Below, piece by piece: positions 1 through 64,000 of a stretch of DNA of 64,000 nucleotides. Under the pieces are notes generated by a model that was not told where the DNA came from, did not search any database, and worked only from the letters and a program-made list of their open reading frames with translations. Every line of letters begins with the position of its first letter. Position 1 is the first letter of the stretch. The translations under genes were made by a program, and so were the position numbers. Origin of the DNA: Patescibacteria group bacterium. GTDB taxonomy: Bacteria > Patescibacteriota > Minisyncoccia > JAHISW01 > Tagabacteraceae. Location: NCBI GenBank assembly GCA_018819015.1, contig JAHJQY010000016.1:18064-82063 (forward strand), read 5' to 3'.

Positions 1-45
1 AAACAAAAAAAATCGGAACAACTCCGAAAAGAATGGACTGATTCT

Positions 46-1374
46 CTACTGCCGTAATCTCAATCTATCCGCCAAAAAATTCTCCAAAACATGAAAATTG
101 TGATATTTTTGACCAGTTTTAAAATTGGTTTCAAGTTTTTTACCTAAATTTTCATCCAAAAACCACCGAGTTGCCTTTTCAACCGCTTTCTTTAAATTTT
201 TATCCGGCACTTCATAAAAACCCGTCTCTTCATTTTTTCTCGCCCCTGACCCCAAAGAAATAAATTTATAACCCTCAGGCTCTATATCTTTTTTAAAAAC
301 AGGGTACTCAAAAACAACAATCGGCCTTTTTGCAAATACCGCCTCAATAAACTGATTGCCCCACCCCTCCCAGATACTGGGAAAAGTTACGAGATCGGCA
401 TAAACATAGGCGTCCCACAACGAATATGTTTTAGCGCCGCCATGAAAAGCCCGTTCAGCCTTAACATAGTTAGAAATAAACTTAACGCGAATGCGCTGGT
501 CAAACGCCTTTGTTTTAAGCTTAAATAAGTAATCTTGTTTTTCATCTTCCGCATAACCGGCCGCAACTAAAACAACTTCCGCATTTTTATCCAGCCTTTT
601 GCCATTATACAATTTCCTGCCGCGCAATTTAGCCATATTTTCCTGCATTTTTTTAGTAAAATCCATGGCCATTTCAATGCCTTTTCTCGGTATCACGCGC
701 GTTGCCTGAAGAATAATTAAATCATTGGGGCTTATGTCAAATTGATTTAAAAAATCGCGGCTAAAAGAATCTTTTTTCCATTGTGCTTGATTAAAATCAA
801 ATATGTCGGGAATTATAACGGAATCTATATTATTTCTTTTTTTAAGTTCCTGCTGGGCCAAAGAATTTATGACAACATGTTCAATATAAGAACTCTGGGG
901 CGGCATATATTTCTCCATATAATTTTTTAAATATTCACCGCGAGGCGCACGGAACTCCTTGCGCTCCCAAAAAAAATCATGATGTGTGGCAATAGTCGGC
1001 AATTTATTTTTCTCAATCCACTTTGCAAAAGATTTGGCGGCCGCAATATGGCCGCCAAACGAAAAAATATTATGAATTAAAACAAAATCAAACTTTTCTT
1101 TTTTTTGAATAACCTCCAGTTTTTCTTCAATAATATTAGAAACTTTTTTTATCTTTCTCTTTAACTCTTCTGCCTCCAAATATTTTTTCTCAAAATAACG
1201 AAACCCGTTTTCTTTAATAATCGGAATAATGCCGTCATCCCACTCCAGCTCTTCTATAATATAATCCGCTCCACGGCTGCGCTTGCCGGCAATTAATTTA
1301 ACTTCAATACCATGTTTCTCCAAAATCTGTTTGCGTTTTTCAATCTCAAGAGAAACGCCGTCGGTTCCGCCCAC
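46..1374 (-). CDS. Glycosyltransferase, GT-B fold (family 4/group 1-like)
   Basis: 442-aa ORF. It carries the C-terminal 'FPSIWEGWGNQFIEA' E-x7-E motif typical of GT4 retaining glycosyltransferases. The N-terminus has 'GGxxxV'. The sugar specificity cannot be read from sequence. Confidence 0.6.
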   Translation of the reverse strand: MGGTDGVSLEIEKRKQILEKHGIEVKLIAGKRSRGADYIIEELEWDDGIIPIIKENGFRYFEKKYLEAEELKRKIKKVSNIIEEKLEVIQKKEKFDFVLIHNIFSFGGHIAAAKSFAKWIEKNKLPTIATHHDFFWERKEFRAPRGEYLKNYMEKYMPPQSSYIEHVVINSLAQQELKKRNNIDSVIIPDIFDFNQAQWKKDSFSRDFLNQFDISPNDLIILQATRVIPRKGIEMAMDFTKKMQENMAKLRGRKLYNGKRLDKNAEVVLVAAGYAEDEKQDYLFKLKTKAFDQRIRVKFISNYVKAERAFHGGAKTYSLWDAYVYADLVTFPSIWEGWGNQFIEAVFAKRPIVVFEYPVFKKDIEPEGYKFISLGSGARKNEETGFYEVPDKNLKKAVEKATRWFLDENLGKKLETNFKTGQKYHNFHVLENFLADRLRLRQ

Positions 1375-1473
1375 CCGATAATGGCAAATGGCAATTTTTT
1401 TTGGTTTTATCTTAATCCTTTTTATGATACTGTGATTCTTTGATAATAATTGTTATTTTTATATTATACAAAG

Positions 1474-2541
1474 ATGAGAATATTAGCCATAGAAACTTCC
1501 TGCGACGAAACGGCAATAAGCGTTTTGAGCGCGGATAAAAAGGAATTTAAGATTTTATCCAACGTTATTTCCTCGCAGGTGAAAATACATGCCGAATGGG
1601 GCGGAGTGGTGCCCAGTTTGGCTAAGCGTGAACATCTTAAAAATTTGCCCGTTGTTTTAAAAAAAGCGCTGGCGCGGGCAAAAATTAAAAAACCAGAAAA
1701 AAAAATCAATCTTATCGCCGTTACCCAGGGTCCCGGGCTAGAACCAGCCTTATGGACAGGCATTAATTTTGCTGAAGAATTGGCGAAAAAATGGAGTAAA
1801 CCTTTAATACCCATAAACCACATGGAAGGGCATTTCTTTTCTGTTTTTCTTAAAAACAGAAAAGAGGGCGAACAGGAAATTCCAAAATTAGAATTTCCTG
1901 TTTTAGCCTTGCTAGTCAGCGGCGGACACACGGAATTAATTCTCGTAAAAGATTGGCTGAAATACAAAATTCTCGGACAAACCCGCGACGACGCCGCCGG
2001 TGAGGCCTTTGATAAAGTGGCGAAAATGATGAATTTGGGATACCCCGGAGGGCCTATTATCTCGAGACTCGCCAATGTTCGAAGTTCAACTTCGAACATT
2101 GAATTACCTAGGCCGATGATAAATTCAAAAGATTATGATTTTTCTTTTTCCGGCTTGAAAACCGCAGTTTTATATACTCTTAAAAAATTCCCAGTTGCCA
2201 ACTACAAATTACTAGCGCCCGGCATTTGCCGTGAATTTCAGCAGGCGGTAATTGATGTTTTGATTTCCAAAACAATACGGGCGGCCAAAGAATATAAAGC
2301 CAAAACTATTATAGTCGCAGGAGGTGTTGCCGCCAACAAAGAACTTCGCAAACAATTTGGACGAAAAATTAAAAAAGAACTGCCAATTACTAATTACTTG
2401 TTACCAATTACTAAGTTTTCAGGCGACAATGCGGCCATGATTGCTTTAGCCGCTTATTTTCGTTTCAAGGCAAATAAAAAATCCCATCAGTCACGGCTGA
2501 TGGGATTAAAAGCTCTTGGCAATTTAAAAATTAGTTATTAA
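1474..2541 (+). CDS. tsaD: tRNA N6-adenosine threonylcarbamoyltransferase TsaD (Kae1/Gcp family)
   Basis: Starts 'MRILAIETSCDETAISV' and contains 'GVAANKELR' and 'SGDNAAMIA', all hallmark TsaD motifs. The start was moved to the ATG at 1474. Carries the in-frame 27-nt palindrome at 2074-2100 (NVRSSTSNI). Confidence 0.9.
   Translation: MRILAIETSCDETAISVLSADKKEFKILSNVISSQVKIHAEWGGVVPSLAKREHLKNLPVVLKKALARAKIKKPEKKINLIAVTQGPGLEPALWTGINFAEELAKKWSKPLIPINHMEGHFFSVFLKNRKEGEQEIPKLEFPVLALLVSGGHTELILVKDWLKYKILGQTRDDAAGEAFDKVAKMMNLGYPGGPIISRLANVRSSTSNIELPRPMINSKDYDFSFSGLKTAVLYTLKKFPVANYKLLAPGICREFQQAVIDVLISKTIRAAKEYKAKTIIVAGGVAANKELRKQFGRKIKKELPITNYLLPITKFSGDNAAMIALAAYFRFKANKKSHQSRLMGLKALGNLKISY
2074..2100. 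repeat. 27-nt perfect palindrome, in-frame in tsaD (type copy of family 1)
   Basis: aatgttcgaagtt-c-aacttcgaacatt. Identical copies at 2889-2915 (valS) and 10293-10319 (SpoU). Variants at 45631-45657, 58419-58447, 62557-62585 and 59862-59910. Confidence 0.9.
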
Positions 2542-2726
2542 TCACAGCAATCTCCTGGAAACCAACCGGCAGGACAACCCTCACTAGAAAAACCCTGAAG
2601 CTCTTTGTGAACCTCGAATTCTTTTTGGTGAAGATGGGCTTTCGCCCTCAACAAAATTGCGTTTCTGTTTTTTGAAGGGACCTCCTCCAAAACCTCCACA
2701 ATCCTTCTTACTACGTCTTCATGCAT
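2538..2726 (-). CDS. Hypothetical small protein (62 aa), antisense between tsaD and valS
   Basis: Open frame filling the tsaD-valS gap on the opposite strand. No recognisable motif, so it may be spurious. Confidence 0.2.
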   Translation of the reverse strand: MHEDVVRRIVEVLEEVPSKNRNAILLRAKAHLHQKEFEVHKELQGFSSEGCPAGWFPGDCCD

Positions 2727-2792
2727 TGCCTAATCTCCTTTTTATGCGATAATTTATGTATCCACAGAGAAGTTAAGCATATAAAAGTTTTT

Positions 2793-4808
2793 ATGTCAAG
2801 TTTCAACCAGCCATACGACCCAAAAGAGACTGAAGAAAAAATTTACAAGATTTGGGAAAAATCGGGCTTTTTTAACCCCGACAATCTCAATGTTCGAAGT
2901 TCAACTTCGAACATTGGTAAAAATTTTTCTATTGTTCTGCCGCCGCCAAATATCACCGGCTCGCTCCATATGGGCCATGCCCTCAACGCTACGATTCAAG
3001 ATATTTTAATACGCAAAAAAAGAATGGAAGGATTCAAAACCCTTTGGCTTCCGGGCACTGACCACGCCGGCATTGCCACGCAAAATGTCGTGGAAAAAAA
3101 TTTACTGAAAACAGAAAACAAAAGACGGCACGACTTAAGCCGAGAAAAATTCCTGGAAAAAATCTGGGAATGGAAAGAAAAATATGGCAATGAAATTTTA
3201 AACCAACTAAAAAAACTGGGGGCTTCCTGCGACTGGTCGCGAACCCGTTTCACCATGGATGAAGATTATCAAGAAAAAGTCCGTCAGGCCTTTCTGCATT
3301 ATTACAAAAAGGGCTGGATTTACCGCGCGGAAAAAGTAGTCAACTGGTGTGTCAAATGCCAAACTAGTTTATCTGACCTGGAACTGGAATACGAAGAAGA
3401 AAAAGGGAAACTATATTATATAAAATACCTGCCTGCCGGCAAGGCAGGTGGCCCAATAACCGTCGCAACAACAAGACCAGAAACAATGCTTGGAGACACA
3501 GCTGTTGCCGTCAACCCAAAAGACAAAAGGTATAAAAATTTAATAGACAAAAAAGTACTTTTACCAATTGTTGAAGAAGAAATTCCTGTTATCGCCGACG
3601 CAGCCGTAGAAAAAGAATTTGGCACCGGCGCAGTAAAGGTAACCCCGGCTCACAGCATAGTTGATTCTGAAATGGGAGAAAGACATGAATTGCCATCCAA
3701 AAAAATAATTAACGAATTTGGTAAAATGACTTTTGGAAAATACGCCGGGCTTTCCATCAAAGACGCGCGTGAACAAATTATTAAAGATTTGGGAAATAAA
3801 ATAGAGAAAATAGAAGACTATTCTCACAACCTCGCCACCTGTTATAGGTGCGGGAGTGTTATTGAAAATCTGCCCAGCCTGCAATGGTTTTTGAAAATGG
3901 ATCAACTGGCCAAAACAGCAATCAAAGCCGTCAAATCGGGCAAAGTGGTTTTTCATCCCAAGCGCTGGGAAAAAATTTATCTGGACTGGCTTTCCAACAT
4001 AAAAGACTGGTGCATTTCACGCCAAATCTGGTGGGGACACAAAATTCCCATTGAAAATTCAGAGGATGTTTTGGATACTTGGTTTTCGTCGGCTCTTTGG
4101 CCTTTTGCCACGATGAACAAAAAAGATATCAAAGAATTTTACCCGACCAATGTTTTGTCCACGGCTCGCGACATCATAAATCTCTGGGTGGCGCGCATGG
4201 TTTTTTCAGGAATTGAATTTGAAAAAAAAGCACCTTTCAAAAACGTATTAATTCATCCGACTATTTTAAACAAAGAAGGAAGAAAAATGTCCAAGTCGCT
4301 TGGAACAGGAGTGGATCCGATGAATTATATTGAAAAATACGGCGCGGATGCTACACGCTTCGGTCTAATCTGGCAGATGATGGGCAACCAGGATATACAC
4401 TGGGCCGAAGAACATGTTTTGGCCGGCAAGAAATTCTGCAATAAAATTTGGAATGCCAGTCGGTTTGTGCTAGCACAAAACGAAAATTACAAATTACAAA
4501 TTACAAATTCTAATGAACCAATATTAAAACAGTTAAATAAAATAATTAAATCAACCGACAAAAACATCGAACAATATCAATTTGGGCCGGCGCTTCATGA
4601 TTTATACAATTTTTTCTGGCGCGAATTTTGCGACAAATATATTGAGGAGTATAAAAAAAGCCAAGACAAAAACCCGGAAACGCTTTTATTGGTTTTAACG
4701 ACCTGCCTAGAACTTCTTCATCCTTTTATGCCGTTCATTACCGAAGAAATCTGGTCTAAATTACCCAACAGAAAAAATTTATTAATAATAGAAAAGTATC
4801 CAAAATAA
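2793..4808 (+). CDS. valS: Valyl-tRNA synthetase (short form lacking C-terminal coiled coil)
   Basis: Has HIGH-region 'PPPNITGSLHMGHAL', 'KMSKSLGTG' and the 'WCISRQIWWGHKIP' editing/CP1 signature. The start was moved to 'MSSFNQPY'. Contains the 27-nt palindrome at 2889-2915. Confidence 0.9.
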   Translation: MSSFNQPYDPKETEEKIYKIWEKSGFFNPDNLNVRSSTSNIGKNFSIVLPPPNITGSLHMGHALNATIQDILIRKKRMEGFKTLWLPGTDHAGIATQNVVEKNLLKTENKRRHDLSREKFLEKIWEWKEKYGNEILNQLKKLGASCDWSRTRFTMDEDYQEKVRQAFLHYYKKGWIYRAEKVVNWCVKCQTSLSDLELEYEEEKGKLYYIKYLPAGKAGGPITVATTRPETMLGDTAVAVNPKDKRYKNLIDKKVLLPIVEEEIPVIADAAVEKEFGTGAVKVTPAHSIVDSEMGERHELPSKKIINEFGKMTFGKYAGLSIKDAREQIIKDLGNKIEKIEDYSHNLATCYRCGSVIENLPSLQWFLKMDQLAKTAIKAVKSGKVVFHPKRWEKIYLDWLSNIKDWCISRQIWWGHKIPIENSEDVLDTWFSSALWPFATMNKKDIKEFYPTNVLSTARDIINLWVARMVFSGIEFEKKAPFKNVLIHPTILNKEGRKMSKSLGTGVDPMNYIEKYGADATRFGLIWQMMGNQDIHWAEEHVLAGKKFCNKIWNASRFVLAQNENYKLQITNSNEPILKQLNKIIKSTDKNIEQYQFGPALHDLYNFFWREFCDKYIEEYKKSQDKNPETLLLVLTTCLELLHPFMPFITEEIWSKLPNRKNLLIIEKYPK

Positions 4809-4813
4809 ATTAA

Positions 4814-5518
4814 ATGACCTCGACTAATTTATTTTTCGCTTTGTCGGGCGGCATTCTGCCGGCATTATTATGGTTGTGGTTCTGGCTGAAAGAGGATCGC
4901 CTTCGTCCCGAGCCGCGGCGGCTGATAATCCTCACCTTCTTGGCCGGCATGGCCGTCGTTGCTTTCGCATTGCTGTCTGAACAAGCGGTATTTTTTGTTT
5001 TCAAAAAAGCAAATTTGACAACGGCGCTTGATGGATTCTTGCTGCTCTTTGTTTGGGCGGCGATTGAAGAAACGGCAAAATATCTGGCGGCGCAAAAAAC
5101 GGCCCTCAACAAAAAAGAATTTGACGAACCGGTTGACGCGCTGATATACCTTATAACCGCGGCTCTGGGTTTTGCCGCCCTGGAAAATGTGATTTTTTTG
5201 ATCAGCGTAATCAACGATTACGGGCTTATGGCGGGGCTTATAACCGGCAATCTGCGGTTTGCCGGAGCCACTTTGCTGCATATTCTCAGTTCATCGGCCA
5301 TTGGCGGCGCCATTGCCTTTTCTTTTTTCCGCCCAAAAAAATATTTGCGGAATATTTTTTTGGGCATAATCACGGCGATTTTGTTGCATACTGTCTTTAA
5401 TTATTTTATAATTAAAAGTAGCGGGGAAAATATTTTTCAGGTATTTTTACCGCTTTGGATATTAATAATTATACTGCTTCTGGTTTTTGAACGAATCAAA
5501 AAAATAAAAAATAAATAA
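4814..5518 (+). CDS. PrsW-family intramembrane metalloprotease
   Basis: Polytopic membrane protein with 'EETAKY' (EExxK), 'FAALEN' and two His motifs ('HILSS', 'HTVFN'), as in the PrsW/YpdC family. Confidence 0.6.
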   Translation: MTSTNLFFALSGGILPALLWLWFWLKEDRLRPEPRRLIILTFLAGMAVVAFALLSEQAVFFVFKKANLTTALDGFLLLFVWAAIEETAKYLAAQKTALNKKEFDEPVDALIYLITAALGFAALENVIFLISVINDYGLMAGLITGNLRFAGATLLHILSSSAIGGAIAFSFFRPKKYLRNIFLGIITAILLHTVFNYFIIKSSGENIFQVFLPLWILIIILLLVFERIKKIKNK

Positions 5519-5543
5519 AATATTAAAATTTAACAAAAAAAAT

Positions 5544-6041
5544 ATGCCCAAAAATTCAAGTTCATTTTTTGAAAGATTAACCGGGAATCTCTCAATTCAC
5601 GATAATGTGGAAGAAGAAATGGAAAAACTAATTAGCCGCCACGAAGACAAGCCAGCGGCCAAAAAAGATAAACAGGCCGACAAACAAACCAACAGCTGGA
5701 TGGATGAAGGGGAAGGACAGTTAACGGTTGATATGTACCACAAGCCTTCTGAAATTATAGTTCAAGCGATGCTGGCGGGGGTTAAACCGGAAGATTTGGA
5801 TGTTTCAATAACTCAAGATATGATAACCATAAAAGGCCAGCGTCAAAAAATAAAAGAGGTTTCCGAAGAGAACTATTACTACAAAGAACTTTATTGGGGC
5901 GGCTTTTCGCGGTCAATTCTTTTGCCGCAGGAAATTGATGTGGAAAATTCCGAAGCGACACTAAAAAACGGTTTGCTGACAATCAAACTGCCAAAAACCA
6001 ACAAAGAAAAATCTCAAAAAATAAAAATCAAAAGCGAGTAG
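5544..6041 (+). CDS. Hsp20/alpha-crystallin family small heat-shock protein
   Basis: Alpha-crystallin domain: '...ELYWGGFSRSILLPQEIDVENSEATLKNGLLTIKLPK'. Confidence 0.8.
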   Translation: MPKNSSSFFERLTGNLSIHDNVEEEMEKLISRHEDKPAAKKDKQADKQTNSWMDEGEGQLTVDMYHKPSEIIVQAMLAGVKPEDLDVSITQDMITIKGQRQKIKEVSEENYYYKELYWGGFSRSILLPQEIDVENSEATLKNGLLTIKLPKTNKEKSQKIKIKSE

Positions 6042-6051
6042 CAAAATTTTA

Positions 6052-6123
6052 TGCCGAAGGCGAGAATCGAACTCGCGACCCCTTCTTTTTCAGAGAAGTG
6101 CTCTACCACTGAGCTACTTCGGC
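6052..6123 (-). tRNA. tRNA-Phe (GAA)
   Basis: Reverse complement reads GCCGAAGTAGCTCAGTGGTAGAGCACTTCTCTGAAAAAGAAGGGGTCGCGAGTTCGATTCTCGCCTTCGGCA. Cloverleaf with a 7-bp acceptor, anticodon loop CTGAAAA (GAA) and T-loop TTCGATT. Confidence 0.85.
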
Positions 6124-6127
6124 TTCA

Positions 6128-6436
6128 TTAATTCCCAAAAACGTTTTGTATTTTCCCCAAAATATCCGGCGGGAGATTTTTCACTGCCTGGCCGGCCTGA
6201 CCCAAACTAGAAGCATCTTCTCTAATCTGACCCATAGATTGATAAAAAGTTTCAATAAACGGCTGGATGTAATAATAAGAGCCCAAAGACAAACCTATTA
6301 TTAAAGCCCATTTCAAAAATGTTAAAAATTTGCTAAACCTCTGCGTTCGCTGTATTTTCTTTAAAATATTAAACGATTCCTCGGAAAACGCAAGGTTTTT
6401 CTTTAATAATCTTTTTATTTCTTCTGTGTCATCCAT
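6128..6436 (-). CDS. Hypothetical small membrane protein (102 aa, one TM)
   Basis: ORF between tRNA-Val and tRNA-Phe, co-oriented with them, with one hydrophobic helix. Confidence 0.4.
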   Translation of the reverse strand: MDDTEEIKRLLKKNLAFSEESFNILKKIQRTQRFSKFLTFLKWALIIGLSLGSYYYIQPFIETFYQSMGQIREDASSLGQAGQAVKNLPPDILGKIQNVFGN

Positions 6437-6472
6437 TATTTTATTATAACAAATTTAATAAAAGTTTGTGAT

Positions 6473-6549
6473 TGGTGGACGATGAGGGGCTCGAACCCCC
6501 GACCTCCTCGGTGTAAACGAGGCGCTCTAGCCAACTGAGCTAATCGTCC
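6473..6549 (-). tRNA. tRNA-Val (TAC), CCA encoded
   Basis: Reverse complement reads GGACGATTAGCTCAGTTGGCTAGAGCGCCTCGTTTACACCGAGGAGGTCGGGGGTTCGAGCCCCTCATCGTCCACCA. Anticodon loop TTTACAC. Confidence 0.85.
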
Positions 6550-6555
6550 AAAATA

Positions 6556-6627
6556 TCTCCCCGGAGGGAATCGAACCCCCATTTAGGGCTTAGAAGGCCC
6601 CCGTTCTGTCCGTTGAACTACGGGGAG
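6556..6627 (-). tRNA. tRNA-Arg (TCT)
   Basis: Reverse complement reads CTCCCCGTAGTTCAACGGACAGAACGGGGGCCTTCTAAGCCCTAAATGGGGGTTCGATTCCCTCCGGGGAGA. Anticodon loop CTTCTAA. Confidence 0.8.
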
Positions 6628-6902
6628 GGATCGCTAATTTTAACTCCCTCTTTTAATATCCTGTCAAACGCCTGTTTCTTTTCGTCAATCCTGGAACTTG
6701 CCGCCCTAAACAAATCTTCATTTATAGCCGCTCGCTCCGTATCCTCAACGATCGCCGCTGAATCTAAATCTTTTTTCAGCGCCAAAAAGAACCAGACGTT
6801 TGAAACCAATATTACAATAAACAACAGCAAAAAAGCAACCAGGCCGACGCCCCACCAAAAATAAGGATCAAATTTTATTTTTTCAAATTTAATCATTTTC
6901 AA
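6618..6902 (-). CDS. Small membrane protein (94 aa) at the end of the pilMNO operon, a possible pilus-assembly accessory protein
   Basis: N-terminal TM helix plus a short hydrophilic tail. Its start overlaps the pilO stop. Its 3' end overlaps the tRNA-Arg 5' end by 10 nt. Confidence 0.4.
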   Translation of the reverse strand: MKMIKFEKIKFDPYFWWGVGLVAFLLLFIVILVSNVWFFLALKKDLDSAAIVEDTERAAINEDLFRAASSRIDEKKQAFDRILKEGVKISDPSP

Positions 6903-7413
6903 AACTTAAAAGCCTTAATTCCAAATCGGCCTCCCAATATTTTTCCAATTTCGGATTCTGTATATAAACTCTCTGGAAACTTAATTGATATTTGTCATTT
7001 TCCAAAAGCGAAACGAAGAAATAAATATTGGAAAAAGCGCCTTTCAAAGAAATATCGAAAACTGGTTTTTCTTCAACGCCCCCGGCGATATCGGCCCGGC
7101 GCGTTTTCAATTCAACCCCCGCCTTCTTTGCCAAATACTCAATTCTTTCAATAAAATCAACAATTGATGATTCGTTCAAAAAAGCCAATTTAATATCATT
7201 TTGTTTATCCGCCCTTAATGCCAGTTCTTTTTTAATATCTTTAATATTTTTAATCCTTTGTTCGTAAAAATAAATGCTGTTTTTTGTCTCCAAAAAAGAG
7301 TTCTTCTTAAAATTTATTTGCCTTGCCAGCAAATAGGCCAAAAAACAAAAAGCCAAATTCAAAACAACGGCCAGTATTACAGATATTAAAAATTTTTTAT
7401 TATTAATCGTCAT
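6889..7413 (-). CDS. pilO: Type IV pilus assembly protein PilO-like
   Basis: 174 aa with an N-terminal TM and a coiled-coil, sitting in the pilM-pilN-pilO position. Confidence 0.6.
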   Translation of the reverse strand: MTINNKKFLISVILAVVLNLAFCFLAYLLARQINFKKNSFLETKNSIYFYEQRIKNIKDIKKELALRADKQNDIKLAFLNESSIVDFIERIEYLAKKAGVELKTRRADIAGGVEEKPVFDISLKGAFSNIYFFVSLLENDKYQLSFQRVYIQNPKLEKYWEADLELRLLSFEND

Positions 7414-7955
7414 AATTCCAGCATTAAAGAAAAATTCACGTCTTTTTCCGTCAAAAGGCTTGATATGGGCAATTTTATATCTTTAAAATATTTTTCTGAT
7501 TTTAAATCTTCAACAAAATCCATCAATCCTTTCCTTGTGTCGGCGCGACCCTCAAGAGAGAGTTTTAGCGAAGTTTTTTTGCCCTCCAGGGCATCAAAAA
7601 GAAAAGAATTTATTTTAACTTGGCCAGGAGGCAAAACTTTCAAAACTTCCAAAATGCCGCCCGAAACCAAATAAATTTTCTTTTCATTTTCTTGAAACAC
7701 GGCCATTAAGTCATTCAAATTCTGAATTTCTGTTTCTGTTTTTGCCAAACTTTTTGTTTCGGCAAATTTTTTGACAAACAATAACTGTTCATTAATATTT
7801 CCTGAGTAATAATCCGCAAGAGAAGATAAGGCGAGCAACAAAACAATCTCCACCAGCGCCAAAAAGAAAAAACCCAGGCCCAAAACAACTATTAAGCGCC
7901 TTAAAAATTCACGATTGCGCTCTTTTTTATTTTTTAATGGCAGTAAATTTATCAT
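7410..7955 (-). CDS. pilN: Type IV pilus assembly protein PilN-like
   Basis: 181 aa with a short cytoplasmic N-terminus followed by a TM. Its reading frame overlaps both pilM and pilO. Confidence 0.6.
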   Translation of the reverse strand: MINLLPLKNKKERNREFLRRLIVVLGLGFFFLALVEIVLLLALSSLADYYSGNINEQLLFVKKFAETKSLAKTETEIQNLNDLMAVFQENEKKIYLVSGGILEVLKVLPPGQVKINSFLFDALEGKKTSLKLSLEGRADTRKGLMDFVEDLKSEKYFKDIKLPISSLLTEKDVNFSLMLEL

Positions 7956-9040
7956 ACTTCTCTCAAAAAATTTCTTAAAGCCAGGCCTATGGCTGTGGCA
8001 TACATAAAAGATTCCCGATGCTCCATCTCCGGCACATAATTTTCAAAAGAAAAGATATTTACCCAAGGATTGGCCGCCTCTACCGGCCTGCTTGATCCAT
8101 AGGACAAATAATCTGTAAGTCCCGGCATATTGGCATCGCCGCCGCAAAGAATAATTTTTTTTATTTCTTTATTTTTAAACCCTTGTTCTTCCGCGTATGT
8201 CTGCCAATAATTTGAAACTTCGGCAATCTCATCTTTTATTACCGAAACCACGGGCAAGATAACCTCAAAGTCGCCCCCTTCTTCTGTCTTCCGAAGGATT
8301 TTCTTTTTTTTTAATTCTTCAGCTTCAAAAATACTCAAATTCAATTTTTTTGCCAAAGCATTGTCAATATTCTCTCCGGCGACACTTACGGTGGAACCAA
8401 ATTTAACAACACTTTCCTCTCCAACCAAAAAACTGGTTCGCGTTTTTCCAAAATCTATTACCATAACCGCATCTTTGCAATCCGGCTCAACCACAGCCCT
8501 AAAAAGAGACTGCGTTTCCAGCTCAAAAACAACCGGAATAAAACCAGCTTTTTCAAAAATTTCAACGTAATCCTCAATAATTTCTCTGGGAAAAGCGCTA
8601 AGAGCAATTTCAAGACTGTCTTTTTTTGACGGATTTTTAACAATTTCAAAATCATAAACAATATCTGCCGGAGAAAAAGGAACAATTTCTTCCAATTGAA
8701 GTTCTAGACTTTTTCTAATCTGCGACCGCGACATCAAAGGAAGACGAACGATCTTCAAAAATGCTTTTTCTTCAGGCAAAGAAGCTATAACAAATTTATT
8801 GTTCGTCTCTTTTTCTATCAAACGAAGAGTCTCTATTAAAATTTCTTTTTGTTTCACTTCTCCTTTTTCCACCGCCCTCTTCTCAACTTTCTTGTCGCCG
8901 AATTTTTTTAATCTCAAAAAGCCGCCAACTTTTTCCATTTCTACATATTTTATGCTTCTATCGGAAATATCAATGCCAACAGCCGGCATTTTCAAATAGC
9001 GCGGCACCGGGAAAAATCTAAATAAAAAATTTCCACCCAT
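7952..9040 (-). CDS. pilM: Type IV pilus assembly protein PilM (actin-like ATPase fold)
   Basis: 'VGIDISDRSIKYVEM' at the N-terminus and 'ILCGGDANMPGLTDYLS' near the C-terminus, as in PilM/FtsA-like proteins. Confidence 0.75.
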   Translation of the reverse strand: MGGNFLFRFFPVPRYLKMPAVGIDISDRSIKYVEMEKVGGFLRLKKFGDKKVEKRAVEKGEVKQKEILIETLRLIEKETNNKFVIASLPEEKAFLKIVRLPLMSRSQIRKSLELQLEEIVPFSPADIVYDFEIVKNPSKKDSLEIALSAFPREIIEDYVEIFEKAGFIPVVFELETQSLFRAVVEPDCKDAVMVIDFGKTRTSFLVGEESVVKFGSTVSVAGENIDNALAKKLNLSIFEAEELKKKKILRKTEEGGDFEVILPVVSVIKDEIAEVSNYWQTYAEEQGFKNKEIKKIILCGGDANMPGLTDYLSYGSSRPVEAANPWVNIFSFENYVPEMEHRESFMYATAIGLALRNFLREV

Positions 9041-9103
9041 ACTTTTATTATAAACAATAACGGGCTTGAATAAAAGAAATTTTATCTTTATAGTAAAAAC
9101 ATT

Positions 9104-9505
9104 ATGTTAAGTTTATTTCCGGAACTTTTTGCCTATCAAAATTTGGCGCCGTTTATTATACGGCTGATTTTGGCCTTGATTTTCTTGGGAAACGGCTATT
9201 CCAAATTATTCAAAACATTTAATAAAACGATGGAGTTTTTCAATTCTGTAAAAATCAAGCCGGCGAAATTTTGGACGATTTTTGTCGGAATAACAGAGCT
9301 TCTTTCCGGGATCTTGTTGGCCATGGGTTTCTTAACTCAAGCGGCAGCCGTAGCGATAATTCTAATAATACTCGCGGCTATTATCAAAGTAAAAATAAAA
9401 CAAGGATTTTTGGGCGGTTACGATTTTGATTTATTGATTCTGGCCTGCGCGCTGGCTCTTCTTGTTTTAGGCCCCGGCGCTTTTTCAATAGATCTTCCTT
9501 TATAA
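9104..9505 (+). CDS. DoxX-family membrane protein
   Basis: 133 aa with four TM helices and 'RLILALIFLGNGYSKL', which is DoxX-like. Confidence 0.6.
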   Translation: MLSLFPELFAYQNLAPFIIRLILALIFLGNGYSKLFKTFNKTMEFFNSVKIKPAKFWTIFVGITELLSGILLAMGFLTQAAAVAIILIILAAIIKVKIKQGFLGGYDFDLLILACALALLVLGPGAFSIDLPL

Positions 9506-9510
9506 ACCGT

Positions 9511-10005
9511 ATGAGTGTTAATGCCACCTTCTACAACAGCACAATAAAAAGAAGAATAAACTTTGACCAGCTTATCAAAGAAATTATCCGCTATGTTAAT
9601 GAAAAACCAAATGCCGATTATAGAATTACAATAGGAACAGATTCTCCCGGAGTCATCAATCCTTTTTTTGTGACGGCCGTTACGGTTCTGAGGGTGGGCA
9701 ACGGCGGACGTTATTTTTGGACCAAATCGGAAAGAATTTTTTGCCACGGTCTCCAAGAAAGAATTTACAAAGAAGCCATGCGCTCAATCACATTGACGCA
9801 GGAACTAAAAAGCAAGCTGAAAGACGAATTGGGCGAAGAATCTTTTTGGGATAATAAAATCACGGTGCATATTGATATTGGCCGAAATGGCTCCACCAAA
9901 GATCTGGTAGATGGCGTGGTGGGCATGGTCAGGGGCTTCGGCTTGGAAGCAGTCATCAAGCCGGACGCTTTCTGCGCCTGTTCGGTCGCAGATAAACATA
10001 CATAA
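9511..10005 (+). CDS. Hypothetical protein (possibly a DUF458/YkuK-like RNase H-fold)
   Basis: 164-aa soluble ORF ending immediately before tRNA-Lys. The family assignment is from memory only. Confidence 0.3.
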   Translation: MSVNATFYNSTIKRRINFDQLIKEIIRYVNEKPNADYRITIGTDSPGVINPFFVTAVTVLRVGNGGRYFWTKSERIFCHGLQERIYKEAMRSITLTQELKSKLKDELGEESFWDNKITVHIDIGRNGSTKDLVDGVVGMVRGFGLEAVIKPDAFCACSVADKHT

Positions 10006-10078
10006 GCCCCGTTAGCTCAGTTGGTAGAGCAGCTCCCTCTTAAGGAGACGGTCGGGGGTTCGAATCCCTCACGGGGTA
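10006..10078 (+). tRNA. tRNA-Lys (CTT)
   Basis: GCCCCGTTAGCTCAGTTGGTAGAGCAGCTCCCTCTTAAGGAGACGGTCGGGGGTTCGAATCCCTCACGGGGTA. Anticodon loop CTCTTAA. Confidence 0.85.
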
Positions 10079-10085
10079 CATTAAA

Positions 10086-10535
10086 ATGTCTCAAAACAAA
10101 GAAATATATCTCATCCTCCACAACGTCCGCAGTCTGTATAATGTCGGCTCTATTTTTAGAACGGCTGATTGCGCCGGTGTGAAAAAAATTTTCCTGACCG
10201 GCTACACGCCGGAACCGGCTCCAAAAACCGCGCTCGGCGCGGAGAAAACCGTCCTTTGGGAAAAACACAAAAACATCTCCACCCTAATTTCCAATGTTCG
10301 AAGTTCAACTTCGAACATTAAAATAGTTGTGGTAGAACAAGACAAAAAAGCGATAAATTATAAAAATTTTAAACCAAAATATCCGCTAGTTTTAATTTTA
10401 GGCAATGAGGTGCGCGGGCTTTCCAAGCAAATCATCAAAAAATGCGACGCCATTATTGAAATCCCAATGAAGGGAAAAAAAGAATCTTTAAATGTGGCCG
10501 TGGCGGCCGGTATTATATTATTTTCTCTAAATTAA
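10086..10535 (+). CDS. SpoU/TrmH-family (SPOUT) RNA 2'-O-methyltransferase
   Basis: 'NVGSIFRTADCAGV' (motif 1) and 'LVLILGNEVRGL', 'IEIPMKG...SLNVAVAAGIILF' (SPOUT knot motifs). Contains the 27-nt palindrome at 10293-10319. Confidence 0.8.
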   Translation: MSQNKEIYLILHNVRSLYNVGSIFRTADCAGVKKIFLTGYTPEPAPKTALGAEKTVLWEKHKNISTLISNVRSSTSNIKIVVVEQDKKAINYKNFKPKYPLVLILGNEVRGLSKQIIKKCDAIIEIPMKGKKESLNVAVAAGIILFSLN

Positions 10536-10541
10536 ACTGAA

Positions 10542-11420
10542 TCAGTAGGCAACACTGCCAACTATATTACCTTCTTTATCCTGCACAATTATATTTTCCC
10601 ATTTGTCTCTCCACAATTCCGCGCTTCTGTTCAAATAAATTCTCCATTCTGGTTTATAAAAATCTGCGTCATTTTTATGCGCCTCAACACAAGAATTATA
10701 GCTTAAGATTTTATTTATACTTGTTACACATTGGTCATCCAAACCAAAAGGAATCGTGAAATTGGCCCGGCAACGCGCGAGAGTGTCTATATAAGACCGG
10801 CATTGGGGCTTAAGAGAAGCTGGCCATTGTTCGTCTTTAGGATAAGGGCATTCCTGCGGAAGATACGGTTCAAACTCGCGATTCTGACTAAAATAACCGG
10901 TGCATTTATTCAAACGGAAACTTTGCCCCAATGGGCTCTTGTCTGTAATAATGATAGCTTTATCTCCGGGGGACAAAATAATGTCACTTTCCGCATTGAC
11001 CTGATTACTAATAAATAAATTGGCCGCTTGCGGCAATTTCAAATCAAGACCCTGCTGGCCTTTTATAATCCAACCGGTTATATCCAGCCCTTGCTGATTG
11101 GATTTTGAAGCGCCTATTTCTATATATTCTTTTTGAGGATCAGTGTTTCTCGCGTTGCGCGTATACAAAGAAATTTTACCCTTGTCGCTTGCGTTGCTGC
11201 TGACTTTTTCGGCTGTGCCCGAATTTTCAAAAAAATCAGTTTTATCACTTTCAGAAATCTCAAAACTGCCGGACTTAGTCTGTTCAACATCAAGAAAAGG
11301 GCTTCGTGGCGCGCCCTGCTGAGGGCCGCCTTGTACAAACCAAATAACGCCTAAAATTATCAAAACAAGAAGTATTAACCCTATGTCTCTCCCTGGTTTT
11401 CTTATAATTTCATCCGCCAT
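10542..11420 (-). CDS. Hypothetical secreted or membrane-anchored protein
   Basis: 292 aa with an N-terminal TM/signal anchor. The remainder is a Cys-containing extracellular domain with no recognised motif. Confidence 0.4.
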   Translation of the reverse strand: MADEIIRKPGRDIGLILLVLIILGVIWFVQGGPQQGAPRSPFLDVEQTKSGSFEISESDKTDFFENSGTAEKVSSNASDKGKISLYTRNARNTDPQKEYIEIGASKSNQQGLDITGWIIKGQQGLDLKLPQAANLFISNQVNAESDIILSPGDKAIIITDKSPLGQSFRLNKCTGYFSQNREFEPYLPQECPYPKDEQWPASLKPQCRSYIDTLARCRANFTIPFGLDDQCVTSINKILSYNSCVEAHKNDADFYKPEWRIYLNRSAELWRDKWENIIVQDKEGNIVGSVAY

Positions 11421-11435
11421 ATTTTTATGATAACA

Positions 11436-12749
11436 TTACACACTTGATTTTAATAAAGCGAGTTCTTCCCGAACAACTTCCCGGTCATCCCATTCAATTT
11501 TAGTTCCCTTGGGGCCCATAATCCAAGGATCTGTCCCTTTGCCTGTGATGAGAACTGTATCGCCGGTTTTCGCTATTTTAAGCGCCTCGGCAATGGCTTC
11601 CCGTCTGTTAATAATCATCTTGTATTTAAAAGGTGATTTTTTTATTCCTTCGGCAATATCCTCCACAATTTTTTTTGGGCTTTCATCATAAGGATCCTCG
11701 TTGGTCAAAATGACTTCGTCGCAGCAAGCGGCCGCGATTTTGCCCATTTCGGCCCTTTTCCATTTGTCGCGGCCGCCGCCGGCCGCGCCCAAAACGCATA
11801 TCTTGCGCGAAGTCTGAAAAACTTCGTAAAGTTTTTCCAGCGAATCCGGCGTATGCGCGTAATCCACGACCACCTTGAAATCCTGTCCTTCTTCCACAAA
11901 TTCCACTCTCCCCGGAATACCCTTAAAGTTTTCCAGGGCGATTTTTATATCTCCCCAACCGACAGCTTGCGAACGCACAAAAGCCGCGGCCGCCAAAATA
12001 TTATAAAGGTTGAATTCGCCCAAAAGACCGGAATTAAATTCCTTGGCATCAACAACAAACTTAATGCCGAACTTGTTTAGAATATAGCTACTAGGGTATA
12101 GGGCATAGGGTATATTTATTTTTTCCGTCGGCGAATTTAATCCGTAAACCCATTTTTCATCCGCCTTAAAATCCAAAAATTGGACGGCATTTTTATCGTC
12201 TCCATTCACAATTATTACCTTCTTTTTTTTATATGATTTCTCAAGAACCTCAAAAAGTTTCAATTTCGCTTCCTTGTACTTTTCAAAGGAACCATGCGCT
12301 TCAATGTGCTCCAAAGACAAATTGGTAAAAATCACCGCGTCAAGGCCGATAAATTTATGACGAAACTGCGAAACGCCCTGCGACGTCATTTCCAAAAGAG
12401 CATATTGGCATTTTTCTTTTGCCGCCCGCCTTAAAAATCTTTGAAGAAAAAACCTGCCCGGAGTTGTCATCTTCTTCTCGTTGCGTTCCGATTCTTTGCC
12501 TATCTTAAAACGCAAAGTTGAAACCAGCGCGGTTTTATAACCGGCCTGTTCCAAAATAGCGCTCATAATTTCCAAAACACTGGTTTTCCCTTTGGTGCCG
12601 GTAACACCGACCACAAAAATTTTCCTGGAAGGAAATCTGTAAATCAAAGCCGCTAAAAAAGCCAGCAGCCAATGATAGGTTGGTTGAAAAAATTCAAATA
12701 ATTTTTTAGGAATAAGACTTTTGATAAAAATTAATATTTTGTTTATCAT
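11436..12749 (-). CDS. Mur-ligase family protein (MurE-like) with an N-terminal TM helix
   Basis: 'VVGVTGTKGKTS' (P-loop), 'MTTP', 'KYKEAKLKLFE' and 'VVDYAHTPDSLEKL' are Mur ligase central and C-terminal domain motifs. The usual N-terminal domain is replaced by a hydrophobic segment. Confidence 0.55.
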   Translation of the reverse strand: MINKILIFIKSLIPKKLFEFFQPTYHWLLAFLAALIYRFPSRKIFVVGVTGTKGKTSVLEIMSAILEQAGYKTALVSTLRFKIGKESERNEKKMTTPGRFFLQRFLRRAAKEKCQYALLEMTSQGVSQFRHKFIGLDAVIFTNLSLEHIEAHGSFEKYKEAKLKLFEVLEKSYKKKKVIIVNGDDKNAVQFLDFKADEKWVYGLNSPTEKINIPYALYPSSYILNKFGIKFVVDAKEFNSGLLGEFNLYNILAAAAFVRSQAVGWGDIKIALENFKGIPGRVEFVEEGQDFKVVVDYAHTPDSLEKLYEVFQTSRKICVLGAAGGGRDKWKRAEMGKIAAACCDEVILTNEDPYDESPKKIVEDIAEGIKKSPFKYKMIINRREAIAEALKIAKTGDTVLITGKGTDPWIMGPKGTKIEWDDREVVREELALLKSSV

Positions 12750-12756
12750 AAAAAGA

Positions 12757-13335
12757 TTAATGTTTATTCATGTTCCTCAGCGCGTGTTTAACGATTTTCT
12801 CTGTTCCTTTGGCATCTTCCGGCAAATTACGAAGCGCGTCGCGACTTTCTTTCAATGAATAACCCAAAGACCGCAAAGCTTCAAGCGCGTCCTCTTCTTC
12901 CTTAAACCCTTGGCCTGTTTTATCCACTCCGGCCGCGCCAAGTTTATCCCTCAATTCCACCACGATTTTTTCCGACAACCGCCGGCCTACGCCGGAAACT
13001 TTAGTCAGATACGAAGTTTCCCCGGCCGCGATGGCTTTTTTAAGCGCGTCCAATGGCGCCACAGAAATAATCGCCAAGGCGCTTTTGGGACCGATGCCGG
13101 AAATACCGATAAGCATTTCAAAAAAATGAAGTTCCGCATAATTTAAAAATCCATAAAGATCCATTAAATTTTCCCGAACGTGCTGATGTGTCCACAGCAA
13201 AACCGGCCCCTTCTTTTTGGCCGCCTCTTTCATGGTTTCAAAAGCAACAAAAACGCGGTAGCCAACCCCGTTCACGTCCAGCACCACAAAACGCTCTGTT
13301 TTGAACTTAATTTCCCCCTCCAATTGGATTATCAT
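12757..13335 (-). CDS. ruvA: Holliday junction DNA helicase RuvA
   Basis: 'MIIQLEGEI...VLDVNGVGYRVFV' and the HhH motif 'LIGISGIGPKSALAII'. Confidence 0.9.
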   Translation of the reverse strand: MIIQLEGEIKFKTERFVVLDVNGVGYRVFVAFETMKEAAKKKGPVLLWTHQHVRENLMDLYGFLNYAELHFFEMLIGISGIGPKSALAIISVAPLDALKKAIAAGETSYLTKVSGVGRRLSEKIVVELRDKLGAAGVDKTGQGFKEEEDALEALRSLGYSLKESRDALRNLPEDAKGTEKIVKHALRNMNKH

Positions 13336-13390
13336 GCCTATATCTTACCATGAACTTGCGTTTTTTAAGATAATTGATAAAGTAGAGAAT

Positions 13391-13651
13391 ATGCCAATTA
13401 CACGTTCAGCAAAAAAGGCCCTCAGGCAATCGGAAAAGAAAAGGATTTTTAATATCAGAAGAAAAAAAGAAATGAGAGGCCGGCTAAAAGAGATTAAAAA
13501 ACTTCTTGAAGAAAATAAAAAAGAAGCCGCTTTAAAGTTGGTTCCAACCGCTTACAAAGCGCTGGACAAAGCGGCCAAAAGGGGAGTCATCAAGAAAAAC
13601 ACCGCCAGCCGAAAAAAATCCCGCCTGATGCGGGCCATCCTCAAGATTTAA
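13391..13651 (+). CDS. rpsT: 30S ribosomal protein S20
   Basis: 'MPITRSAKKALRQSEKKRIFNIRRK...' of 86 aa. The start was trimmed from the longer ORF. Confidence 0.85.
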   Translation: MPITRSAKKALRQSEKKRIFNIRRKKEMRGRLKEIKKLLEENKKEAALKLVPTAYKALDKAAKRGVIKKNTASRKKSRLMRAILKI

Positions 13652-13667
13652 ATATTATATAGTTTTA

Positions 13668-14387
13668 TTAAATCCTCAATAAAAATCTTTCCAAGCCGAT
13701 AGCCAGACCGCCAACGCCCTGGCGATCTTTGTGATAAAGGCCAACCAAATCACCCATAAAATTTTCCAATTCTTTTTCTTCAAACAAATCCGCCCCCCTC
13801 TTGGCCTTGCCATAAACAAACCGGTGCAAATCTTTTCCTCCTCCCTTTTTGACCAAAATTAAATTCTTAATCTGCCACAAAACTTTCCAAAAAAATTCCT
13901 CCGCCGGAACGCCTTCAAAAACTTCTTTCTGAAACAAGAGCCATGCCTCATTTCTTTTTCTTAGGGCCACCAAATCGGCTAGGCGGAAAAGTTTGTTAAC
14001 GGCCTGTTTTTCTTCATCTTTTTTCCCGCCCGGAACGGAAAATTCCCAGACATTTTTCGTATATTTTTTAATTTCATCCAGATAATCTTTCTTAACTTCT
14101 TCTTCAAAAAAAATAAAAATATTTTCCGAATCGCTTATCCTGCTCAAATTATTCAAAATATAATCCCGGCCGGCCGTATTGCCCAACAGCCTCTTGGCCG
14201 CCACCAAGTTTTTTCCGGAAAAAAGATTGCTCGTCTTTAAAGCATCCTCAAAAAGAGAAACTTCAAAAGATTCCTCGTCAAATTTAAAAAAAGATAAATT
14301 TTTCTCCTTTTCTAAAAATTGCGCCGCGATAGCGTTAAATTTTTCGTGGCCTCTTCCAACATCATTCCCGAAAACAAAATAGAGCAT
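13668..14387 (-). CDS. DNA polymerase III delta subunit (HolA)-like, short
   Basis: 'MLYFVFGNDVGRGHEKF...' matches a HolA-like N-terminus. At 239 aa it is shorter than canonical HolA. Confidence 0.4.
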   Translation of the reverse strand: MLYFVFGNDVGRGHEKFNAIAAQFLEKEKNLSFFKFDEESFEVSLFEDALKTSNLFSGKNLVAAKRLLGNTAGRDYILNNLSRISDSENIFIFFEEEVKKDYLDEIKKYTKNVWEFSVPGGKKDEEKQAVNKLFRLADLVALRKRNEAWLLFQKEVFEGVPAEEFFWKVLWQIKNLILVKKGGGKDLHRFVYGKAKRGADLFEEKELENFMGDLVGLYHKDRQGVGGLAIGLERFLLRI

Positions 14388-14396
14388 AAGTTGCTT

Positions 14397-15185
14397 TTAT
14401 AAATATTTTTGGCCCAACACATCTTTCACTTTTTGAACAATTTCGGCCGGAGAAAAATTCGCCTTAATTAAATAATCCGCGGCTCCGGCCGCCAAAGCGC
14501 TGTCCACCTCATCTTTTTCGCACAAATTGCTTAAAATAATAACCGGTACATCCTTAATAACAGGTTCCTTCTTAATCTGGGCCAAAAACTCGTAGCCGTC
14601 CATGCCGGGCAAAATCAAATCCAATAATATTATTTGGGGCATCTTTTTCTTAATTATCTCAAGGGCTTCTTTGGCGTCTATGGCCGCCTGAACATCAAAA
14701 CCTTCCTTGCTTAATTTTCGAGAAATTACTTCTCTTAGAAATTCGTCATCCTCAACAATTAAAACAGAAACAGTTCTCCGCAATTTCTCATCTTGAGATT
14801 TGTCAGGAAGACTGAAACCAATAACTTTCTCAACTTTATCCAAAACATCTTGAGGGGTAAAATCAGCTTTTACAAGATAATCTTTCACCCCCAATTTTAA
14901 TACCCGGTCAATCTCAACCGGCTGGCCGGAATTTGAAATAATAATAATAGGCACCGTGTTTTTCTTCCTGTGCAAACTCTCCAACACCTCAAGGCCGTCT
15001 TTTTTGGGAAGCAAAATATCCAAAAGAACCAAGTCCGGCTTTTCTTCCTCAATCAGTCTTTCTCCTTCCTCTCCGTCTTCCGCAGAAACAACATCAAATC
15101 CCACCATTTGCAATTTAGATTTCATGGCCATAAGAAGCGGTTTTTCATCTTCTATGATAAGTATTTTCTTTTTGCTGTTAACCAT
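14397..15185 (-). CDS. Response regulator with two tandem receiver (REC) domains
   Basis: Two copies of a phospho-acceptor Asp context: 'LVLLDILLPKKDG' and 'IILLDLILPGMDG'. No output domain. Confidence 0.8.
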   Translation of the reverse strand: MVNSKKKILIIEDEKPLLMAMKSKLQMVGFDVVSAEDGEEGERLIEEEKPDLVLLDILLPKKDGLEVLESLHRKKNTVPIIIISNSGQPVEIDRVLKLGVKDYLVKADFTPQDVLDKVEKVIGFSLPDKSQDEKLRRTVSVLIVEDDEFLREVISRKLSKEGFDVQAAIDAKEALEIIKKKMPQIILLDLILPGMDGYEFLAQIKKEPVIKDVPVIILSNLCEKDEVDSALAAGAADYLIKANFSPAEIVQKVKDVLGQKYL

Positions 15186-15205
15186 ACTATGTTATTAATT
15201 TTATA

Positions 15206-16864
15206 TTAATTCTTTGGCAGAGTAAAATAAAACTTGCTTCCCCTGCCGGCATCAGACTCAAACCAAATTTTGCCGCCATGCCCCTTTATAATATTTTTAG
15301 TCAGATAAAGTCCGAGTCCTGAACCTTCGGTCTGCATTTTAACCACGTTGTCGGCCCTAAAAAACTTGCTGAAAACTCTGCCCTGCTGCTTCTTTGGAAT
15401 CCCGACGCCCGTGTCGGCAACAGAAACCTCAACAAACCTGCCTTTCTTTTTTACGGAAACAATAACCCGCCCGCCCGAGGACGTATAACGAATTGCGTTG
15501 TCAATCAGATTAGAAAGGGCCATTCTTAGCCGGCGAATATCAATTTTTAACAATAATGGCTCTTTTTTCTCTTCAAAAATCAACTTCACTTTTCTCCTTG
15601 CCGCCTCTACCCTAAAAGAATCAACGGTCTCTTCAACAAAACCAATAACGTCGTTTTCCAAAAAATCAAAACCAAATTTTCCTTCTTCCACGCGGCTGAT
15701 ATCCAACAAGTCGTTTACCAAGCGAGCCATTCTTTCGTTTGCCAAATAACCTTTTTCCAGAAAATTCTTTTGTTCTAAAGAAAGAGGGCCGAAATCGCCA
15801 TCCAGGGTCATTTTTAAAATCCACTTTACCGAAGAAAGAGGAGTTCTCAATTGATGGGCCGCTATAGTAATAAACTCGGCTTTTAGGCGATCAATCATTT
15901 TGCTCCTTGTTACATCATGAATAACGAACATAGTGCCTTCTTTATCGTCTTCATCAATACGCACGGTTTTAGCCGAGATATTAAAAAAGTATTCCTCTTC
16001 TTTTGCGGTGTCAAAAAGAGAAAGATCTTTTGCTAAAAATTTTTCCTTGCCCGTACTTTTAATTTCTTTAAACAAATCGGCAAAACATTTATGCACTCCT
16101 ATTTCAGCGATTTTTTTGCCGACAACATTTTTTTGTTTTATCTTGAGATTTTTTTCTGCCTGCGGATTAACCATCATCACCCTGCCTGCGCTATCCAACA
16201 TAATCAGGCCGTCCACCAAACTGTCCAAAATAAGGGCGATTTTTTCTTTTTCTTCTATTATTTCTTTTGTTGCCTTCTTAATTTTTTGTTCCAATTGCTT
16301 GCGGCTTAGCAAGGCCATTTGCCCTTTTTCCAAAAACTCAATCGGCAGCTCGTCGTCCATGGACAAAACAATTTTATGTTTTGATTTTTCTCTTTTAATT
16401 ATCCTGTAATAAACCTTCTTTTTTGTTATCCTCTCGTAAACACCCGCCAAAATTCCTCTTTCCAAGCTTAAATCATATGTTTCTGAAAATTTGCCGGATG
16501 GCATGTTTGATATTTCAACCTTTGCCGTATTTTTATTCAAATCCATTTCATTAACCCTTATGCGGCCCCATCCCGATTCCATAAAAATAGCGTTGCAAAC
16601 AATCTTAATTTTGGTCTTTTTGCTAAATTTTACTTTTTCCTTCTTAAGAATTGATTCCAGCGAACAAACGAAACCGCGACCCAAACCTTCACCAATCTTA
16701 TAAATCAATAACTCCGCCCCTTCTTTGCCCAGAAGGCGCACAAAGACAGAGTGCAAGGTTTTAACAATATCAACAGGCACCAACAAGCTTTGTCTGCCTG
16801 CGGCATACAAAACACCCTTGAGGTCGTCCAACTCTATATACTTTACAGATTTTAATCCCATCAA
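15206..16864 (-). CDS. Sensor histidine kinase (N-terminal sensor + PAS + HisKA + HATPase_c)
   Basis: H-box 'AAHQLRTPLSSVKW', N-box 'LSNLIDNAIRYT', and G-boxes 'DTGVGIP' and 'GSGLGL'. Confidence 0.85.
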   Translation of the reverse strand: MMGLKSVKYIELDDLKGVLYAAGRQSLLVPVDIVKTLHSVFVRLLGKEGAELLIYKIGEGLGRGFVCSLESILKKEKVKFSKKTKIKIVCNAIFMESGWGRIRVNEMDLNKNTAKVEISNMPSGKFSETYDLSLERGILAGVYERITKKKVYYRIIKREKSKHKIVLSMDDELPIEFLEKGQMALLSRKQLEQKIKKATKEIIEEKEKIALILDSLVDGLIMLDSAGRVMMVNPQAEKNLKIKQKNVVGKKIAEIGVHKCFADLFKEIKSTGKEKFLAKDLSLFDTAKEEEYFFNISAKTVRIDEDDKEGTMFVIHDVTRSKMIDRLKAEFITIAAHQLRTPLSSVKWILKMTLDGDFGPLSLEQKNFLEKGYLANERMARLVNDLLDISRVEEGKFGFDFLENDVIGFVEETVDSFRVEAARRKVKLIFEEKKEPLLLKIDIRRLRMALSNLIDNAIRYTSSGGRVIVSVKKKGRFVEVSVADTGVGIPKKQQGRVFSKFFRADNVVKMQTEGSGLGLYLTKNIIKGHGGKIWFESDAGRGSKFYFTLPKN

Positions 16865-16882
16865 TATTTGGCTTTATGGGCG

Positions 16883-17920
16883 CTAAGACGACTTTCTTCT
16901 GACAAAAATCAAATAAACCAGGAGAGTGGTGGAAAATATTATAGTGAAACCGCTAACAAAACTTCCTATGGATAATTGGGGCATGTGGCTAATTATATGA
17001 GCAACATTGCATCCTCCCGCGGCAGTGACCGCGCCAACGCCCATCAGCAGCCCGCCGACAAAAAGAGCCGGAATTCTTTTCGCTTTCGGCCATACAATCC
17101 TAAATTCTCCCGCAATTACCGCCGAAACAAAAACGCCCAAAAGAATTCCCGTGATTTCAGCTACCGGCCAATCAAAAGGCAAACTGCCCGTGAACAAAGC
17201 TTTAAAATAAGAAGCATATCCCTTAATAAAACCCCCCAAACCGGCAGGAGATTTTCCTGTCAAAAAAGCTATCATTTCAAGCGCGCCCAAAGAAACACCG
17301 ACAACAGCGGGCGCCCAAAGAGTTTTAAAAATTTTAGAAAAAATGGAAGTTCCCTGTGCGGACGCCTGCTGGTCTTCAACAGCGTGAACTTCTTTTTTGC
17401 TCTTTAGTCTAATTAACAAATAAACGGAAAGGGCAGACAAAACCATTACAACAACCCAATGATTAACCCCCAACAAAGCGTCAAGCGTCGGGCTTTTGCC
17501 ATTCAGCATGACTTTTGTGGATTCCTGTAAAAATACCCTGTAAGAAGTAAGCGGACCCCAAATTACCGACCATCCGCCAATGGCCATGCCCAAAAGCGTC
17601 AGCCAGTACCCAATTTTTCCGCTAGCGGCCCTCAAGGGAGTACCGACTATGCAGCTACCGGACAAAACCATGCCCACAGAAAAAAGAACGGCGCCGATTA
17701 TGCTGGCCGCCCAAAAAAACGGTTTTGGATTAAGCGCTATAACCCCCAAACTGGACAAAACATGGAAGCCAAGCATGGTCGCCAAAAAAGCCCAAATGGC
17801 CGCCTTGATTACCCTATAATCCCTGGATATCACCATATTGGCAAAACCATTATACATACAAAAGAAACCCCTGCGAATAATAAAGCCCAAAAGCAGGCCG
17901 ACTATTAATCCTTCAATCAT
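16883..17920 (-). CDS. YeeE/YedE-family membrane protein (thiosulfate transporter TsuA-like)
   Basis: Polytopic protein with conserved Cys-containing motifs 'FFCMYNGF' and 'GGCNVAH'. Adjacent to a TusA-like gene. Confidence 0.65.
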   Translation of the reverse strand: MIEGLIVGLLLGFIIRRGFFCMYNGFANMVISRDYRVIKAAIWAFLATMLGFHVLSSLGVIALNPKPFFWAASIIGAVLFSVGMVLSGSCIVGTPLRAASGKIGYWLTLLGMAIGGWSVIWGPLTSYRVFLQESTKVMLNGKSPTLDALLGVNHWVVVMVLSALSVYLLIRLKSKKEVHAVEDQQASAQGTSIFSKIFKTLWAPAVVGVSLGALEMIAFLTGKSPAGLGGFIKGYASYFKALFTGSLPFDWPVAEITGILLGVFVSAVIAGEFRIVWPKAKRIPALFVGGLLMGVGAVTAAGGCNVAHIISHMPQLSIGSFVSGFTIIFSTTLLVYLIFVRRKSS

Positions 17921-17989
17921 AATAATAAATAATTAAAAAAATAATAATGCTAAAATTAATAATAAAAACGACCCAATAAACTAACTTTT

Positions 17990-18232
17990 TTAATTTTGAA
18001 CTATCACGCGCCAGCGCGACAGGCTATATTTTACCACTTTAACCTTATGCCCCCTCCTCTCAAATTCTTCGGGAAAATTATCTATTGCCGGCGGGTGGTC
18101 TACGGTAATTTCCAAAATTTTTAAACCGGCTTTCAAATCCGCCCCAATCTCCTCTATTTTTTTTATCGCCGAAATCAAAGTATAAGGGCAGATCTCTCCC
18201 TCCAGATCCAATTTTACAACTTCAACAGCCAT
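17990..18232 (-). CDS. TusA-like sulfurtransferase
   Basis: 80 aa with 'LDLEGEICPYTL', the CPxP active-site motif. Confidence 0.75.
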   Translation of the reverse strand: MAVEVVKLDLEGEICPYTLISAIKKIEEIGADLKAGLKILEITVDHPPAIDNFPEEFERRGHKVKVVKYSLSRWRVIVQN

Positions 18233-18241
18233 ATTATTATT

Positions 18242-20587
18242 TTAATACCAAAAACGATAAATCTCAACCAGTTCTCCCCAGTTGTCTCCGGCCAGCACAT
18301 CAACCGCCACCGGCACGCCCGGAAGATTTTCTTCTTCCATAATTTTTTTAATCACCGGCGCTATTTCTCCAACCAGACTATTTTCCGCTTCAAAAATCAA
18401 TTCATCGTGAACTTGCAAAAGCAGATGTATTTTCCCGGAAAAATCTTTTTTTGATAAAACGCCGTCCAACTTAACCATGGCCCGCTTGATAATATCGGCT
18501 GCCGTGCCCTGAATCGGCGCGTTAACCGCCATTCTTTCCGCTTCTTTCCGAATATATTCAATGGGGGAATTAATTTCCGGCAGATAACGGCGGCGGCCAA
18601 ACATGGTCTCGGTAAAGCCGTTCTTTCTGGCGTTATGTTTTATCTTTTCCAGATAATCGGCCATGCCGGCGAAATCATGAAAATATTCTTCGTAAAAAAT
18701 TCTGGCTTCTTCTTGCGAACAATTAAGATTTTTCTTCAGACTGTTAATGCCCATGCCGTAAATAATGCCGAAGTTGATTATTTTGGCGCGCCGCCTCATT
18801 TCAGAAGTCACTTCTTCAAAAGGAGTGTTAAAAACTTCGGAAGCGACTTTTGCGTGAATGTCTTTGTTGTTAACAAAGGCATCTTTTAATTTTTCATCGC
18901 CGCTCAAGGCGGCGGCTATCCGCAATTCTATCTGCGAATAGTCAAAAGAAATCAAACTCCATTTTTTTGGAGCCACAAAAGCCCGGCGGACGGCGCGGCC
19001 GAATTCAGTTCTGGTGGGGATATTCTGCAAATTCGGCTCGGAAGACGAAAGCCGGCCGGTGGTTGTGCCGGTCTGGTTAAAAGAAGTATGAAGGCGGCTA
19101 TCTTTGTCAACCAATTTAGGCAAATTATCAATATAAGTTGATGTTAATTTTGCCAGTTCCCGGTAGGAAAATATTTCATCTACAATCGGGTGCCTGTCCT
19201 GTATTTTTTCCAGCTCGGAAAAACGGGTGGAAATCGCCCCCTGGCCGGTGCGGCGCATTCCCTTGGAAGAAACGCCCAGCTTGTTAAACAGCGCGTCTCC
19301 TAGTTGTTTGGGAGAATTGATATTAAATTCAAATCCGGCCAGTTTCCAAATTTTCTTTTCCAAAAATTCAAGGCGGCGATGATATTCTTTGGAAATTTTT
19401 TTCAAATGGTCCGTATCCAGCAAAATCCCTCTTTGCTCCATTTTGGAAAAAATATGAATCAGGGGCAATTCCGTTTCAAAAAAAAGTTTGGCAAAATTTG
19501 TTTTCTTAATTTCTTCATTCAATAATTTACTTGCTTCTTTCAGAGAAGGAACTTTTGTTTCGTTTATAATATCTTCAACAGATGGATTAACCCGGCGGGA
19601 ATCCAGCATCCAAAAGGCCAGTTTGGTTTCTTTTTCCAGCGCCGCGCCGTTTTCTTCAAAAGAAGCTGTTTCGTTTTCCGTTTCTCCCAACGGAAGTTTT
19701 TTCAAAAAACTTTTAAAACCGAATTCTTGAAAAAATTCTTTCACTTTGCCGGCCTCAAAACCAACGCCCCATTCGGAATCTTCAAGAGAAAATTCCATTG
19801 GCGCGTCCTTTCTTGTCTGAGCCAGCGCCTTGCTAAAAAACGCTTCCTCCTCGTTTTCTTCAAGCAGTTTTATTATTCTCGGCTTGATACCGGCTCTTTC
19901 AAACAAATCGGGAGATTTTTTGATCTTCTTATATAAATCTTCCAGCGAGCCAAAATTTTGTATCAAAATTTTGGCGGTCTTCTCGCCGATGCCGACCACG
20001 CCGATTATGTTATCCGACGGGTCGCCCATCAGACCCTTAAAGTCAGGGAGAAGCTCTGGCCGAAAACCATATCTTTCTTTAACCGCTTTTTCGTCGTAAA
20101 TAACAGAATCGAACATACCCTTCCGCATGGTAAAAACTTCCACGCCCGGCCGAACCAATTGCAACGCGTCCAAATCTCCAGTCACTATAATAATTTTTAA
20201 TCCTGATTTTTTTAACTGATGAACAATTGAAGCAAGGACATCATCTGCTTCAAAACCGGCTTTTTCATAAATCGGAACGCCGAATAATTTCAGAATTTTT
20301 TTTGATTTCTCAATTTGAGAACTTAGCTCGTCGTCCATTTTCGGCCGCTTGGCTTTATACTGGTCGTAAACTTGATGCCTGAAAGTGGGCTCCGGCAAAT
20401 CAAAACAAGCCGCGATATAATCGGGCTTCAAATCTTTTATGATTTTTAAAAAAGTGGAAATAAAACCGAACAGCGCGCCGGTGGGCTCGCCCCGAGGGGA
20501 AGTCAGGCCGGGCAGGGCATGAAAAGCGCGGTGCAAAACCGCGTGAGAATCAAGCAAAACCAAAGTTTTTTTTCCTTCCCGCGCCAT
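18242..20587 (-). CDS. polA: DNA polymerase I (5'-3' exonuclease + polymerase domains)
   Basis: 'LVLLDSHAVLHRAFHALP' is the 5' nuclease N-terminus. Pol A motifs are 'DYSQIELRIAA' and 'LQVHDELIFE'. Confidence 0.9.
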   Translation of the reverse strand: MAREGKKTLVLLDSHAVLHRAFHALPGLTSPRGEPTGALFGFISTFLKIIKDLKPDYIAACFDLPEPTFRHQVYDQYKAKRPKMDDELSSQIEKSKKILKLFGVPIYEKAGFEADDVLASIVHQLKKSGLKIIIVTGDLDALQLVRPGVEVFTMRKGMFDSVIYDEKAVKERYGFRPELLPDFKGLMGDPSDNIIGVVGIGEKTAKILIQNFGSLEDLYKKIKKSPDLFERAGIKPRIIKLLEENEEEAFFSKALAQTRKDAPMEFSLEDSEWGVGFEAGKVKEFFQEFGFKSFLKKLPLGETENETASFEENGAALEKETKLAFWMLDSRRVNPSVEDIINETKVPSLKEASKLLNEEIKKTNFAKLFFETELPLIHIFSKMEQRGILLDTDHLKKISKEYHRRLEFLEKKIWKLAGFEFNINSPKQLGDALFNKLGVSSKGMRRTGQGAISTRFSELEKIQDRHPIVDEIFSYRELAKLTSTYIDNLPKLVDKDSRLHTSFNQTGTTTGRLSSSEPNLQNIPTRTEFGRAVRRAFVAPKKWSLISFDYSQIELRIAAALSGDEKLKDAFVNNKDIHAKVASEVFNTPFEEVTSEMRRRAKIINFGIIYGMGINSLKKNLNCSQEEARIFYEEYFHDFAGMADYLEKIKHNARKNGFTETMFGRRRYLPEINSPIEYIRKEAERMAVNAPIQGTAADIIKRAMVKLDGVLSKKDFSGKIHLLLQVHDELIFEAENSLVGEIAPVIKKIMEEENLPGVPVAVDVLAGDNWGELVEIYRFWY

Positions 20588-20708
20588 ATATATACCTTAG
20601 TATACATTACTCATATATTATCCAAAACTCTGCGACCGCTTAAAATTGGATAGTGATTAAAATATTGGAAATAAAAAACTTGTGTATAGCCACCGCCGAC
20701 CGGCGTTA

Positions 20709-20750
20709 ACTATATAACCATGTCCGGTCGGACATGGTTATATAGTGTTA
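20709..20750. repeat. Long hairpin element downstream of tsaE (aactatataaccatgtcc-ggtc-ggacatggttatatagtg)
   Basis: 18-bp near-perfect inverted repeat. A related 'actatatag...gttatatagtgtt' element occurs at 49636-49680. Confidence 0.6.
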
Positions 20751-20764
20751 ATTTATTATTGATA

Positions 20765-21214
20765 TTATCGACTTACGAAATCGATAATTCGTCTTTTTTC
20801 GTCCAAATGCTCAAATTTTATCCAGATAGTATTCTTGGGCAGGATTTTTTTAACTTTCTCCGCCCATTCCACCAAAATTATATTTTCCGGATTATTAACC
20901 AACTCCTCCCACCCCAGATATAAAATTTCCTTGGGATTGTCAATTCTATAAGCGTCAATATGTACTAAATTTTTGAATTTCTTGAGTATTACAAAAGTAG
21001 GACTGGTAATTTTATCCTTTATTCCCAACGCCTTGGCAAATCCCTGAACAAAAACCGTCTTGCCCGCGCCCAAATCGCCGCTCAAAGCAATAACACAAGC
21101 CTCGCACGACTTCCGAAGTCGTGTGGATATGATTTTTTTAGCCAGAGATTCGGCCAACTTACCGGTCTGACCGCAGGTGCGACTAATTTTTCTCATAAAC
21201 TCATTACACCGCAA
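20765..21214 (-). CDS. tsaE: tRNA threonylcarbamoyladenosine biosynthesis ATPase TsaE
   Basis: 'LSGDLGAGKTVFVQGFAKALGI...SPTFVILKKF'. Confidence 0.8.
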   Translation of the reverse strand: MRCNEFMRKISRTCGQTGKLAESLAKKIISTRLRKSCEACVIALSGDLGAGKTVFVQGFAKALGIKDKITSPTFVILKKFKNLVHIDAYRIDNPKEILYLGWEELVNNPENIILVEWAEKVKKILPKNTIWIKFEHLDEKRRIIDFVSR

Positions 21215-21269
21215 AATCGAACAGACTGCAATATTGATAAGATTTTTTCAAAATGCTAAAAGAAGAATA

Positions 21270-22337
21270 ATGATTGAGAGAATCAAGCCACTTATTGAAA
21301 ACTCCGGAAGCTTCGGCCTGCTGACCGACCAAAATCCGGAAGACCATGAATTCCTGGCCAAAGAAGCTCTGAAAAAAACAATAAGCCAGAAGTTTTTGCC
21401 TGTTTTAGACCTGCCCCGGCCGCATACGGAACTTCTGGAAAAATGGTCTGCTATAATAAAACCGGTTCAGGAAATTGAATTTCCCAAAAAAACTCTTTTA
21501 AAATTGCCAAAAAGCAAATATGGCATCAAAGAAGTGGCCTACAAAGAAGATGGGGAAAATTTGGCGCTGGTGATAACCTCGGACAACGGCTTAATTTCCA
21601 GCAATGACATCTCTTTTGAAACACTTCTTCCTGAAACAGAAACAGTTTTTTGTTTTTTTGAAAACCAAGCCAAGCTGGAAAAATTTCAAGGCATGCTGCA
21701 ACTGCCCGATAATGAAAAAATAGTATTTCTTTCTCCAAACCGCAGAACGCAAACGGAAAAAGTTTTTGAAATTATAAAAATCTTTAATCCCGACATCCTG
21801 GAAGACGCGGGGATTTCCAGCCTTCTTTACGCGGCCCTTGTTTCAGAAACGAATAATTTTTCAGAAAAAAACACAAAAGAAGTTTTGTCCCTGGGGAGTC
21901 TTCTTTTGGAAAATACAATTCAACATGAAATAATTTCGGAAATTCTGGAAAAAGAAAAAAGCGACATTTCTCCGCAGCTTTTTGGACGCGCTTTGGCGCG
22001 CACTTTTATTGACCCCCTACTCAATATCTCCTGGAGTTTTCTGAACAGCCGAGATTTGCAAAAAACCAACAGCTCATCAATTTCTTTAAAAAGCTTATAT
22101 AAAATAACTCAAAAAATAAGTAAGATTATAACCAGCCAGAATCTGCATATCTTAATTTGGCAGTCCATAGACGGCATACAGGCCTTGGTGGCCGCCGGCA
22201 AAGGCAGGAATGAATCATTCCTTCTGCCTTTTGCCGAGAAAATGAACGCCGCGCCCCAAAGCCGCTTTTTTACGGTGGGGCCTTTCAAAAATTTCTCCGA
22301 GGCGGAAATCTATCTGCGAGACGCTTTAAAAACCTAG
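21270..22337 (+). CDS. Hypothetical protein (possibly a degenerate DHH/NrnA-like phosphoesterase)
   Basis: 355 aa from the internal Met. The catalytic motif is not clear, so the call is weak. Confidence 0.3.
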   Translation: MIERIKPLIENSGSFGLLTDQNPEDHEFLAKEALKKTISQKFLPVLDLPRPHTELLEKWSAIIKPVQEIEFPKKTLLKLPKSKYGIKEVAYKEDGENLALVITSDNGLISSNDISFETLLPETETVFCFFENQAKLEKFQGMLQLPDNEKIVFLSPNRRTQTEKVFEIIKIFNPDILEDAGISSLLYAALVSETNNFSEKNTKEVLSLGSLLLENTIQHEIISEILEKEKSDISPQLFGRALARTFIDPLLNISWSFLNSRDLQKTNSSSISLKSLYKITQKISKIITSQNLHILIWQSIDGIQALVAAGKGRNESFLLPFAEKMNAAPQSRFFTVGPFKNFSEAEIYLRDALKT

Positions 22338-22361
22338 AATAGATGTGATAAAATTAAAACA

Positions 22362-24026
22362 GTGCCTAAATTCCAAGAAGAACAACAAAAAAAGAAGCTT
22401 GAACAAATCAGAGAACGGGAAGAGGAAGATGTAACAAAAATATTGTCTGAAAAATACAAAATTCCTTATCTTGACCTCTCAGAAATGACCATAGATTTGG
22501 ATTACTTGAAAATAATTCCCGAGCAGCAGGCGCGTGAAGCGAAAATGGCCGTTTTTCAGGGGGTGGGGAAGAAAATACAGGTAGCGACGCAAAACCCAAA
22601 ACTTGAGCTCGCGCAAAATATTCTAAAAAATCTGGAGGAAAAATACCAAATCCAAACTTTTTTGGTTTCTCTGTCAAATCTTGAAAAAGCATGGAAAAAA
22701 TACAAGGAAGTTCCGGAATTCGTAGAGCTGAGAAAAGGAATAATTGACGTATCGCCGGAAAGAATAGAAGAATTTTCTTCCCAAACAACTTCTCTGGAAA
22801 AACTTAAAGAAATTTTTAACCAAAGCGTCACCAGCAAAAAAAATCGCAGTATTTCAGAACTGATAGAAATAATGCTGGGTGGAGCGCTGGCAATGGATGC
22901 TTCCGATATCCACATTGAACCGCAAGAAAACAAGGTAAAAGTGCGTTTCCGTTTTGATGGAGTGCTACACGATATTTTAGAGTTCAATCCCCAGCCATAC
23001 CAACTGCTGATTTCCAGAATAAAACTGGTCTCTGAAATGAAATTAAACATAAAAGACCAAGCGCAAGACGGGCGATTTTCAATAAAAGTCAAAGGGTTAG
23101 AAATAGAAGTGCGTTCATCAATTATTCCCAGCCCTTACGGAGAATCAATTGTCATGAGAATCCTGAACCCCAAATCAATCAATGTTCCATTGGAAGCGCT
23201 GGGAATACATCCGGACCTCCTTGAAATAATCAAGAAAGAAATCAAAAAACCTAACGGCATGATATTAACCACCGGCCCTACCGGCTCAGGGAAAACCACG
23301 AGTCTTTACACCTTCCTGAAAGAAGTAAACAGCCCTTCCGTAAAAATCATTACAATTGAAAATCCTATTGAATATCACCTGACGGGAATAACCCAGACAC
23401 AGACAAGGGGGAAAAATTACACTTTTGCCTCTGGCTTGCGCTCAATACTGCGCCAAGACCCTGATATTATCATGGTCGGCGAAATAAGGGACCTGGAAAC
23501 GGCTGAAACCGCGCTGAACGCGGCTTTAACCGGCCACCTGGTCCTATCCACTCTCCATACCAATGACGCCGCCGGCATCATCCCTAGACTAATAGAACTT
23601 GGCGCCAACCCAGCTACAATTGCTCCAGCCATTAATCTGGCCCTGGCCCAACGCTTGGTGAGAAAATTGTGCCAAAACTGCAGAAAAGAATATTTACCAG
23701 ACGAAAAAGAAATGGAAACCATAGAAAAAATCGTTAATTCTTTCCCCCAGGGCAAAAAGAAACCAAATATAAAAAATATTAAATTATTTAAAGCGGTTGG
23801 CTGCGACCAGTGCCGAAAAACTGGTTATAAGGGACGAACCGGCATTTTTGAAGGAATAATAGTTGATGACGAAACAGAAAAATTAATATTAAAAAAACCG
23901 TCACGAACGGAATTAATAGATCGAGCGAAAAAACAAGGATTTTTAAATATGCAGCAAGATGCAATTTTGAAAATAATAAATGGAGACACTTCTTTAGAAG
24001 AAGTAAATAGGGTTATAGAACTTTAA
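22362..24026 (+). CDS. Type II/IV secretion-system ATPase (GspE/PilB family) with C-terminal tetracysteine motif
   Basis: N-terminal T2SSE_N-like domain, Walker A 'TGPTGSGKTT', 'MVGEIRD', 'TLHTND' His-box, and CxxC...CxxC ('CQNCRK','CDQCRK'). Confidence 0.85.
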   Translation: MPKFQEEQQKKKLEQIREREEEDVTKILSEKYKIPYLDLSEMTIDLDYLKIIPEQQAREAKMAVFQGVGKKIQVATQNPKLELAQNILKNLEEKYQIQTFLVSLSNLEKAWKKYKEVPEFVELRKGIIDVSPERIEEFSSQTTSLEKLKEIFNQSVTSKKNRSISELIEIMLGGALAMDASDIHIEPQENKVKVRFRFDGVLHDILEFNPQPYQLLISRIKLVSEMKLNIKDQAQDGRFSIKVKGLEIEVRSSIIPSPYGESIVMRILNPKSINVPLEALGIHPDLLEIIKKEIKKPNGMILTTGPTGSGKTTSLYTFLKEVNSPSVKIITIENPIEYHLTGITQTQTRGKNYTFASGLRSILRQDPDIIMVGEIRDLETAETALNAALTGHLVLSTLHTNDAAGIIPRLIELGANPATIAPAINLALAQRLVRKLCQNCRKEYLPDEKEMETIEKIVNSFPQGKKKPNIKNIKLFKAVGCDQCRKTGYKGRTGIFEGIIVDDETEKLILKKPSRTELIDRAKKQGFLNMQQDAILKIINGDTSLEEVNRVIEL

Positions 24027-24272
24027 ATTGAGCCCTAAAATCTCCAAGCAATAACTTTTAGTGTGGGCACCAAAAGTTTTGGGATTCTCCCGGGATAACC
24101 CTCGCCTATTTGAATAAACAAACAAACCAGGATGTCCTTAAACAAAATCCCTGGAAAGGTAAATAAATAACTTCATTGCTTGGAGATTTTAAAGATCAAT
24201 CCCGCCCAAGCGAGATAAATATTTTGTTTATTAGGTTATTGTATCAATAAAATTAAGCTTTGTCAAGTACCT

Positions 24273-25298
24273 ATGACGACATCAAAAAAAGAGCAATTGC
24301 CAGAAGACCGATACGAAGACCGGTCTTTGGATGTTGCCCTGCGGCCAAAAGCTTGGGATGAATATATTGGTCAAAAAAACATCAAAAAAAATCTGAAAAT
24401 TCTCATAGACGCAGCCGGAGAAAGAAAAGAACCAATAGAACATCTTCTTTTTTACGGGCCGGCCGGCTTGGGCAAAACCACCCTAGCTCATGTTGTTGCA
24501 AAAGAAACAAATGCTTCAATGAAAATCAGTTCGGGTCCGGCCATAGAAAAAGTGGGGGATCTAGCCTCGGTGCTGACCAACCTCGCGCCCGGAGAAATAC
24601 TCTTCATAGACGAAGCCCATCGGCTGAACAAATCCATAGAAGAAATACTTTACCCGGCAATGGAATCAAGGTCGTTAAATATTATAATAGGCAAAGGGGC
24701 GTCGGCCAGAACTATTCAATTGGAATTGCCGCCGTTCACTCTTATCGCCGCGACAACAAAAATAGCCGCCTTGTCAGCGCCGCTGCGGTCTCGTTTTTCC
24801 GGAGGAACTTTCAAATTAGAGCCCTATGAAACAAAAGAGATTGAAAAAATCATCGAGCGCTCGGCAATTATTCTGGGAGTCAAAATAGACGACGAAGCCG
24901 CCCAGAAAATAGCCGAAAGAAGCAGATTCACTCCCAGAGTGGCAAATCGGCTCTTAAAACGCTGCCGCGACTTCGCGCAAATAAACAAACATAAAGTCAT
25001 CAGCCAAGACATAGTAGAACAGACTCTCCAATTGCTAGAAATAGACGAAAAAGGGCTTGAAAACACGGATAGAAATATTATACTGACAATCATAAAAAAA
25101 TTTAGCGGCGGGCCGGTCGGGCTGCAGACATTGTCAGCCGCCACCTCCGAAGACTCGGCAACAATAGAAGACGTTTACGAGCCCTACCTGATTAAATTGG
25201 GATTTATAGAAAGAACTCCTCGCGGACGAAAAGCCACGCCTCATGCCTATGAACATTTAAACATAACCAACCCCGGCCAACAAAACACACTATTATGA
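24273..25298 (+). CDS. ruvB: Holliday junction DNA helicase RuvB
   Basis: 'LLFYGPAGLGKTTLA' plus sensor and arginine-finger motifs. Confidence 0.9.
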   Translation: MTTSKKEQLPEDRYEDRSLDVALRPKAWDEYIGQKNIKKNLKILIDAAGERKEPIEHLLFYGPAGLGKTTLAHVVAKETNASMKISSGPAIEKVGDLASVLTNLAPGEILFIDEAHRLNKSIEEILYPAMESRSLNIIIGKGASARTIQLELPPFTLIAATTKIAALSAPLRSRFSGGTFKLEPYETKEIEKIIERSAIILGVKIDDEAAQKIAERSRFTPRVANRLLKRCRDFAQINKHKVISQDIVEQTLQLLEIDEKGLENTDRNIILTIIKKFSGGPVGLQTLSAATSEDSATIEDVYEPYLIKLGFIERTPRGRKATPHAYEHLNITNPGQQNTLL

Positions 25299-25834
25299 GC
25301 GGGCATTCAAAATGGTCAAAAGTAAAACATCAGAAAGCGCTGACTGACGCGAAAAAAAGCCAGGCGTTTTCAAAAATATCGCGCTTGGTCAGCATTGCCG
25401 CCAAAAAAGGCGGCGACCCAGAAATGAACCCGGGACTCAAATACGCCATCGGCCAGGCAAAATCTGCCAACATGCCATCAGATAAAATAGAACGCGCTAT
25501 AAAAAAAGGGGCTGGCGAGATGGAGGGAGAAAGACTGGAAGAAGTCGTCTATGAAGCTTTTGGCCCGGAAGGCAGCGCCTTGCTGATAACGGGCATCACC
25601 GACAACAAAAACCGGACCACCGGACAAATAAAACATTTGTTATCCGACTTGGGCGCGAAAATGGGAGAACCAGGAACAGCGGCCTGGGCTTTTGAAAGAC
25701 TGCCCGACAAAACGTGGAAGGCTAAAAATTTAATAAATACTTCTACGGAAGGCAAAGAAAAAATCAAAAAACTAATTGAAGAACTGGAACAACACGAAGA
25801 CCTGCAATCTATTTATACCAACGTTAACTTATGA
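25295..25834 (+). CDS. yebC: YebC/PmpR-family transcriptional regulator (short)
   Basis: 'MSGHSKWSKVKHQKA...' Sits between ruvB and ruvC, the conserved position. At 179 aa it is shorter than the usual ~240 aa. Confidence 0.75.
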   Translation: MSGHSKWSKVKHQKALTDAKKSQAFSKISRLVSIAAKKGGDPEMNPGLKYAIGQAKSANMPSDKIERAIKKGAGEMEGERLEEVVYEAFGPEGSALLITGITDNKNRTTGQIKHLLSDLGAKMGEPGTAAWAFERLPDKTWKAKNLINTSTEGKEKIKKLIEELEQHEDLQSIYTNVNL

Positions 25835-26304
25835 TAATTCTGGGAATTGACCCCGGCTATGGCCGGCTGGGCTACGCGGTGCTAGAAAAAAACGACAAAG
25901 AAAACTTGATTGATTGCGGTTGTTTGGAAACAACCTCCAAAGAAGAACATTCAGACAGAATTCTTAAAATAGCCGACGGGGTTGAAAAAATCATTAAAAA
26001 ATACAAGCCGGAAATACTGGCTATTGAAAAAATTTACTTCACGACCAATCAAAAAACAGCGCTTAAGGTTTCAGAAATTAAAGGTATTATTACTTATTTG
26101 GCCCTGAAAAATAAAATGCGGCTTGCCGAATATACCCCCCTGGAAGTAAAGATAGCGGTTTGCGGTTATGGCCGAGCGCCTAAGGAGCAAATTAAAAAAA
26201 TGGTGGATTTGTTAATCAAAGTAAAAAATCCGCCCAAAAACGACGACACCTACGACGCCATCGCGCTGTGTTTAACTTGTTCGGCCACCCTGCCTTGCCG
26301 GTAG
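25831..26304 (+). CDS. ruvC: Holliday junction resolvase RuvC
   Basis: 'IILGIDPGYGRLGYAVLE' and 'YDAIALCLTC'. Confidence 0.85.
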   Translation: MIILGIDPGYGRLGYAVLEKNDKENLIDCGCLETTSKEEHSDRILKIADGVEKIIKKYKPEILAIEKIYFTTNQKTALKVSEIKGIITYLALKNKMRLAEYTPLEVKIAVCGYGRAPKEQIKKMVDLLIKVKNPPKNDDTYDAIALCLTCSATLPCR

Positions 26305-26442
26305 GCAGACCTCTTTACAAAAAAAAGTTTTTCTGATAAACATTATTAAGTCCCGCTTAGGCGAGGCAAACCCCGCCTTATGGCGGGGTAAATAAGGTCG
26401 GAAACCCTTAGATTATATTTAGAATTAAAGTATTTTATTAAT

Positions 26443-26562
26443 ATGGACGAAAAAGAAAAAGAATTAGAGTTAGACGCCGAGAAAACTGACGAAGACGAGG
26501 AAGTAGACGCGGTGGCTGACGACGCGGAAGAAACCGAAGAAGTAGAAGAAGAAACCGAGTAA
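26443..26562 (+). CDS. Possible 39-aa highly acidic small protein
   Basis: ATG...TAA ORF encoding MDEKEKELELDAEKTDEDEEVDAVADDAEETEEVEEETE. A strong terminator follows immediately. It is not in the ORF track because it is under 60 aa. Confidence 0.25.
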   Translation: MDEKEKELELDAEKTDEDEEVDAVADDAEETEEVEEETE

Positions 26563-26570
26563 TTAAAAAC

Positions 26571-26600
26571 AAATCCCGCCAATTGGCGGGATTTGTTTTT
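26571..26600. terminator. Bidirectional rho-independent terminator
   Basis: aaatcccgcc-aatt-ggcgggattt, a 10-bp stem flanked by T-runs on both strands. It overlaps the tyrS stop. Confidence 0.7.
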
Positions 26601-27795
26601 ACCCAAAAACCAACTTAACAAAAACTTTCTTCCCAACCCGGACAACACCGGGATTTATTATTTTGAAATGAATATCACTTATTGCCTCACCATTAAAATC
26701 AATCGCTCCGTCTTTTATAAGTCTGCGAAATTCCATGTTGGAAGAAATTATATTATTAAACAAAAGCGCGTCTTTTAATTCACTGTCTTTTTTAACAATA
26801 ATTTCTTTGGCATCTTCCGGCAACTCTCTTTTTTGAAAAGTTTTTATAAAATTATCTTGGGCTTGTTTAGTTTTTTTCTCTCCAAAAAACAATTTGATAA
26901 TTTCGTGAGCCGCAATTTTTTTAGCCTCCATTTTATCTCCCATTTTTTTAATTTTTTCCACCTCCGGTAAAGGTAGACGAGTATTGTTAACCAGAAAAAT
27001 TTCCGTCATCTCGTCGGGCTGAGACATAATGGCGCCAAACATTTCTCTTGGCGCTAAATCAAGAAAAACTCCGGTGCCACGGCTTTTGGACATCATCTCA
27101 CCAGTCTTGGGGTTTTCCATTAAATTAACCACCAAAACAAACTTATTTTTATTTTTAAATTTTTTTAACAATGTCCGGCCAACCAAAGCGTTAAAAATTT
27201 GATCCGTGCCGCACATTTCCACATCAACATCCAATTCAACACTGTCATAACCCTGCATCAATGGATATAAAAACTCGTGAAGATAAATGGGCTTATTTTC
27301 CGTCATTCTTTTTTGGAACATATCCCGGCCCAACAGCTGCTGGATAGTCAGATTTGAAGCTAAATCCACCACTTTCTCAAAACGAAGTTTGGAAAGCCAT
27401 TTATTATTATATAAAACTTTGGGTGGATTATTTTTATCCTTAAAATCCATCAGGGGACTAATTTGTTCTAGCCACCCCTTAACATTTTCCTTAATTTCAT
27501 CCGAAGAAAGCTGTTTTCTGCCTTCGCTTTGGTCTGTCGGGTCGCCAATTCTGGCGGTAAAATCACCTACCAAAACTATAACTTCGTGACCCAGTTGACG
27601 GAATTCCTCCAAAAGCAAATAATTTTTGGCATGGCTCAAATGAAGAGAAGGAGAAGTCGGATCAGCCCCGATATAAAATCTCAAACATTGACCGCTCAAA
27701 AGTTTATCTTTAAATTCTTTCAAAGAAGGGATAGCGTCTACAATCACGCCCCTGTTTAGAATTTCGTCAATTTTTTTCTCATCTTTTTTTATCAT
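26599..27795 (-). CDS. tyrS: Tyrosyl-tRNA synthetase
   Basis: Class I motifs 'PTSPSLHLSHA' and 'KMSKS', plus a C-terminal S4-like domain. Confidence 0.8.
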   Translation of the reverse strand: MIKKDEKKIDEILNRGVIVDAIPSLKEFKDKLLSGQCLRFYIGADPTSPSLHLSHAKNYLLLEEFRQLGHEVIVLVGDFTARIGDPTDQSEGRKQLSSDEIKENVKGWLEQISPLMDFKDKNNPPKVLYNNKWLSKLRFEKVVDLASNLTIQQLLGRDMFQKRMTENKPIYLHEFLYPLMQGYDSVELDVDVEMCGTDQIFNALVGRTLLKKFKNKNKFVLVVNLMENPKTGEMMSKSRGTGVFLDLAPREMFGAIMSQPDEMTEIFLVNNTRLPLPEVEKIKKMGDKMEAKKIAAHEIIKLFFGEKKTKQAQDNFIKTFQKRELPEDAKEIIVKKDSELKDALLFNNIISSNMEFRRLIKDGAIDFNGEAISDIHFKIINPGVVRVGKKVFVKLVFG

Positions 27796-27862
27796 AGTTA
27801 TAATTTACCAAAAATATTGAATAAATACAATTTTTGTGTTAATTTGCAAGAATAATATCTTT

Positions 27863-30040
27863 ATGAGAAAATTTCTTTTGGGCTTAATTACTTTTTTTCT
27901 TTTATGCGCCGTAATTGGCGGGATCTTATTGTTTGTCTGGATAAAATCCATACCCATACCGGACTTCCAATCTTTCAATGAAAGAAAGGTTGTTCAGTCC
28001 ACAAAAATTTACGACAGAACAGGAAAAATAATCCTGTACGATATACATGAAAACATAAAAAGAACGGTAATTCCATACGAAGACATACCCATTTATATAA
28101 AAAATGCGACGGTTGCCATTGAAGATTCCAATTTTTATCAACACAGAGGAATAAGTATCACCGGAATAATAAGGGCGTTTATGACAAATATAAAAAGCGG
28201 AAAAATAAAAGGACAAGGCGGATCAACCATCACGCAACAATTGATAAAAAACACTTTCCTAACTCCGGAAAAAACTTTCACAAGAAAAATCAAAGAAGTT
28301 ATATTGTCATTTAAACTAGAAAGGGCGGTTTCAAAAGAAGAAATTTTAACCCTCTATTTAAACGAAGTGCCTTACGGAGGAAGCAATTATGGGATAGAAG
28401 CGGCTTCTCAGTCTTTTTTTAATAAATCAGCCAAAGATTTAAATCTGGCTGAATCTGCCTATCTGGCCGCCCTACCCCAAGCCCCAAGTTATTATTCCCC
28501 CTACGGCATACATACGGACGAACTGGAACAAAGAAAAAACCTTGTTTTAAAAAGAATGCTGGATTTAAGTTTTATAGAAGAAGGAACCTATGAAGAAAAC
28601 AAAAATAAAAAAATAACATTTACCAATCCGGATGAAAAAAACATTAAAGCGCCTCATTTTGTAATGTTTATAAAAAATTATCTGGAAGAAAATTACGGAG
28701 AAGATATGGCGGAAAACGGCGGTTTGAAAGTTATAACTACTATTGATTTAGATTTGCAAAAAGAGGCGGAGAAATTAGTTTTTGATTATTCAAAAGAAAA
28801 TGAAGAAAAATTCAACGCAAAAAATGCCGGTTTGGTTGCCGTGGACCCAAAAACAGGCCAAATACTTGTTATGGTTGGATCAAAAAATTATTTTGACGAA
28901 AATTATGAAGGAAAATTTAATGTGACGCTGGCAAAAAGACAGCCCGGTTCCGCTTTTAAGCCCTTTGTTTACGCCACGGCTTTTAAAAGAGGGTATACTC
29001 CGCAAACAGTAGTTTTTGATTTAAAAACAGAATTTAACAGCTCTTGTAATCCTGATGGGTCGCCAAAAGAAGGAACAAAAGAGGAAGAATGTTATCATCC
29101 GGTAAACTATGACGGTATTTTTAGGGGCCCGATCACACTAAAAGATGCCTTGGCCCAATCTATAAATATTCCCGCAATAAAAACACTGTACCTGGCCGGA
29201 TTAAAAAACTCTTTGGAAACAGCCCAAAGTTTGGGTATAACAACACTAACAGATCCTTTGCGGTACGGCCTTACCCTTGTTTTGGGCGGCGGAGAAGTAA
29301 CATTATTGGAAATGACCGGCGCTTATTCTGTTTTCGCGAACAATGGTATTAAAAATAAAACAACCGGTATTTTAAAAATAGAAGATAGTCGAGGAAATAT
29401 AATTGAAGAATTTATTCCTGAACCAAAATCGGTTTTAGACCAAAAAGTAGTAATAATGATAAACAATATATTGTCTGATAATAATGCCAGAACGCCTGCC
29501 TTTGGAGAATCTTCATGGCTTTATTTTCCCAAAAGGGAAGTTGCCGTCAAAACAGGAACAACAAATGATTATAGGGATGCCTGGGTAATCGGCTATACCC
29601 CAAATTTCGCGCTTGGAGTATGGGTTGGAAACAACAACAACACATCTATGGAAAAAAAAGTAGCCGGTTTTATCGCCGCCCCACTGTGGAATTCTTTTTT
29701 TAAAAAAGTTTTTGAAAAACTTCCCAAAGAAGATTTTTTAAAACCAGAAAACATTAATACAGAATTATTAAGCGGTGTAAAGCCAATACTTAAAGGGTAT
29801 TGGAAAGGAAATAGAATATATTTAATAGACAAAACAACACAAAATCCCGCGACAGAAAATACGCCGTCGGAATCAATAGAAGAAAAAATACTTACTCAAA
29901 TTCACTGCATTCTTTATTGGGTTGATAAAAATAATCCAGCAGGAGAAATACCAATAAATCCAGAAAAAGATTCTCAATTTATTTCATGGGAAACACCAGT
30001 GAGAGAATGGGTAAAAAATCAAAACATAAAAGAAGATTAG
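27863..30040 (+). CDS. mrcA: Class A penicillin-binding protein (transglycosylase + transpeptidase)
   Basis: GT51 motifs 'IEDSNFYQHRGI' and 'GGSTITQQL'. Transpeptidase 'SAFKPFVYATAF' (SxxK) and 'KTGTTND'. Confidence 0.85.
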   Translation: MRKFLLGLITFFLLCAVIGGILLFVWIKSIPIPDFQSFNERKVVQSTKIYDRTGKIILYDIHENIKRTVIPYEDIPIYIKNATVAIEDSNFYQHRGISITGIIRAFMTNIKSGKIKGQGGSTITQQLIKNTFLTPEKTFTRKIKEVILSFKLERAVSKEEILTLYLNEVPYGGSNYGIEAASQSFFNKSAKDLNLAESAYLAALPQAPSYYSPYGIHTDELEQRKNLVLKRMLDLSFIEEGTYEENKNKKITFTNPDEKNIKAPHFVMFIKNYLEENYGEDMAENGGLKVITTIDLDLQKEAEKLVFDYSKENEEKFNAKNAGLVAVDPKTGQILVMVGSKNYFDENYEGKFNVTLAKRQPGSAFKPFVYATAFKRGYTPQTVVFDLKTEFNSSCNPDGSPKEGTKEEECYHPVNYDGIFRGPITLKDALAQSINIPAIKTLYLAGLKNSLETAQSLGITTLTDPLRYGLTLVLGGGEVTLLEMTGAYSVFANNGIKNKTTGILKIEDSRGNIIEEFIPEPKSVLDQKVVIMINNILSDNNARTPAFGESSWLYFPKREVAVKTGTTNDYRDAWVIGYTPNFALGVWVGNNNNTSMEKKVAGFIAAPLWNSFFKKVFEKLPKEDFLKPENINTELLSGVKPILKGYWKGNRIYLIDKTTQNPATENTPSESIEEKILTQIHCILYWVDKNNPAGEIPINPEKDSQFISWETPVREWVKNQNIKED

Positions 30041-30043
30041 GAG

Positions 30044-31147
30044 TTATATATTCTTCATCGGCATAATCAAACAAAAAAAAGATTTATCATCTAAGCTTGT
30101 TATTAAAAGTGGTTTTCCTTCTCCGTTAAATTTTAAAATAATTTTTTCAGAATTTACAGAAGATAAACAGTCAATTAAATAACGGTGATTAAAAACCATC
30201 ATTAGATCATCTCCCTCTGTTTCTGTTTTAATATTCACAGTGTGTTCTCCTAAATCAGGGTTGTTAGTTTGAACTTCTAGAAAATTTTCATCTTTGTAAA
30301 TTTTTAACTTTACTTCGTTTAATTTTCCGCGGAATATTGCCGAACTTTTTAAACAATTATTAAATTCTTTTTTGTTAACTATTGCTGTGTTGGTAAAATC
30401 AACGGGAATAATTTGTTTATAATCAATAAAATTTCCATCAGTTAAACGAGTTGTAAATTCAATATTATCGTTTTCTAAAATTAAATTGTTGTCGTCTGTT
30501 TTTATTACAATGTCTCCTTCTTGATTTTCAAAAATTCTTAATATTTCAACCGCGCTCCGATAAGGTATTAAAATATTGGGAAAATTTGAAAAATTATAAG
30601 GAATTGTTTTTTCAGATAAACGAAAAGAGTCTGTGGCAACAAAAGTTAAAGGTGTTTTTACTGAAGAAAACAATAAAATACTATTTATTTCCGGCTTAAT
30701 TTCTGACAATGAAGCTGAACAATAAACCGACTTTAAACCTGATATAAAATCATTAACAGAAACAATAAAAGAATTTTTTTCTTTTATTGTTGGCAATAAA
30801 GGAAAATCCTCCACAAGATAACCTTTTATGGTTGTTGAACTGTTTTTTGTTGTAATAATTAAATTATCTTTAATACTGTCTAGTTTTATTTCATTATGGT
30901 CTGGCAAAGAAGAAATAAGGCTGCAAAAAAGCTTAGAAGGTAGGGCGACTTTTCCCTCTTTTTCTATTTTTGCGGGTATTGAAATTTTTAAAGCTATTTC
31001 AAGATTAGTATTAAAAAAAACTAAAGAATTTTTATTGGCAGAAATTAAGACTGCGTTTAAAATCGGCAAGGTTGGATTACGATTAGGTATTTTTTCGCTT
31101 AACAACCCCGCTTTTTGTAAATAATGTTTTAAACAAGTTGCCTTCAT
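30044..31147 (-). CDS. dnaN: DNA polymerase III beta sliding clamp
   Basis: 367 aa, immediately downstream of dnaA, with a typical N-terminus 'MKATCLKHYLQKA'. Confidence 0.85.
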   Translation of the reverse strand: MKATCLKHYLQKAGLLSEKIPNRNPTLPILNAVLISANKNSLVFFNTNLEIALKISIPAKIEKEGKVALPSKLFCSLISSLPDHNEIKLDSIKDNLIITTKNSSTTIKGYLVEDFPLLPTIKEKNSFIVSVNDFISGLKSVYCSASLSEIKPEINSILLFSSVKTPLTFVATDSFRLSEKTIPYNFSNFPNILIPYRSAVEILRIFENQEGDIVIKTDDNNLILENDNIEFTTRLTDGNFIDYKQIIPVDFTNTAIVNKKEFNNCLKSSAIFRGKLNEVKLKIYKDENFLEVQTNNPDLGEHTVNIKTETEGDDLMMVFNHRYLIDCLSSVNSEKIILKFNGEGKPLLITSLDDKSFFCLIMPMKNI

Positions 31148-31345
31148 AATTAATTTAATATTTATTTAAATAATTTATTATTATTATTAAACATGTGGAT
31201 ATTGTTGATAACTTGAATTTGATTTGTAAAATTAAAGAATAAAAACATTTTTTAATTTAATAATTTGTTGATAAATATTTTATTAATCGTTGATATGTTA
31301 TTAATATAATAAATCCAATAATAACTTATAAACCAATTATCAACA
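31148..31345. promoter_or_regulatory. Candidate oriC: AT-rich dnaA-dnaN intergenic region with DnaA boxes
   Basis: Four to five TTATCCACA-like boxes, each 8/9 match: tgtggatat (31193-31201), tgttgataa (31203-31211), tgttgataa (31266-31274) and ttatcaaca (31337-31345). Confidence 0.6.
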
Positions 31346-32722
31346 TTATTTATACAAACAATCCCTTATTTTTTGTATCTCATCTTTTATTTGATAGTTG
31401 TTTTTTATATCTTTTGAGATTTTTTCATAAGCATGAATTGCTGTTGTGTGGTCTCTGCCTCCAAGTTTTTTTCCAATATATGGATAAGAAGCGTTAAAAT
31501 CTTCTCTTAATAAATACATTATAATTTGCCTTGGTAAAACATATTCTTTTCTTCTTGATTTTTCAAAAATAAATCTTTCTTCTATTTCATAAAAATCGCC
31601 TATAGTTTTAATTATTTTATTAAATGTTATTTTTTTCTTTGAATAAATAATGTTTTTATTGAATATTTCTTTTAATTCCTGGGTGGATAAATTTTTACCA
31701 AGAAGTTTTGATTGAGCCAATAGAAGATTTAAGGCACCCTCAAGCTCCCGCACATTGTTTTTTATTGTTGAAGCAATATAATTTATTGTTTCTTCCGACA
31801 AGTCAATATCTTTTGTTTGTAGTTTTGATTTTAAAATAGCTATTCTTGCTTCATATTCCGGTTCTGATATATCAGCCATCATTCCTCCTTCAAATCTAGA
31901 CCTTAATCTTTCTTCTAGATCAAGTATTGATTTTGGCGATCTGTCTGAGGAAAAAATAATTTGCTTATTTTTTTCATATAAAGAATTAAAAATATGAAAA
32001 AGTTCTTCTTGTGTTTTTGTTTTACCTGATAAAAATTGGATATCATCTATTATTAATAAATCATATTTTTTATAACCTTCTTTGAATTCATGTATTGTGT
32101 TGTTTTGTATTGAAGATATGAGCATGTTGGCGAATTTTTCCAAAGTCGTGTATTTTATTTGAGATTTTTCATTATCTTCTTTTATTTTATTGCCGATAGC
32201 TTGTAATAAATGAGTTTTACCCAAACCAACCCCTCCATATATAAATAATGGGTTATATGTTGTTCCTGGATTTTTTATCACAGCCACGGCGGCGGCATGA
32301 GCCAGTTCATTAAATGAACCAACTATAAAATCATTAAAAGTATAGCGGGGATTTAACGACTCTTTTGTTTCGTGGAATTCTTTAAATTCCATTTGTTGGC
32401 TTTCTTCTGTTTTTTGCGGCATTAATTTAATTGTCGAGATTTTTTCACAGATAGGCTTTATTTTATTACTAACAATATATTCTGTATCTTTGATTGACGG
32501 GTCTATTTTTCGTAAAGCGCTTATTATAAATTTATTATATTTGTTTTTTACCCATTCTTTACTGAAACTGTTCGGCACACCTATAAAAACAATGCCGTTT
32601 TCAGTTTTTTCTATATTGGTGTTTTTTAACCAGGTAACAAAATTAGCTTTTGATATAAGCATTTCCAATTCATTGAGTGTTTTTTCCCAGATTTGTCCTT
32701 TTTCTGTTTGTTGGGTATCCAT
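31346..32722 (-). CDS. dnaA: Chromosomal replication initiator DnaA
   Basis: 'GGVGLGKTHLLQAIGN', 'DDIQFL', and a C-terminal HTH 'LGGRDHTTAIHAYEKI'. Confidence 0.95.
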   Translation of the reverse strand: MDTQQTEKGQIWEKTLNELEMLISKANFVTWLKNTNIEKTENGIVFIGVPNSFSKEWVKNKYNKFIISALRKIDPSIKDTEYIVSNKIKPICEKISTIKLMPQKTEESQQMEFKEFHETKESLNPRYTFNDFIVGSFNELAHAAAVAVIKNPGTTYNPLFIYGGVGLGKTHLLQAIGNKIKEDNEKSQIKYTTLEKFANMLISSIQNNTIHEFKEGYKKYDLLIIDDIQFLSGKTKTQEELFHIFNSLYEKNKQIIFSSDRSPKSILDLEERLRSRFEGGMMADISEPEYEARIAILKSKLQTKDIDLSEETINYIASTIKNNVRELEGALNLLLAQSKLLGKNLSTQELKEIFNKNIIYSKKKITFNKIIKTIGDFYEIEERFIFEKSRRKEYVLPRQIIMYLLREDFNASYPYIGKKLGGRDHTTAIHAYEKISKDIKNNYQIKDEIQKIRDCLYK

Positions 32723-32841
32723 GTTTTGATTATAGCTTAATAAGAGAACAGACGTAAAATCGTCTAAATTGGTTATATGTTAACAATCTGTGTATTATTT
32801 GTGAATATTGCTTTTTGGTGATTATAATTTATAATAAAAAC

Positions 32842-32976
32842 ATGTCTGTTACCTATCAACCAAAAAAAAGAAAAAGGAAAAAAACTCACGGTTTTTTAAA
32901 AAGATCAAAAACTCCGGGCGGAAGAAATATTTTGAAAAACAGAAGGAGAAAAAATAGAAAGAAATTAACAGTCTAG
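32842..32976 (+). CDS. rpmH: 50S ribosomal protein L34
   Basis: [44 protein letters not shown], 44 aa, in the conserved position upstream of rnpA. Too short for the ORF track. Confidence 0.9.
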
Positions 32977-32985
32977 TTTAATGGC

Positions 32986-33324
32986 ATGTTGCCTTTTTTG
33001 AATAGGTTAAAAAAAGAAGACTTCAAATTATTAAAAAATTTTAAAAAAAAATTTTTTGTTTCCGATAATATTAATTTGAAGCTGTATTATTCCGGTTTCA
33101 ATCCAAGTCGTTTTTCTGTTGTTGTTCCGACAAGTTTTTCAAAGAAGGCGACAAAAAGAAATAAAATAAAAAGACAAACAAAAGCGGCTCTTTTGAATTA
33201 TTTAAAAAAAATTGAACCCGGCTTTGCTTCTGTTTTTTATTTTAAAAAAGAAACAAAAAATCTTTCTTTTGAAGAAATAAAAAAAGAGATATTGTTTCTT
33301 TTAAAAAAATCTAAAATTTTATGA
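32986..33324 (+). CDS. rnpA: RNase P protein component
   Basis: 112 aa and basic, with 'KRNKIKRQ'. Sits in the rpmH-rnpA-yidC context. Confidence 0.8.
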   Translation: MLPFLNRLKKEDFKLLKNFKKKFFVSDNINLKLYYSGFNPSRFSVVVPTSFSKKATKRNKIKRQTKAALLNYLKKIEPGFASVFYFKKETKNLSFEEIKKEILFLLKKSKIL

Positions 33325-34055
33325 TTGGGAATATTTATCAAATTGTTTTTTTTCAGCCGTTGTATAACGGTCTTATTTTTTTAACGAAAATTCTGCCGTT
33401 TAATGATTTAGGGCTGGCAATTGTTTTTTTGACGGTGATAGTCAGATTTATTTTATTTCCTTTGAGCCATAAATCAATAGTTACGCAAAAAAAAATAAAA
33501 ATTTTAGAACCGGAGATTAATAAAATTAAAAATAAGCATAAAGAAAAACAAGAAGAACAGACGAAACAAATAATGGCTTTGTATAAAAATCACGGCATAA
33601 ATCCCTTCTCTGGTTTCTTTTTAATTCTTATACAATTACCCGTTTTTATCGCTTTATATACGATTCTTAGAAATTTTTCTGCTATAAATTCCGATTTACT
33701 CTATTCTTTTTTGGGCGTTGTTGAAAAAGTGAACACATCTTTTTTGGGGTTAATAGATATTTCAAAGCCCAGTTATTTAATTTCTATTCTGGCGGGTCTT
33801 TCCCAGTTTTTTCAAATAAAATTATCTTTACCTCCCGGCAAAAAAATACCCCAAAAAGAACGTTCTTTTAAGGATGAGTTGCAAAGAAGCATGGGAATTC
33901 AGATGAGATACGTTATGCCCGTATTTATTTTTTTTATTGCCCAGCGTTTTTCCTCCGGACTGGCGCTTTATTGGACAACTTCAAACATTTTTGCTATATT
34001 TCATGAAATTATCGTAGCCAGAAAAGCAAAGAAATTAGAACAAAATGGAAGATAA
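33321..34055 (+). CDS. yidC: Membrane protein insertase YidC (short, Oxa1-like)
   Basis: 'QIMALYKNHGINPFSG' and 'LPVFIALY', with 5 TM helices. Confidence 0.85.
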   Translation: MIGNIYQIVFFQPLYNGLIFLTKILPFNDLGLAIVFLTVIVRFILFPLSHKSIVTQKKIKILEPEINKIKNKHKEKQEEQTKQIMALYKNHGINPFSGFFLILIQLPVFIALYTILRNFSAINSDLLYSFLGVVEKVNTSFLGLIDISKPSYLISILAGLSQFFQIKLSLPPGKKIPQKERSFKDELQRSMGIQMRYVMPVFIFFIAQRFSSGLALYWTTSNIFAIFHEIIVARKAKKLEQNGR

Positions 34056-34512
34056 AAAAATAGCAATAATTAAAAAATTAATGGAGGAATTGTTGGAAAA
34101 ACTGACGGTTTGCGCGGAGGTTGAAGTGCTGGAGACGACCGATGGACCAAAATTTATTGTAAAAACTCCAGAAGGTAGCTTGCTTATCGGGGAGAATGGC
34201 AAGAATTTAATTTCTTTTAATCATATTGTTAAAAAAATGGCCGGAAAAATTATCGGAAAAAACGAAGAAGAAAATTTTTCTTTTTCGTTGGACATCAATG
34301 ATTATCAGGCGAAGAAAATAGAAGATTTAAAAAATTTGGCCAGGGTGAATGCTCAGCGCGTCAGGTATTTTAAAAAGGAAATTGTTTTAAGGCCGATGAG
34401 TTCTTTTGAGAGAAGAATTGTCCACATGACTTTGTCGGATTGTCCGGATATTATAACCGATAGCATTGGCGACGAACCGGAAAGAAAAGTTACTATAAAA
34501 CCCTATCTCTAA
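34045..34512 (+). CDS. Jag/KhpB RNA-binding protein (KH + R3H)
   Basis: 'FSLDINDYQAKKIEDLKNLA' and an R3H motif 'ERRIVHMTL'. Confidence 0.8.
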   Translation: MEDKKIAIIKKLMEELLEKLTVCAEVEVLETTDGPKFIVKTPEGSLLIGENGKNLISFNHIVKKMAGKIIGKNEEENFSFSLDINDYQAKKIEDLKNLARVNAQRVRYFKKEIVLRPMSSFERRIVHMTLSDCPDIITDSIGDEPERKVTIKPYL

Positions 34513-35714
34513 TTTAATTGCAAGCTCCACAAGGCGCCGTCTTTTTTGTTTTGGAATAAAAGATAATTTTCACTATCGTCCGTGAAAAGATTTATGGCGT
34601 CAAAACCATCTTTGTCCATTATTATTTTTGTGGAGCCGTTGGCTAAATCTATAGCCCAAAGAGAATCTTCAAAAGAAATCAGTCCTTTATACCAGTCATT
34701 GGGATAATTGCCGCCGGGTATGGATTTTGGCGCGGCGCAGTATATCAGATTTTCTTTTGTTGGGCTGAAAAAACATTTTTCCGGAAGCACTTTATAAGAA
34801 AAATCGGAAAAAGTTTTTTCTTTGGCGTCGTATATTTTGGCGGAAAAGCCATTTTTTTCACTTTGGCTGTAAATTACTTTATTACCAACAGAAGAATAAA
34901 GCGCCGTCAGTCCTTTGATACCGCCGATTATTTTTGAAAAATCTCCCGTTTGGGGATTTAAACTATAAAAATATCCTTCAATTGAGGCAGACGGTTTGGT
35001 TTGAATGGTTATAATGTCTTTTTGTGGCCATTTGATTAAAAAGTTTTCAAAAGGTGAGGAAAATATTTCTTTTTGGTTTTTGTTTTCCAGAGAAGCCGTT
35101 ACGCCCGTCACCCCGTTATTTTTAAGCAGGTAAAATATTTTTTCTTGACTAGGCGACATAACTATGGCCGATAAGTTTAGGGGGAGGAAGCTCCCTTCTA
35201 GTTGGTTTGTCGTGGTAGTGGTGGATGTTGTTGGGGATGAGACTAAAAAAGTTCTTAAACTGTCAGTTTCCGGGTCAATATATTTTAAAGCGGCTTTTGA
35301 TAAATCATTGGACCAGACTGTTTCAAACACTTTTGGGATAGTGGTAATGCTGATTTGTTTTTTTTCTCCGCCACGCGGGCTTATTTCGTAAAGATGTCCG
35401 GTTGATTGCTCAAAATAATTTATCTTGCCGGTATTTTTATTGAAAACGGCGCCGGAAACGGGTATTTGTGTCAGCTGCGTTAATTTCCCCGCCGGCTGCG
35501 CTGATTCTGTTTCAGAGCTTTTGGGCCGGATACTTGCTATGGGTTGTTCAAACAGGCTTAAATCACCTCTTTCTTTGCTGGAGGGAAAAAGATAAGAGAA
35601 AAATCCTTGTTCTCCCGGCTGGGCGCTTTGCGAAGGCCAGAGAAAATATATAGCCAAACCAATAATGACTATCCCTATAATTATTCCTGTTATGATTAAT
35701 ATTTTTTTGTTCAT
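34509..35714 (-). CDS. Secreted hypothetical protein, beta-propeller-like, at the distal end of the T4SS-like operon
   Basis: N-terminal TM or signal peptide, then repeated beta-strand-rich segments. Confidence 0.4.
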   Translation of the reverse strand: MNKKILIITGIIIGIVIIGLAIYFLWPSQSAQPGEQGFFSYLFPSSKERGDLSLFEQPIASIRPKSSETESAQPAGKLTQLTQIPVSGAVFNKNTGKINYFEQSTGHLYEISPRGGEKKQISITTIPKVFETVWSNDLSKAALKYIDPETDSLRTFLVSSPTTSTTTTTNQLEGSFLPLNLSAIVMSPSQEKIFYLLKNNGVTGVTASLENKNQKEIFSSPFENFLIKWPQKDIITIQTKPSASIEGYFYSLNPQTGDFSKIIGGIKGLTALYSSVGNKVIYSQSEKNGFSAKIYDAKEKTFSDFSYKVLPEKCFFSPTKENLIYCAAPKSIPGGNYPNDWYKGLISFEDSLWAIDLANGSTKIIMDKDGFDAINLFTDDSENYLLFQNKKDGALWSLQLN

Positions 35715-35730
35715 GAAATAAAACCGATGT

Positions 35731-36147
35731 TTAAAGCGGTGTAATGCCTAAGTTTAAATTGACTAAGTCTGGATTGATGGTGGAAAGAATCAGCCACGCG
35801 CCAATAATTACCAATAATCCTAAGATGGCTTGCCAGATTCTGTTCTTTGCTTTTTCTACGGTGCTGGTATTGCCGCCGGCCATAATATATTCAAATCCGC
35901 CGACGGTTATGACAACGACAGCCAATATTCCCCCCAGTACAATGGCAAATTTTAAGACATCGTTGGCGTAAGAGGAAAAAGGTTTGACAGTTGGTGGGTT
36001 TGATGTTTGGTTGTGGGCTGTGAATGTTTCGTTTGGGACTAGTATTTCAGCCAGACTTTTGTTTGTGGCAGCAAAACTAACAATGAACAATATTCCGATT
36101 GCCGCGAAAACAAAAATTATCTTATTAAATTTTATATTTTTCTTCAT
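35731..36147 (-). CDS. TrbC/VirB2-like pilin
   Basis: 138 aa: a signal/TM segment, a ~40-aa hydrophilic stretch, then two hydrophobic helices ('FAIVLGGILAVVVITVGG' and 'AILGLLVIIGAWLIL') separated by a short loop. This is the VirB2/TrbC architecture. It is operonic with the VirB4-like ATPase. Confidence 0.5.
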   Translation of the reverse strand: MKKNIKFNKIIFVFAAIGILFIVSFAATNKSLAEILVPNETFTAHNQTSNPPTVKPFSSYANDVLKFAIVLGGILAVVVITVGGFEYIMAGGNTSTVEKAKNRIWQAILGLLVIIGAWLILSTINPDLVNLNLGITPL

Positions 36148-37121
36148 TAAAAATTGATATTTAAACTTTCCTCGGCAAATTGGAAAAAATTAGCCAAATT
36201 TTTAATTTGCAGATTTATGGCGCCGGTTCCAGTTATGCCGGTTGGCGTTTCAAAATTCATAACTTTCGGATTGTTTTCTTCCGGCGCTATGTTTTGGCCA
36301 TTCATTTTCCAATTGTAATCAAGTTTTTCCGGGTTGGAGAAAAAGAATGGCTCGGCTATAATGTTAATTGTTTTAACTAGCATTTGGAATTCGCCCTTAA
36401 TGGCTTTGTTGAACAAGGTTCCCAAGCTGGGGTTGTCTTCGTAGAAAATTATTTCCGGCTTTGCTTGGTTGGCCGGCAGTATTATGGTTTTTTCAAAAAC
36501 AGCGCTTTTGTCCGCGTTAGAAACCTTAACAGTTACGGCGTAATTATTATAATTTTCTATTTTGAACGAAAAAGAATTCTTTTTATAGCCCGAAGAATTC
36601 AATATTCCTTCATAATTTAAAGACCATTCATAAAATAAATTTGACGGCAGGATTCTTTTTCCGCCGGAAAACAGGTGGGGGATGGCGACTGCTTTTACCC
36701 GCGAGTCTATAACGGGGAGCGGCAGGCCATTATACCAATAAGGAGCGCAAGTCATGGCTTCGCACAAAAGATCTACATCGTTTCCTTGCAGTATTAAAGT
36801 TTTTGTTAATTGAATATCATTTTCGGTCGTAACAGAAACGGAAATTGTTTTGCTTTTTCCGGCATCGGGCGCCACGGTTTCTATAGAGGTTTTACCGATG
36901 CCTTTTTCGGTGGTTTTGTCTCCGATGCGCCAGATGATATTGCTTCGGCTGGCGTCAAAGCCGGAGCTGTATATTTGCGCTTTGATAGGCGAACCCGGCG
37001 TTGGATTTTGAGGAACAATACTTATGGAAACATTTTCCCCGAATGCCCGGGCATTTTGGAAAAAGGCCAATAAAACAAGAATTACGCAACCAAATAAAAA
37101 TTTTAAAATTTCTTTTCTCAT
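36147..37121 (-). CDS. Secreted hypothetical protein (T4SS-like operon)
   Basis: 324 aa with an N-terminal signal peptide. Confidence 0.4.
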   Translation of the reverse strand: MRKEILKFLFGCVILVLLAFFQNARAFGENVSISIVPQNPTPGSPIKAQIYSSGFDASRSNIIWRIGDKTTEKGIGKTSIETVAPDAGKSKTISVSVTTENDIQLTKTLILQGNDVDLLCEAMTCAPYWYNGLPLPVIDSRVKAVAIPHLFSGGKRILPSNLFYEWSLNYEGILNSSGYKKNSFSFKIENYNNYAVTVKVSNADKSAVFEKTIILPANQAKPEIIFYEDNPSLGTLFNKAIKGEFQMLVKTINIIAEPFFFSNPEKLDYNWKMNGQNIAPEENNPKVMNFETPTGITGTGAINLQIKNLANFFQFAEESLNINF

Positions 37122-37129
37122 TTTTTAAA

Positions 37130-37498
37130 TTATAACATTTCTTTGGTAAAGATTCTTACCAGTGTGGCGCCAAAACAGACAGGCAGAACTCCCACAAAGA
37201 AATCAATTATACTTCCAATTCCTATCGTTAATACTGTTTTTTCTATATTTTTTCCACCAAAATTAAGATAAAGCACTCCGCCCCAAATAAAGTTAAATAA
37301 AGGCGCGCTAAATGGAATCATGGCCAGTAGGTCAAATAACAGCGCTCCTGATAAAATCAGCCAATGTTCAGATAATTTTTTTCCGACAGACATTGCTGCC
37401 ACGGTTTTTTCAATGGGATTTTCTTCGCCTTCTTCTTTTTTTCTGTCTTCTTGTAATTGCATCAGCCGTTCGTTTTCAATTGTTGTCGCTTGGTCCAT
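37130..37498 (-). CDS. Small membrane protein (T4SS-like operon)
   Basis: 122 aa with about three TM helices. Its start overlaps the end of the VirB4 ATPase ORF. Confidence 0.4.
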   Translation of the reverse strand: MDQATTIENERLMQLQEDRKKEEGEENPIEKTVAAMSVGKKLSEHWLILSGALLFDLLAMIPFSAPLFNFIWGGVLYLNFGGKNIEKTVLTIGIGSIIDFFVGVLPVCFGATLVRIFTKEML

Positions 37499-39359
37499 CG
37501 GAATCTAATTTTTGTTTAGCCCTTTTAATGGCTATTAGTTGGGCCGGGTCAGAGGTGATAATTTGGTCTTCGGTATAAGAGGCGATTATTTTTATGGCCA
37601 CATGTTTTAAGCCGGCAAAAAACATTCCTTCTCCCACATCGGATTCCAGCAGCAAGAATTTTTCCTCGTCTGTCAGTTTGAATATATTTTGCAGAACATC
37701 AATGGCGGCTGGGGATTGTTTTAGGAGTATTTGTATCGCTGAGTTTGTTATGATGGGGCTTCCGTAGGGCGATGACAAAAAATCTCCGACATCCTGGGTA
37801 ATTGTAGCCAGCCCTAGATAATATTTTCTGCACCTTTTGGCTATGTGCGTTAAGAACGACGCGCCGTCGGGCGATTTCATCATCCACCATGCTTCATCAA
37901 TTACCAGCAGCCGTTTTTTGAGCTCCCGTCTTACGGCATTCCAAACAAATTGGATGATAAGGTACATGGCCACCGGCCTTAATTCGTCCTCCATATCGCG
38001 CACGGAAAAGGTTATGAGTTTTTGGTCTATGGCCACATTTGTCGGCTGGTTTATGAATCCGGCCCAAGTGCCTTGAGTGTATTTTTTAAGTTTTGTAGCC
38101 ATAGTCTCGCCTCCTTCCAGGCTGGCTAAAACCAATTCCAGGTCGGAAAGCACCGGCGGCACTTTGTTTGAGAAATCGGAATCCGGCGTAATATCTCTGG
38201 CGGCGTAGGTTTCCGTTATGGCTCTGTCCAGCACCGAGTCTTCTTCCGGTGTCAGTCCGCCAAGCATTATTCTGAAAAGGCCTACCAGACTTATAATATG
38301 CGATCTTAAAATATCCGATGGCGCTTCGTCTTCTCTTGGCAGAGGCAAGTCAAAAGGGTTGATGTGGTGTTCCGAACTCAATGAGATATTAAAATAATCT
38401 CCGCCGACCGCTTGGGTCAAATATTTATATTCCATTTCCGGGTCAATAATAATAACACTGGTTCCGAACATCAGCGATCTCAGTATTTCAAGTTTTGTGG
38501 CGTAAGATTTTCCGGCGCCGGCCTTGGCAAATGTTACGGAGTTGTAATTTTCAAGAGAAAAGCGGTCAAACAAAACCAAGCTGTTGTTGTGCCTGTTGAT
38601 GCCGTAAAGAATGCCCTTGTTGGAGGTCAGGTCAAAAGAAACAAAAGGGAATAAACTTGAAAGGGGAGAAGAATTCATTTTGCAGTGCACTTCCAATTTG
38701 TCTGTTCCCAAAGGAAAAGATGTTTCAATGCCCTCTGTTTGCTGAAAGAGCGCCGGTTTGGCATAAATCAGTTTTGCTTCAAGCGCCGATCGAATTTCTT
38801 TTTCCAGTGAATTTAATTCTTCAAAATTGTCCGCATAAACCGTGATATATAAACCCAGATTGAAAAGCCGCTCCTGCGCTTGCTGTAATTTATCTCGCAA
38901 GTCTTCCAAGTCTTGATAAGCGGTATCCAGCATCGGGTCTCTGATGAGCCCTTTTTCTTCCCGTATGTGAATTTGCGATTGGACTTCGGCGACTTTTTTC
39001 TGCAGTTGTTTCAAAACACTGGAAGTGTCAACCGGATGGATGAAGATTGAAATATCAAAAACTTTATCCATGTTTATAATCGGGGAAAACCAATTGGCCG
39101 ACAAAAAGCGCGGATAGGAAAAAATGAAAATAGTTTTCGCTATTTTGTTGCCGATTCTTATATAATTGGGAGCAACCTGAAGCGCCGAAGGAGCTATGAT
39201 GTCTTTAAGTTCCAAAACCCCGGAGCTGTAAATTTCTCCCGGATGAACCGGCAGAATTTTTTCTTCTTCTTTGTTTTTGTTAAATAGTTGCATATTCTTG
39301 TTTTGGTATTGATGTTCTTTCTTCTTCCTCCGGGTTGTAGAGGCCGTAGAAAAGTTCAA
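37476..39359 (-). CDS. VirB4/TraC/TrbE-family type IV secretion ATPase, ATPase portion
   Basis: Walker A 'AKAGAGKSYA' and Walker B 'LLVIDEAWWMM'. The segment 'DIIAPSALQV...IGNKIAKTIFIFSYP' resembles the VirB4 family of Gram-positive conjugation systems. The likely start is 'MQLFNKNK' at 39293. Confidence 0.7.
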   Translation of the reverse strand: MNFSTASTTRRKKKEHQYQNKNMQLFNKNKEEEKILPVHPGEIYSSGVLELKDIIAPSALQVAPNYIRIGNKIAKTIFIFSYPRFLSANWFSPIINMDKVFDISIFIHPVDTSSVLKQLQKKVAEVQSQIHIREEKGLIRDPMLDTAYQDLEDLRDKLQQAQERLFNLGLYITVYADNFEELNSLEKEIRSALEAKLIYAKPALFQQTEGIETSFPLGTDKLEVHCKMNSSPLSSLFPFVSFDLTSNKGILYGINRHNNSLVLFDRFSLENYNSVTFAKAGAGKSYATKLEILRSLMFGTSVIIIDPEMEYKYLTQAVGGDYFNISLSSEHHINPFDLPLPREDEAPSDILRSHIISLVGLFRIMLGGLTPEEDSVLDRAITETYAARDITPDSDFSNKVPPVLSDLELVLASLEGGETMATKLKKYTQGTWAGFINQPTNVAIDQKLITFSVRDMEDELRPVAMYLIIQFVWNAVRRELKKRLLVIDEAWWMMKSPDGASFLTHIAKRCRKYYLGLATITQDVGDFLSSPYGSPIITNSAIQILLKQSPAAIDVLQNIFKLTDEEKFLLLESDVGEGMFFAGLKHVAIKIIASYTEDQIITSDPAQLIAIKRAKQKLDSDGPSDNN

Positions 39360-39945
39360 TTAATTCTTCTGTATTAAGAGGCACGGTTCTTATTCCCGCG
39401 CGCGCCAGTCCCTGCGTTACCGTGTCAGCGCGCTGCAATAGCTGGTTTTTTTCTTTTTCAAAATCATTTTGGCTTATGGCCGGCGTTTTTTTGCCGCTGC
39501 TTAATATTTTATCCAAAAAAGCGGAGAAAGGATTATTTTTTTTCTCAAAGATGGTTGAGGAGTAAGGGATCACAATATAAAATGTTTTGTTTACTATTTT
39601 AGTTGAGGCTACGAAGTCTCTGATAAAATCTATATATTCTTTGGTTTGGATTTTCAGCAGTTCGTCGGTTTGCTCCCGTTCTTTTTTTCTCAGCGCCTCA
39701 AGGTATGTTTCTATGTTTAGTCCTCTTGATTGGATGTAAAATTGCACATGAAAATCCAGAGAGTTTAAAAAGTTTTGGTATTGCGATATGGTTGCCTCCT
39801 GTTCGTCTGCCGATTTCAGGGCGAAGTTTAAGGAAGACGCCATTAAAATCATACGCATTGAGCCGTCTTTAAGTATAATCACGCCGTCTCTGATTTCTTT
39901 TATGGAAACAAATTCTTGTGATGGTGCGCTTTTTATATTTGCCAT
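39280..39945 (-). CDS. VirB4 N-terminal domain encoded as a separate ORF (split or frameshifted VirB4)
   Basis: 'VSIKEIRDGVIILKDGSMRMILMASSLNFALKSADEQE' matches the N-terminal region of VirB4/TraE-type ATPases. The reading frame differs by +1 from the downstream ATPase ORF, with a 14-nt overlap. Confidence 0.5.
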   Translation of the reverse strand: MANIKSAPSQEFVSIKEIRDGVIILKDGSMRMILMASSLNFALKSADEQEATISQYQNFLNSLDFHVQFYIQSRGLNIETYLEALRKKEREQTDELLKIQTKEYIDFIRDFVASTKIVNKTFYIVIPYSSTIFEKKNNPFSAFLDKILSSGKKTPAISQNDFEKEKNQLLQRADTVTQGLARAGIRTVPLNTEELIELFYGLYNPEEEERTSIPKQEYATI

Positions 39946-39953
39946 ATTTATAT

Positions 39954-40367
39954 TTAATTTTTTTCTATTTCCTGTTTAATGTCTAAGCTCCATGCCAGGT
40001 CTCTAAGCTTGTTTTTGGTCAGGGCGGGTAATGGTGTTGGCGGGGTTTCTTTTTCTGACAAAATGCGCTGTATTTTTTGCGGTTCGGGTTCTCTTTTTTT
40101 CCAGGTATAAATTTTATTTTTCATCAAATAATTAAATCCATTTTCTGCGACATTGATGAGTGGTTTGTTGTGAATTTTGTAAAAAGCCAGCGCCACCGCC
40201 AGCGCCCCTACCAGCATTCCTAGTATAATAAAAAGAAAGAAGGGGAGGGAGATGTAAAGCAGGAAGATGGCGGCGCCTCCGCCAGCCAAATAAAGAAACT
40301 GGCTTAAGGTCAGCGGCCCGAAAATTTTGTCTTCAACTTCAATAAATTGTGGTACTTGAAATTTCAT
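39954..40367 (-). CDS. PrgI/VirB3-like 2-TM protein
   Basis: 'QVPQFIEVEDKIFGPLTLSQFLYLAGGG' followed by two TM helices, resembling the PrgI family. Lies immediately upstream of VirB4. Confidence 0.45.
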   Translation of the reverse strand: MKFQVPQFIEVEDKIFGPLTLSQFLYLAGGGAAIFLLYISLPFFLFIILGMLVGALAVALAFYKIHNKPLINVAENGFNYLMKNKIYTWKKREPEPQKIQRILSEKETPPTPLPALTKNKLRDLAWSLDIKQEIEKN

Positions 40368-40372
40368 ATTGG

Positions 40373-40903
40373 CTAACTTAGCGGTTCTCGATAAGGATCA
40401 ATGTCTTTAGTATAGCTTGTAATTTCCGGTTTGGCGCGGAAAGTTTTGCTTCTTTGCTCAAAAATGTCTTTTTTATTTTTTTCCGCGATTGGTTCGTTGT
40501 TGGAAAAAGTTTTCAGGGGATTTATGACTGGCGGCATTTGCTGTTCCGGTTGCTCTTTTTCTTTTTCTTCTTTCTCGGTTTCTCCACTATGAATTTTTCT
40601 CAATGATTCCCTAATTTTGGAAAATATTTTTTCGTTTATTTCATGGGCCACTTTTCTGGCCAATTCTTTTTGGAGGTCCATTCGGTTGGCCAAATTGGAG
40701 ATGAATTCGGCTGGATGAGTGATGCCCAACATTAGCAGTCCGGTCTCGTCCGCCATGATGCCCAATTTTTCCGTGGTCAGATTATTTTCTTTGGCGATAC
40801 TTTGCAGAATTTCAGCCGTGTTCACGCCGAAATACGCTTCTTTCACATCCGGCGGAAGTTTTTGATAAAGTTCGTTTAATTTTTCTGATGTTAAATTTGC
40901 CAT
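40373..40903 (-). CDS. Hypothetical cytoplasmic protein (T4SS-like operon)
   Basis: 176 aa, hydrophilic, with a charged C-terminus. Confidence 0.4.
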   Translation of the reverse strand: MANLTSEKLNELYQKLPPDVKEAYFGVNTAEILQSIAKENNLTTEKLGIMADETGLLMLGITHPAEFISNLANRMDLQKELARKVAHEINEKIFSKIRESLRKIHSGETEKEEKEKEQPEQQMPPVINPLKTFSNNEPIAEKNKKDIFEQRSKTFRAKPEITSYTKDIDPYREPLS

Positions 40904-40909
40904 GAATTT

Positions 40910-42721
40910 TTATTTTCGTTTTGTTATTTTTTCCCATTCTTTTTCGGCATGTTCTCTTGTTCCTTCTTCTCCTCCCCGAGTTTTTTTTATATTTTGAGCG
41001 GCCGGGCCAATCGTCCAAGCCATAGCCGCTTTGTTGTTGGCCGCCTTAAGGTTTTCAGTCAGTTGATTAAAATCGTCAAATATTTTATCGGCATTTTTTC
41101 CGCCTTTTTCCGCAATCTCATTAAGCTCTTTCGGGCTTATCTTTTGATAGAGACTGGTTTTTTCTTCCGGAGTCAGTTTTTCCATTCTGTTTATGTAATC
41201 TTTTACTTCATATCCTCTATATTCTTTGCCGGTTTTCTCTTTTTCTTCTACTGAAAGAGTGTTCACTAAATTGTCATAAGTTGATCGGAAGGCAGGATTT
41301 TTCTCCAGCAGTTCAACTCGTTCTCTGGCAGACATTTTCTTAAACATTTCTTTTTGCGCTTGTTTGTCGGCTAGCGCTCCCTTGCCCAAACTGGTCAAAT
41401 AGGTGGCTCTTTCCGCCGCCGGTAGATTCATTCCTCTTTGAACATAGGTTTCTATTTGTTCTTTTCTGCCGCCAACTCCGGCCAATTGTTTCGCCTTGTC
41501 CATTGTCCATCCGCCCAAGAGAGGGCTAGCCGCGACAAACCTTTCCATTTTTGGGGAGCCGGCAATACCTTCTCCGGCTCTGGCAATAGTTCGTCTGGCG
41601 GCGAATCGTGGAATGGCCCCGGCATAACCCAGCATTTTATTTTTGGCTCCCGTGGCAAAAGATATGGCGCTGGTCGCTCCCGCCCCGCCCATTTTTTTCG
41701 CCACCGTTAAACAGCCGAGCATGAGTATTATAAGCGTAACAAATTGGATGGCCAGCGCGGCGGTATTAGAGTCCGGCTGTAATATGGCGGTGGCGTAGCT
41801 GGCATCGGTTGTTCCTAAAAGAGTTTGATAAGACCCTTCACTGATAATTTTGGCCACCAGATAAAAAAGGAAAAGAAAAGCCGGCGCGAAAAGCGCTTGG
41901 CTGAAAAGAGTGTCCCACCATTGGCTGGCGTAAGATTTTGTTTTTGGCAGAACCATAGCGATAAAAGCCAAAGGAGCTAGCAGTATTAAAAATTGCAGAG
42001 CTATGGACCGGACGAGAAATAGCAACCCGCCGGCAAAAAGCACAAAAGAAGTTATTAGTATCATGGCGCAGCCGAAAACGGAAATTATAATTATCTGCTG
42101 GTAGGTGGCCGTTGGCTGGCCCGCAACAACAAAACTGTCACCTTTTGGCTCAAAAATGGTTTGTATTTTTAACCCTTCTGCGAAAATTTCTGAAATGTTA
42201 CTTTTTCCGTTGACAGTCATACTTTGGTAAAATTCATTGGCAAGGATGTTTGTTGCGTTAATTACCGTTGTTGTTATTAGCATACTGAAATTTACCAAGA
42301 GCGCTACAATGACAACTGTTCTTAAAAGTTCTTTCATTCCATAACCGCTGATTTGCAGAATGGTGGCAATGCCGATATAGATTAGGATGAATATGAAAAA
42401 TAGGTTGGCCAAATCTCTGGTTATTGTCCAGCCGGTAGCCACTAGACCGCCGGTCTGGGTTAATTTGGCGTTGTTTATGGAGTATGTTATAGATGCGTCA
42501 AAAAGACCAGCCGCCACATACAAAACTTTAGAGCAGACTTCCATCATTACGTTTCCCAGATTACTTAGAAGTGATTTTACCATTCCGCCCGGGTTGGACA
42601 TAACATCGGCCGGGTTTTCCGCGCTATAATTATCTTCTCCATAACTCGTTTTTATTCCAATTGGCCCCAGGACTATCACCAGCGCTATAATTATTATTAA
42701 AATTTTTCTTTTATTGGACAT
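40910..42721 (-). CDS. VirB6/TrbL-like polytopic membrane protein with charged C-terminal tail
   Basis: 603 aa: a signal peptide, at least six TM helices, and a ~200-aa K/E-rich C-terminal tail. This matches the VirB6 architecture. Confidence 0.45.
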   Translation of the reverse strand: MSNKRKILIIIIALVIVLGPIGIKTSYGEDNYSAENPADVMSNPGGMVKSLLSNLGNVMMEVCSKVLYVAAGLFDASITYSINNAKLTQTGGLVATGWTITRDLANLFFIFILIYIGIATILQISGYGMKELLRTVVIVALLVNFSMLITTTVINATNILANEFYQSMTVNGKSNISEIFAEGLKIQTIFEPKGDSFVVAGQPTATYQQIIIISVFGCAMILITSFVLFAGGLLFLVRSIALQFLILLAPLAFIAMVLPKTKSYASQWWDTLFSQALFAPAFLFLFYLVAKIISEGSYQTLLGTTDASYATAILQPDSNTAALAIQFVTLIILMLGCLTVAKKMGGAGATSAISFATGAKNKMLGYAGAIPRFAARRTIARAGEGIAGSPKMERFVAASPLLGGWTMDKAKQLAGVGGRKEQIETYVQRGMNLPAAERATYLTSLGKGALADKQAQKEMFKKMSARERVELLEKNPAFRSTYDNLVNTLSVEEKEKTGKEYRGYEVKDYINRMEKLTPEEKTSLYQKISPKELNEIAEKGGKNADKIFDDFNQLTENLKAANNKAAMAWTIGPAAQNIKKTRGGEEGTREHAEKEWEKITKRK

Positions 42722-44639
42722 TGACCGTAATGGGTATTGAATTATAAAGTCCTTCGTCGTCCGTCACCCGCAAGTTGATTATTTTTGTTCCGCTGGTTGA
42801 ATATTGCACTTGTATTATTCCCGGTTTGGCATTTGGCGCGGCGCTGATTCCTTCAAAACCATTGCCTATCGGCGTTTCCGTTGTGTCTCTGCTTTGGCTT
42901 TCGTCAAAAGTTCCGTCTCGGTTCCAGTCGGCTATATACCAATCGTAAAGGCCGTCGTTGTCAAAATCCCATTCGTACATGGCGATTTTGGGTGTTTTGT
43001 CGTTGTCTTTGGAAAGAGAAGGGTCAAGAGTAAAAAATTGGTCTTGCATGGCCGAACTTGGGGCGGTTATTTTTGCCTCCGGCGTTATTAGGTCTAAAAT
43101 TTCAGGAAAGTCATAATTGGGAAAAGGAGGTATGACTCCGATTTCGTGGACAATTCCTTCCGGAGTTCCTTCCGTGCTTACTCCAAACCACTTGATTGGC
43201 AAAAATAAACTAGCCTCAATTTTTTTCATAAAGCGTTCAGAAGATGTGTTCGGAGCGGAGCCGTCGGTTGTGTAATAGATAGTCGCCGGAATATTTGAAA
43301 GTAGACTGATACTGCTGGGTCCGACAGCCACGGCGGCCGTGGACGGAGTTTTTTCAGTAGATAGAAAAGGCGGGAAAAGATTTATGGTATGCCATTTTTC
43401 TTTGTTTCCGCTCTGGTCTATGCCGAACCATTTTAAGGTGGCAGACGAAATTATCTCTATTGGTCCGGTGTATGGGATAGAGGATAGTCCGGGCTCTGTT
43501 CCATCAAGCGTGTAGTAAATAATAGCATCTTCATTGGCTGTGATTTTGATATGCCAGCCATCGGATGGAGAGGCGGTTGTGACCGGAGCTGAATCATCCA
43601 TAAGGCCGGAAGCGGATACTGCCGAAGTCGCCCCTGCGGAACTTGTATCAGACGCGGTTATGGCCATGACACCTTCTTGGACCAGTCGGTTTATCAGCGC
43701 GTCTGTAATGGCGACAACATAAGATTCCCATTCTTCGTTGCTTATCAGCCAATCAAGGTTTGTTTGGACTGATTTTGATGTGGCATCGGCAATTATTTTG
43801 CCAGGTGTTCTTGTTTGCCATTTTTCGCAAGTGCATTCAGGTGGTACCTCGTTCTCTTTGTATGAACCTGTTTGAAGAGATGTATTGTTAGTTCCTTCAA
43901 TACGGCAAGTCATTTGTTTGCAAACTTTATCATTTAAAAATCCAACACCGGATTCCGCTTCACTTTTAGCCGCCTCTTTGGCTTTTACTGCCGCGGCAAT
44001 TTGTTGATTTGAAGTTTTGATAAAAAGTCCGTACGGGTTGTTTTGTTCTTCGCTGGTTGCAATCCAGGCTTTCCAGCCGCCATTTTGGAAATTTCCCATA
44101 AAGTCGTCAAAATTCGCTCCTACTTCAGAAAGGGTGCACATTGCCGTGTTGGTGAATGTTTGGGGATTTCTTAGGCCTAGATTTATTCTTATTGCCCAGC
44201 CGGGCTGACAAAGCGCGGACATAACCTGGTCTCCGACTAATTGTTGAACTGCTTGACCGCCTGCTATTTCAGCCGTATCTCTTAAAAAACCTTTCCAGTC
44301 GGTGACAAATTTTGGCTTGCCCCCGCCCTGTATCCATTCTACGATTTGATTGACCATAGTATCTAAAAGCACTTTTCTGAATTTGGCCATAACTGCTTTC
44401 ATAAGACTGTTTTGTTTTATAAAGGCCCATTCAAATGCCTCGACGACATATTGTTGTCCGGCTATTGCGGCTTGTTTTACTTGGGTCGCTGCGTCTGATA
44501 ACCATTGGCCGATATCAACACTTAGGTCTGTCCTGATTGTTGGCCAGGCAGCGCGGCTTTTTTGAGGATAAAATAAACCTCCGACGCAGGACGCGCAGAT
44601 TGTAAAAATTAAAAATATAAACAAAATTTTATTCCGCAT
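42711..44639 (-). CDS. Secreted surface protein with chitobiase-C-like (CHB_HEX_C) repeats and a PKD domain
   Basis: Signal peptide. 'IIYYTLDGTEPGLSSIPYTGPIEI' and 'TIYYTTDGSAPNTSS' motifs. C-terminal 'YEWDFDNDGLYDW...ITVNVQ' (PKD WxFxDG motif). Confidence 0.5.
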   Translation of the reverse strand: MRNKILFIFLIFTICASCVGGLFYPQKSRAAWPTIRTDLSVDIGQWLSDAATQVKQAAIAGQQYVVEAFEWAFIKQNSLMKAVMAKFRKVLLDTMVNQIVEWIQGGGKPKFVTDWKGFLRDTAEIAGGQAVQQLVGDQVMSALCQPGWAIRINLGLRNPQTFTNTAMCTLSEVGANFDDFMGNFQNGGWKAWIATSEEQNNPYGLFIKTSNQQIAAAVKAKEAAKSEAESGVGFLNDKVCKQMTCRIEGTNNTSLQTGSYKENEVPPECTCEKWQTRTPGKIIADATSKSVQTNLDWLISNEEWESYVVAITDALINRLVQEGVMAITASDTSSAGATSAVSASGLMDDSAPVTTASPSDGWHIKITANEDAIIYYTLDGTEPGLSSIPYTGPIEIISSATLKWFGIDQSGNKEKWHTINLFPPFLSTEKTPSTAAVAVGPSSISLLSNIPATIYYTTDGSAPNTSSERFMKKIEASLFLPIKWFGVSTEGTPEGIVHEIGVIPPFPNYDFPEILDLITPEAKITAPSSAMQDQFFTLDPSLSKDNDKTPKIAMYEWDFDNDGLYDWYIADWNRDGTFDESQSRDTTETPIGNGFEGISAAPNAKPGIIQVQYSTSGTKIINLRVTDDEGLYNSIPITVNVQ

Positions 44640-45600
44640 ATGTCTGGGCTATTTTTAAAAAATTTTGTATTAATCCTGCCATTTCTTCTCTTATTTTTTG
44701 GTTTTCCTGAAGAGCCAAGACCGTTTTTAAGGGATCGCTGTTTACTTCTTTGACGCTTTCATAAACTTTTTTGGTCGCCATAAGCAATTCTGTTTCTCTT
44801 TTGTGGATTTGCAGAAAATCAGATGGTACGGCAATTTTTTTCATATTGGCAATGGCGATTTCAAAATAGTTTATAAATTCATCAACTTTTTTAAAATTTT
44901 CTGTTTCAATTGCCTCTGACAGAATTTCTTCTTCGCTCTTACCTTGGTAAGGGCTTTTCGGCATGGCTTTTTCTATTTCGCTGACGTATTTCTGCACGGC
45001 CGTGAAAGAATTATCACTACCGGTTTTTATTTCAGACAAAGCGATTTGCGGATTGAGGCCGGCAATAAAATTTAAAAGCGCTTGCCCGGTATTTTTATCA
45101 ACCATGCTTAATGGGTTTGAAAGGTCAACTTGTTCCAGTTGTGTCGGGTCTTGGATTTGTGAACTGATGATTTGGGCGAAGCTTTGTGTTAAGTTGACCG
45201 GTTGCTGTGATTTTTGATTGTCGGCTAAAAAATTATTTTCGTCTTTTTTACCGGTTTTCGGATTGGAGGTTGGGTCTGTTGGGCTGTATCCCAGTATTGT
45301 TTCTTCTTTGTCCGAGTATCCGTCTTTGTCGGTGTCTTTGTTGTTGGGGTCGGTTTTCCAGAGCGCTTCTTCCCAGTTTCTTAATCCGTCGTCGTCGTTG
45401 TCCAAGGTCGCGCTTTCAATCACATCAGGGGAGATGACTTGGTTGGCGATTTTTTCATAAATTGTTTTCGGTTCTTTGTTTTTAGCAAGCCAAAACCAGC
45501 CGGCTACAACAAAAAATGCCAGCAAAAGCAGGATTGCCAGAACAATCAAATATATTCTGTTTTTCACATTTAAATTATAACACTTTTTTCGCTTTTCCAC
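44629..45600 (-). CDS. Membrane-anchored protein with thrombospondin-type-3-like Ca-binding repeats
   Basis: N-terminal TM, then 'DNDDDGLRNWEE...DPNNKDTDKDGYSDKEE'. First gene of the T4SS-like operon. Confidence 0.45.
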   Translation of the reverse strand: MEKRKKCYNLNVKNRIYLIVLAILLLLAFFVVAGWFWLAKNKEPKTIYEKIANQVISPDVIESATLDNDDDGLRNWEEALWKTDPNNKDTDKDGYSDKEETILGYSPTDPTSNPKTGKKDENNFLADNQKSQQPVNLTQSFAQIISSQIQDPTQLEQVDLSNPLSMVDKNTGQALLNFIAGLNPQIALSEIKTGSDNSFTAVQKYVSEIEKAMPKSPYQGKSEEEILSEAIETENFKKVDEFINYFEIAIANMKKIAVPSDFLQIHKRETELLMATKKVYESVKEVNSDPLKTVLALQENQKIREEMAGLIQNFLKIAQTYAE

Positions 45601-45670
45601 CGCCCTTTTTCCGCCCCCATGTGGATAATCAATGTTCGAAGTTCAACTTCAATCATTGGCGTGCGGGGGA

Positions 45671-45698
45671 TTGACAAGTTACTATTTTTGTGTATAAT
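45671..45698 (+). promoter_or_regulatory. Sigma-70-like promoter (TTGACA-16-TATAAT)
   Basis: ttgaca at 45671-45676 and tataat at 45693-45698, preceded by TG-rich sequence. It lies upstream of the lipoprotein gene. Confidence 0.5.
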
Positions 45699-45790
45699 TA
45701 TAGTTAGAAAATAACTAGAGTTTTTTTGACAATATTAATAATTTTGATGGCCCTAATCCCACCTACGGTGGGACGGGCGAGGAGGTTTGA

Positions 45791-46391
45791 GATGATAAAA
45801 AAAATTTCGGAAAGTTTAATTAAAGATTTTATTTGGTTTTGTTTTCTTTTTTTGGCCCTGCTTTTTGCGCTTGTAATGAGTGGCTGCGCCACCGGGCCGC
45901 TGAACCAGAAGGAGATGTCGCCGGTTTTAAGTTCGCTGGACGGCAACCCGCGAGAGGGCCTGATTATTTTGGAAGGCGAGCCGGCCGCAAGCATTGAGTT
46001 TCGCGACCAAGCCGGCTGCTTGGTGGCTCCTCAATGGAACGAGGCCGGAGCCAGTCCGCTCGCGCCGACCTATAATGGCCAACGCCGGCCGCGGTTGTAT
46101 GCCTATTCCGCGCTGGAATTTGGCTCGTACACAGTTAAGATCCGGCCGTTTTACTACACTGCTAATCTTTTTTTAAAAAGGCAGTTGGTGGAGTTGCCGG
46201 TTCAAACTTCGTCGGTTTATATTGACCGGCGGACTGACGATTATGACGGCCAGTACACCGGCCGGCACTGGGGTTGGATTTTGCGGATAAACACCGGCAA
46301 TATTCCCCGGGGACATTTTTCCGGGCCAAAAATTAATATTTCGGGTACCGGATTGCCGGGGTTGGTATTGAATAGACTTTTCGGGAGGTAA
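45791..46391 (+). CDS. Lipoprotein with a GC-rich, codon-usage-atypical mature domain
   Basis: AGGAGG 8 nt upstream of the start. The signal peptide 'LFALVMSGC' ends in a lipobox. The mature region uses ccg/ctg/ggc/cgc codons, unlike the rest of the window. Confidence 0.5.
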
Positions 46392-46482
46392 TTTAAGAGG
46401 CGTTGAGTTTTGAAAAATAAACTTGACGCCTTTTATCATTTTGGGGGAATTTGGTATAATTTGGTATAATAAAGATAATAAT

Positions 46483-47460
46483 ATGAAAGAATTTTTTACA
46501 AAAATTTTTGAAACTTTTAATTTTAAGAAGTACTGTGAAGAATACAGGGTCGGCTTATGGGAATGCCCGCCGTTTCTTTTTCTTATAATGGGTTTGTTTA
46601 TAATTTTTTCCATCCTGGCGACTTATTTTGTCAGTAGAGTTTATGTTGACCCGATGATAGTGGCACTGATTGTTATTGGCGTGACATCGGTTCTTTTTAT
46701 TCTTAGTTACGTGATTATTGGTTCTTTTGAGCGAGTGGCGTCAGTATCAAAAGAAAAATCGGAATTTATCAGTATCATGTCGCATCAATTAAGAACTCCG
46801 TTGTCGTCAATCAAGTGGCAGCTGGATTTGTTGCTGCGTAAAGGAATTGGCCTTAGTGGTGAAGCCGGCCAAAAAGCCCTTTCGGCTATTGATGAACAGA
46901 ACGAAAGAATGATCCGGTCTATCAATGACATGCTCGAAGTCAGCCGCTTGGAGGATACGGTTTTTATTTTTGATACGTCAGTTTTTTCACTAGTCGGTTT
47001 GGTTAAAGAGATTATTAAGAAGAGCGAAAATCAAGCTAAATTGATGGGCTTGGAGATAATTTTTACTCCGCCGGCTGAAGATATAGAAATTAAGGCTGAC
47101 AAGATGCGGCTCGGCGTCGTTATTTTTCATTTTTTGGAGAATTCTATTAAGTATAGCCGTAGCGGAGGGAAAATAAGTATTTTTCTTGAAAATTTGCCGG
47201 ACAAAATTCGCTTTTCGGTCAGTGATGAGGGGATAGGTATTTCTAAACAGGATTTGGATAAAATTTTTAAAAAGTTTTATCGCGGAAGCGAGTCTAGAAA
47301 GTACAAAAGTGATGGATTGGGCGTCGGCCTTTATGTGGCAAAGTCTATTATTGACTCTTTGGGCGGGCAAATAGATTTTTCCAGCATAGAAGGCAAGGGG
47401 TCTACTTTCTGGTTTACCCTGCCTGCCGGACAGGCAGGTTTGCCATTAAACAATAAATAA
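46483..47460 (+). CDS. Sensor histidine kinase (2 TM + HisKA + HATPase_c)
   Basis: 'MSHQLRTPLSSIKWQ', 'ENSIKYS', 'DEGIGIS' and 'GLGVGLY'. It is preceded by a tandem 'ttggtataat ttggtataat' extended -10 at 46451-46470. Confidence 0.8.
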   Translation: MKEFFTKIFETFNFKKYCEEYRVGLWECPPFLFLIMGLFIIFSILATYFVSRVYVDPMIVALIVIGVTSVLFILSYVIIGSFERVASVSKEKSEFISIMSHQLRTPLSSIKWQLDLLLRKGIGLSGEAGQKALSAIDEQNERMIRSINDMLEVSRLEDTVFIFDTSVFSLVGLVKEIIKKSENQAKLMGLEIIFTPPAEDIEIKADKMRLGVVIFHFLENSIKYSRSGGKISIFLENLPDKIRFSVSDEGIGISKQDLDKIFKKFYRGSESRKYKSDGLGVGLYVAKSIIDSLGGQIDFSSIEGKGSTFWFTLPAGQAGLPLNNK

Positions 47461-47470
47461 AATAAACAAT

Positions 47471-47848
47471 ATGAAGAAACGCATACTTTTTATTGAAGAC
47501 GAAGAACATTTGCAAAAACTGGCCGTTTCGGCGCTGCAAGAGGCCGGTTATGAAGTTTTGAGCGCTTACGATGGGGAAGCGGGCATTAAAATTTTGGAAG
47601 AAAGAAAGCTTGATTTGATTTTGCTGGACTTGATTCTGCCAAAAAAAGATGGTTTTGATGTGCTGGCCTATATGCGTTCAAAAGAAGAAATGAAAAATAT
47701 TCCGGTTATTGTTTTGACTAACTTGGAAGAAAAATTTGATATAGGGCGCGCCATGAAATACGGCATCCGGGCTTATTTGGTCAAGGCGAATTACAGTTTA
47801 GACGAAGTAATAAGCAAAATAAAAGAAATTCTTGGAAATGAAAGTTGA
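47471..47848 (+). CDS. Single-domain response regulator (CheY-like)
   Basis: 'ILFIEDEEHL', 'LILLDLILPKKDG' and 'KYGIRAYLVK'. Confidence 0.85.
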   Translation: MKKRILFIEDEEHLQKLAVSALQEAGYEVLSAYDGEAGIKILEERKLDLILLDLILPKKDGFDVLAYMRSKEEMKNIPVIVLTNLEEKFDIGRAMKYGIRAYLVKANYSLDEVISKIKEILGNES

Positions 47849-49592
47849 ACCGCGACAATTAAAAGTTTTTTTGCTGGACGCCGGGCTTGTTTCTGAATCT
47901 GATTTGGAAAAAATCGGCCAGGAAGCGGAAAAAGAAAAAAAAGACCTTGGAGAACTTTTAGTAAAAAAAGGAAAAATTACCAGCAATGATTTGCGCCGCT
48001 TGCAAGCGTATATTTTGGGCATTCCTTTTGTTGATTTGGAAAAGGAAAAAATTGATTTCAAAATTTTGTCTTTTATTCCGGAGCCGATAGCCAGGTCGTA
48101 CAACATAATCGCTTTTAATAAAAAAGACAGCGAGCTTGAAGTGGCCATGCTTGACCCGCAGGATTTGAAAGCAATAGATTTTATCAAGAAAAAATCCGAT
48201 TTGAAAATTTTGCCAAGACTGACCACGGATAAATCCATAAAAAACGCGCTTCAGCAGTACCACAAAAGTTTGAAGGCGGAGTTTGGCGACATTATTAAAA
48301 AAGAAAGCGGCGAATTTATAAAACCTATTATTGAAGAAGTTGCCGGTAGCGGAAGCAAGGTGGATTTGGAAAAAATGGCCGGTGAATTGCCCGTGATAAA
48401 AATTGTTGACACCTTATTGAAACACGCGATTATTCAAAGGGCCAGTGATATACACATTGAGCCGATGGAAAAAGAAGTTTTGGTCAGGTATAGGATTGAC
48501 GGTATTCTGCATGATGCCATGGATTTGCCGAAAGAAGTTGCCGATGCTGTTACTGCCAGGATAAAAGTCCTTTCCAGTTTGAAGCTGGACGAAAAAAGAC
48601 TGCCGCAGGACGGGCGCTTTAAAATAGAAACACCGGAAGAAAAAATTTCTTTTCGCGTTTCCATATTGCCTGTTTACGGAGGAGAAAAAACTGTTTTAAG
48701 AATTTTACATGAGAATGCCAAAGGTTTTTCTTTGGAAACTTTGGGTTTTCACGGCGAGCAGCTGGAAGCGGTGCATAAAGCCATAATCCGGCCGCATGGC
48801 ATGATTTTGGCGACCGGCCCGACCGGCTGCGGGAAAACCACCACTCTTTATACCGTTTTGGATATTTTGAATACTCCGGGCGTAAATATTTCCACCATTG
48901 AAGATCCGATTGAATACCAGATTCCGCGGATAAACCAGACACAGGTTAAGCCGGAAATCGGATTTTCTTTTTCCAGCGGTTTGAGGTCTTTGGTTCGTCA
49001 GGACCCGGATATTATTATGGTCGGCGAAATCAGGGATTCCGAGACGGCCTCTTTGGCGGTTAATGCCGCCCTAACCGGCCATTTGGTGCTGTCAACTTTG
49101 CATACTAATTCCGCCTCCGGCGCTTTTCCTCGCTTGCTGGATATGGGCATAGAGCCGTTTCTTTTGGTTTCAACCTTGAACCTTGTTATTGCTCAGCGTT
49201 TGGTCAGGCGCTTGTGCGAAGGAAAAGAGCCGTATAAATTAACTAAGCAAAATTTGGAAGATTTGGGGGAGGAGGTGGATTTGAAAAGAGTTTTGGAAAT
49301 TTTGAAAAAAACAAAAACGATAAAGCCAGATCAAGATTGGGACAGCATAGTTTTTTACAAACCAAAGTCGACGCCGGATTCTCCTGATGGTTACAAGGGC
49401 AGGATTGGCATTCACGAGGCTTTAGTTGTCACCGAGACTATCAAGGAACTCATGATGAAAAATTCTACCGCCGATGAAGTGGAAGCACGGGCGAAAAAGG
49501 AAGGCATGCAGACGATGTTTGAAGACGGAATTTTGAAAGCGGCGCAAGGACTGATCTCGCTGGAAGAAGTTTTCAGAGTGACGCGGGAGTAA
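47832..49592 (+). CDS. pilB: Type IV pilus assembly ATPase PilB/GspE-like (no C-terminal CxxC pairs)
   Basis: T2SSE_N domain, Walker A 'TGPTGCGKTT', 'MVGEIRD' and 'TLHTNS'. The C-terminal zinc-binding cysteines seen in the 22362 paralog are absent. Confidence 0.85.
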   Translation: MEMKVEPRQLKVFLLDAGLVSESDLEKIGQEAEKEKKDLGELLVKKGKITSNDLRRLQAYILGIPFVDLEKEKIDFKILSFIPEPIARSYNIIAFNKKDSELEVAMLDPQDLKAIDFIKKKSDLKILPRLTTDKSIKNALQQYHKSLKAEFGDIIKKESGEFIKPIIEEVAGSGSKVDLEKMAGELPVIKIVDTLLKHAIIQRASDIHIEPMEKEVLVRYRIDGILHDAMDLPKEVADAVTARIKVLSSLKLDEKRLPQDGRFKIETPEEKISFRVSILPVYGGEKTVLRILHENAKGFSLETLGFHGEQLEAVHKAIIRPHGMILATGPTGCGKTTTLYTVLDILNTPGVNISTIEDPIEYQIPRINQTQVKPEIGFSFSSGLRSLVRQDPDIIMVGEIRDSETASLAVNAALTGHLVLSTLHTNSASGAFPRLLDMGIEPFLLVSTLNLVIAQRLVRRLCEGKEPYKLTKQNLEDLGEEVDLKRVLEILKKTKTIKPDQDWDSIVFYKPKSTPDSPDGYKGRIGIHEALVVTETIKELMMKNSTADEVEARAKKEGMQTMFEDGILKAAQGLISLEEVFRVTRE

Positions 49593-49606
49593 TTTCTTTT
49601 TTAGTA

Positions 49607-49634
49607 TCTGTGGGAGGTCGGACCTCCCACAGAT
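49607..49634 (+). terminator. Perfect 13-bp stem hairpin downstream of pilB
   Basis: tctgtgggaggtc-g-gacctcccacaga. Confidence 0.6.
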
Positions 49635-49836
49635 TATTTACTATATAGTTTAAAGCGGTCGTCACTAGTTATATAGTGTTTTTTTCACAAGGTACAAAAA
49701 AGGCCGACCGGACCATTTTGTACCTTTTTTGAATAACCCTTTTTTGAATAACCCTTTGTAATTTGACAGGGTAGTATAAATATGCTATCTTGTTTTTAGA
49801 ATTTGGCATTGAAAATCGAAAAAAGGAGAGAAATAA

Positions 49837-50030
49837 TGTTATCAAATACAAATAATGTTTTTGGCAGGATGGTGTTAATTGTTATTTTCCCAGCCTGTTT
49901 CTATTTAAGTATAAAGTTTCTGGGTTTTCTATTTGAGGTGGGCTGGAATTCTGTTCTTCTAAAAAAACTTTTTGTTGTTGCAATTTCTTCTATGGTTTAT
50001 GGGGTTATTGCGAGTAAAATGATTAAATAA
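49837..50030 (+). CDS. Small hydrophobic protein (64-75 aa) between pilB and pilC
   Basis: Two predicted TM helices. It is followed by its own terminator. Confidence 0.3.
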
Positions 50031-50053
50031 GATAAATATTTTTATTCTAAAAA

Positions 50054-50077
50054 CTCGGAGAACGAGAATTCTCCGAG
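50054..50077 (+). terminator. Rho-independent terminator
   Basis: ctcggagaa-cgagaa-ttctccgag followed by ttttttc. Confidence 0.65.
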
Positions 50078-50123
50078 TTTTTTCATTTTTAGCAAATTGT
50101 TTTTGTGATATTATTTAAATAAG

Positions 50124-51335
50124 ATGCCGAGTTTTAAATTTAAGGCGAAAAATTTGGAAGGAAAGGAAATTAATGGCACGCGCGAAGCGGAGGACAAATT
50201 CGCTTTGGCGCGCGCTTTGAGGCAGGAAAATTACATCCTCATTGATTTTCAGGAAGAGGGCAAAAAAAGAAAATGGAATATTTTTTCTTTTAGTTTTGAT
50301 GGAGTGCCTTTTGCCGAGAAAATGATTTTTACTCATAATCTGGCAGTCATGGTGGGCGCCGGCATTTCTTTAACCAGGGCGCTGGGTATTTTGATAGAAC
50401 AGTCAAAGAATGTAAAATTCAAAAAAATTATTTTAAAAATTTCCAATGATATTACGAAAGGGCGGAGTTTAAGCGACAGTTTGTCCGATCATAAAAAAAT
50501 TTTTTCCGCTCTGTATGTTTCCATGGTCAAGGCGGGCGAAAAGAGCGGTAAGCTTCACGAGTCTCTGAATTTGCTGGCCGACCAGATGGAAAAGGAGATG
50601 CGCATAAAAAGAAAAATAAGAGGCGCCATGGTTTACCCGCTCATTGTGTTAATTACCATGGTTGGCATCGCTATTTTAATGCTGATTTATGTTGTTCCCA
50701 GCCTGGTTTCCACCTTTGGGGAATTGGGCATTCAATTGCCTTTGAGTACAAGAATCATAATCTGGCTTAGCCGGTCTTTGATTTCCAGTTCTCTTTTGAT
50801 TCTTTCTGTTTTTGTTGTTTTGGTAATTTCTTTTATTTATCTTTTGCGCTTGGCAGCCGTCAGAAAATTTTTAGACGGCGCTTGGCTGCGTCTTCCTATA
50901 ATTTCTCCATTGATACAGAAAATTAATTCGGCCAGAACGGCGCGGACATTATCTTCTCTTATTGATTCCGGTGTTGAGATTTTGGAGGCGATGACCATAA
51001 CCTCGGAGGTTGTTCAAAACGTGCATTATAAAAATGTTTTGATGGAATCTAAAAAAGATATACAAAAAGGCGAGGCAATTTCCGTTTCAATTAGAAAGTC
51101 AAAGGGAGTTTTTCCTTTGCTTTTCGGGGAAATGGTGGCCGTTGGAGAAGAAACAGGAAAGCTTTCAGAAATGCTTTTGCAGCTGGCAGTTTTTTATGAG
51201 GAAGAAGTGAACGAGGCGACAAAAGATATGGCAACCGTGATAGAACCGGTATTAATGGTTGTTATCGGCGCCGCCGTGGGTTTTTTCGCGATTTCAATGG
51301 TGAAGCCGATGTATTCAATGCTTGACGCTATTTAA
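50124..51335 (+). CDS. pilC: Type IV pilus platform protein PilC/GspF
   Basis: 'MPSFKFKAKNLEGKEINGT' and two T2SSF domains. Confidence 0.85.
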   Translation: MPSFKFKAKNLEGKEINGTREAEDKFALARALRQENYILIDFQEEGKKRKWNIFSFSFDGVPFAEKMIFTHNLAVMVGAGISLTRALGILIEQSKNVKFKKIILKISNDITKGRSLSDSLSDHKKIFSALYVSMVKAGEKSGKLHESLNLLADQMEKEMRIKRKIRGAMVYPLIVLITMVGIAILMLIYVVPSLVSTFGELGIQLPLSTRIIIWLSRSLISSSLLILSVFVVLVISFIYLLRLAAVRKFLDGAWLRLPIISPLIQKINSARTARTLSSLIDSGVEILEAMTITSEVVQNVHYKNVLMESKKDIQKGEAISVSIRKSKGVFPLLFGEMVAVGEETGKLSEMLLQLAVFYEEEVNEATKDMATVIEPVLMVVIGAAVGFFAISMVKPMYSMLDAI

Positions 51336-51352
51336 TTAATGCAAAGCGCAAA

Positions 51353-52669
51353 ATGCAAAACTTAAACAAGGGAATTTCTTTGGTGGAGGCATTGGTTGGC
51401 ATTGCTTTGATGCTGGTTGTTTTTGTCAGCTTTGTGGGTTTTTTGAATGCGGGGATAAAAATTGTCGGTGTTTCAAGCGCCAAGGTTGGGGCCGTGGCGC
51501 TGGCCAATGAGCAAATGGAAAAAATAAGAAATCTGCCTTACGCCGAGGTTGGCACAGTCGGCGGCATTCCCTCCGGCAATGTGCCGCAAAATATTTCTTC
51601 TGTTTTGAACGGCATAAATTATACGATTCGCACTTTGATACAATATGTTGACGACCCGGCTGACGGCGAAGGAGCCGAAGATGAGAATGGCATAACTGCG
51701 GATTATAAAAGAGTAAAAGTGGAAGTTGGCTGGGAGGGAAAAAATTTTACAAATCCGCTAGTTTTTGTTTCCGATGTCATGCCAAAAGGCATGGAAACAA
51801 ATGCCGGCGACGGAACTTTGAAGATAAATGTTTTTGATGCCGCTATTTCTCCTGTTGTTTCAGCCGATGTTCATATTGAAAATAGCGAACTTGTTCCGTC
51901 TGTTTCCGTTGATGTTTTTACCAATTCACAAGGTAAAGTAGTCTTTCCTGGCGCGCCAACAGCCGCTTCTTACAAGATTACTGTAACTAAAACTGGACAT
52001 AGTTCAGCTCAAACTTATGATGTTACACCTGAAAATCCCAATCCTCAGCCGGGACACTTGACTATTTTGGAAGGAGAAACTACTGAAGCCAGTTTTTCTA
52101 TAGATTTAGTTTCTACAAAAACTGTTAAAACTTTTGAAGCTACCACCACGCTTCCGTTAATTCCTTTTCACATGAGGGGAGAAAAGATTATTGGCAAAGA
52201 TATAGACAATGAACCTATTTATAAATATTCCCATGATTTATTGAGTGGCGGCGACGGGGCAAAAGAGATATTTAATCTTGAGTGGGATAATTATTTGTTG
52301 ACAATAGATGGGCCATCCACCGGTTATGATATTTCGGAAATATGTCCGTTTCAACCATTTAATATTCTGCCTGATACGAATAATACAACAGATATAATTT
52401 TGTTTCCGCATGTAACTAATACATTTTTGGTGTCAGTGAAAGACGGAAGCGGTAATTTTATTCCCGGCGCTTCAGCGCGGTTGTATAAAACCGGTTATGA
52501 TAAAACAGTGGACTCGTCGGCTACTTGCGGCCAATCGTTTTTTTCGCCGCTTTCAGCCTCGGCTAGTTATACACTTGAAGTGACAAAAACCGGTTATCAG
52601 AATTTTAGTTTGTCCAACATTAGTATTAGCGGACAATCAAATATGGAAATAAATCTTTCGCCGCTTTAA
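51353..52669 (+). CDS. Large prepilin-type protein (type IV pilin-like, 438 aa)
   Basis: Class III signal 'NKG|ISLVEALVGIALMLVV' with Glu at +5. Confidence 0.75.
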   Translation: MQNLNKGISLVEALVGIALMLVVFVSFVGFLNAGIKIVGVSSAKVGAVALANEQMEKIRNLPYAEVGTVGGIPSGNVPQNISSVLNGINYTIRTLIQYVDDPADGEGAEDENGITADYKRVKVEVGWEGKNFTNPLVFVSDVMPKGMETNAGDGTLKINVFDAAISPVVSADVHIENSELVPSVSVDVFTNSQGKVVFPGAPTAASYKITVTKTGHSSAQTYDVTPENPNPQPGHLTILEGETTEASFSIDLVSTKTVKTFEATTTLPLIPFHMRGEKIIGKDIDNEPIYKYSHDLLSGGDGAKEIFNLEWDNYLLTIDGPSTGYDISEICPFQPFNILPDTNNTTDIILFPHVTNTFLVSVKDGSGNFIPGASARLYKTGYDKTVDSSATCGQSFFSPLSASASYTLEVTKTGYQNFSLSNISISGQSNMEINLSPL

Positions 52670-52681
52670 TTTTATATTTTT

Positions 52682-53263
52682 ATGAACAAAGGCTTAACAA
52701 TAGTAGAAACATTGGTTTATATAGCGGTTTTCACTTTGGCCATGGGGGCTGTCTCCGGTTTCATCATCTATTTTTACAGAGGAAATTTTTATATTATTCA
52801 GCAGGCTTATGCCGTGAATAGCGCCAGGAGGGGGATTGAAACCATGACGCGCGAGATAAGGGAAATTACTTATTCCGATTCCGGCGCTTATCCGGTGGTG
52901 GCTGCCCAAGAACAAAGTTTTATTTTTTACAGCGATATTGATAAAGATGAGAATGTTGAAAAAGTGCGGTATTTTTTGGAAGGAACTGATTTTAAAAAGA
53001 GCGAGATTCAAGCCGTCGGCGACCCTCCCGTTTATCAAGACGGAGAAGAAATAATTTCGGTTATTTCAGACAATGTTCGCAATGGAGTTCAGTTGGTTTT
53101 TACTTATTATAACGCTTCAAGTACGGAAGTCGCTGATTTGAGTTGGATTACGGACATCAGATTGGTAAAAGTTAATTTGGTAGTGAATGTTGAACCAAAT
53201 AGGGCGCCGGGGGAATTTACTTTGACATCCAGCGCCCAGATTAGAAACCTTAAAGAGGAATGA
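52682..53263 (+). CDS. Prepilin-type minor pilin-like protein
   Basis: 'NKG|LTIVETLVYIAVFTL'. Confidence 0.75.
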   Translation: MNKGLTIVETLVYIAVFTLAMGAVSGFIIYFYRGNFYIIQQAYAVNSARRGIETMTREIREITYSDSGAYPVVAAQEQSFIFYSDIDKDENVEKVRYFLEGTDFKKSEIQAVGDPPVYQDGEEIISVISDNVRNGVQLVFTYYNASSTEVADLSWITDIRLVKVNLVVNVEPNRAPGEFTLTSSAQIRNLKEE

Positions 53264-54669
53264 GCAAATTTCATCATTTTAATAACAGGGGTAGTATTGT
53301 TCTTATGGTTCTGGTGTTCAGCGGCATTTTTATTATTTTGTTCAGCGGAACTTTCGGATTTATTTTTACGCAGCACAAATTTCAAGCGGAAAAAGCGGAA
53401 AGAGAGAAAGCTTTGGAAATTGCGGAGGCGGGCGCGAATTATTATAAATGGTTTTTATCCCATTATCCGGATGATTTAACCGACGGCACGGGGGAGCCGG
53501 GTCCTTATGAGCATGAATATTATGATCCAGAAGGCGGCGCTATTGGTAAATTCAGTTTGGAGATTAGCGGAGTGCAATCCTGCGGTTTTTATTCGGCTAT
53601 TGATATAACATCTACTGGCTGGACCCATAAAGAACCGTCTTTAAAAAGAGTGGTTAAGGTAAAATATGCCAGACCTTCTGTGGCGGAATACGCTTATATA
53701 CTTAATGATAATGTTTGGGCGGGCGCGGACAGAGAAATAAAAGGAAAATATCATTCCAATGGCGGAATAAGAATGGACGGTGAAAATGATTCCTTGGTGA
53801 CCAGCGCCAAAACGACATGGCAGTGCACTTCGTCTTTCGGTTGTTCTAGCCCTTACGAGGTAAAGCCGGGAGTGTTTGGCGACGGCGAAGGAGGAGAGCG
53901 AGGTTTGTGGGAATTTCCGGTTCAATCAATTGATTTTGCCGGCTTGTCTTTGGATCTAGTTCAGATGAAAAATTTGGCTCAAGCCGCCGGCGTTTATTTT
54001 GCTCCGCAAGGCAAAGGATATCGCGTAGTTTTCAAAAATAACGGCACTTTTGACGCGTATGCCGTTAATTCGGTTAACGCTGTTTATGGTTATAGCTTGG
54101 AAGAGGGTTACCATTGGGATTATCATGTGATTCAGAGCGAAACTTTTTTGCAGAATTCTGTTATTCCTGGAAGTTGTAGTTTAATTTTTGTGGAAGATGA
54201 TCTTTGGTTGGAGGGGGAAGTGAACGGAAAGGTTTCAATTATTGCCGCTGACCTTATTACTCCCAATGTGGATCCGGATATAATTTTGGACGGCAATATA
54301 ACGTATACTTCTTCCGATGGCTCTGATGGTTTGTTGGCGGTGGCGGAAAGAAATGTTTTGATACCGCTTTATTCGCCCGACCAGATGGAGCTGAAAGGAA
54401 TTTTCATAGCGCAAAAAGGGCACTTCGGAAGAAACCATTATTCTTGTTCGTCGTATAGTCCTTGGTGTAAAAGGAATAAGTTAGAGATGGTTGGTTCCGT
54501 GGTCAGTAATGGCCGAGTCGGCACCAAATGGACATCTGGCGGAACATTTGTTTCAGGATATGAAAACAGGGAAAATTCTTATGATAGGAAATTGATGACT
54601 TCTCCTCCGCCAATGACGCCTTTTTCTGACGACGAGTTCCGGTTTGTTAAATGGGAGGAAGTAAACTAA
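53260..54669 (+). CDS. Large pilin-like protein with PilX-type N-terminus (possible tip or adhesin subunit)
   Basis: 'NRG|SIVLMVLVFSGIFIIL' hydrophobic N-terminus without Glu5, followed by a 440-aa domain. Confidence 0.5.
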   Translation: MSKFHHFNNRGSIVLMVLVFSGIFIILFSGTFGFIFTQHKFQAEKAEREKALEIAEAGANYYKWFLSHYPDDLTDGTGEPGPYEHEYYDPEGGAIGKFSLEISGVQSCGFYSAIDITSTGWTHKEPSLKRVVKVKYARPSVAEYAYILNDNVWAGADREIKGKYHSNGGIRMDGENDSLVTSAKTTWQCTSSFGCSSPYEVKPGVFGDGEGGERGLWEFPVQSIDFAGLSLDLVQMKNLAQAAGVYFAPQGKGYRVVFKNNGTFDAYAVNSVNAVYGYSLEEGYHWDYHVIQSETFLQNSVIPGSCSLIFVEDDLWLEGEVNGKVSIIAADLITPNVDPDIILDGNITYTSSDGSDGLLAVAERNVLIPLYSPDQMELKGIFIAQKGHFGRNHYSCSSYSPWCKRNKLEMVGSVVSNGRVGTKWTSGGTFVSGYENRENSYDRKLMTSPPPMTPFSDDEFRFVKWEEVN

Positions 54670-55340
54670 TAAAACAACTCTTTTAAAATAAATTTTATTT
54701 TAATTTCCATCATTGCCAGGATTCCCATTGAATTCATTTTATTTTCAAATTGTCTTTTTTTGATGGCTTCAAAAATCGCCCTTGGTGTTTTTTCATTTGC
54801 ATTAATCAAGGCATAGCCCCTATTCGCGTCTTTTAATTGGTGCGTGTCAGAAGTGGCAATGAGTGGTTTGTTATATTTTGTTGACACCGCCATTGCTTTT
54901 TTGTTGAAGTCGAATATTTTATTGGAAAAGATGGTGAGCTCTATGGCGTCAAATAATGCAATGTTTTTGATTAGTTTTTTGCCCAGACTTTTTCTGCTCC
55001 AAACAAACGGGTGTGGAGCCAGAATAAAAATTTGCGGATTGTTTTTTTTGTAATTTTTTAGTTCCTGAAAAGTTTTAATTTTTTCTGCCTCTTCGTTGCA
55101 TCCCAAAATTACAACATGTTTTTTTTTAATCTTTGCTTCTATGCCGGGTATCAGCAAAATGCCTTTTTGTTTCGCGTATTCTATATATTCTTTTTTGAAG
55201 ACGACTTTTTCGTGGCAGGTTATAGCCAAAGCGCCATACCCTTTTTCTTTGGCCTTATCTACGGCTTCGTAAATAGTATGTGGAATTTTATCTTTCGGGT
55301 CGTCCGCGGTATGGAGATGAAAATTGGTTTTTATTATCAT
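54666..55340 (-). CDS. PHP-domain phosphoesterase
   Basis: 'NFHLHTADD' and 'ITCHE', the PHP metal-binding histidines. Confidence 0.6.
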   Translation of the reverse strand: MIIKTNFHLHTADDPKDKIPHTIYEAVDKAKEKGYGALAITCHEKVVFKKEYIEYAKQKGILLIPGIEAKIKKKHVVILGCNEEAEKIKTFQELKNYKKNNPQIFILAPHPFVWSRKSLGKKLIKNIALFDAIELTIFSNKIFDFNKKAMAVSTKYNKPLIATSDTHQLKDANRGYALINANEKTPRAIFEAIKKRQFENKMNSMGILAMMEIKIKFILKELFY

Positions 55341-55402
55341 ATTTATTTACTATATAAAATTATAGACAATAAAAAAATCCCTCGCGATTAATGCGGGGGA
55401 TT

Positions 55403-56209
55403 TTATTTTGTTAAATTAAAATATTCATCCAAGCTTTCGAAGTCGCCAAAGACCTTTTTTTGTTCAGGGTTTTGCGTTTCCAAAGCTTTCTTTTTGGAAA
55501 TGTATTGTTCTTTTTGTGCTTCTAGCATTTTGGCGGGCGAGGTTAAATTATTTTTTCTGCCGAAATGCGTTGGGCAAATACTAATGACTTCAGTGAAAGC
55601 GGATTTTTCATTGCCTATCAGTAAATTTTTCTTTATGCCCTTGATTAAATTTTTTGGAAAAACGATCGGATATCGGGAAACAAATTTTGCTTCGGCGCCC
55701 AGAGCGAGCTTGATAATATCAAAAGGTTTTTCAATACTGCCTTCCGGTGTCACCGGTGTTATGGTTTTTTGCGGCGTTGTCGCTCCGGGTTGTCCGCCGG
55801 TCATTCCGTAAACATAATTGTTTAGGCAGAAAATACTCATCGGCAGGTTTCTTCTTAAGGTATGGATTAGGTGGTTGCCGCCGATGGTTGCTAGGTCGCC
55901 ATCTCCGCTGATGACCACAATTTTACTGGCAGGTTTGGCTAGTTTGACTCCTGTGGCGAAAGCCAAGGCGCGGCCGTGCGTGGTGTGAAGCGTTTCGGCC
56001 AGAAAATAAGGATTGGGAATCCAGGCGGCGCAACCAATGCCGGAGATAAAAATAGTTTTATGAAAATCAAATTTTCCTTCTTTTTCCAATTCTTCAGCGG
56101 CTTTTAAAAAGCAGTTGGTGAAAATTCCATAACCGCAGCCGGCGCAGAATGTTGTTTTTTCAATTCTTAAATATTTTTTTCTCAGAGAATATATATTTGT
56201 CATTACCAT
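55403..56209 (-). CDS. porB: 2-oxoacid:ferredoxin oxidoreductase beta subunit (TPP-binding)
   Basis: 'FCAGCGYG', 'ISGIGCAAW' and 'GDGDLATIGGNHL'. Confidence 0.8.
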   Translation of the reverse strand: MVMTNIYSLRKKYLRIEKTTFCAGCGYGIFTNCFLKAAEELEKEGKFDFHKTIFISGIGCAAWIPNPYFLAETLHTTHGRALAFATGVKLAKPASKIVVISGDGDLATIGGNHLIHTLRRNLPMSIFCLNNYVYGMTGGQPGATTPQKTITPVTPEGSIEKPFDIIKLALGAEAKFVSRYPIVFPKNLIKGIKKNLLIGNEKSAFTEVISICPTHFGRKNNLTSPAKMLEAQKEQYISKKKALETQNPEQKKVFGDFESLDEYFNLTK

Positions 56210-57552
56210 ATACCTTTCATAATGTATTTATAAATTCTTTCGGGGTTTATTAGTTCGCCGTCTTGTTGGGGAAGGGAAACTACTTTTGCGCTGACTTTTT
56301 CCCGCACGACAAAAAATAATTGACCTTGGTTCATTTCCGGGACTATAAATTTTGCGCATCGCTTTTCATATTTTTTGATAATCTCGGTTGGAAACGGCCA
56401 CAAAATTTTTAATCTTAATAAACCAATTTTTTCCCCTTTTTTTCTAGCCTTTTTAATTGCTTCTTTGGCAATGCGGCCGACAAGCCCGTAGGCAACGATT
56501 ATTTGTTTCGCGTCTTCCAGAAAAAATTTTTCGACATCAATGGGCCGTTTTTTTATAATTTTATTTTCCAGGTGGTGGATTAATTTTTCATAAGATTCTG
56601 AATCGGCAGTATTACGCCAGCCCCGCTCGTCGTGCGCGGAACCGGTGATCATTAAATGTTCTCCGTCAGCAAAATTAGGCATACTCGGGGCGGAGTAATT
56701 TTTTGTCGGGCCAAATGGCGGTTCGTTGGGAATATAAATTCTGTTAAAAACTTTTTGCGGTTTGATAATCAACGTTTCCGTTAAATGCGCCAGAAACGCG
56801 TCGGTTAAAATAATTACCGGTGTTCTGTATTTTTCTGAAAGATTGAAGGCCTTGATTGTTAGGTCATAGCACTCTTGGACCGAGGCAGGGCAAAGCGCTA
56901 TGTGTTGCAACCCTCCGTGGTCGCCCCAGCGCGCCATTCGTATATCGCCAGTAGAGGGTTTGGTTGGCATGCCGGTACTTGGTCCGCCTCTTTGCACGTT
57001 AATTATTACGCAAGGCGTTTCAGTCATGTCAGCGAAACTGATGTTTTCTTGCATTAATGAGAAGCCGGGGCCGGAAGTGGCAGTCATTGATTTGACTCCT
57101 GCCCAGGAGGCGCCAATTATGGCGGCCATAGAAGCAATTTCATCTTCCATTTGAATAAAAGAACCGTTTAGTTTCGGCATTCTTATGGCCATTCTTTCAA
57201 GAATTTCAGAGGCCGGGGTAATCGGATAGCCGGCAAAAAATCTGCAGCCGGCGGCCAGGGCGCCTTCCGCGCAGGCGTCGTTTCCTGAAAGAAAATATTT
57301 TTGACCTGTTTTTAGGAGTGGCTTGGAATTTATCCAGCCGCCTCGTTTTTCGGATTTTATCTTGCTTTTTATTTTTTCTATTTCTTCATTTTTAAAACAA
57401 ATTGCTCCTTCTGGGCACAAAAGTTCGCATTGCCGGCACGAATTGCATTTTTCCTGAATAATTTTTAACCCATCATTTTTCACAATGGCTTTTTGTTGGC
57501 AAAATTCCATACAAATACCGCATTCTTTGCATAAAGAATTATCTATTTCCAT
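56203..57552 (-). CDS. porA: 2-oxoacid:ferredoxin oxidoreductase, fused delta (2x[4Fe-4S] ferredoxin) + alpha subunit
   Basis: N-terminal 'CKECGICMEFC' and 'CNSCRQCELLCP', then 'GNDACAEGALAAGCRFFAGYPITPASE'. Confidence 0.8.
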   Translation of the reverse strand: MEIDNSLCKECGICMEFCQQKAIVKNDGLKIIQEKCNSCRQCELLCPEGAICFKNEEIEKIKSKIKSEKRGGWINSKPLLKTGQKYFLSGNDACAEGALAAGCRFFAGYPITPASEILERMAIRMPKLNGSFIQMEDEIASMAAIIGASWAGVKSMTATSGPGFSLMQENISFADMTETPCVIINVQRGGPSTGMPTKPSTGDIRMARWGDHGGLQHIALCPASVQECYDLTIKAFNLSEKYRTPVIILTDAFLAHLTETLIIKPQKVFNRIYIPNEPPFGPTKNYSAPSMPNFADGEHLMITGSAHDERGWRNTADSESYEKLIHHLENKIIKKRPIDVEKFFLEDAKQIIVAYGLVGRIAKEAIKKARKKGEKIGLLRLKILWPFPTEIIKKYEKRCAKFIVPEMNQGQLFFVVREKVSAKVVSLPQQDGELINPERIYKYIMKGIW

Positions 57553-57598
57553 TTTTATTTTCCTTTCAAGGGTCTTTTCCCCATGCTATATTGAGAAT

Positions 57599-57817
57599 AT
57601 GTGTTTGGCAATACCGTCTAAAATTGTAGATATAAAAGAAGGTTGGGCGACTGTTCGGTCAGATAAACATAATCATAGGGCCAATTTGTCGCTGGTTAAA
57701 GATGTTAAAGTGGGAGATTATGTTTTGGTTCACGGCGATATGGTTTTGAATAAAGTTGAAAAAGAAGAAGCGGAAAAAATATTAAAAATGGTAAATAATA
57801 ATTATTATGAAAAATAA
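57599..57817 (+). CDS. hypC: [NiFe]-hydrogenase maturation factor HypC/HupF
   Basis: 'MCLAIPSKIVDI...' of 72 aa, with the canonical MC(L/I)(A/G)(I/V)P N-terminus. The ORF-track start at 57485 is an unlikely upstream extension. Confidence 0.85.
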   Translation: MCLAIPSKIVDIKEGWATVRSDKHNHRANLSLVKDVKVGDYVLVHGDMVLNKVEKEEAEKILKMVNNNYYEK

Positions 57818-58712
57818 AGGTGTGTACATGGCTTTGGCCACGGCTTTTGTCAGCGGTTTCGCAGTTTTTTTTAATAAATTTGCCGTCGATTTTTGGCAGA
57901 ATTCTTCGGTTTTTACAACCGGCAAAAATTTAGTGGCTGCGTTGTTTTTAACTTCTCTTATTTTATTGTTAAAAAAGAGAACCGAGTTGAAAAATTTAAC
58001 CAAAAAACAGTGGTTGCAGCTGGTTGTTATTGGTTTTGTCGGCGGTTCGGTTCCTTTTCTTTTGTTTTTTAAAGGATTGTCGCTTGCCTCGGCGGTTAAC
58101 GCCGCTTTTATTCATAAAACATTGTTTGTTTGGGTCGCGTTTTTGGCTGTTTTGTTTCTTAAAGAAAAAACTTCTGTTTTGCAGTGGTTGGCACTGGCTG
58201 TTCTTTTTGCGGGAGTTTATCTTTTTTCTTCGCCCGGCGATTTTAAAATTGGTTACGGAGAAATTTTAGTTTTTGGCGCCACTTTAATATGGGCTGTTGA
58301 AAATATAATTGCCAAAAAGGTTTTAGAAAATATTTCTGCGCTGGTTGTGGGGTGGGGCAGGATGTTTTTCGGGTCGTTTTTTCTTTTGGTTTATCTAGTT
58401 GCGACTGGCGATATTGTCCAACTATTGAAGTTCAACTTCAATAGTTGGGGCTGGTTGGTTTTAAGCGGCGCGATTCTTTTTGGCTATGTCGTCACCTGGT
58501 ATTCGGCTCTAAGGCGCGCGCCGGCCACAGTGGTTTCTTCAATTTTGGTTCTGGCGGCGCCGATTACCGCTTTGCTAAATTCTATTTTTATAACCCATCA
58601 ATTTAAAATTTCTTTGCTTTGGCCGACGGTCTTGATTTTGACCGGAGTTTTATTAGTCAGCGGATTATATGGATGGTTTAGAACTTTTTATCAAGTACGC
58701 CCTGCCTCCTAA
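57807..58712 (+). CDS. EamA/DMT-family transporter
   Basis: About 10 TM helices in two EamA repeats. Contains a 29-nt palindrome at 58419-58447. Confidence 0.7.
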   Translation: MKNKGVYMALATAFVSGFAVFFNKFAVDFWQNSSVFTTGKNLVAALFLTSLILLLKKRTELKNLTKKQWLQLVVIGFVGGSVPFLLFFKGLSLASAVNAAFIHKTLFVWVAFLAVLFLKEKTSVLQWLALAVLFAGVYLFSSPGDFKIGYGEILVFGATLIWAVENIIAKKVLENISALVVGWGRMFFGSFFLLVYLVATGDIVQLLKFNFNSWGWLVLSGAILFGYVVTWYSALRRAPATVVSSILVLAAPITALLNSIFITHQFKISLLWPTVLILTGVLLVSGLYGWFRTFYQVRPAS

Positions 58713-59334
58713 TGTTTTGGGCTATTGCGGCCCGAAGTTTTTAGCTTGCGACAAAAGTTCGCTTCTTCAATTTGAAGGAGCTGTTCCTTATCTTCGGCTC
58801 ATCGCGCAGGCGAATAACATAAAAGATGAATTTGACGCGCGGGTGGTGGAGGCTTATTGGTTGGGCAATGATTTGTTGAAAAAGGTTTCTGATAAAAATT
58901 TATACGGCAATATTGAAAACCGTTTTAAAAAAAGGATGTCCGGGAAAGATTGGTCGTGGTTAGTCGCCGAATCGATTCGCGAAGCTAAACCGCACCATGT
59001 TTTCCATGTTTTTGACATTTATCGCCGCGCCGGGCTGATGCGTTCCGGGGCAATAGAAAAAGTTTTGGAGACCATGGATAATTGCCGTATTTCTTGGGGG
59101 AGCATGACAGATGAAGGATTTGTGGAATATAGCCCATTAGTTTTTAAAAACAATAAGCTGGATTTTGGCGAAAAAACTGAAAAGAAATTAATATCTTTAG
59201 ATTCAACAATTAAGGTTGGGGACGAGGTTTCTTTTCATTGGAATTATATTTGCGATAAAATTAGTCCAAGGCAAAAACAAAATTTAACTTTTTGGACCAA
59301 GTATCATTTAGATATTACAAATAAAACTATTTAA
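58669..59334 (+). CDS. Hypothetical protein
   Basis: 221-aa soluble ORF between the transporter and the hydrogenase genes. No motif recognised. Confidence 0.4.
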   Translation: MDGLELFIKYALPPNVLGYCGPKFLACDKSSLLQFEGAVPYLRLIAQANNIKDEFDARVVEAYWLGNDLLKKVSDKNLYGNIENRFKKRMSGKDWSWLVAESIREAKPHHVFHVFDIYRRAGLMRSGAIEKVLETMDNCRISWGSMTDEGFVEYSPLVFKNNKLDFGEKTEKKLISLDSTIKVGDEVSFHWNYICDKISPRQKQNLTFWTKYHLDITNKTI

Positions 59335-59393
59335 TGTGCCGAGCAGGTGAGGTTGAGCTTCTTGCCTTGCTGTGTTAAGATGAAATCGCAATT

Positions 59394-59588
59394 ATGAAAG
59401 GCAAGCTTAAAACAAAAGCAGAGAGTAAAAAAACAGCTCAAGAAATTCAAGATGAATCTTTTAGAAAAATGTCGGCCGACCACAAGTTGGCGCTAGCTTT
59501 TAATTTATGGAAAATCGCAAAGGAATTATCAAAAGATAATTTTAAATATGCCATCAGACCCGCGACGTCTTTTGATAGACGTTACTAA
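59394..59588 (+). CDS. Hypothetical small protein (64 aa)
   Basis: ORF only. Confidence 0.25.
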   Translation: MKGKLKTKAESKKTAQEIQDESFRKMSADHKLALAFNLWKIAKELSKDNFKYAIRPATSFDRRY

Positions 59589-59609
59589 AATTTTAAAATC
59601 TCAAGAAAT

Positions 59610-60827
59610 TTAGTGTACAGAACAAGTAATACATGGATCATAGGCCCGGACGAGCATCTCAAGTAGGCGCTCTTTTTCTTTTTGGGTTTTTTCTTTGTTT
59701 TGCTCCAAAAGCGCGTTAGCGCTTTTTTCTATGGAGGTAAGGTTTTGCACGGTTGGAGTGATAATGTTGGCGTAGGTGATAATGCCTTTGTTGTTCCAGC
59801 GCAGTTCATGGTAAAGCCCGCCGCGCGGGGCTTCTATTGCGCCTATACCCTCGCTTGCGTAAACATCGAAGTCCGACTTCGATGTTCCATCGAAGTCGGA
59901 CTTCGATGCAAGTAATTGTTCTAAAATTTTTCCGGCTTGTTTGTGATAAAGCAAAATTTCAATGGCCTGCGCGATATTGTTATGGAAAGGATTTTGAAAA
60001 TCTAGGATTTCTTTTTCTTTGTGGTCGGAAAAATAAAGCCGGGCCAGCGCGCCAACCATTATTTCTCGGCCCTTATAGCCGCCAAATTTGGCAGTGGAAT
60101 AGTTTCTGATTTCCTCGGTAATAACTTCTTTATAATTTTTTATAGAAGGGTTTACCCTGAGCGGAGTCGAAGGGTCGTTTTTGTTTGATAAAATTTTTTC
60201 TTTCTTTTGGGTTACTAGCTCTAAATCAACTTTTAGTTCCGGAAATTTAATTTTTGAGCAGATATTCAAGGCGCGACCAGCCGACGCTCTTGTTTGTTTG
60301 ATTTTTTGGAGCAGTTTTTCCAATTGTTCTCTAGTCGGAATTTTATGAAAACCGCCGATGGTGGTGGTTGTCGGGTGGACGTTGCGGCCGGCCACGACAG
60401 CCGCGATGTCATCGGAGACTTCTTTTATATCCAGCGCGGCCTTAAAATCTTTTGGATTTTTTTGGGCCAGCTCGGTGCCGCGGTCTATTCCCAGATAGTC
60501 CGGCAAAGACAAAAAGAATAAATGAAGAGCGTGGCTTTGCATCATTTGGGCGCAGACCATCAATTCGCGAAGGAGTTCTGTTGTTTCGCTGATTTCAATT
60601 TTCAGGCCATCCTCGCAAGCGCGCAAAGAGGCCAGATTATGGGCGATAGGGCAGACGCCGCAGATGCGCGGGGTTATCCAGTGGCTTTCTTCAATGGTTC
60701 GGCCGACCAGCAATCCTTCAAAAAGCCGCTCGCCTTCGTGAATATGCAGTTTGACTTGGCTCTTGGAAAAATCAGTTTCCAAGCTACCGTGTCCCTCAAT
60801 TTTCGCGATATATTTATCGGTGATCAT
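59610..60827 (-). CDS. [NiFe]-hydrogenase large subunit, group 3 (sulfhydrogenase alpha-like)
   Basis: 'KIEGHG' at the N-terminus, L1 'RICGVCPIAH', and L2 'DPCITCSVH' as the very C-terminus with no extension. Contains tandem in-frame palindromes at 59862-59910 and a family-2 repeat at 60155-60174. Confidence 0.85.
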   Translation of the reverse strand: MITDKYIAKIEGHGSLETDFSKSQVKLHIHEGERLFEGLLVGRTIEESHWITPRICGVCPIAHNLASLRACEDGLKIEISETTELLRELMVCAQMMQSHALHLFFLSLPDYLGIDRGTELAQKNPKDFKAALDIKEVSDDIAAVVAGRNVHPTTTTIGGFHKIPTREQLEKLLQKIKQTRASAGRALNICSKIKFPELKVDLELVTQKKEKILSNKNDPSTPLRVNPSIKNYKEVITEEIRNYSTAKFGGYKGREIMVGALARLYFSDHKEKEILDFQNPFHNNIAQAIEILLYHKQAGKILEQLLASKSDFDGTSKSDFDVYASEGIGAIEAPRGGLYHELRWNNKGIITYANIITPTVQNLTSIEKSANALLEQNKEKTQKEKERLLEMLVRAYDPCITCSVH

Positions 60828-61588
60828 TTTTCATTTTTATTATAAAACATCGTGAAATATCTTTTTATTTCTTCTTCGTCGGCGAATTTTTTGAGGGCTT
60901 GTTTTAATCCTTCAACATTGGCTTCTTCGCGTGGGCCGAAACAGCCGTAGCAGGGCGAGCCGCCGGAAATACAGATGGCCTGGCATCCGCCTTGCGTTAT
61001 CGGGCCCAGGCAGATTTTTTTGTTTATAATGCGGCATTCATTGCCGGCTCGCTTGCAGTCAAAGCAGACCGAGTATGGCCGGTAACTCGGTTTTTTGCCG
61101 GCCAAAAGTTCTTCAAAAATTCTTTCCAGCTCGCCGGCATTAACCGGACAGCCATGAATAGCAAAATCCACCTTGACATAAGCGCTAAGCGGTAAAGCGT
61201 CAATTCCTTTCGGCTTGTACACTTGCCCTGAGCTTGTCGAAGGGTATATTTTTTTGTACCACCCGGCGCGTTTTTCTTGGTCCATAATTCCCGGTATCCC
61301 CGCCAGCGCGGCGCAGGCGCCGAGCGCGATGACATATTGGGAGTTTTCGCGAAGCCATTTCAAGGTGTCAATTTCATCTTGGGTGATGGGCGCTCCTTCA
61401 ATAAGCGCAATGTCAAAATATTTATCCTGAGCAGAGTCGAAGGATTTTCGTTCTTGCCCCAGCCGCCAGTCAACAATGTCAACTTGTTTTTCCAAATCCA
61501 AAAATCGTTCGCGAAGAGAAATTATTTCCACTTCGCACCCCTCGCAGTCGGTAAAATCATAGATGGCTACTTTAGGTTTTAATCCCAT
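60824..61588 (-). CDS. [NiFe]-hydrogenase small subunit, group 3 (delta-like)
   Basis: 'DFTDCEGCE', 'GACA' and 'HGCP' proximal-cluster cysteines, plus a C-terminal Cys-rich region for additional FeS clusters. Confidence 0.8.
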   Translation of the reverse strand: MGLKPKVAIYDFTDCEGCEVEIISLRERFLDLEKQVDIVDWRLGQERKSFDSAQDKYFDIALIEGAPITQDEIDTLKWLRENSQYVIALGACAALAGIPGIMDQEKRAGWYKKIYPSTSSGQVYKPKGIDALPLSAYVKVDFAIHGCPVNAGELERIFEELLAGKKPSYRPYSVCFDCKRAGNECRIINKKICLGPITQGGCQAICISGGSPCYGCFGPREEANVEGLKQALKKFADEEEIKRYFTMFYNKNEK

Positions 61589-62394
61589 GATTTATCTATT
61601 TCATCATAATTAAATACCGGGCCGTTTAGGCAGACATATTTGTCGCCGATTGTGCAATGCTGGCATCTGCCAACTCCACACTGCATTTTTCTTTCTAGAC
61701 TGACAAAAATCCGGCGGTCGGAAATTCCCAATGGTCTTAAAACTTTTTCCAGCGCGTCCATCATCGGGCCCGGTCCGCACATGGTGGCCACCGCGTTGGC
61801 CGGATCTATTTCTATTTTTTTGACAAGGTCGGTCACAAAACCAACGCATCCTTGCCATTCCGGATGGGGCGAGTCTATTGTCAAAATTATATTGATTTGT
61901 TTTTCCCAATCTTTAATTTCATCTTTCATTAAAATATCGTTCGGCGTGCGCGCTCCGTATAATAAATAAACTTTGCTGAATTTGCCGCGGTTTTTAATAA
62001 TGTATTTTACAAGAGAAGCGATAGGCGGAATGCCGCAACCGCCGGTGGCCATGACAATATCTTTTCCTTCAAAAAAATCCAAAGGAAAACCATTGCCATA
62101 AGGGCCGCGCAGAGTTATTTCGTCGCCGATTTTCAGATTGTGGAGCGCCGAGGTGACATTGCCGCCCGTGTCTCTGACTACTATGTCTATATGTTTTTTT
62201 TCATAAGGCGATGAAGCTGGCCCAAAAGGAGCTTCGCCGTAACCCCAAACGCCGGCCAGCACAAACTGGCCCGGCGTAAAATCCATTCTTTTTTTTAACC
62301 GGAAAAGTTTAACATTTTCGGAAAGTTTTTTTATATCAAGTATTTTTATTTGTTCAGGCAGATAAATATTTTCCATACATTTATAATACTGCAA
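61579..62394 (-). CDS. Hydrogenase gamma subunit (PyrK-like FAD/NAD(P)-binding with C-terminal [2Fe-2S])
   Basis: 'FRLKK...PGQFV' FAD-binding barrel, 'GGCGIPP' Rossmann motif, and 'CGVGRCQHCTIGDKYVCLNGPVFNYDE'. Confidence 0.75.
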   Translation of the reverse strand: MQYYKCMENIYLPEQIKILDIKKLSENVKLFRLKKRMDFTPGQFVLAGVWGYGEAPFGPASSPYEKKHIDIVVRDTGGNVTSALHNLKIGDEITLRGPYGNGFPLDFFEGKDIVMATGGCGIPPIASLVKYIIKNRGKFSKVYLLYGARTPNDILMKDEIKDWEKQINIILTIDSPHPEWQGCVGFVTDLVKKIEIDPANAVATMCGPGPMMDALEKVLRPLGISDRRIFVSLERKMQCGVGRCQHCTIGDKYVCLNGPVFNYDEIDKSWD

Positions 62395-63145
62395 AATACA
62401 GGCATTTCCAATTTCCCAGCGACAAGTCTTCCGCCCGCGTTTTTTCCGGAATTCCGCATTCTCTCAGTGTTTCTATTGATATATTAAGATTGTTTTTCAG
62501 CATCTTTCTTTTTTGGGAAAATCCTTTTTTAATCAGATTAAAAAATTTTTGTTCATCAATGATGGAAGTTGAACTTCCATCATTGAAAAAATTTTTGGAA
62601 ATGTTGTTTATTTTAATTACGGCCGAATCAACTTTCGGCGTTGGCGAGAAATTGCCGGCCGGCACTTTTTTTATAATTTTCGGCTGGCCGTAGGCATTTA
62701 CGCTTAACGATAGTATGCTGGCTTTTTTGTCGCGCATTACGATTCTCTCGGCTACTTCTTTTTGAATCATCAGAACCATCAGCGATGGCTGGTGTTCCGC
62801 GCCTAGAAATTGCCGCAGGAAATGCGAAGTGATGTAATAAGGAATGTTTGCCACAATTTTGAAATTTTTTATCCTGAGCTTGTCGAACGGATTGAATCTT
62901 AAAATATCGTCTTGGATAATTTCAAGATTTTTGGCGCCGGAAAATTTCTGTTTTAAAAATTCAACAAGCGATGGATCTTTTTCAACCGCGATAACTTGGC
63001 CGGCTTTGGCCAAAAGTTTTTCGGTCAGGATTCCTTTACCCGGACCGACCTCCAAGATGATGTCGTCCTTTTTTATTTCGGCGGCCTCAATAATTTCTTC
63101 GGCTATTTTTTTGTTTTGTAAAAAATTTTGTCCCAGTTTGGCCAT
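62381..63145 (-). CDS. rsmA: 16S rRNA (adenine1518/1519-N6)-dimethyltransferase
   Basis: 'MAKLGQNFLQN', 'EVGPGKGILT' and 'VANIPYYITS'. The start was trimmed to the canonical Met. Contains a palindrome at 62557-62585 and a family-2 repeat at 62871-62892. Confidence 0.85.
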   Translation of the reverse strand: MAKLGQNFLQNKKIAEEIIEAAEIKKDDIILEVGPGKGILTEKLLAKAGQVIAVEKDPSLVEFLKQKFSGAKNLEIIQDDILRFNPFDKLRIKNFKIVANIPYYITSHFLRQFLGAEHQPSLMVLMIQKEVAERIVMRDKKASILSLSVNAYGQPKIIKKVPAGNFSPTPKVDSAVIKINNISKNFFNDGSSTSIIDEQKFFNLIKKGFSQKRKMLKNNLNISIETLRECGIPEKTRAEDLSLGNWKCLYFAVL

Positions 63146-63146
63146 A

Positions 63147-64000
63147 TTAAAAATCCAGATAATTAGTAGCCGGTAAATTTTCAAAATTTTGTTCAAAAAG
63201 CTCTGGCGGGATTTCGTTTATGAATCTTGACGGCTGGTTTATCTGCCGTCCGCCCATCATGGTCCGGCTGTAAGCGAAAGATAAATGGATTTTTTTCTGA
63301 GCGCGCGTCAGGGCGACGTAAAACAGACGTCTCTCTTCCTCTTCTTCGTCTTTGCCGAACGAGAAAGGTTTGATATACGGGAATAATCCGTCTTCAAGGC
63401 CGGCTATAAAAACACAGGGGAATTCCAGTCCTTTGGCGGCGTGTACTGTCATCAGCCGCACTTTTCCTTCCGAGGTTTTGGTAGGTGAGGGCGCAACTTC
63501 GTCTTGGTCTGTCATTAGCGCCGCGTCTTCCATAAATTTTTCCATCCCCCGAGGAGGTTTTAGGCCGTCATGTTTCATGGACAAGACAACAAGTTCTTTC
63601 AGGTTATCCATTCTCATTATTCCTTCCTCGGTGCCGTTGTCAAGATAGTTTTGGTACCCGCTTTCTTTTATTATGAAAAACAGCGCTTTTGAGAGAGGTT
63701 GGCTGTTTATTGTTTTTTTGATTTTTTCAAGCAGTCCAAAAAATTCTTTTATTTTTTCCATCCTGAGCGGAGTTGAAGGATTGCCGGTGAGATGATTCAG
63801 CAGGCTTGCTTTTCCCAGACCCCTCGAGGGTTCATTTATGATTCTTTCAAGGCTTATTATATCGCCAGGGTTCATGGCTGCTTTGGCGTAAGCAATAATA
63901 TCTTTCACTTCTTTTCTTTCAAAAAATTTTGTTCCTACAACTTGGTAGGGCAGGCCGCGGGAGATAAAAGATTCTTCCAGCGCTCGCGACTGGAAATTTG
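63147..64000 (-). CDS. UvrD/PcrA/Rep-family helicase, C-terminal portion (continues beyond the window)
   Basis: 'MTVHAAKGLEFPCVFIAGLEDGLFP' and 'YVALTRAQKKIHLS' (helicase motifs V and VI). The frame remains open at the window end. Confidence 0.7.
   Translation of the reverse strand, partial: NFQSRALEESFISRGLPYQVVGTKFFERKEVKDIIAYAKAAMNPGDIISLERIINEPSRGLGKASLLNHLTGNPSTPLRMEKIKEFFGLLEKIKKTINSQPLSKALFFIIKESGYQNYLDNGTEEGIMRMDNLKELVVLSMKHDGLKPPRGMEKFMEDAALMTDQDEVAPSPTKTSEGKVRLMTVHAAKGLEFPCVFIAGLEDGLFPYIKPFSFGKDEEEEERRLFYVALTRAQKKIHLSFAYSRTMMGGRQINQPSRFINEIPPELFEQNFENLPATNYLDF

What the first reader, a model, noticed from the sequence alone, without database searches (positions are those of the whole stretch)
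60155..63782. Second short in-frame repeat family (YCCTGAGC-NNN-GTYGAASGR) clustered in the hydrogenase-ksgA-helicase region
Five copies of a ~20-22 nt motif lie within 3.7 kb. All are in the same orientation and all sit inside coding sequence of four different minus-strand genes:
- 60155-60174 (hydrogenase large subunit): ccctgagcggagtcgaaggg, encoding DPSTPLRV.
- 61226-61244 (small subunit): ccctgagcttgtcgaaggg, encoding PSTSSGQ.
- 61424-61445 (small subunit): atcctgagcagagtcgaaggat, encoding FDSAQDK.
- 62871-62892 (ksgA): atcctgagcttgtcgaacggat, encoding PFDKLRI.
- 63760-63782 (helicase): atcctgagcggagttgaaggat, encoding NPSTPLRM.

The copies are read in different frames in different genes. 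That argues for a nucleotide-level element, such as a REP-like or protein/RNA recognition site, rather than a conserved peptide. Most copies have short flanking inverted repeats (atcct...aggat).
Basis: seen in the sequence. Interest (0 to 1): 0.7.

Follow-up and report, generated by a model that had tools for sequence, protein, structure and literature searches.

The report
REP-like hairpin repeats inside genes
Five copies of a short hairpin-forming DNA repeat, from a family found across many bacterial phyla and usually lying between genes, sit inside four neighbouring genes of a Patescibacteria genome, where they are translated as short loop peptides; this is a new example of a known phenomenon, not a new kind of system.

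Summary
Five same-strand copies of TGAGC-N2-3-GTYGAA, each flanked by a 3-5 bp inverted repeat, lie within 3.63 kb. There are none in the other ~73 kb of the contig that I could read (0.26 expected by chance). All five lie antisense inside the hydrogenase large and small subunit genes, ksgA and a UvrD/PcrA helicase gene.

This is a nucleotide-level element, not a peptide motif:
- two reading frames are used;
- rare codons are used;
- the two small-subunit copies are +5 aa relative to most orthologues, and the large-subunit copy is a 24-nt insert flanked by a 7-nt direct repeat;
- the ksgA and helicase copies occur in only 2 of about 120 orthologues each.

The same core occurs in metagenome contigs of 32-71% GC and in plasmids of Alpha-, Beta- and Gammaproteobacteria, Bacteroidota and Cyanobacteria. 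There it is mostly intergenic, often paired or in tandem, and carries a usually unpaired NGTC/NCTC 5' tag. Across 130 copies the core is constant and the flanking stem covaries strongly.

The best reading is a REP-type palindromic repeat. The closest known group is the CGTC-tagged REP superfamily, which is already known to occur inside genes, including UvrD helicases. How it spreads, and why the copies cluster here, are unresolved. No Rfam family or searchable paper describes this family.

The parts
60154..60175 (+). Copy 1: ACCC-TGAGC-GGA-GTCGAA-GGGT. It lies antisense in the hydrogenase large-subunit gene and is translated as DPSTPLRV. With its 5' flank GTTT (from 60150) it forms a 24-nt unit.
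   Evidence: CM score 31.6 bits. Nearest orthologues are about 7 aa shorter at this point.
60145..60151 (+). GAAGGGT, a 7-nt direct repeat of 60169-60175. The two repeats bracket a 24-nt (8 aa) insertion that contains copy 1.
   Evidence: Read directly from the sequence. 24 nt is also the period of tandem units in L078.
61224..61246 (+). Copy 2: TGCCC-TGAGC-TT-GTCGAA-GGGTA. It lies antisense in the hydrogenase small-subunit gene and is translated as PSTSSGQ (site B).
   Evidence: CM score 31.5 bits. Net +15 nt compared with empty sites in about 50 orthologous loci. Patchy on the gene tree. Predicted coil after helix 104-114.
61424..61445 (+). Copy 3: ATCC-TGAGC-AGA-GTCGAA-GGAT. It lies antisense in the hydrogenase small-subunit gene and is translated as FDSAQDK (site A).
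   Evidence: CM score 30.9 bits. +5 aa compared with the consensus E.GP. Predicted loop between two strands.
62871..62892 (+). Copy 4: ATCC-TGAGC-TT-GTCGAA-C-GGAT. It lies antisense in ksgA/rsmA and is translated as PFDKLRI, in the length-variable linker before the NIPYY motif.
   Evidence: CM score 22.9 bits. Present in 2 of 120 orthologues. The orthologous copy in L323 has an ACCC/GGGT stem.
63760..63781 (+). Copy 5: ATCC-TGAGC-GGA-GTTGAA-GGAT. It lies antisense in the UvrD/PcrA-type helicase gene and is translated as NPSTPLRM.
   Evidence: CM score 26 bits. No length change compared with orthologues; present in 2 of 119 aligned homologues, the second copy seen among the 70 alignment rows printed. 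The orthologous copy in L322 has a CCC/GGG stem.
59610..60827 (-). Host gene: [NiFe]-hydrogenase large subunit (PF00374).
60824..61588 (-). Host gene: hydrogenase small (delta-type) subunit (PF01058).
62381..63145 (-). Host gene: ksgA/rsmA, the 16S rRNA dimethyltransferase (PF00398).
63147..64000 (-). Host gene: UvrD/PcrA-type helicase. This is the C-terminal part; the gene runs off the window end. The full 653-aa gene is at L001 6481-8442.

Best explanation
The five copies are minimal members of a widespread family of REP-type (repetitive palindromic) DNA elements.

The family unit (shown):
- a constant 13-14 nt centre, TGAGC-(YT or GNA)-GTCGAA;
- a covarying stem around the centre;
- in full-length copies, a usually unpaired NGTC/NCTC 5' tag.
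In most bacteria the elements lie between genes, singly, as inverted pairs or in tandem.

In this Patescibacteria genome five copies have entered loop-coding or linker-coding parts of four adjacent genes (shown).

Steps that are inferred, not shown:
- They are tolerated because those protein segments are permissive. In the antisense orientation, none of the three frames through the constant bases has a stop codon.
- They are passengers: selfish or neutral DNA, not parts of the proteins' function.
- New copies arise by copying from an existing copy. The route would be microhomology-guided template switching or short-patch gene conversion, not cut-and-paste by a dedicated transposase.

What fits copying:
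- one copy is a clean 24-nt unit flanked by a 7-nt direct repeat;
- one copy overwrote about 8 nt while adding a net 15 nt;
- the helicase copy replaced a segment of equal length, and the ksgA copy lies in a length-variable linker where gain or loss of length cannot be decided;
- all five copies lie within 3.6 kb.

For the centre I propose a T-A pair, tandem G.A/A.G pairs, a G-C pair and a small loop. That structure is not demonstrated.
For: The repeat is real and clustered.

The copies are derived states in all four genes:
- Both small-subunit sites are +5 aa and are scattered on the gene tree.
- Alignment of filled and empty sites shows a net +15 nt. All carriers read G-Q-[AV] where empty sites read G-[EKPD]-x, so the element's conserved 5' flank came in with it.
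- The large-subunit copy is about 7-8 aa extra relative to the nearest relatives and is flanked by the GAAGGGT direct repeat.
- The ksgA and helicase copies are found in only 2 of about 120 orthologues each.

The constraint is at nucleotide level: rare codons are used.

The family exists well beyond this genome:
- plasmids of Sinorhizobium, Methylobacterium, Novosphingobium, Comamonas, Methylobacter, Hymenobacter, Dolichospermum and others, mostly under no annotated gene.

In low-GC contigs the copies are mostly intergenic: 46 intergenic against 14 inside ORFs. They occur in either orientation relative to flanking genes. Inverted and tandem pairs are frequent: HH 35, TT 34, HT 25.

Stem covariation across 130 copies:
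- covariation score 0.569 against 0.249 in shuffles (0 of 500 shuffles reach it);
- slid controls give 0.11-0.21;
- the three inner pairs are 88-94% paired, with CG, GC, UA and AU types.

The two orthologous copy pairs differ by compensatory changes, ATCC/GGAT against ACCC/GGGT, while the core is kept.

The 5' tag is GTC, CTC or TTC in 111 of 137 copies. The 3' flank is heterogeneous.

Published precedent: CGTC-tagged REPs occur in several phyla, lack a dedicated transposase and occur inside genes, notably UvrD/Rep and other repair genes (PMC3733652).

Both small-subunit inserts fall in predicted coil regions (a low-confidence model).
Against: - Predicted folding energies of the window copies are unremarkable. 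DNA values are -0.5 to -2.8 kcal/mol, RNA values -2.3 to -7.4, and z-scores run from -1.6 to +0.4. Structure is supported by covariation only.
- The window copies lack the NGTC/NCTC tag. Their 5' flanks are TTTA, CTTG, TTTA, TTTA and TCCA.
- There is no uniform target-site duplication, so the insertion mechanism is not established.
- Copy density in 1.16 Mb of related Patescibacteria loci is low: 13 core hits. A high-flux mobile element is therefore not evident.
- The tight clustering is unexplained.
- The compensatory stem changes between orthologues could reflect selection for pairing, meaning a function, rather than neutrality. They could also reflect independent conversion by different subfamilies.
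- Synonymous conservation in the orthologous copies is only suggestive: 9 of 12 codons are identical against a gene-wide 45-55%.
- A core this constant across phyla is unusual for REPs, which are typically lineage-specific.
Confidence: 0.6

Rival explanations
1. A miniature transposon of the REPIN/RAYT or IS200/IS605 type. The hairpin would be recognised as single-stranded DNA by an HUH tyrosine transposase encoded elsewhere in the genome, which cuts and pastes it, or copies it, into new sites.
For: A hairpin with a constant centre, a covarying stem and a short unpaired 5' tag is the layout recognised by such enzymes. Inverted pairs resembling REPINs or BIMEs are common. One copy has a 7-nt flanking direct repeat.
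Against: - No GTAG tag is present.
- The published CGTC-type REPs, the closest relatives, are not associated with any transposase gene (PMC3733652).
- No Y1-transposase Pfam family appears among the called genes of the roughly 29 kb of this window that the locus tables cover. The rest of the genome was not seen.
- There is no constant target sequence, and no constant insertion length: the net changes are +24, +15, +15 nt and none for the helicase copy, with ksgA ambiguous.
- Any bias towards one replication strand is weak. GC skew oriented to the motif strand is positive in 56 of 134 loci, P about 0.02-0.07.
Confidence: 0.15
2. A functional structured site in the transcript of the helicase-ksgA-hydrogenase gene cluster. 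It could be a binding or processing site for a conserved RNA-binding protein or RNase, or a target for an antisense or small RNA, kept by selection inside coding sequence.
For: - All five copies have the same orientation in one co-directional gene run.
- Stems differ by compensatory changes between orthologues while the core is kept.
- Most intragenic copies elsewhere are also antisense to the ORF.
- An Rfam sRNA family, RF02901, contains an inverted pair of a near-identical motif.
Against: - In intergenic settings the element occurs in both orientations relative to flanking genes: 25 co-directional against 11 opposite, with six of the 25 coming from one array.
- The strand with the better non-canonical pairing potential is not the mRNA strand here.
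- Folding energies are not significant.
- Most orthologues of all four genes lack the site.
- The FAD/NAD subunit gene in the middle of the cluster has no copy.
- No Rfam family reaches its threshold.
Confidence: 0.12
3. A DNA uptake or drive sequence that accumulates by point substitution plus biased uptake and recombination, as USS and DUS do. This would explain the equal-length helicase copy, and possibly the ksgA copy.
For: The helicase copy replaces native residues without any change in length. Patescibacteria are thought, from general knowledge, to depend on DNA uptake.
Against: - Density is far too low and too local: 5 copies in 77 kb, all within 3.6 kb, and 13 in 1.16 Mb of relatives.
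- The same core is shared by many phyla rather than being lineage-specific.
- The covarying stem has no role in known uptake sequences.
- Three copies are true insertions.
Confidence: 0.04
4. A chance or compositional coincidence, a shared peptide motif, or an assembly artefact.
For: None beyond the shortness of the motif.
Against: - 5 matches are observed against 0.26 expected.
- Two frames and rare codons are used.
- The same inserts are found at the same sites in independent assemblies from other samples.
Confidence: 0.01

Closest known systems
CGTC-tagged REP superfamily (Di Nocera, De Gregorio & Rocco 2013, PMC3733652). It includes Neisseria dRS3 and Rickettsia RPE-4 and RPE-6.
   Same: - Short GC-rich palindromic repeats with an unpaired CGTC/TGTC/CCTC-type tag at one end.
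- Arms that often begin with A-T/T-A pairs; the ATCC/GGAT form is common in this family.
- An 8-position arm and a roughly 5-nt loop, if the two G.A positions are counted as stem: ATCCTGAG-CTTGT-CGAAGGAT.
- Presence in several phyla.
- Mostly extragenic, but with in-frame intragenic units, notably in UvrD/Rep and other repair genes.
- No known dedicated transposase.
   Different: - The peptides listed for intragenic CGTC-1 to CGTC-4 units (SFPRKRES, VILDGRNIEF, DGRVKPGHD, VIPVLDTGI and others) do not match this family. It is therefore not one of the four described families.
- This family has two conserved non-Watson-Crick positions in the arm.
- It lacks the CCA tail. The 3' flanks are heterogeneous.
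- TT and tandem pairs are as common as HH pairs, whereas HH predominates in CGTC families.
- The window copies lack the tag altogether.
Rickettsia palindromic elements (RPE; Ogata et al. 2000, as cited in PMC3184786 and PMC3733652)
   Same: Palindromic repeats inserted in frame into many unrelated protein-coding genes of a small-genome bacterium. They are translated as extra surface peptides and are tolerated.
   Different: RPE-1 type elements are about 105-146 bp and are restricted to one genus. These copies are 19-26 nt, adding 0-8 aa, and the family spans many phyla.
GTAG-type REPs, REPINs and BIMEs mobilised by RAYT transposases
   Same: Short imperfect palindromes that are highly repeated and mostly extragenic, and that occur as inverted pairs and clusters.
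   Different: This family has no GTAG tag, and no RAYT gene was seen. REP families are normally specific to a species or genus, whereas this core is shared across phyla.
Rfam RF02901 (AaHKsRNA41, Aggregatibacter sRNA 41)
   Same: Its consensus contains an inverted pair of GCUGAgCUUGcCGAAGC, almost the same core.
   Different: The matches reach only 31-41 bits against a gathering score of 97. They are confined to loci holding an inverted pair of the element. Nothing in the window matches.

Membership tests
CGTC-tagged REP superfamily | An unpaired terminal tag CGTC (or TGTC/CCTC) at one end of the palindrome. | tested here: inconclusive
   Family at large: 111 of 137 ATCC-type copies have GTC, CTC or TTC directly 5' of the stem, while the 3' flank is heterogeneous. 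Window copies: none of the five has the tag; their flanks are TTTA, CTTG, TTTA, TTTA and TCCA.
CGTC-tagged REP superfamily | A stem of 8-9 bp that begins with complementary A-T residues, and a loop of 4-5 nt. | tested here: inconclusive
   ATCCTGAG / CGAAGGAT gives 8 positions, two of which are G.A/A.G rather than Watson-Crick pairs. The loop is CTTGT (5 nt) or CGNAGT (6 nt). The A-T start is seen in about 40% of the unbiased copies.
CGTC-tagged REP superfamily | A 3-nt unpaired tail, mostly CCA. | tested here: not met
   The 3' triplets after GGAT are GAC 14, GAG 14, CTC 10, CTT 9, CAG 7 and others. CCA is not among the frequent ones.
CGTC-tagged REP superfamily | Mostly extragenic with some in-frame intragenic units. 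HH dimers predominate; TT are rare and HT negligible. | tested here: inconclusive
   The extragenic bias is met: 46 intergenic against 14 in ORFs in low-GC contigs. The dimer pattern differs: HH 35, TT 34, HT 25.
CGTC-tagged REP superfamily | Sequence membership in one of the families CGTC-1 to CGTC-4. | tested here: not met
   The peptides of intragenic units in the paper's supplement do not correspond to this core. The consensus figure itself is not held, so the test is indirect.
REP/REPIN with RAYT (GTAG type) | A GTAG (or GTGG) tetranucleotide at the 5' base of the hairpin. | tested here: not met
   The 5' flanks are NGTC/NCTC, or T-rich in the window copies.
REP/REPIN with RAYT (GTAG type) | A RAYT (Y1 transposase) gene in the genome, flanked by the repeats. 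| not tested
   Pfam tables were seen only for about 42 kb of the contig: 29 kb of the window plus 12.8 kb of flanks. No Y1_Tnp family appears there. The rest of the genome is not available.
Rickettsia palindromic elements (RPE-1 type) | An element of about 100-150 bp inserted in frame. | tested here: not met
   The copies are 19-26 nt. Net length changes are 0, 15, 15 and 24 nt, with ksgA ambiguous.
DNA uptake sequences (USS/DUS) | High, genome-wide density of a lineage-specific motif. | tested here: not met
   There are 5 copies in 77 kb, all within 3.6 kb. There are 13 in 1.16 Mb of relatives. The core is shared across phyla.
Rfam RF02901 AaHKsRNA41 | A score at or above the gathering threshold of 97 bits. 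| tested here: not met
   The best score is 41 bits in L218, and there is no match in the window.

The most novel reading that the evidence does not exclude
The hairpin could be more than junk. On this reading it is a pan-bacterial structured element whose 13-14 nt centre (T-A, tandem G.A/A.G, G-C and a small loop) is recognised by a factor conserved from Patescibacteria to Proteobacteria, and whose pairing is kept by selection even inside coding sequence. The compensatory ATCC/GGAT to ACCC/GGGT changes between orthologous ksgA and helicase copies would be the trace of that selection. Alternatively, or in addition, it could spread as an ultra-short unit of 15-24 nt by microhomology-templated copying. 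That would be a route for creating in-frame peptide insertions in the streamlined proteins of candidate-phyla-radiation bacteria, and the same genomes also carry other in-frame palindrome families at the same permissive sites.
Probability: 0.15. Interest if true: 0.75.

Novelty: new member of a known kind. Interest (0 to 1): 0.42.

Why it matters
- It documents a REP-type repeat family with an unusually constant core across distant phyla. The family is absent from Rfam and from the papers I could search. It also extends intragenic REP "decoration" of proteins to Patescibacteria.
- In practical terms, the element explains short lineage-specific insertions (PSTSSGQ, FDSAQDK, PSTPLR, FDKLR) in otherwise conserved enzymes. 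It also explains spurious peptides of this kind in metagenomic protein sets.
- The filled and empty sites, and the orthologous copies with compensatory stem changes, give a tractable case for asking two questions: whether such hairpins are maintained by selection, and how transposase-less REPs spread.

Tried and rejected
- Rfam scans of the region (E up to 10) and of 18 element-rich loci gave nothing at threshold, only sub-threshold RF02901.
- Literature searches by the encoded peptides and by exact DNA strings found nothing relevant. Searches on Patescibacteria palindromes and on mini-hairpins also found nothing relevant.
- Hammerhead, K-turn, T-loop/tRNA-like, SECIS, attC, dif and parS resemblances were considered by inspection and dropped. 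The defining bases or bulges are missing, or the strand is wrong.
- Folding energy is not informative for these short stems.
- Replication-strand bias by local GC skew is weak: positive in 56 of 134 loci. Gene orientation in the window is mixed, so no origin or strand inference was made.
- Proximity to tRNA genes is mild (6 of 16 tRNAs within 300 nt) and is probably a by-product of the intergenic location.
- Synonymous-site conservation between orthologous copies is suggestive only: 9 of 12 codons against 45-55% gene-wide.
- Alignment of KsgA to PDB homologues only showed that the site is a variable linker.
- Attempts to fetch the rest of the contig partly failed. About 20 kb of the 96.6-kb contig was not examined.

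Full report
**1. The observation**

The five sequences are at the stated places on the + strand. Their cores start at 60158, 61229, 61428, 62875 and 63764.
- TGAGC-N1-6-GTYGAA matches exactly these five sites and nothing else in 64 kb. The expectation from shuffles is 0.26. Stricter patterns give the same picture.
- Each core is bracketed by a short inverted repeat: ACCC/GGGT, CCC/GGG (extendable by a G.T and a T-A pair), and ATCC/GGAT three times. Copy 4 carries one extra base.
- All five lie inside minus-strand ORFs. The source contig's gene table identifies these as a [NiFe]-hydrogenase large subunit, its small subunit, KsgA/RsmA and a UvrD/PcrA-type helicase.
- The source is a Patescibacteria MAG contig of 96.6 kb.
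- Corrections are minor. The last copy ends at 63781. The spacer is 2 or 3 nt. Only two reading frames are used.

A covariance model built later finds only these five copies in the window. It finds no credible extra copy in 12.8 kb of additional contig. The five copies therefore occupy 3.63 kb of the 76.8 kb examined. I estimate the chance of such clustering at about 2.5e-5.

**2. Nucleotide element or peptide?**

The copies are read as PSTPLR or PSTSSG in one frame and as FDSAQ or FDKLR in another. They use codons that are rare in this genome: CTC is 4.8% of Leu codons, AGG 15% of Arg, TCG 13% of Ser. The probability of these codons given the peptides is about 1e-5 per copy.

Small subunit:
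- An alignment of 45, then 120, homologues shows that both sites are +5 aa relative to the consensus: ERK-E.GP-F and IY-GEx-YKP.
- The same or degenerate inserts occur in a scattered minority of orthologues. PSTSSGQ occurs in P0008, P0019, P0024 and P0026. FD.A[QR] variants occur in P0003, P0004, P0017, P0034, P0076 and P0099.
- On a tree built from the rest of the protein, carriers are interleaved with non-carriers.
- At DNA level the filled site B differs from about 50 empty sites by a net 15 nt. All carriers read G-Q-[AV] where empty sites read G-[EKPD]-x. The element's conserved 5' flank (R)CTTGYCC therefore arrived with the core and overwrote about 8 nt.

Large subunit:
- The copy is about 7-8 aa extra relative to the closest relatives.
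- It is a 24-nt insertion flanked by a 7-nt direct repeat, GAAGGGT at 60145-60151 and 60169-60175.

ksgA: the copy sits in a length-variable linker and is present in 2 of 120 orthologues.

Helicase: the copy replaces a native segment of equal length. NPSTPLR aligns with KSLPATK, KTLPTAR and similar segments. It is present in 2 of 119 aligned homologues.

The one other carrier of each of these two genes is the closest homologue found.
- In those orthologous copies the core is kept: identical in ksgA, one change in the helicase.
- The stem reads ACCC/GGGT or CCC/GGG instead of ATCC/GGAT, a compensatory T-A to C-G exchange.
- Codon identity in the motif is 9 of 12 against 45-55% gene-wide, which is only suggestive.

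An AlphaFold model of the small subunit (mean pLDDT 63.6, so low confidence) puts both inserts in coil between secondary-structure elements.

**3. The family beyond this genome**

Related Patescibacteria:
- In 80 hydrogenase loci of related species (1.16 Mb) the core occurs 13 times, against 1 for a reversed control.
- These include small-subunit site B again, and a further site in the large subunit: YHE..L[AD]PSTSSGF in L126, L137 and L168.

Collection scans:
So did a scan of metagenome contigs for ATCCTGAGC-N2-3-GTCGAAGGAT, which has 19 specified bases.
- The hit contigs range from 32 to 71% GC.
- Spacers are strongly biased to TT, CT and GNA.
- The 5' flanks recur: GCCTGY, TGTCAY, GTTCGC, GCTCAT.
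- Tandem arrays (periods of 24, 27 and 32 nt), inverted pairs and nested copies occur.

Named organisms: BLAST of a 33-nt consensus against plasmids finds the element in Sinorhizobium, Methylobacterium, Microvirga, Novosphingobium, Sphingomonas, Comamonas, Sulfuricella, Methylobacter, Hymenobacter, Dolichospermum and Gloeothece. Most hits lie under no annotated gene.

Location and arrangement:
- In low-GC contigs 46 copies are intergenic, 10 are antisense inside long ORFs and 4 are sense.
- Intergenic copies occur in either orientation relative to their neighbours.
- Among neighbouring copies, HH, TT and tandem arrangements number 35, 34 and 25.

**4. Structure**

I took copies whose flanks had not been fixed by the search patterns.
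- The three positions next to the core are Watson-Crick paired in 82-87% of cases, against 38-48% expected from the column compositions. CG, GC, UA and AU all occur.
- On an alignment of 130 copies the covariation score of the 8-pair stem is 0.569, against 0.249 in shuffles (0 of 500 reach it) and 0.11-0.21 when the partner is slid.
- The core itself is invariant. That is partly by construction, because the core was the search key.
- By inspection the core could form T-A, G.A, A.G and G-C pairs closing a 5-6 nt loop. This is my inference.
- Nearest-neighbour energies of the window copies are unremarkable.
- In full-length copies the 5' side carries GTC, CTC or TTC directly before the stem in 111 of 137 cases. 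The 3' side complements it only in a minority.

**5. What it is**

The element is short, GC-rich and palindromic. It is repeated, mostly extragenic, and occurs as inverted pairs and clusters. It has a short unpaired tag at one end. These are the features of REP-type repeats.

The closest described group is the CGTC-tagged REP superfamily of Di Nocera et al. (PMC3733652). That paper reports:
- tags CGTC, TGTC or CCTC;
- arms of 8-9 bp that start with A-T;
- loops of 4-5 nt;
- occurrence in five phyla;
- no associated transposase;
- in-frame intragenic units, notably in UvrD/Rep, UvrABC, RecBCD and Pol I genes.

The present family is not one of its four families, judging from the peptides listed for intragenic units. 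It also lacks the CCA tail and has a different mix of dimer types. In addition, the window copies lack the tag. I therefore file it as a related, apparently undescribed REP family, not as a member of CGTC-1 to CGTC-4.

Rfam has no family for it. The only echo is RF02901, whose consensus holds an inverted pair of almost the same core.

**6. How it most likely works**

Shown:
- The copies are derived, nucleotide-level insertions or replacements in permissive protein segments.
- They belong to a structured repeat family.

Inferred:
- They are passengers. They are tolerated because the segments are loops or linkers, and because none of the three antisense frames through the constant bases has a stop codon. 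One sense frame contains TGA.
- The junctions are heterogeneous. One copy is a clean unit with a 7-nt direct repeat. One overwrites about 8 nt for a net gain of 15 nt. The helicase copy is an equal-length replacement, and the ksgA copy sits in a length-variable linker.
- Those junctions, the absence of a transposase for the nearest known families, and the tight clustering fit copying from an existing copy better than cut-and-paste. The route would be microhomology-guided template switching or short-patch conversion. This is not demonstrated.

Rivals are set out separately with what would refute them: RAYT/IS200-type mobilisation, a functional RNA site in the operon transcript, an uptake or drive sequence, and chance or peptide explanations.

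**7. Verdict**

It is a new member of a known kind of element, in a lineage where it had not been described, with several unexplained features:
- constancy of the core across phyla;
- compensatory stem changes inside coding sequence;
- clustering of the five copies;
- an antisense bias among intragenic copies.

Interest is moderate.

Noticed in passing
window 2072-2102, 2887-2917, 10291-10321 (also 45629-45659; variants at 58418-58448 and 62556-62586): A second in-frame palindrome family, AATGTTCGAAGTTCAACTTCGAACATT, is translated as NVRSSTSNI in three different plus-strand ORFs. The variants in the EamA gene and in ksgA (NDGSSTSII) keep the centre GAAGTTNAACTTC, but their outer arms changed on both sides so that the palindrome stays perfect.
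   Followed up: partly
window 59864-59908: Two tandem 21-nt palindromes, CATCGAAGTC(C/G)GACTTCGATG, lie inside the hydrogenase large-subunit gene and are translated as SKSDFDGTSKSDFD. They sit in a loop where other lineages carry different repeat-like peptides, such as PTPGVGDSPTPGVG and PTLRVGDSPTRRVG.
   Followed up: partly
window about 62540-62600 (KsgA domain linker), compared with 120 orthologues: This linker is a hot spot. Many orthologues carry different palindrome-like inserts here, for example GGSASGG, RSSTS, CATLNVAQ and PPLRQGFAGRA, while the baseline has none. The small-subunit site B also hosts a different GC-rich hairpin insert in L123/P0007, read as GSPRQAGQE.
   Followed up: partly
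L207 4267-4369; L288 862-1075; L078; L028, L031 and L073: Elsewhere the element forms tandem arrays with periods of 27, 32 and 24 nt. It also forms nested arrangements, with two 5' halves followed by two 3' halves.
   Followed up: partly
window 20709-20746 and 26564-26601: Two long perfect palindromes (18+18 and 19+19 nt) lie at or near gene boundaries. They are unrelated in sequence to the finding.
   Followed up: no
window 30001-34000: A markedly AT-rich stretch, GC 0.26-0.29 against about 0.40 elsewhere.
   Followed up: no
loci L136, L193-L197, L201 and L150-L174: Close homologues of the hydrogenase small subunit (45-63% identity) occur in MAGs labelled Nanoarchaeia, Altiarchaeota and Thermodesulfobacteriota. 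This suggests horizontal spread of this hydrogenase, or mis-binning.
   Followed up: no
L322 18872-21852 and 8201-8485: In the closest relative that carries the helicase copy, the ksgA neighbourhood holds conjugation or type-IV-secretion-like genes (PrgI, TraC-like, TraG P-loop) and a ParE toxin gene.
   Followed up: no
L001 4722-4749 (minus strand): A weak, degenerate match to the covariance model (12.6 bits, E = 0.35) reads GCGC-TGAAAGGTCTAA-GCGC, in the Mg-chelatase-like gene just outside the window. It could be a decayed copy or chance.
   Followed up: no
L055, L215, L233, L288, L290 and L317: Six of the 16 tRNA genes found in the element-bearing loci lie within 300 nt of a copy. This is more than the roughly 1 expected, but it is probably because both favour non-coding DNA.
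   Followed up: partly

What the first reader, a model, noticed from the sequence alone, without database searches (positions are those of the whole stretch)
59610..62394. Group-3 (sulfhydrogenase-like) NiFe hydrogenase with gamma-small-large subunits but no beta subunit, and no C-terminal extension on the large subunit
Gene order on the minus strand is ksgA, then gamma (FAD/2Fe-2S), then small subunit, then large subunit. ksgA overlaps the gamma subunit start, so the hydrogenase appears co-transcribed with a 16S rRNA methyltransferase. The large subunit ends exactly at 'DPCITCSVH', so no maturation-protease cleavage tail is present. No glutamate-synthase-like beta subunit is found. hypC is ~2 kb away, next to the POR genes. 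A three-subunit cytoplasmic NAD(P)-linked hydrogenase paired with 2-oxoacid:ferredoxin oxidoreductase fits fermentative H2 metabolism.
Basis: partly seen in the sequence, partly recalled or inferred. Interest (0 to 1): 0.55.

Follow-up and report, generated by a model that had tools for sequence, protein, structure and literature searches.

The report
Rearranged hydrogenase operon missing one subunit
This is a normal-looking cytoplasmic nickel-iron hydrogenase of a tiny "candidate phyla radiation" bacterium whose operon has lost the gene for one of its four usual subunits through genome rearrangement, and whose missing C-terminal tail is shared by every relative checked rather than a peculiarity of this gene.

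Summary
On the minus strand lie uvrD-like, ksgA, gamma (FAD/NAD/[2Fe-2S]), small subunit and large subunit. The large subunit ends exactly at DPCITCSVH.

No HydB/AsrA-like beta gene exists in the 64 kb window, nor in 8.4 kb more recovered from an independent assembly.

Two corrections:
- ksgA does not really overlap gamma. The true ATG lies 4 nt after the ksgA stop.
- The canonical beta is AsrA-like, not glutamate-synthase-like.

The enzyme belongs to the known Patescibacteria (CPR) branch of group 3b hydrogenases.

The tail-less large subunit is not special. All 120 closest homologues and all 96 evaluable related loci end at the same histidine, and none has a maturation protease gene nearby.

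The missing beta is special. In 70 distinct related loci beta always precedes gamma, and this genome is the only exception.

Alpha, delta and gamma show no sign of decay. The closest relatives keep subunit genes at separate loci.

I therefore cannot tell whether beta is encoded elsewhere (about 0.40), truly dispensable (about 0.28), or recently lost (about 0.22).

Modest interest. A by-product may matter more: the neighbouring DUF6390 protein has a HypC-like domain and sits in hydrogenase clusters of several phyla.

The parts
59610..60827 (-). [NiFe]-hydrogenase large (alpha) subunit, 405 aa, group 3b type. N-terminal motif RICGVCPIAH. It ends at DPCITCSVH with no C-terminal peptide.
   Evidence: PF00374 and NF040832/NF040828, HydA/ShyA at 240/233 bits. 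Best solved relative is P. furiosus sulfhydrogenase 1 alpha, E 2.6e-62. Zero deviations at columns conserved in at least 95% of 68 relatives.
60824..61588 (-). Hydrogenase small (delta) subunit, 254 aa. All 12 cysteines for three [4Fe-4S] clusters are present.
   Evidence: PF01058; NF040831/NF040836. The alignment to P. furiosus SHI delta (9nez_A) conserves every Cys motif.
61579..62376 (-). Gamma subunit, 265 aa: FAD- and NAD(P)-binding flavoprotein with a C-terminal [2Fe-2S] motif (CGVGRCQHC...C). The true start is ATG 62376.
   Evidence: PF00970 + PF00175 + PF10418; TIGR02911 (AsrB), PRK08345, ShyC, HydG. 9nez_C at E 1.3e-51. Start fixed by homologue N-termini and by MBU1179096.1.
62381..63145 (-). 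ksgA/rsmA 16S rRNA dimethyltransferase. Its stop codon lies 4 nt before the gamma ATG. It occupies the position that beta holds in all relatives.
   Evidence: TIGR00755 at 219 bits, above the 171-bit cut-off. The junction sequence was read directly. No ksgA lies next to the hydrogenase in any of about 100 other loci.
63147..63908 (-). 3' part of a UvrD-like helicase gene (653 aa in the longer contig), directly upstream of ksgA on the same strand.
   Evidence: PF13361/PF13538. Full gene seen in L117.
57599..57817 (+). HypC hydrogenase maturation chaperone, starting MCLAIPSK.
   Evidence: PF01455 and TIGR00074. HypC lies near alpha in 67 of 70 related loci that have at least 3 kb downstream.
57807..58712 (+). 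EamA-family membrane transporter, the conserved partner of DUF6390.
   Evidence: PF00892. Paired with DUF6390 in 34 of 70 related loci, and also in Ktedonobacterales and Spirochaetia genomes.
58669..59334 (+). DUF6390 protein, 221 aa: a helical N-terminal domain plus a HypC-like C-terminal beta-barrel. Probable hydrogenase accessory factor.
56203..57552 (-). 2-oxoacid:ferredoxin oxidoreductase alpha subunit with a fused N-terminal 2x[4Fe-4S] ferredoxin domain.
   Evidence: Fer4 + POR_N + PFOR_II; PRK08659 at 492 bits. Not present next to the hydrogenase in any other locus.
55403..56209 (-). 2-oxoacid:ferredoxin oxidoreductase beta (TPP-binding) subunit.
   Evidence: PF02775; PRK09628, TIGR02177.

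Best explanation
The three genes encode the catalytic core and the NAD(P)-binding flavoprotein of an ordinary Patescibacteria ('hyd1') group 3b cytosolic [NiFe]-hydrogenase.
- Alpha holds the Ni-Fe site.
- Delta holds three [4Fe-4S] clusters.
- Gamma holds FAD, [2Fe-2S] and the NAD(P) site.

The operon has been broken by genome rearrangement. The break lies precisely at the gamma start codon. As a result ksgA, not the HydB/AsrA-like beta gene, now precedes gamma, and gamma-delta-alpha are most likely read through from uvrD-ksgA.

The enzyme is inferred to move electrons between H2 and NAD(P)(H). The route is Ni-Fe site, then delta clusters, then ([4Fe-4S] clusters of beta), then gamma [2Fe-2S], FAD and NAD(P).

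The large subunit is made without a C-terminal peptide, as in every relative checked. Cofactor insertion (HypC next door, other Hyp proteins elsewhere) therefore ends without an endopeptidase step.

I commit, narrowly, to the reading that beta is still made from another locus of this genome, just as alpha is separated from beta-gamma-delta in the nearest relatives.

Shown: gene identities, intact cofactor motifs, absence of beta from 72 kb, the tail-less trait across all relatives checked, and rearranged synteny. Inferred: electron path, co-transcription, and beta in trans.
For: Identity as a 3b enzyme.

Clade: the top 120 homologues are 61-74% identical, and those that carry a source name are almost all Patescibacteria or CPR lineages.

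Tail-less trait:
- 120 of 120 homologues and 96 of 96 loci end at the His.
- 45 of 131 representatives at the 50% identity level also end there.
- No HycI-like gene occurs in any tail-less locus. The two controls with tails (L111, L112) have one.

Beta normally precedes gamma: this holds in 70 of 70 distinct informative loci, and the window genome is the only exception.

No decay:
- Gamma and delta identities to relatives lie on the same trend against alpha identity as in beta-bearing genomes.
- Alpha, delta and gamma have zero deviations at columns conserved in at least 95% of relatives.

Split loci in the nearest relatives:
- Alpha stands alone in L003/L083/L084 and L106.
- Beta-x-x-gamma-delta without alpha occurs in L114-L116.
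- L116 and L083 come from one metagenome.

Rearrangement: the window carries both blocks that flank the operon in relatives, RuvA-Mur ligase at 11.4-13.3 kb and PilM to LeuRS at 3.8-9.0 kb. It lacks beta and all seven L001 genes that precede it there.

Canonical electron path through beta: PMC4620386. Jaffe et al. already noted that CPR hyd1 beta/gamma genes are sometimes not adjacent or not detected (PMC7304191).
Against: - Beta and gamma are never separated by more than about 2 kb in 70 other loci, and they are even fused in L111. A beta encoded far from gamma would itself be unprecedented.
- Both ancestral neighbourhoods of beta are inside the window and are empty of it.
- Only 72 kb could be searched, so beta in trans is an assumption, not an observation.
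- An AlphaFold-multimer model of a CPR enzyme places the beta-like subunit on a side branch rather than on the path to the flavoprotein (PMC10811913). That would make beta dispensable.
Confidence: 0.4

Rival explanations
1. It is a true heterotrimer. Beta has been lost, and alpha-delta-gamma work as a simpler NAD(P)-linked hydrogenase. The distal cluster of delta passes electrons directly to the [2Fe-2S]/FAD of gamma. Whatever beta adds is gone (a polysulfide or second-acceptor site, or a bifurcating branch).
For: - Beta is absent from 72 kb, including both of its ancestral neighbourhoods.
- The junction is clean and compact: ksgA stop, 4 nt, gamma ATG.
- All three remaining subunits are fully canonical.
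- An AlphaFold-multimer model of a CPR 3b enzyme shows the FeS wire reaching the nucleotide-reducing subunit, with the beta-like subunit as a separate branch (PMC10811913).
- P. furiosus SHI tolerates subunit removal: the alpha-delta dimer is stable and active (PMC3200332).
Against: - If beta were dispensable, beta-less gamma-delta-alpha operons should be common. None was found among 70 other distinct loci.
- The sequence-based model of SHI puts beta between gamma and delta (PMC4620386).
- Beta-gamma fusions (L111) and the AsrA-AsrB analogy point to an obligate pair.
Confidence: 0.28
2. It is a recent loss on the way to decay. The rearrangement deleted beta and its neighbours not long ago. The remaining genes are still intact, but the enzyme can no longer couple to NAD(P) and will erode.
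For: - The arrangement is unique among 71 lineages.
- A whole eight-gene block, beta included, is missing.
- Several short repeat and hairpin insertions sit inside alpha, delta and ksgA.
Against: - There are no frameshifts or stops.
- All metal-ligand cysteines are intact.
- There are zero substitutions at highly conserved columns.
- The same sequence was recovered, 100% identical, in at least two further assemblies.
- The in-frame inserts lie in loops that also vary in functional-looking relatives.
Confidence: 0.22
3. It is a re-wired donor. With beta gone, the exposed cluster of delta takes electrons directly from the neighbouring oxidoreductase, whose alpha subunit carries its own ferredoxin domain. 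This would give a 2-oxoacid-to-H2 route, with gamma as a second (NAD(P)H) entry.
For: - The oxidoreductase is inserted between hypC and the PHP gene only in this genome; zero of about 100 other loci have it.
- Its alpha subunit has a fused 2x[4Fe-4S] domain.
- The engineered P. furiosus alpha-delta dimer accepts electrons directly from POR, which native SHI cannot do (PMC3200332).
Against: - The genes are on the same strand but in a separate unit, with three plus-strand genes between them.
- Gamma is retained and conserved.
- The P. furiosus effect was seen only when both beta and gamma were removed.
- Adjacency in a compact genome is weak evidence.
Confidence: 0.06

Closest known systems
Pyrococcus furiosus soluble hydrogenase I / sulfhydrogenase (PF0891-0894; PDB 9nez, 9nf0, 9e15) and Thermococcus kodakarensis Hyh (5yxy)
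   Same: It is the best solved relative of alpha, delta and gamma (E 2.6e-62, 1.3e-36, 1.3e-51). The Ni-Fe ligand motifs, the 12 Cys of delta, and the FAD/NAD/[2Fe-2S] layout of gamma are the same.
   Different: - The archaeal operon is beta-gamma-delta-alpha; here beta is missing.
- The archaeal precursor carries four residues after the final His (428-aa precursor versus 424-aa mature chain; the HydA and ShyA profiles extend 4 positions past the His). Here the protein stops at the His.
- Only about 35% identity.
CPR/Patescibacteria 'hyd1' group 3b hydrogenases (Jaffe et al. 2020, PMC7304191; Valentin-Alvarado et al. 2024, PMC10811913)
   Same: - The top 120 homologues are 61-74% identical, and the named ones are nearly all Patescibacteria.
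- The small subunit is about 250 aa.
- hypC is nearby.
- The gamma subunit is AsrB-like.
- The tail-less large subunit is seen in all 96 evaluable loci.
   Different: All 70 other informative loci have beta directly upstream of gamma. Here ksgA takes that place. Jaffe et al. mention that beta and gamma are sometimes not adjacent or not detected, but they do not describe gamma without beta.
Engineered alpha-delta heterodimer of P. furiosus SHI (Hopkins et al. 2011, PMC3200332)
   Same: It is a reduced-subunit form of a 3b enzyme that is stable and active, which shows that the core tolerates loss of accessory subunits.
   Different: It is man-made and lacks both beta and gamma. It has lost NADPH coupling and takes electrons from POR. 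The window keeps gamma.
Naturally tail-less [NiFe]-hydrogenase large subunits (groups 2b, 2d, 4c, 4e; review PMC12134894)
   Same: The large subunit ends at or near the last ligand motif, and no endopeptidase step is needed.
   Different: Those are sensor or energy-converting enzymes. Group 3b is not on the list in that 2025 review. Yet 45 of 131 representatives nearest this protein, at the 50% identity level, are tail-less.
Anaerobic sulfite reductase AsrA/AsrB module
   Same: Gamma's best NCBIfam hit is AsrB (TIGR02911, 232 bits). Relatives' beta matches AsrA (TIGR02910).
   Different: There is no AsrC or siroheme subunit. The module is attached to a hydrogenase, and here the AsrA-like half is absent.

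Membership tests
Group 3b [NiFe]-hydrogenase (sulfhydrogenase / Hyh type) | Large subunit with N-terminal RxCGxCxxxH and C-terminal DPCxxCxxH Ni-Fe ligand motifs | tested here: met
   RICGVCPIAH and DPCITCSVH are present.
Group 3b [NiFe]-hydrogenase (sulfhydrogenase / Hyh type) | Large subunit closer to 3b references than to 3a, 3c, 3d, group 1 or group 2 enzymes | tested here: met
   HydA 240 bits and ShyA 233 bits, against FrhA 150 and VhuA 147. In the PDB: SHI alpha E 2.6e-62, MvhA 3.9e-48, HoxH 1.3e-34. All scores are far below NCBI's equivalog cut-offs, so this is a distant member. HydDB and a formal tree were not run.
Group 3b [NiFe]-hydrogenase (sulfhydrogenase / Hyh type) | Small subunit carrying three [4Fe-4S] clusters | tested here: met
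   All 12 Cys align with P. furiosus delta.
Group 3b [NiFe]-hydrogenase (sulfhydrogenase / Hyh type) | Gamma subunit: AsrB/PyrK-like FAD + NAD(P) + [2Fe-2S] flavoprotein | tested here: met
   Three Pfam domains plus AsrB, HydG and ShyC hits. The four-Cys motif is conserved against 9nez_C.
Group 3b [NiFe]-hydrogenase (sulfhydrogenase / Hyh type) | Beta subunit: HydB/AsrA-like 2x[4Fe-4S] protein (PF17179) encoded with the others | tested here: not met
   Absent from the window and from 8.4 kb beyond it. The rest of the genome could not be searched.
Group 3b [NiFe]-hydrogenase (sulfhydrogenase / Hyh type) | NAD(P)-linked H2 evolution/uptake, with or without sulfur reduction | not testable with these tools
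   This needs enzyme assays.
CPR 'hyd1' 3b clade (Jaffe et al. 2020) | Large subunit groups with CPR sequences; full-length (about 250 aa) small subunit; hypC nearby | tested here: met
   The named hits among the top 120 are almost all CPR. Delta is 254 aa. hypC is 1.8 kb away. Membership was judged by similarity and context, not by their tree.
Tail-less [NiFe] large subunits (no endopeptidase step) | Protein ends at the His of DPCxxCxxH; no maturation endopeptidase gene associated | tested here: met
   Stop codon directly after the His. No HycI-like sequence in the window or in any tail-less locus; positive controls were found in L112 and L111. An endopeptidase elsewhere in the genome is not excluded.
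HypC/HupF family (considered for the C-terminal domain of DUF6390) | OB-fold barrel plus C-terminal helix; conserved Cys at the start of the barrel and His about 50 residues later | tested here: met
   [not shown]
HypC/HupF family (considered for the C-terminal domain of DUF6390) | Match to PF01455/TIGR00074, and the Cys at position 2 of the mature protein (free N-terminus) | tested here: not met
   No PF01455 hit at E <= 0.01. The Cys is internal, preceded by a 138-residue helical domain. It should therefore be called HypC-like in fold, not a HypC.

The most novel reading that the evidence does not exclude
This is a naturally minimised group 3b hydrogenase: a genuine alpha-delta-gamma heterotrimer. 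It is matured without any proteolytic checkpoint, possibly with help from the HypC-like DUF6390 protein and its EamA partner. The site vacated by beta may be open to a new partner, such as the ferredoxin-fused 2-oxoacid oxidoreductase that was inserted next door only in this genome.
Probability: 0.25. Interest if true: 0.55.

Novelty: new member of a known kind. Interest (0 to 1): 0.3.

Why it matters
If beta is truly absent, this genome is a natural experiment on what the least understood subunit of 3b hydrogenases does. The open question is whether beta is the bridge between the FeS wire and the flavoprotein, or a side branch for sulfur or a second acceptor. It would also point to a smaller NAD(P)-linked hydrogenase for engineering.

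Two broader points go beyond this locus:
- A large, phylogenetically wide set of 3b large subunits has no C-terminal peptide and no nearby endopeptidase. The 2025 review of [NiFe] maturation that I read lists only groups 2b, 2d, 4c and 4e as tail-less.
- A DUF6390/EamA gene pair, with a HypC-like domain in DUF6390, accompanies [NiFe]-hydrogenase clusters in CPR bacteria, in DPANN archaea and in a Ktedonobacterales genome. This makes it a candidate maturation or accessory module that no paper in the searchable library mentions.

Tried and rejected
- Beta elsewhere in the window: rejected by tblastn and by a 73-sequence profile, with a positive control.
- Beta just outside the window: rejected for 8.4 kb on the ksgA side.
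- Assembly chimera at the ksgA/gamma junction: rejected. The same junction occurs in two other assemblies.
- Tail-less end as a truncation or sequencing artefact: rejected. It is universal among relatives.
- Group 4 or other group assignment: rejected on profile and PDB rankings.
- Relaxed selection on gamma or delta: looked for in two ways and not found.
- hypA, B, D, E, F and hycI in the window: tblastn with the E. coli proteins found none, although the same queries found HypD, HypE and HypF in several related loci. HypA and HypB are small and could be missed.
- Pfam scans of nearly all window ORFs of at least 120 aa found no Hyp protein except HypC.
- Exact look-ups of the window's alpha (P0001) and 265-aa gamma (P0391) found no contig. 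The 271-aa TTG-start version did.
- Literature searches for the paper behind the SHI structures 9nez/9e15 found nothing readable. The real position of beta in the electron path therefore stays unresolved.
Full report
**1. What is there**

The minus strand of 59.6-63.9 kb carries five tightly packed genes:
- the 3' part of a UvrD-like helicase (63147-63908; PF13361);
- ksgA/rsmA (62381-63145; TIGR00755 at 219 bits, above its cut-off);
- a flavoprotein with FAD_binding_6, NAD_binding_1 and DHODB_Fe-S_bind domains (61579-62376);
- a PF01058 hydrogenase small subunit (60824-61588);
- a PF00374 large subunit (59610-60827).

The best NCBIfam models for the last three are the Pyrococcus sulfhydrogenase subunits: HydG/ShyC (and AsrB), HydD/ShyD, and HydA/ShyA. 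F420- and Mvh-type models score much lower.

The best solved relatives are the gamma, delta and alpha chains of P. furiosus sulfhydrogenase 1 in 9nez, at E 1.3e-51, 1.3e-36 and 2.6e-62.

All cofactor motifs are intact:
- RICGVCPIAH and DPCITCSVH in alpha;
- twelve aligned cysteines in delta;
- the four-Cys [2Fe-2S] motif and the nucleotide-binding glycines in gamma.

This is a group 3b-type enzyme. The large subunit stops immediately after the His of the last motif.

**2. Corrections to the observation**

The apparent overlap of ksgA and gamma comes from taking the first TTG (62394) as the start.
- Gamma proteins of the closest relatives begin M-(D/E/N)-N-I-Y-(Q/L)-P, which matches the ATG at 62376.
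- The NCBI protein for this very gene (MBU1179096.1) is 265 aa.

The ksgA stop and the gamma ATG are therefore separated by 4 nt. The genes are adjacent but do not overlap.

A weak promoter-like match sits in the last 30 nt of ksgA. It proves nothing either way. Co-transcription is likely from the spacing, but it is inferred.

The beta of 3b enzymes is HydB/AsrA-like (PF17179). The beta of a 72%-identical relative matches NF040833 (HydB), NF040829 (ShyB) and TIGR02910 (AsrA). It is not glutamate-synthase-like.

**3. Is beta really missing?**

Three tests say yes, within the DNA available:
- tblastn with that relative's beta finds nothing in the window.
- A profile HMM built from 73 beta sequences of related loci scores at best 6.9 bits on the six-frame translation. 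It scores 285 bits on a distant positive control.
- The gamma ORF was found on two independently assembled contigs: ENA ERZ27247117, 96.6 kb, and Logan SRR6514730, 34 kb. Both are 100% identical to the window over 12.4 kb and carry the same ksgA-gamma-delta-alpha order. One extends 8.4 kb past the window end (S15, PNPase, ComM-like, LysM peptidase, full UvrD), again with no beta.

The junction is therefore real and not a chimera. Beta is absent from at least 72 kb of contiguous sequence.

**4. How unusual is that?**

I collected about 115 related loci from genome and metagenome collections. I mapped the subunits on them by tblastn.

After removing duplicates:
- 70 distinct loci with enough upstream sequence have beta upstream of gamma. 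The median gap is 16 nt and the largest about 2 kb.
- The only locus with gamma and no beta is the window's own genome.
- One distant genome even fuses beta and gamma into a 689-aa protein (L111).

The missing beta is a genuine singularity of this genome.

**5. The tail-less large subunit is not unusual**

- All 120 closest homologues (61-100% identity) end exactly at the His.
- So do all 96 related loci where the end could be read. These reach down to 38% identity and include records labelled DPANN archaea, CPR2, Berkelbacteria and Thermodesulfobacteriota.
- In an exhaustive search of representatives at the 50% identity level, 45 of 131 with a readable C-terminus are tail-less. The others carry tails of 4 residues or more, mostly 4-14. 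A few have a maturation protease fused to the tail.
- The tail-less subunits almost all carry Cys-Pro in the N-terminal motif, whereas most tailed ones do not.
- The P. furiosus precursor has four extra residues: 428 aa against 424 aa in the mature chain. The HydA and ShyA profiles run four positions past the window protein's end.
- No HycI-like sequence was found in the window or in any tail-less locus. The queries were E. coli HycI, a Ktedonobacterales HycI and four fused protease domains. The two control loci with tailed large subunits, L112 and L111, each have one.
- A 2025 review lists only groups 2b, 2d, 4c and 4e as lacking the peptide (PMC12134894).

The trait is worth stating for all the tail-less 3b sequences seen here, but it says nothing particular about this gene.

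**6. Context and rearrangement**

Downstream of alpha the window has DUF6390, EamA and HypC on the opposite strand. Next come a two-gene 2-oxoacid:ferredoxin oxidoreductase, a PHP protein and type IV pilus genes.

A 72%-identical relative (L001) has the order: RuvA, Mur ligase, seven small or unknown genes, beta, gamma, delta, alpha, DUF6390, EamA, HypC, a methyltransferase, PHP, pilins, T2SSF.

Another lineage (L114-L116, gamma 80% identical) has beta, two inserted genes, gamma and delta. These are followed by PilM through HSP20, PrsW and LeuRS, with no alpha.

In the nearest alpha relatives, alpha stands alone:
- L003/L083/L084 (74% identical): alpha with DUF6390-EamA-HypC.
- L106 (74% identical): alpha with hypCDEF.

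L116 and L083 come from the same metagenome. Most simply, they are the two halves of one split system.

The window contains both flanking blocks: RuvA-Mur ligase at 11.4-13.3 kb, and LeuRS to PilM at 3.8-9.0 kb. None of the eight genes, beta included, that lie between Mur ligase and gamma in L001 is present.

The hydrogenase region has therefore been reshuffled repeatedly in this sub-clade. In this genome, one breakpoint fell exactly at the start of gamma. The oxidoreductase next to hypC is also unique to this genome; none of about 100 other loci has it.

**7. Are the remaining genes healthy?**

Yes, by two tests:
- Across 74 genomes, pairwise identity of gamma and delta tracks that of alpha (slopes 0.99 and 0.96). 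Pairs that involve the window sit on the trend, with mean residual +0.03 for gamma and -0.01 for delta against a residual sd of 0.05.
- At alignment columns where at least 95% of 68-69 relatives agree, the window's alpha, delta and gamma have zero deviations. Other genomes show up to 15, 4 and 8.

Some short in-frame inserts sit in loops that also vary in relatives. There is no sign of decay, and no sign of a remodelled interface.

**8. How it most likely works, and what cannot be decided**

Shown: a complete Ni-Fe catalytic subunit, a three-cluster small subunit and an NAD(P)/FAD/[2Fe-2S] subunit, with HypC beside them.

Inferred from the family: reversible H2/NAD(P)(H) chemistry, as published for CPR 3b enzymes (PMC7304191, PMC10811913).

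The role of beta is the crux, and the sources disagree:
- The sequence-based model for SHI routes electrons gamma to beta to delta to alpha (PMC4620386).
- An AlphaFold-multimer model of a Berkelbacteria enzyme shows the FeS wire reaching the nucleotide-reducing subunit, with the beta-like subunit as a second branch (PMC10811913).
- Solved four-subunit structures exist (9nez, 9nf0), but I could not read their paper or their coordinates.

The argument runs as follows.
- If beta is a bridge, the intact and canonical gamma implies that beta is still made somewhere, or that the loss is very recent.
- If beta is a branch, a heterotrimer would work. But then it is odd that no other lineage out of 70 has dropped it.
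- Subunit genes are demonstrably dispersed in the nearest relatives.

Weighing these points, my estimates are:
- beta encoded elsewhere, 0.40;
- true heterotrimer, 0.28;
- recent loss heading for decay, 0.22;
- re-wiring to the neighbouring oxidoreductase, 0.06. This last idea is prompted by the engineered alpha-delta SHI dimer, which takes electrons directly from POR (PMC3200332).

**9. Comparison with what is known, and novelty**

The enzyme is a member, by similarity and context, of the CPR 'hyd1' 3b hydrogenases. Jaffe et al. described these. They already remarked that beta and gamma are sometimes not adjacent or not detected, possibly through incompleteness or lineage-specific loss.

It fails one defining feature of the classical four-subunit 3b enzyme: beta encoded with the others. 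That feature was tested only over 72 kb.

I file it as a new member of a known kind with an unusual, well-documented gene order. The 'new variant' reading, a natural heterotrimer, remains possible at about one in four.

**10. By-product**

DUF6390 and EamA form a pair that follows HypC and the large subunit in about half of the related loci: 37 loci have DUF6390 and 34 have both, out of 70.

The pair also appears in other settings:
- after a group-1-like hydrogenase with cytochrome b, HycI, HypA and HypC in a Ktedonobacterales genome;
- after a tailed 3b enzyme with a beta-gamma fusion;
- in a Spirochaetia genome, where the pair stands alone.

Evidence on the DUF6390 protein itself:
- Its AlphaFold model is confident (pLDDT 94.9).
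- The four best Foldseek hits are also HypC chains, although their E-values (0.06-0.19) are not significant.
- Invariant C139 and H190 lie 51 residues apart. The Cys2-His51 pair of HypC has a similar spacing; that comparison is from my own knowledge.
- A local profile match covers the GDxVxxH motif (E 1e-3).
- Pfam's HypC model does not match, and the Cys is internal. It is therefore HypC-like, not a HypC.
- Loci with DUF6390 and loci with adjacent HypD/E never coincide: 42 against 8, with none having both.
- No paper in the searchable library mentions DUF6390.

Noticed in passing
[not shown]
   Followed up: partly
proteins P0121-P0270; all related loci: About a third (45 of 131) of the 3b large-subunit representatives nearest this protein, at the 50% identity level, end at the final His. 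These almost all have Cys-Pro in the N-terminal motif. The rest have tails of 4 residues or more, mostly 4-14. Four (P0206, P0229, P0236, P0270) have a HycI-like protease fused to the C-terminus. Five (P0127, P0131, P0134, P0151, P0176) have an unexplained N-terminal extension of about 170 aa.
   Followed up: partly
window 60156-60171, about 61225-61240, 61426-61441, about 62870-62886, 63762-63777 (all minus strand): A motif of about 20 nt, CC(C/T)TTCGAC(2-3 nt)GCTCAGG(G/A)(T/C)AA, occurs five times. All copies lie inside coding sequence of alpha, delta (twice), ksgA and uvrD, and none lies in the other 60 kb. It is read in different frames (FDSAQDK, PSTSSGQ, PSTPLRV, FDKLRIK), so it is a DNA-level element. 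It adds residues in variable loops. In other CPR loci it is rare (6 hits in 1.5 Mb), but 3 of those 6 are in alpha genes. Its origin and meaning are unknown.
   Followed up: partly
window 2073-2101, 2888-2916, 10293-10319, 58418-58448, 62556-62586; and 59864-59908: Perfect palindromes of 27-31 nt share the core GAAGTT(C/G)AACTTC. They sit in frame inside the TsaD, LeuRS, SpoU-methylase, EamA and ksgA genes. A 45-nt nested palindrome in alpha encodes the duplicated SKSDFDGTSKSDFD, and a similar insert is seen in homologue P0003. Hairpins with stems of at least 9 nt are far more frequent than in shuffled sequence (54 against 0-6).
   Followed up: partly
window 55403-57552 (-): The 2-oxoacid:ferredoxin oxidoreductase has only two genes. 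The alpha subunit carries a fused N-terminal 2x[4Fe-4S] domain. No gamma (PF01558, CoA-binding domain III) gene or domain was found anywhere in the window. The pair is inserted between hypC and the PHP gene only in this genome.
   Followed up: partly
L114/L115/L116; L003/L083/L084; L106: The closest relatives have split hydrogenase loci. One locus has beta, a 217-aa gene, a 117-aa gene (23S_rRNA_IVP family), gamma and delta. Alpha lies elsewhere, with DUF6390-EamA-HypC or with hypCDEF. Many other loci have 1-3 kb insertions between delta and alpha.
   Followed up: partly
L111 2122-4191: A 689-aa natural fusion of the beta (Fer4_22) and gamma (NAD_binding_1, DHODB_Fe-S_bind) subunits lies upstream of a tailed 3b hydrogenase. 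That large subunit is followed by a weakly HycI-like 188-aa gene, HypC, EamA and DUF6390.
   Followed up: no
window 30044-34055: dnaN (30044-31147), dnaA (31346-32722) and yidC (33321-34055) lie in a stretch of 26-29% GC, at the minimum of cumulative GC skew. This is probably the chromosomal replication origin. The hydrogenase cluster and the RuvA-Mur ligase block, which are contiguous in relative L001, lie on opposite sides of it.
   Followed up: no
window 35731-42721 (-); 47832-54669 (+); 7410-9040 (-); 22362-24026 (+): There is a type IV secretion-like cluster (T4SS pilin, VirB4/TraC-like ATPase, PrgI, TrbL/VirB6) and several type IV pilus gene sets (two PilB-like ATPases, PilC, PilM, PilN, pilin-like ORFs). 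This is typical of CPR episymbionts.
   Followed up: no
window 16883-17920 (-), 9104-9505 (+): A YeeE/YedE-type 'sulphur transport' membrane protein (PF04143) and a DoxX-family protein are encoded. These are possible links to sulfur-compound handling in a genome with a sulfhydrogenase-type enzyme.
   Followed up: no
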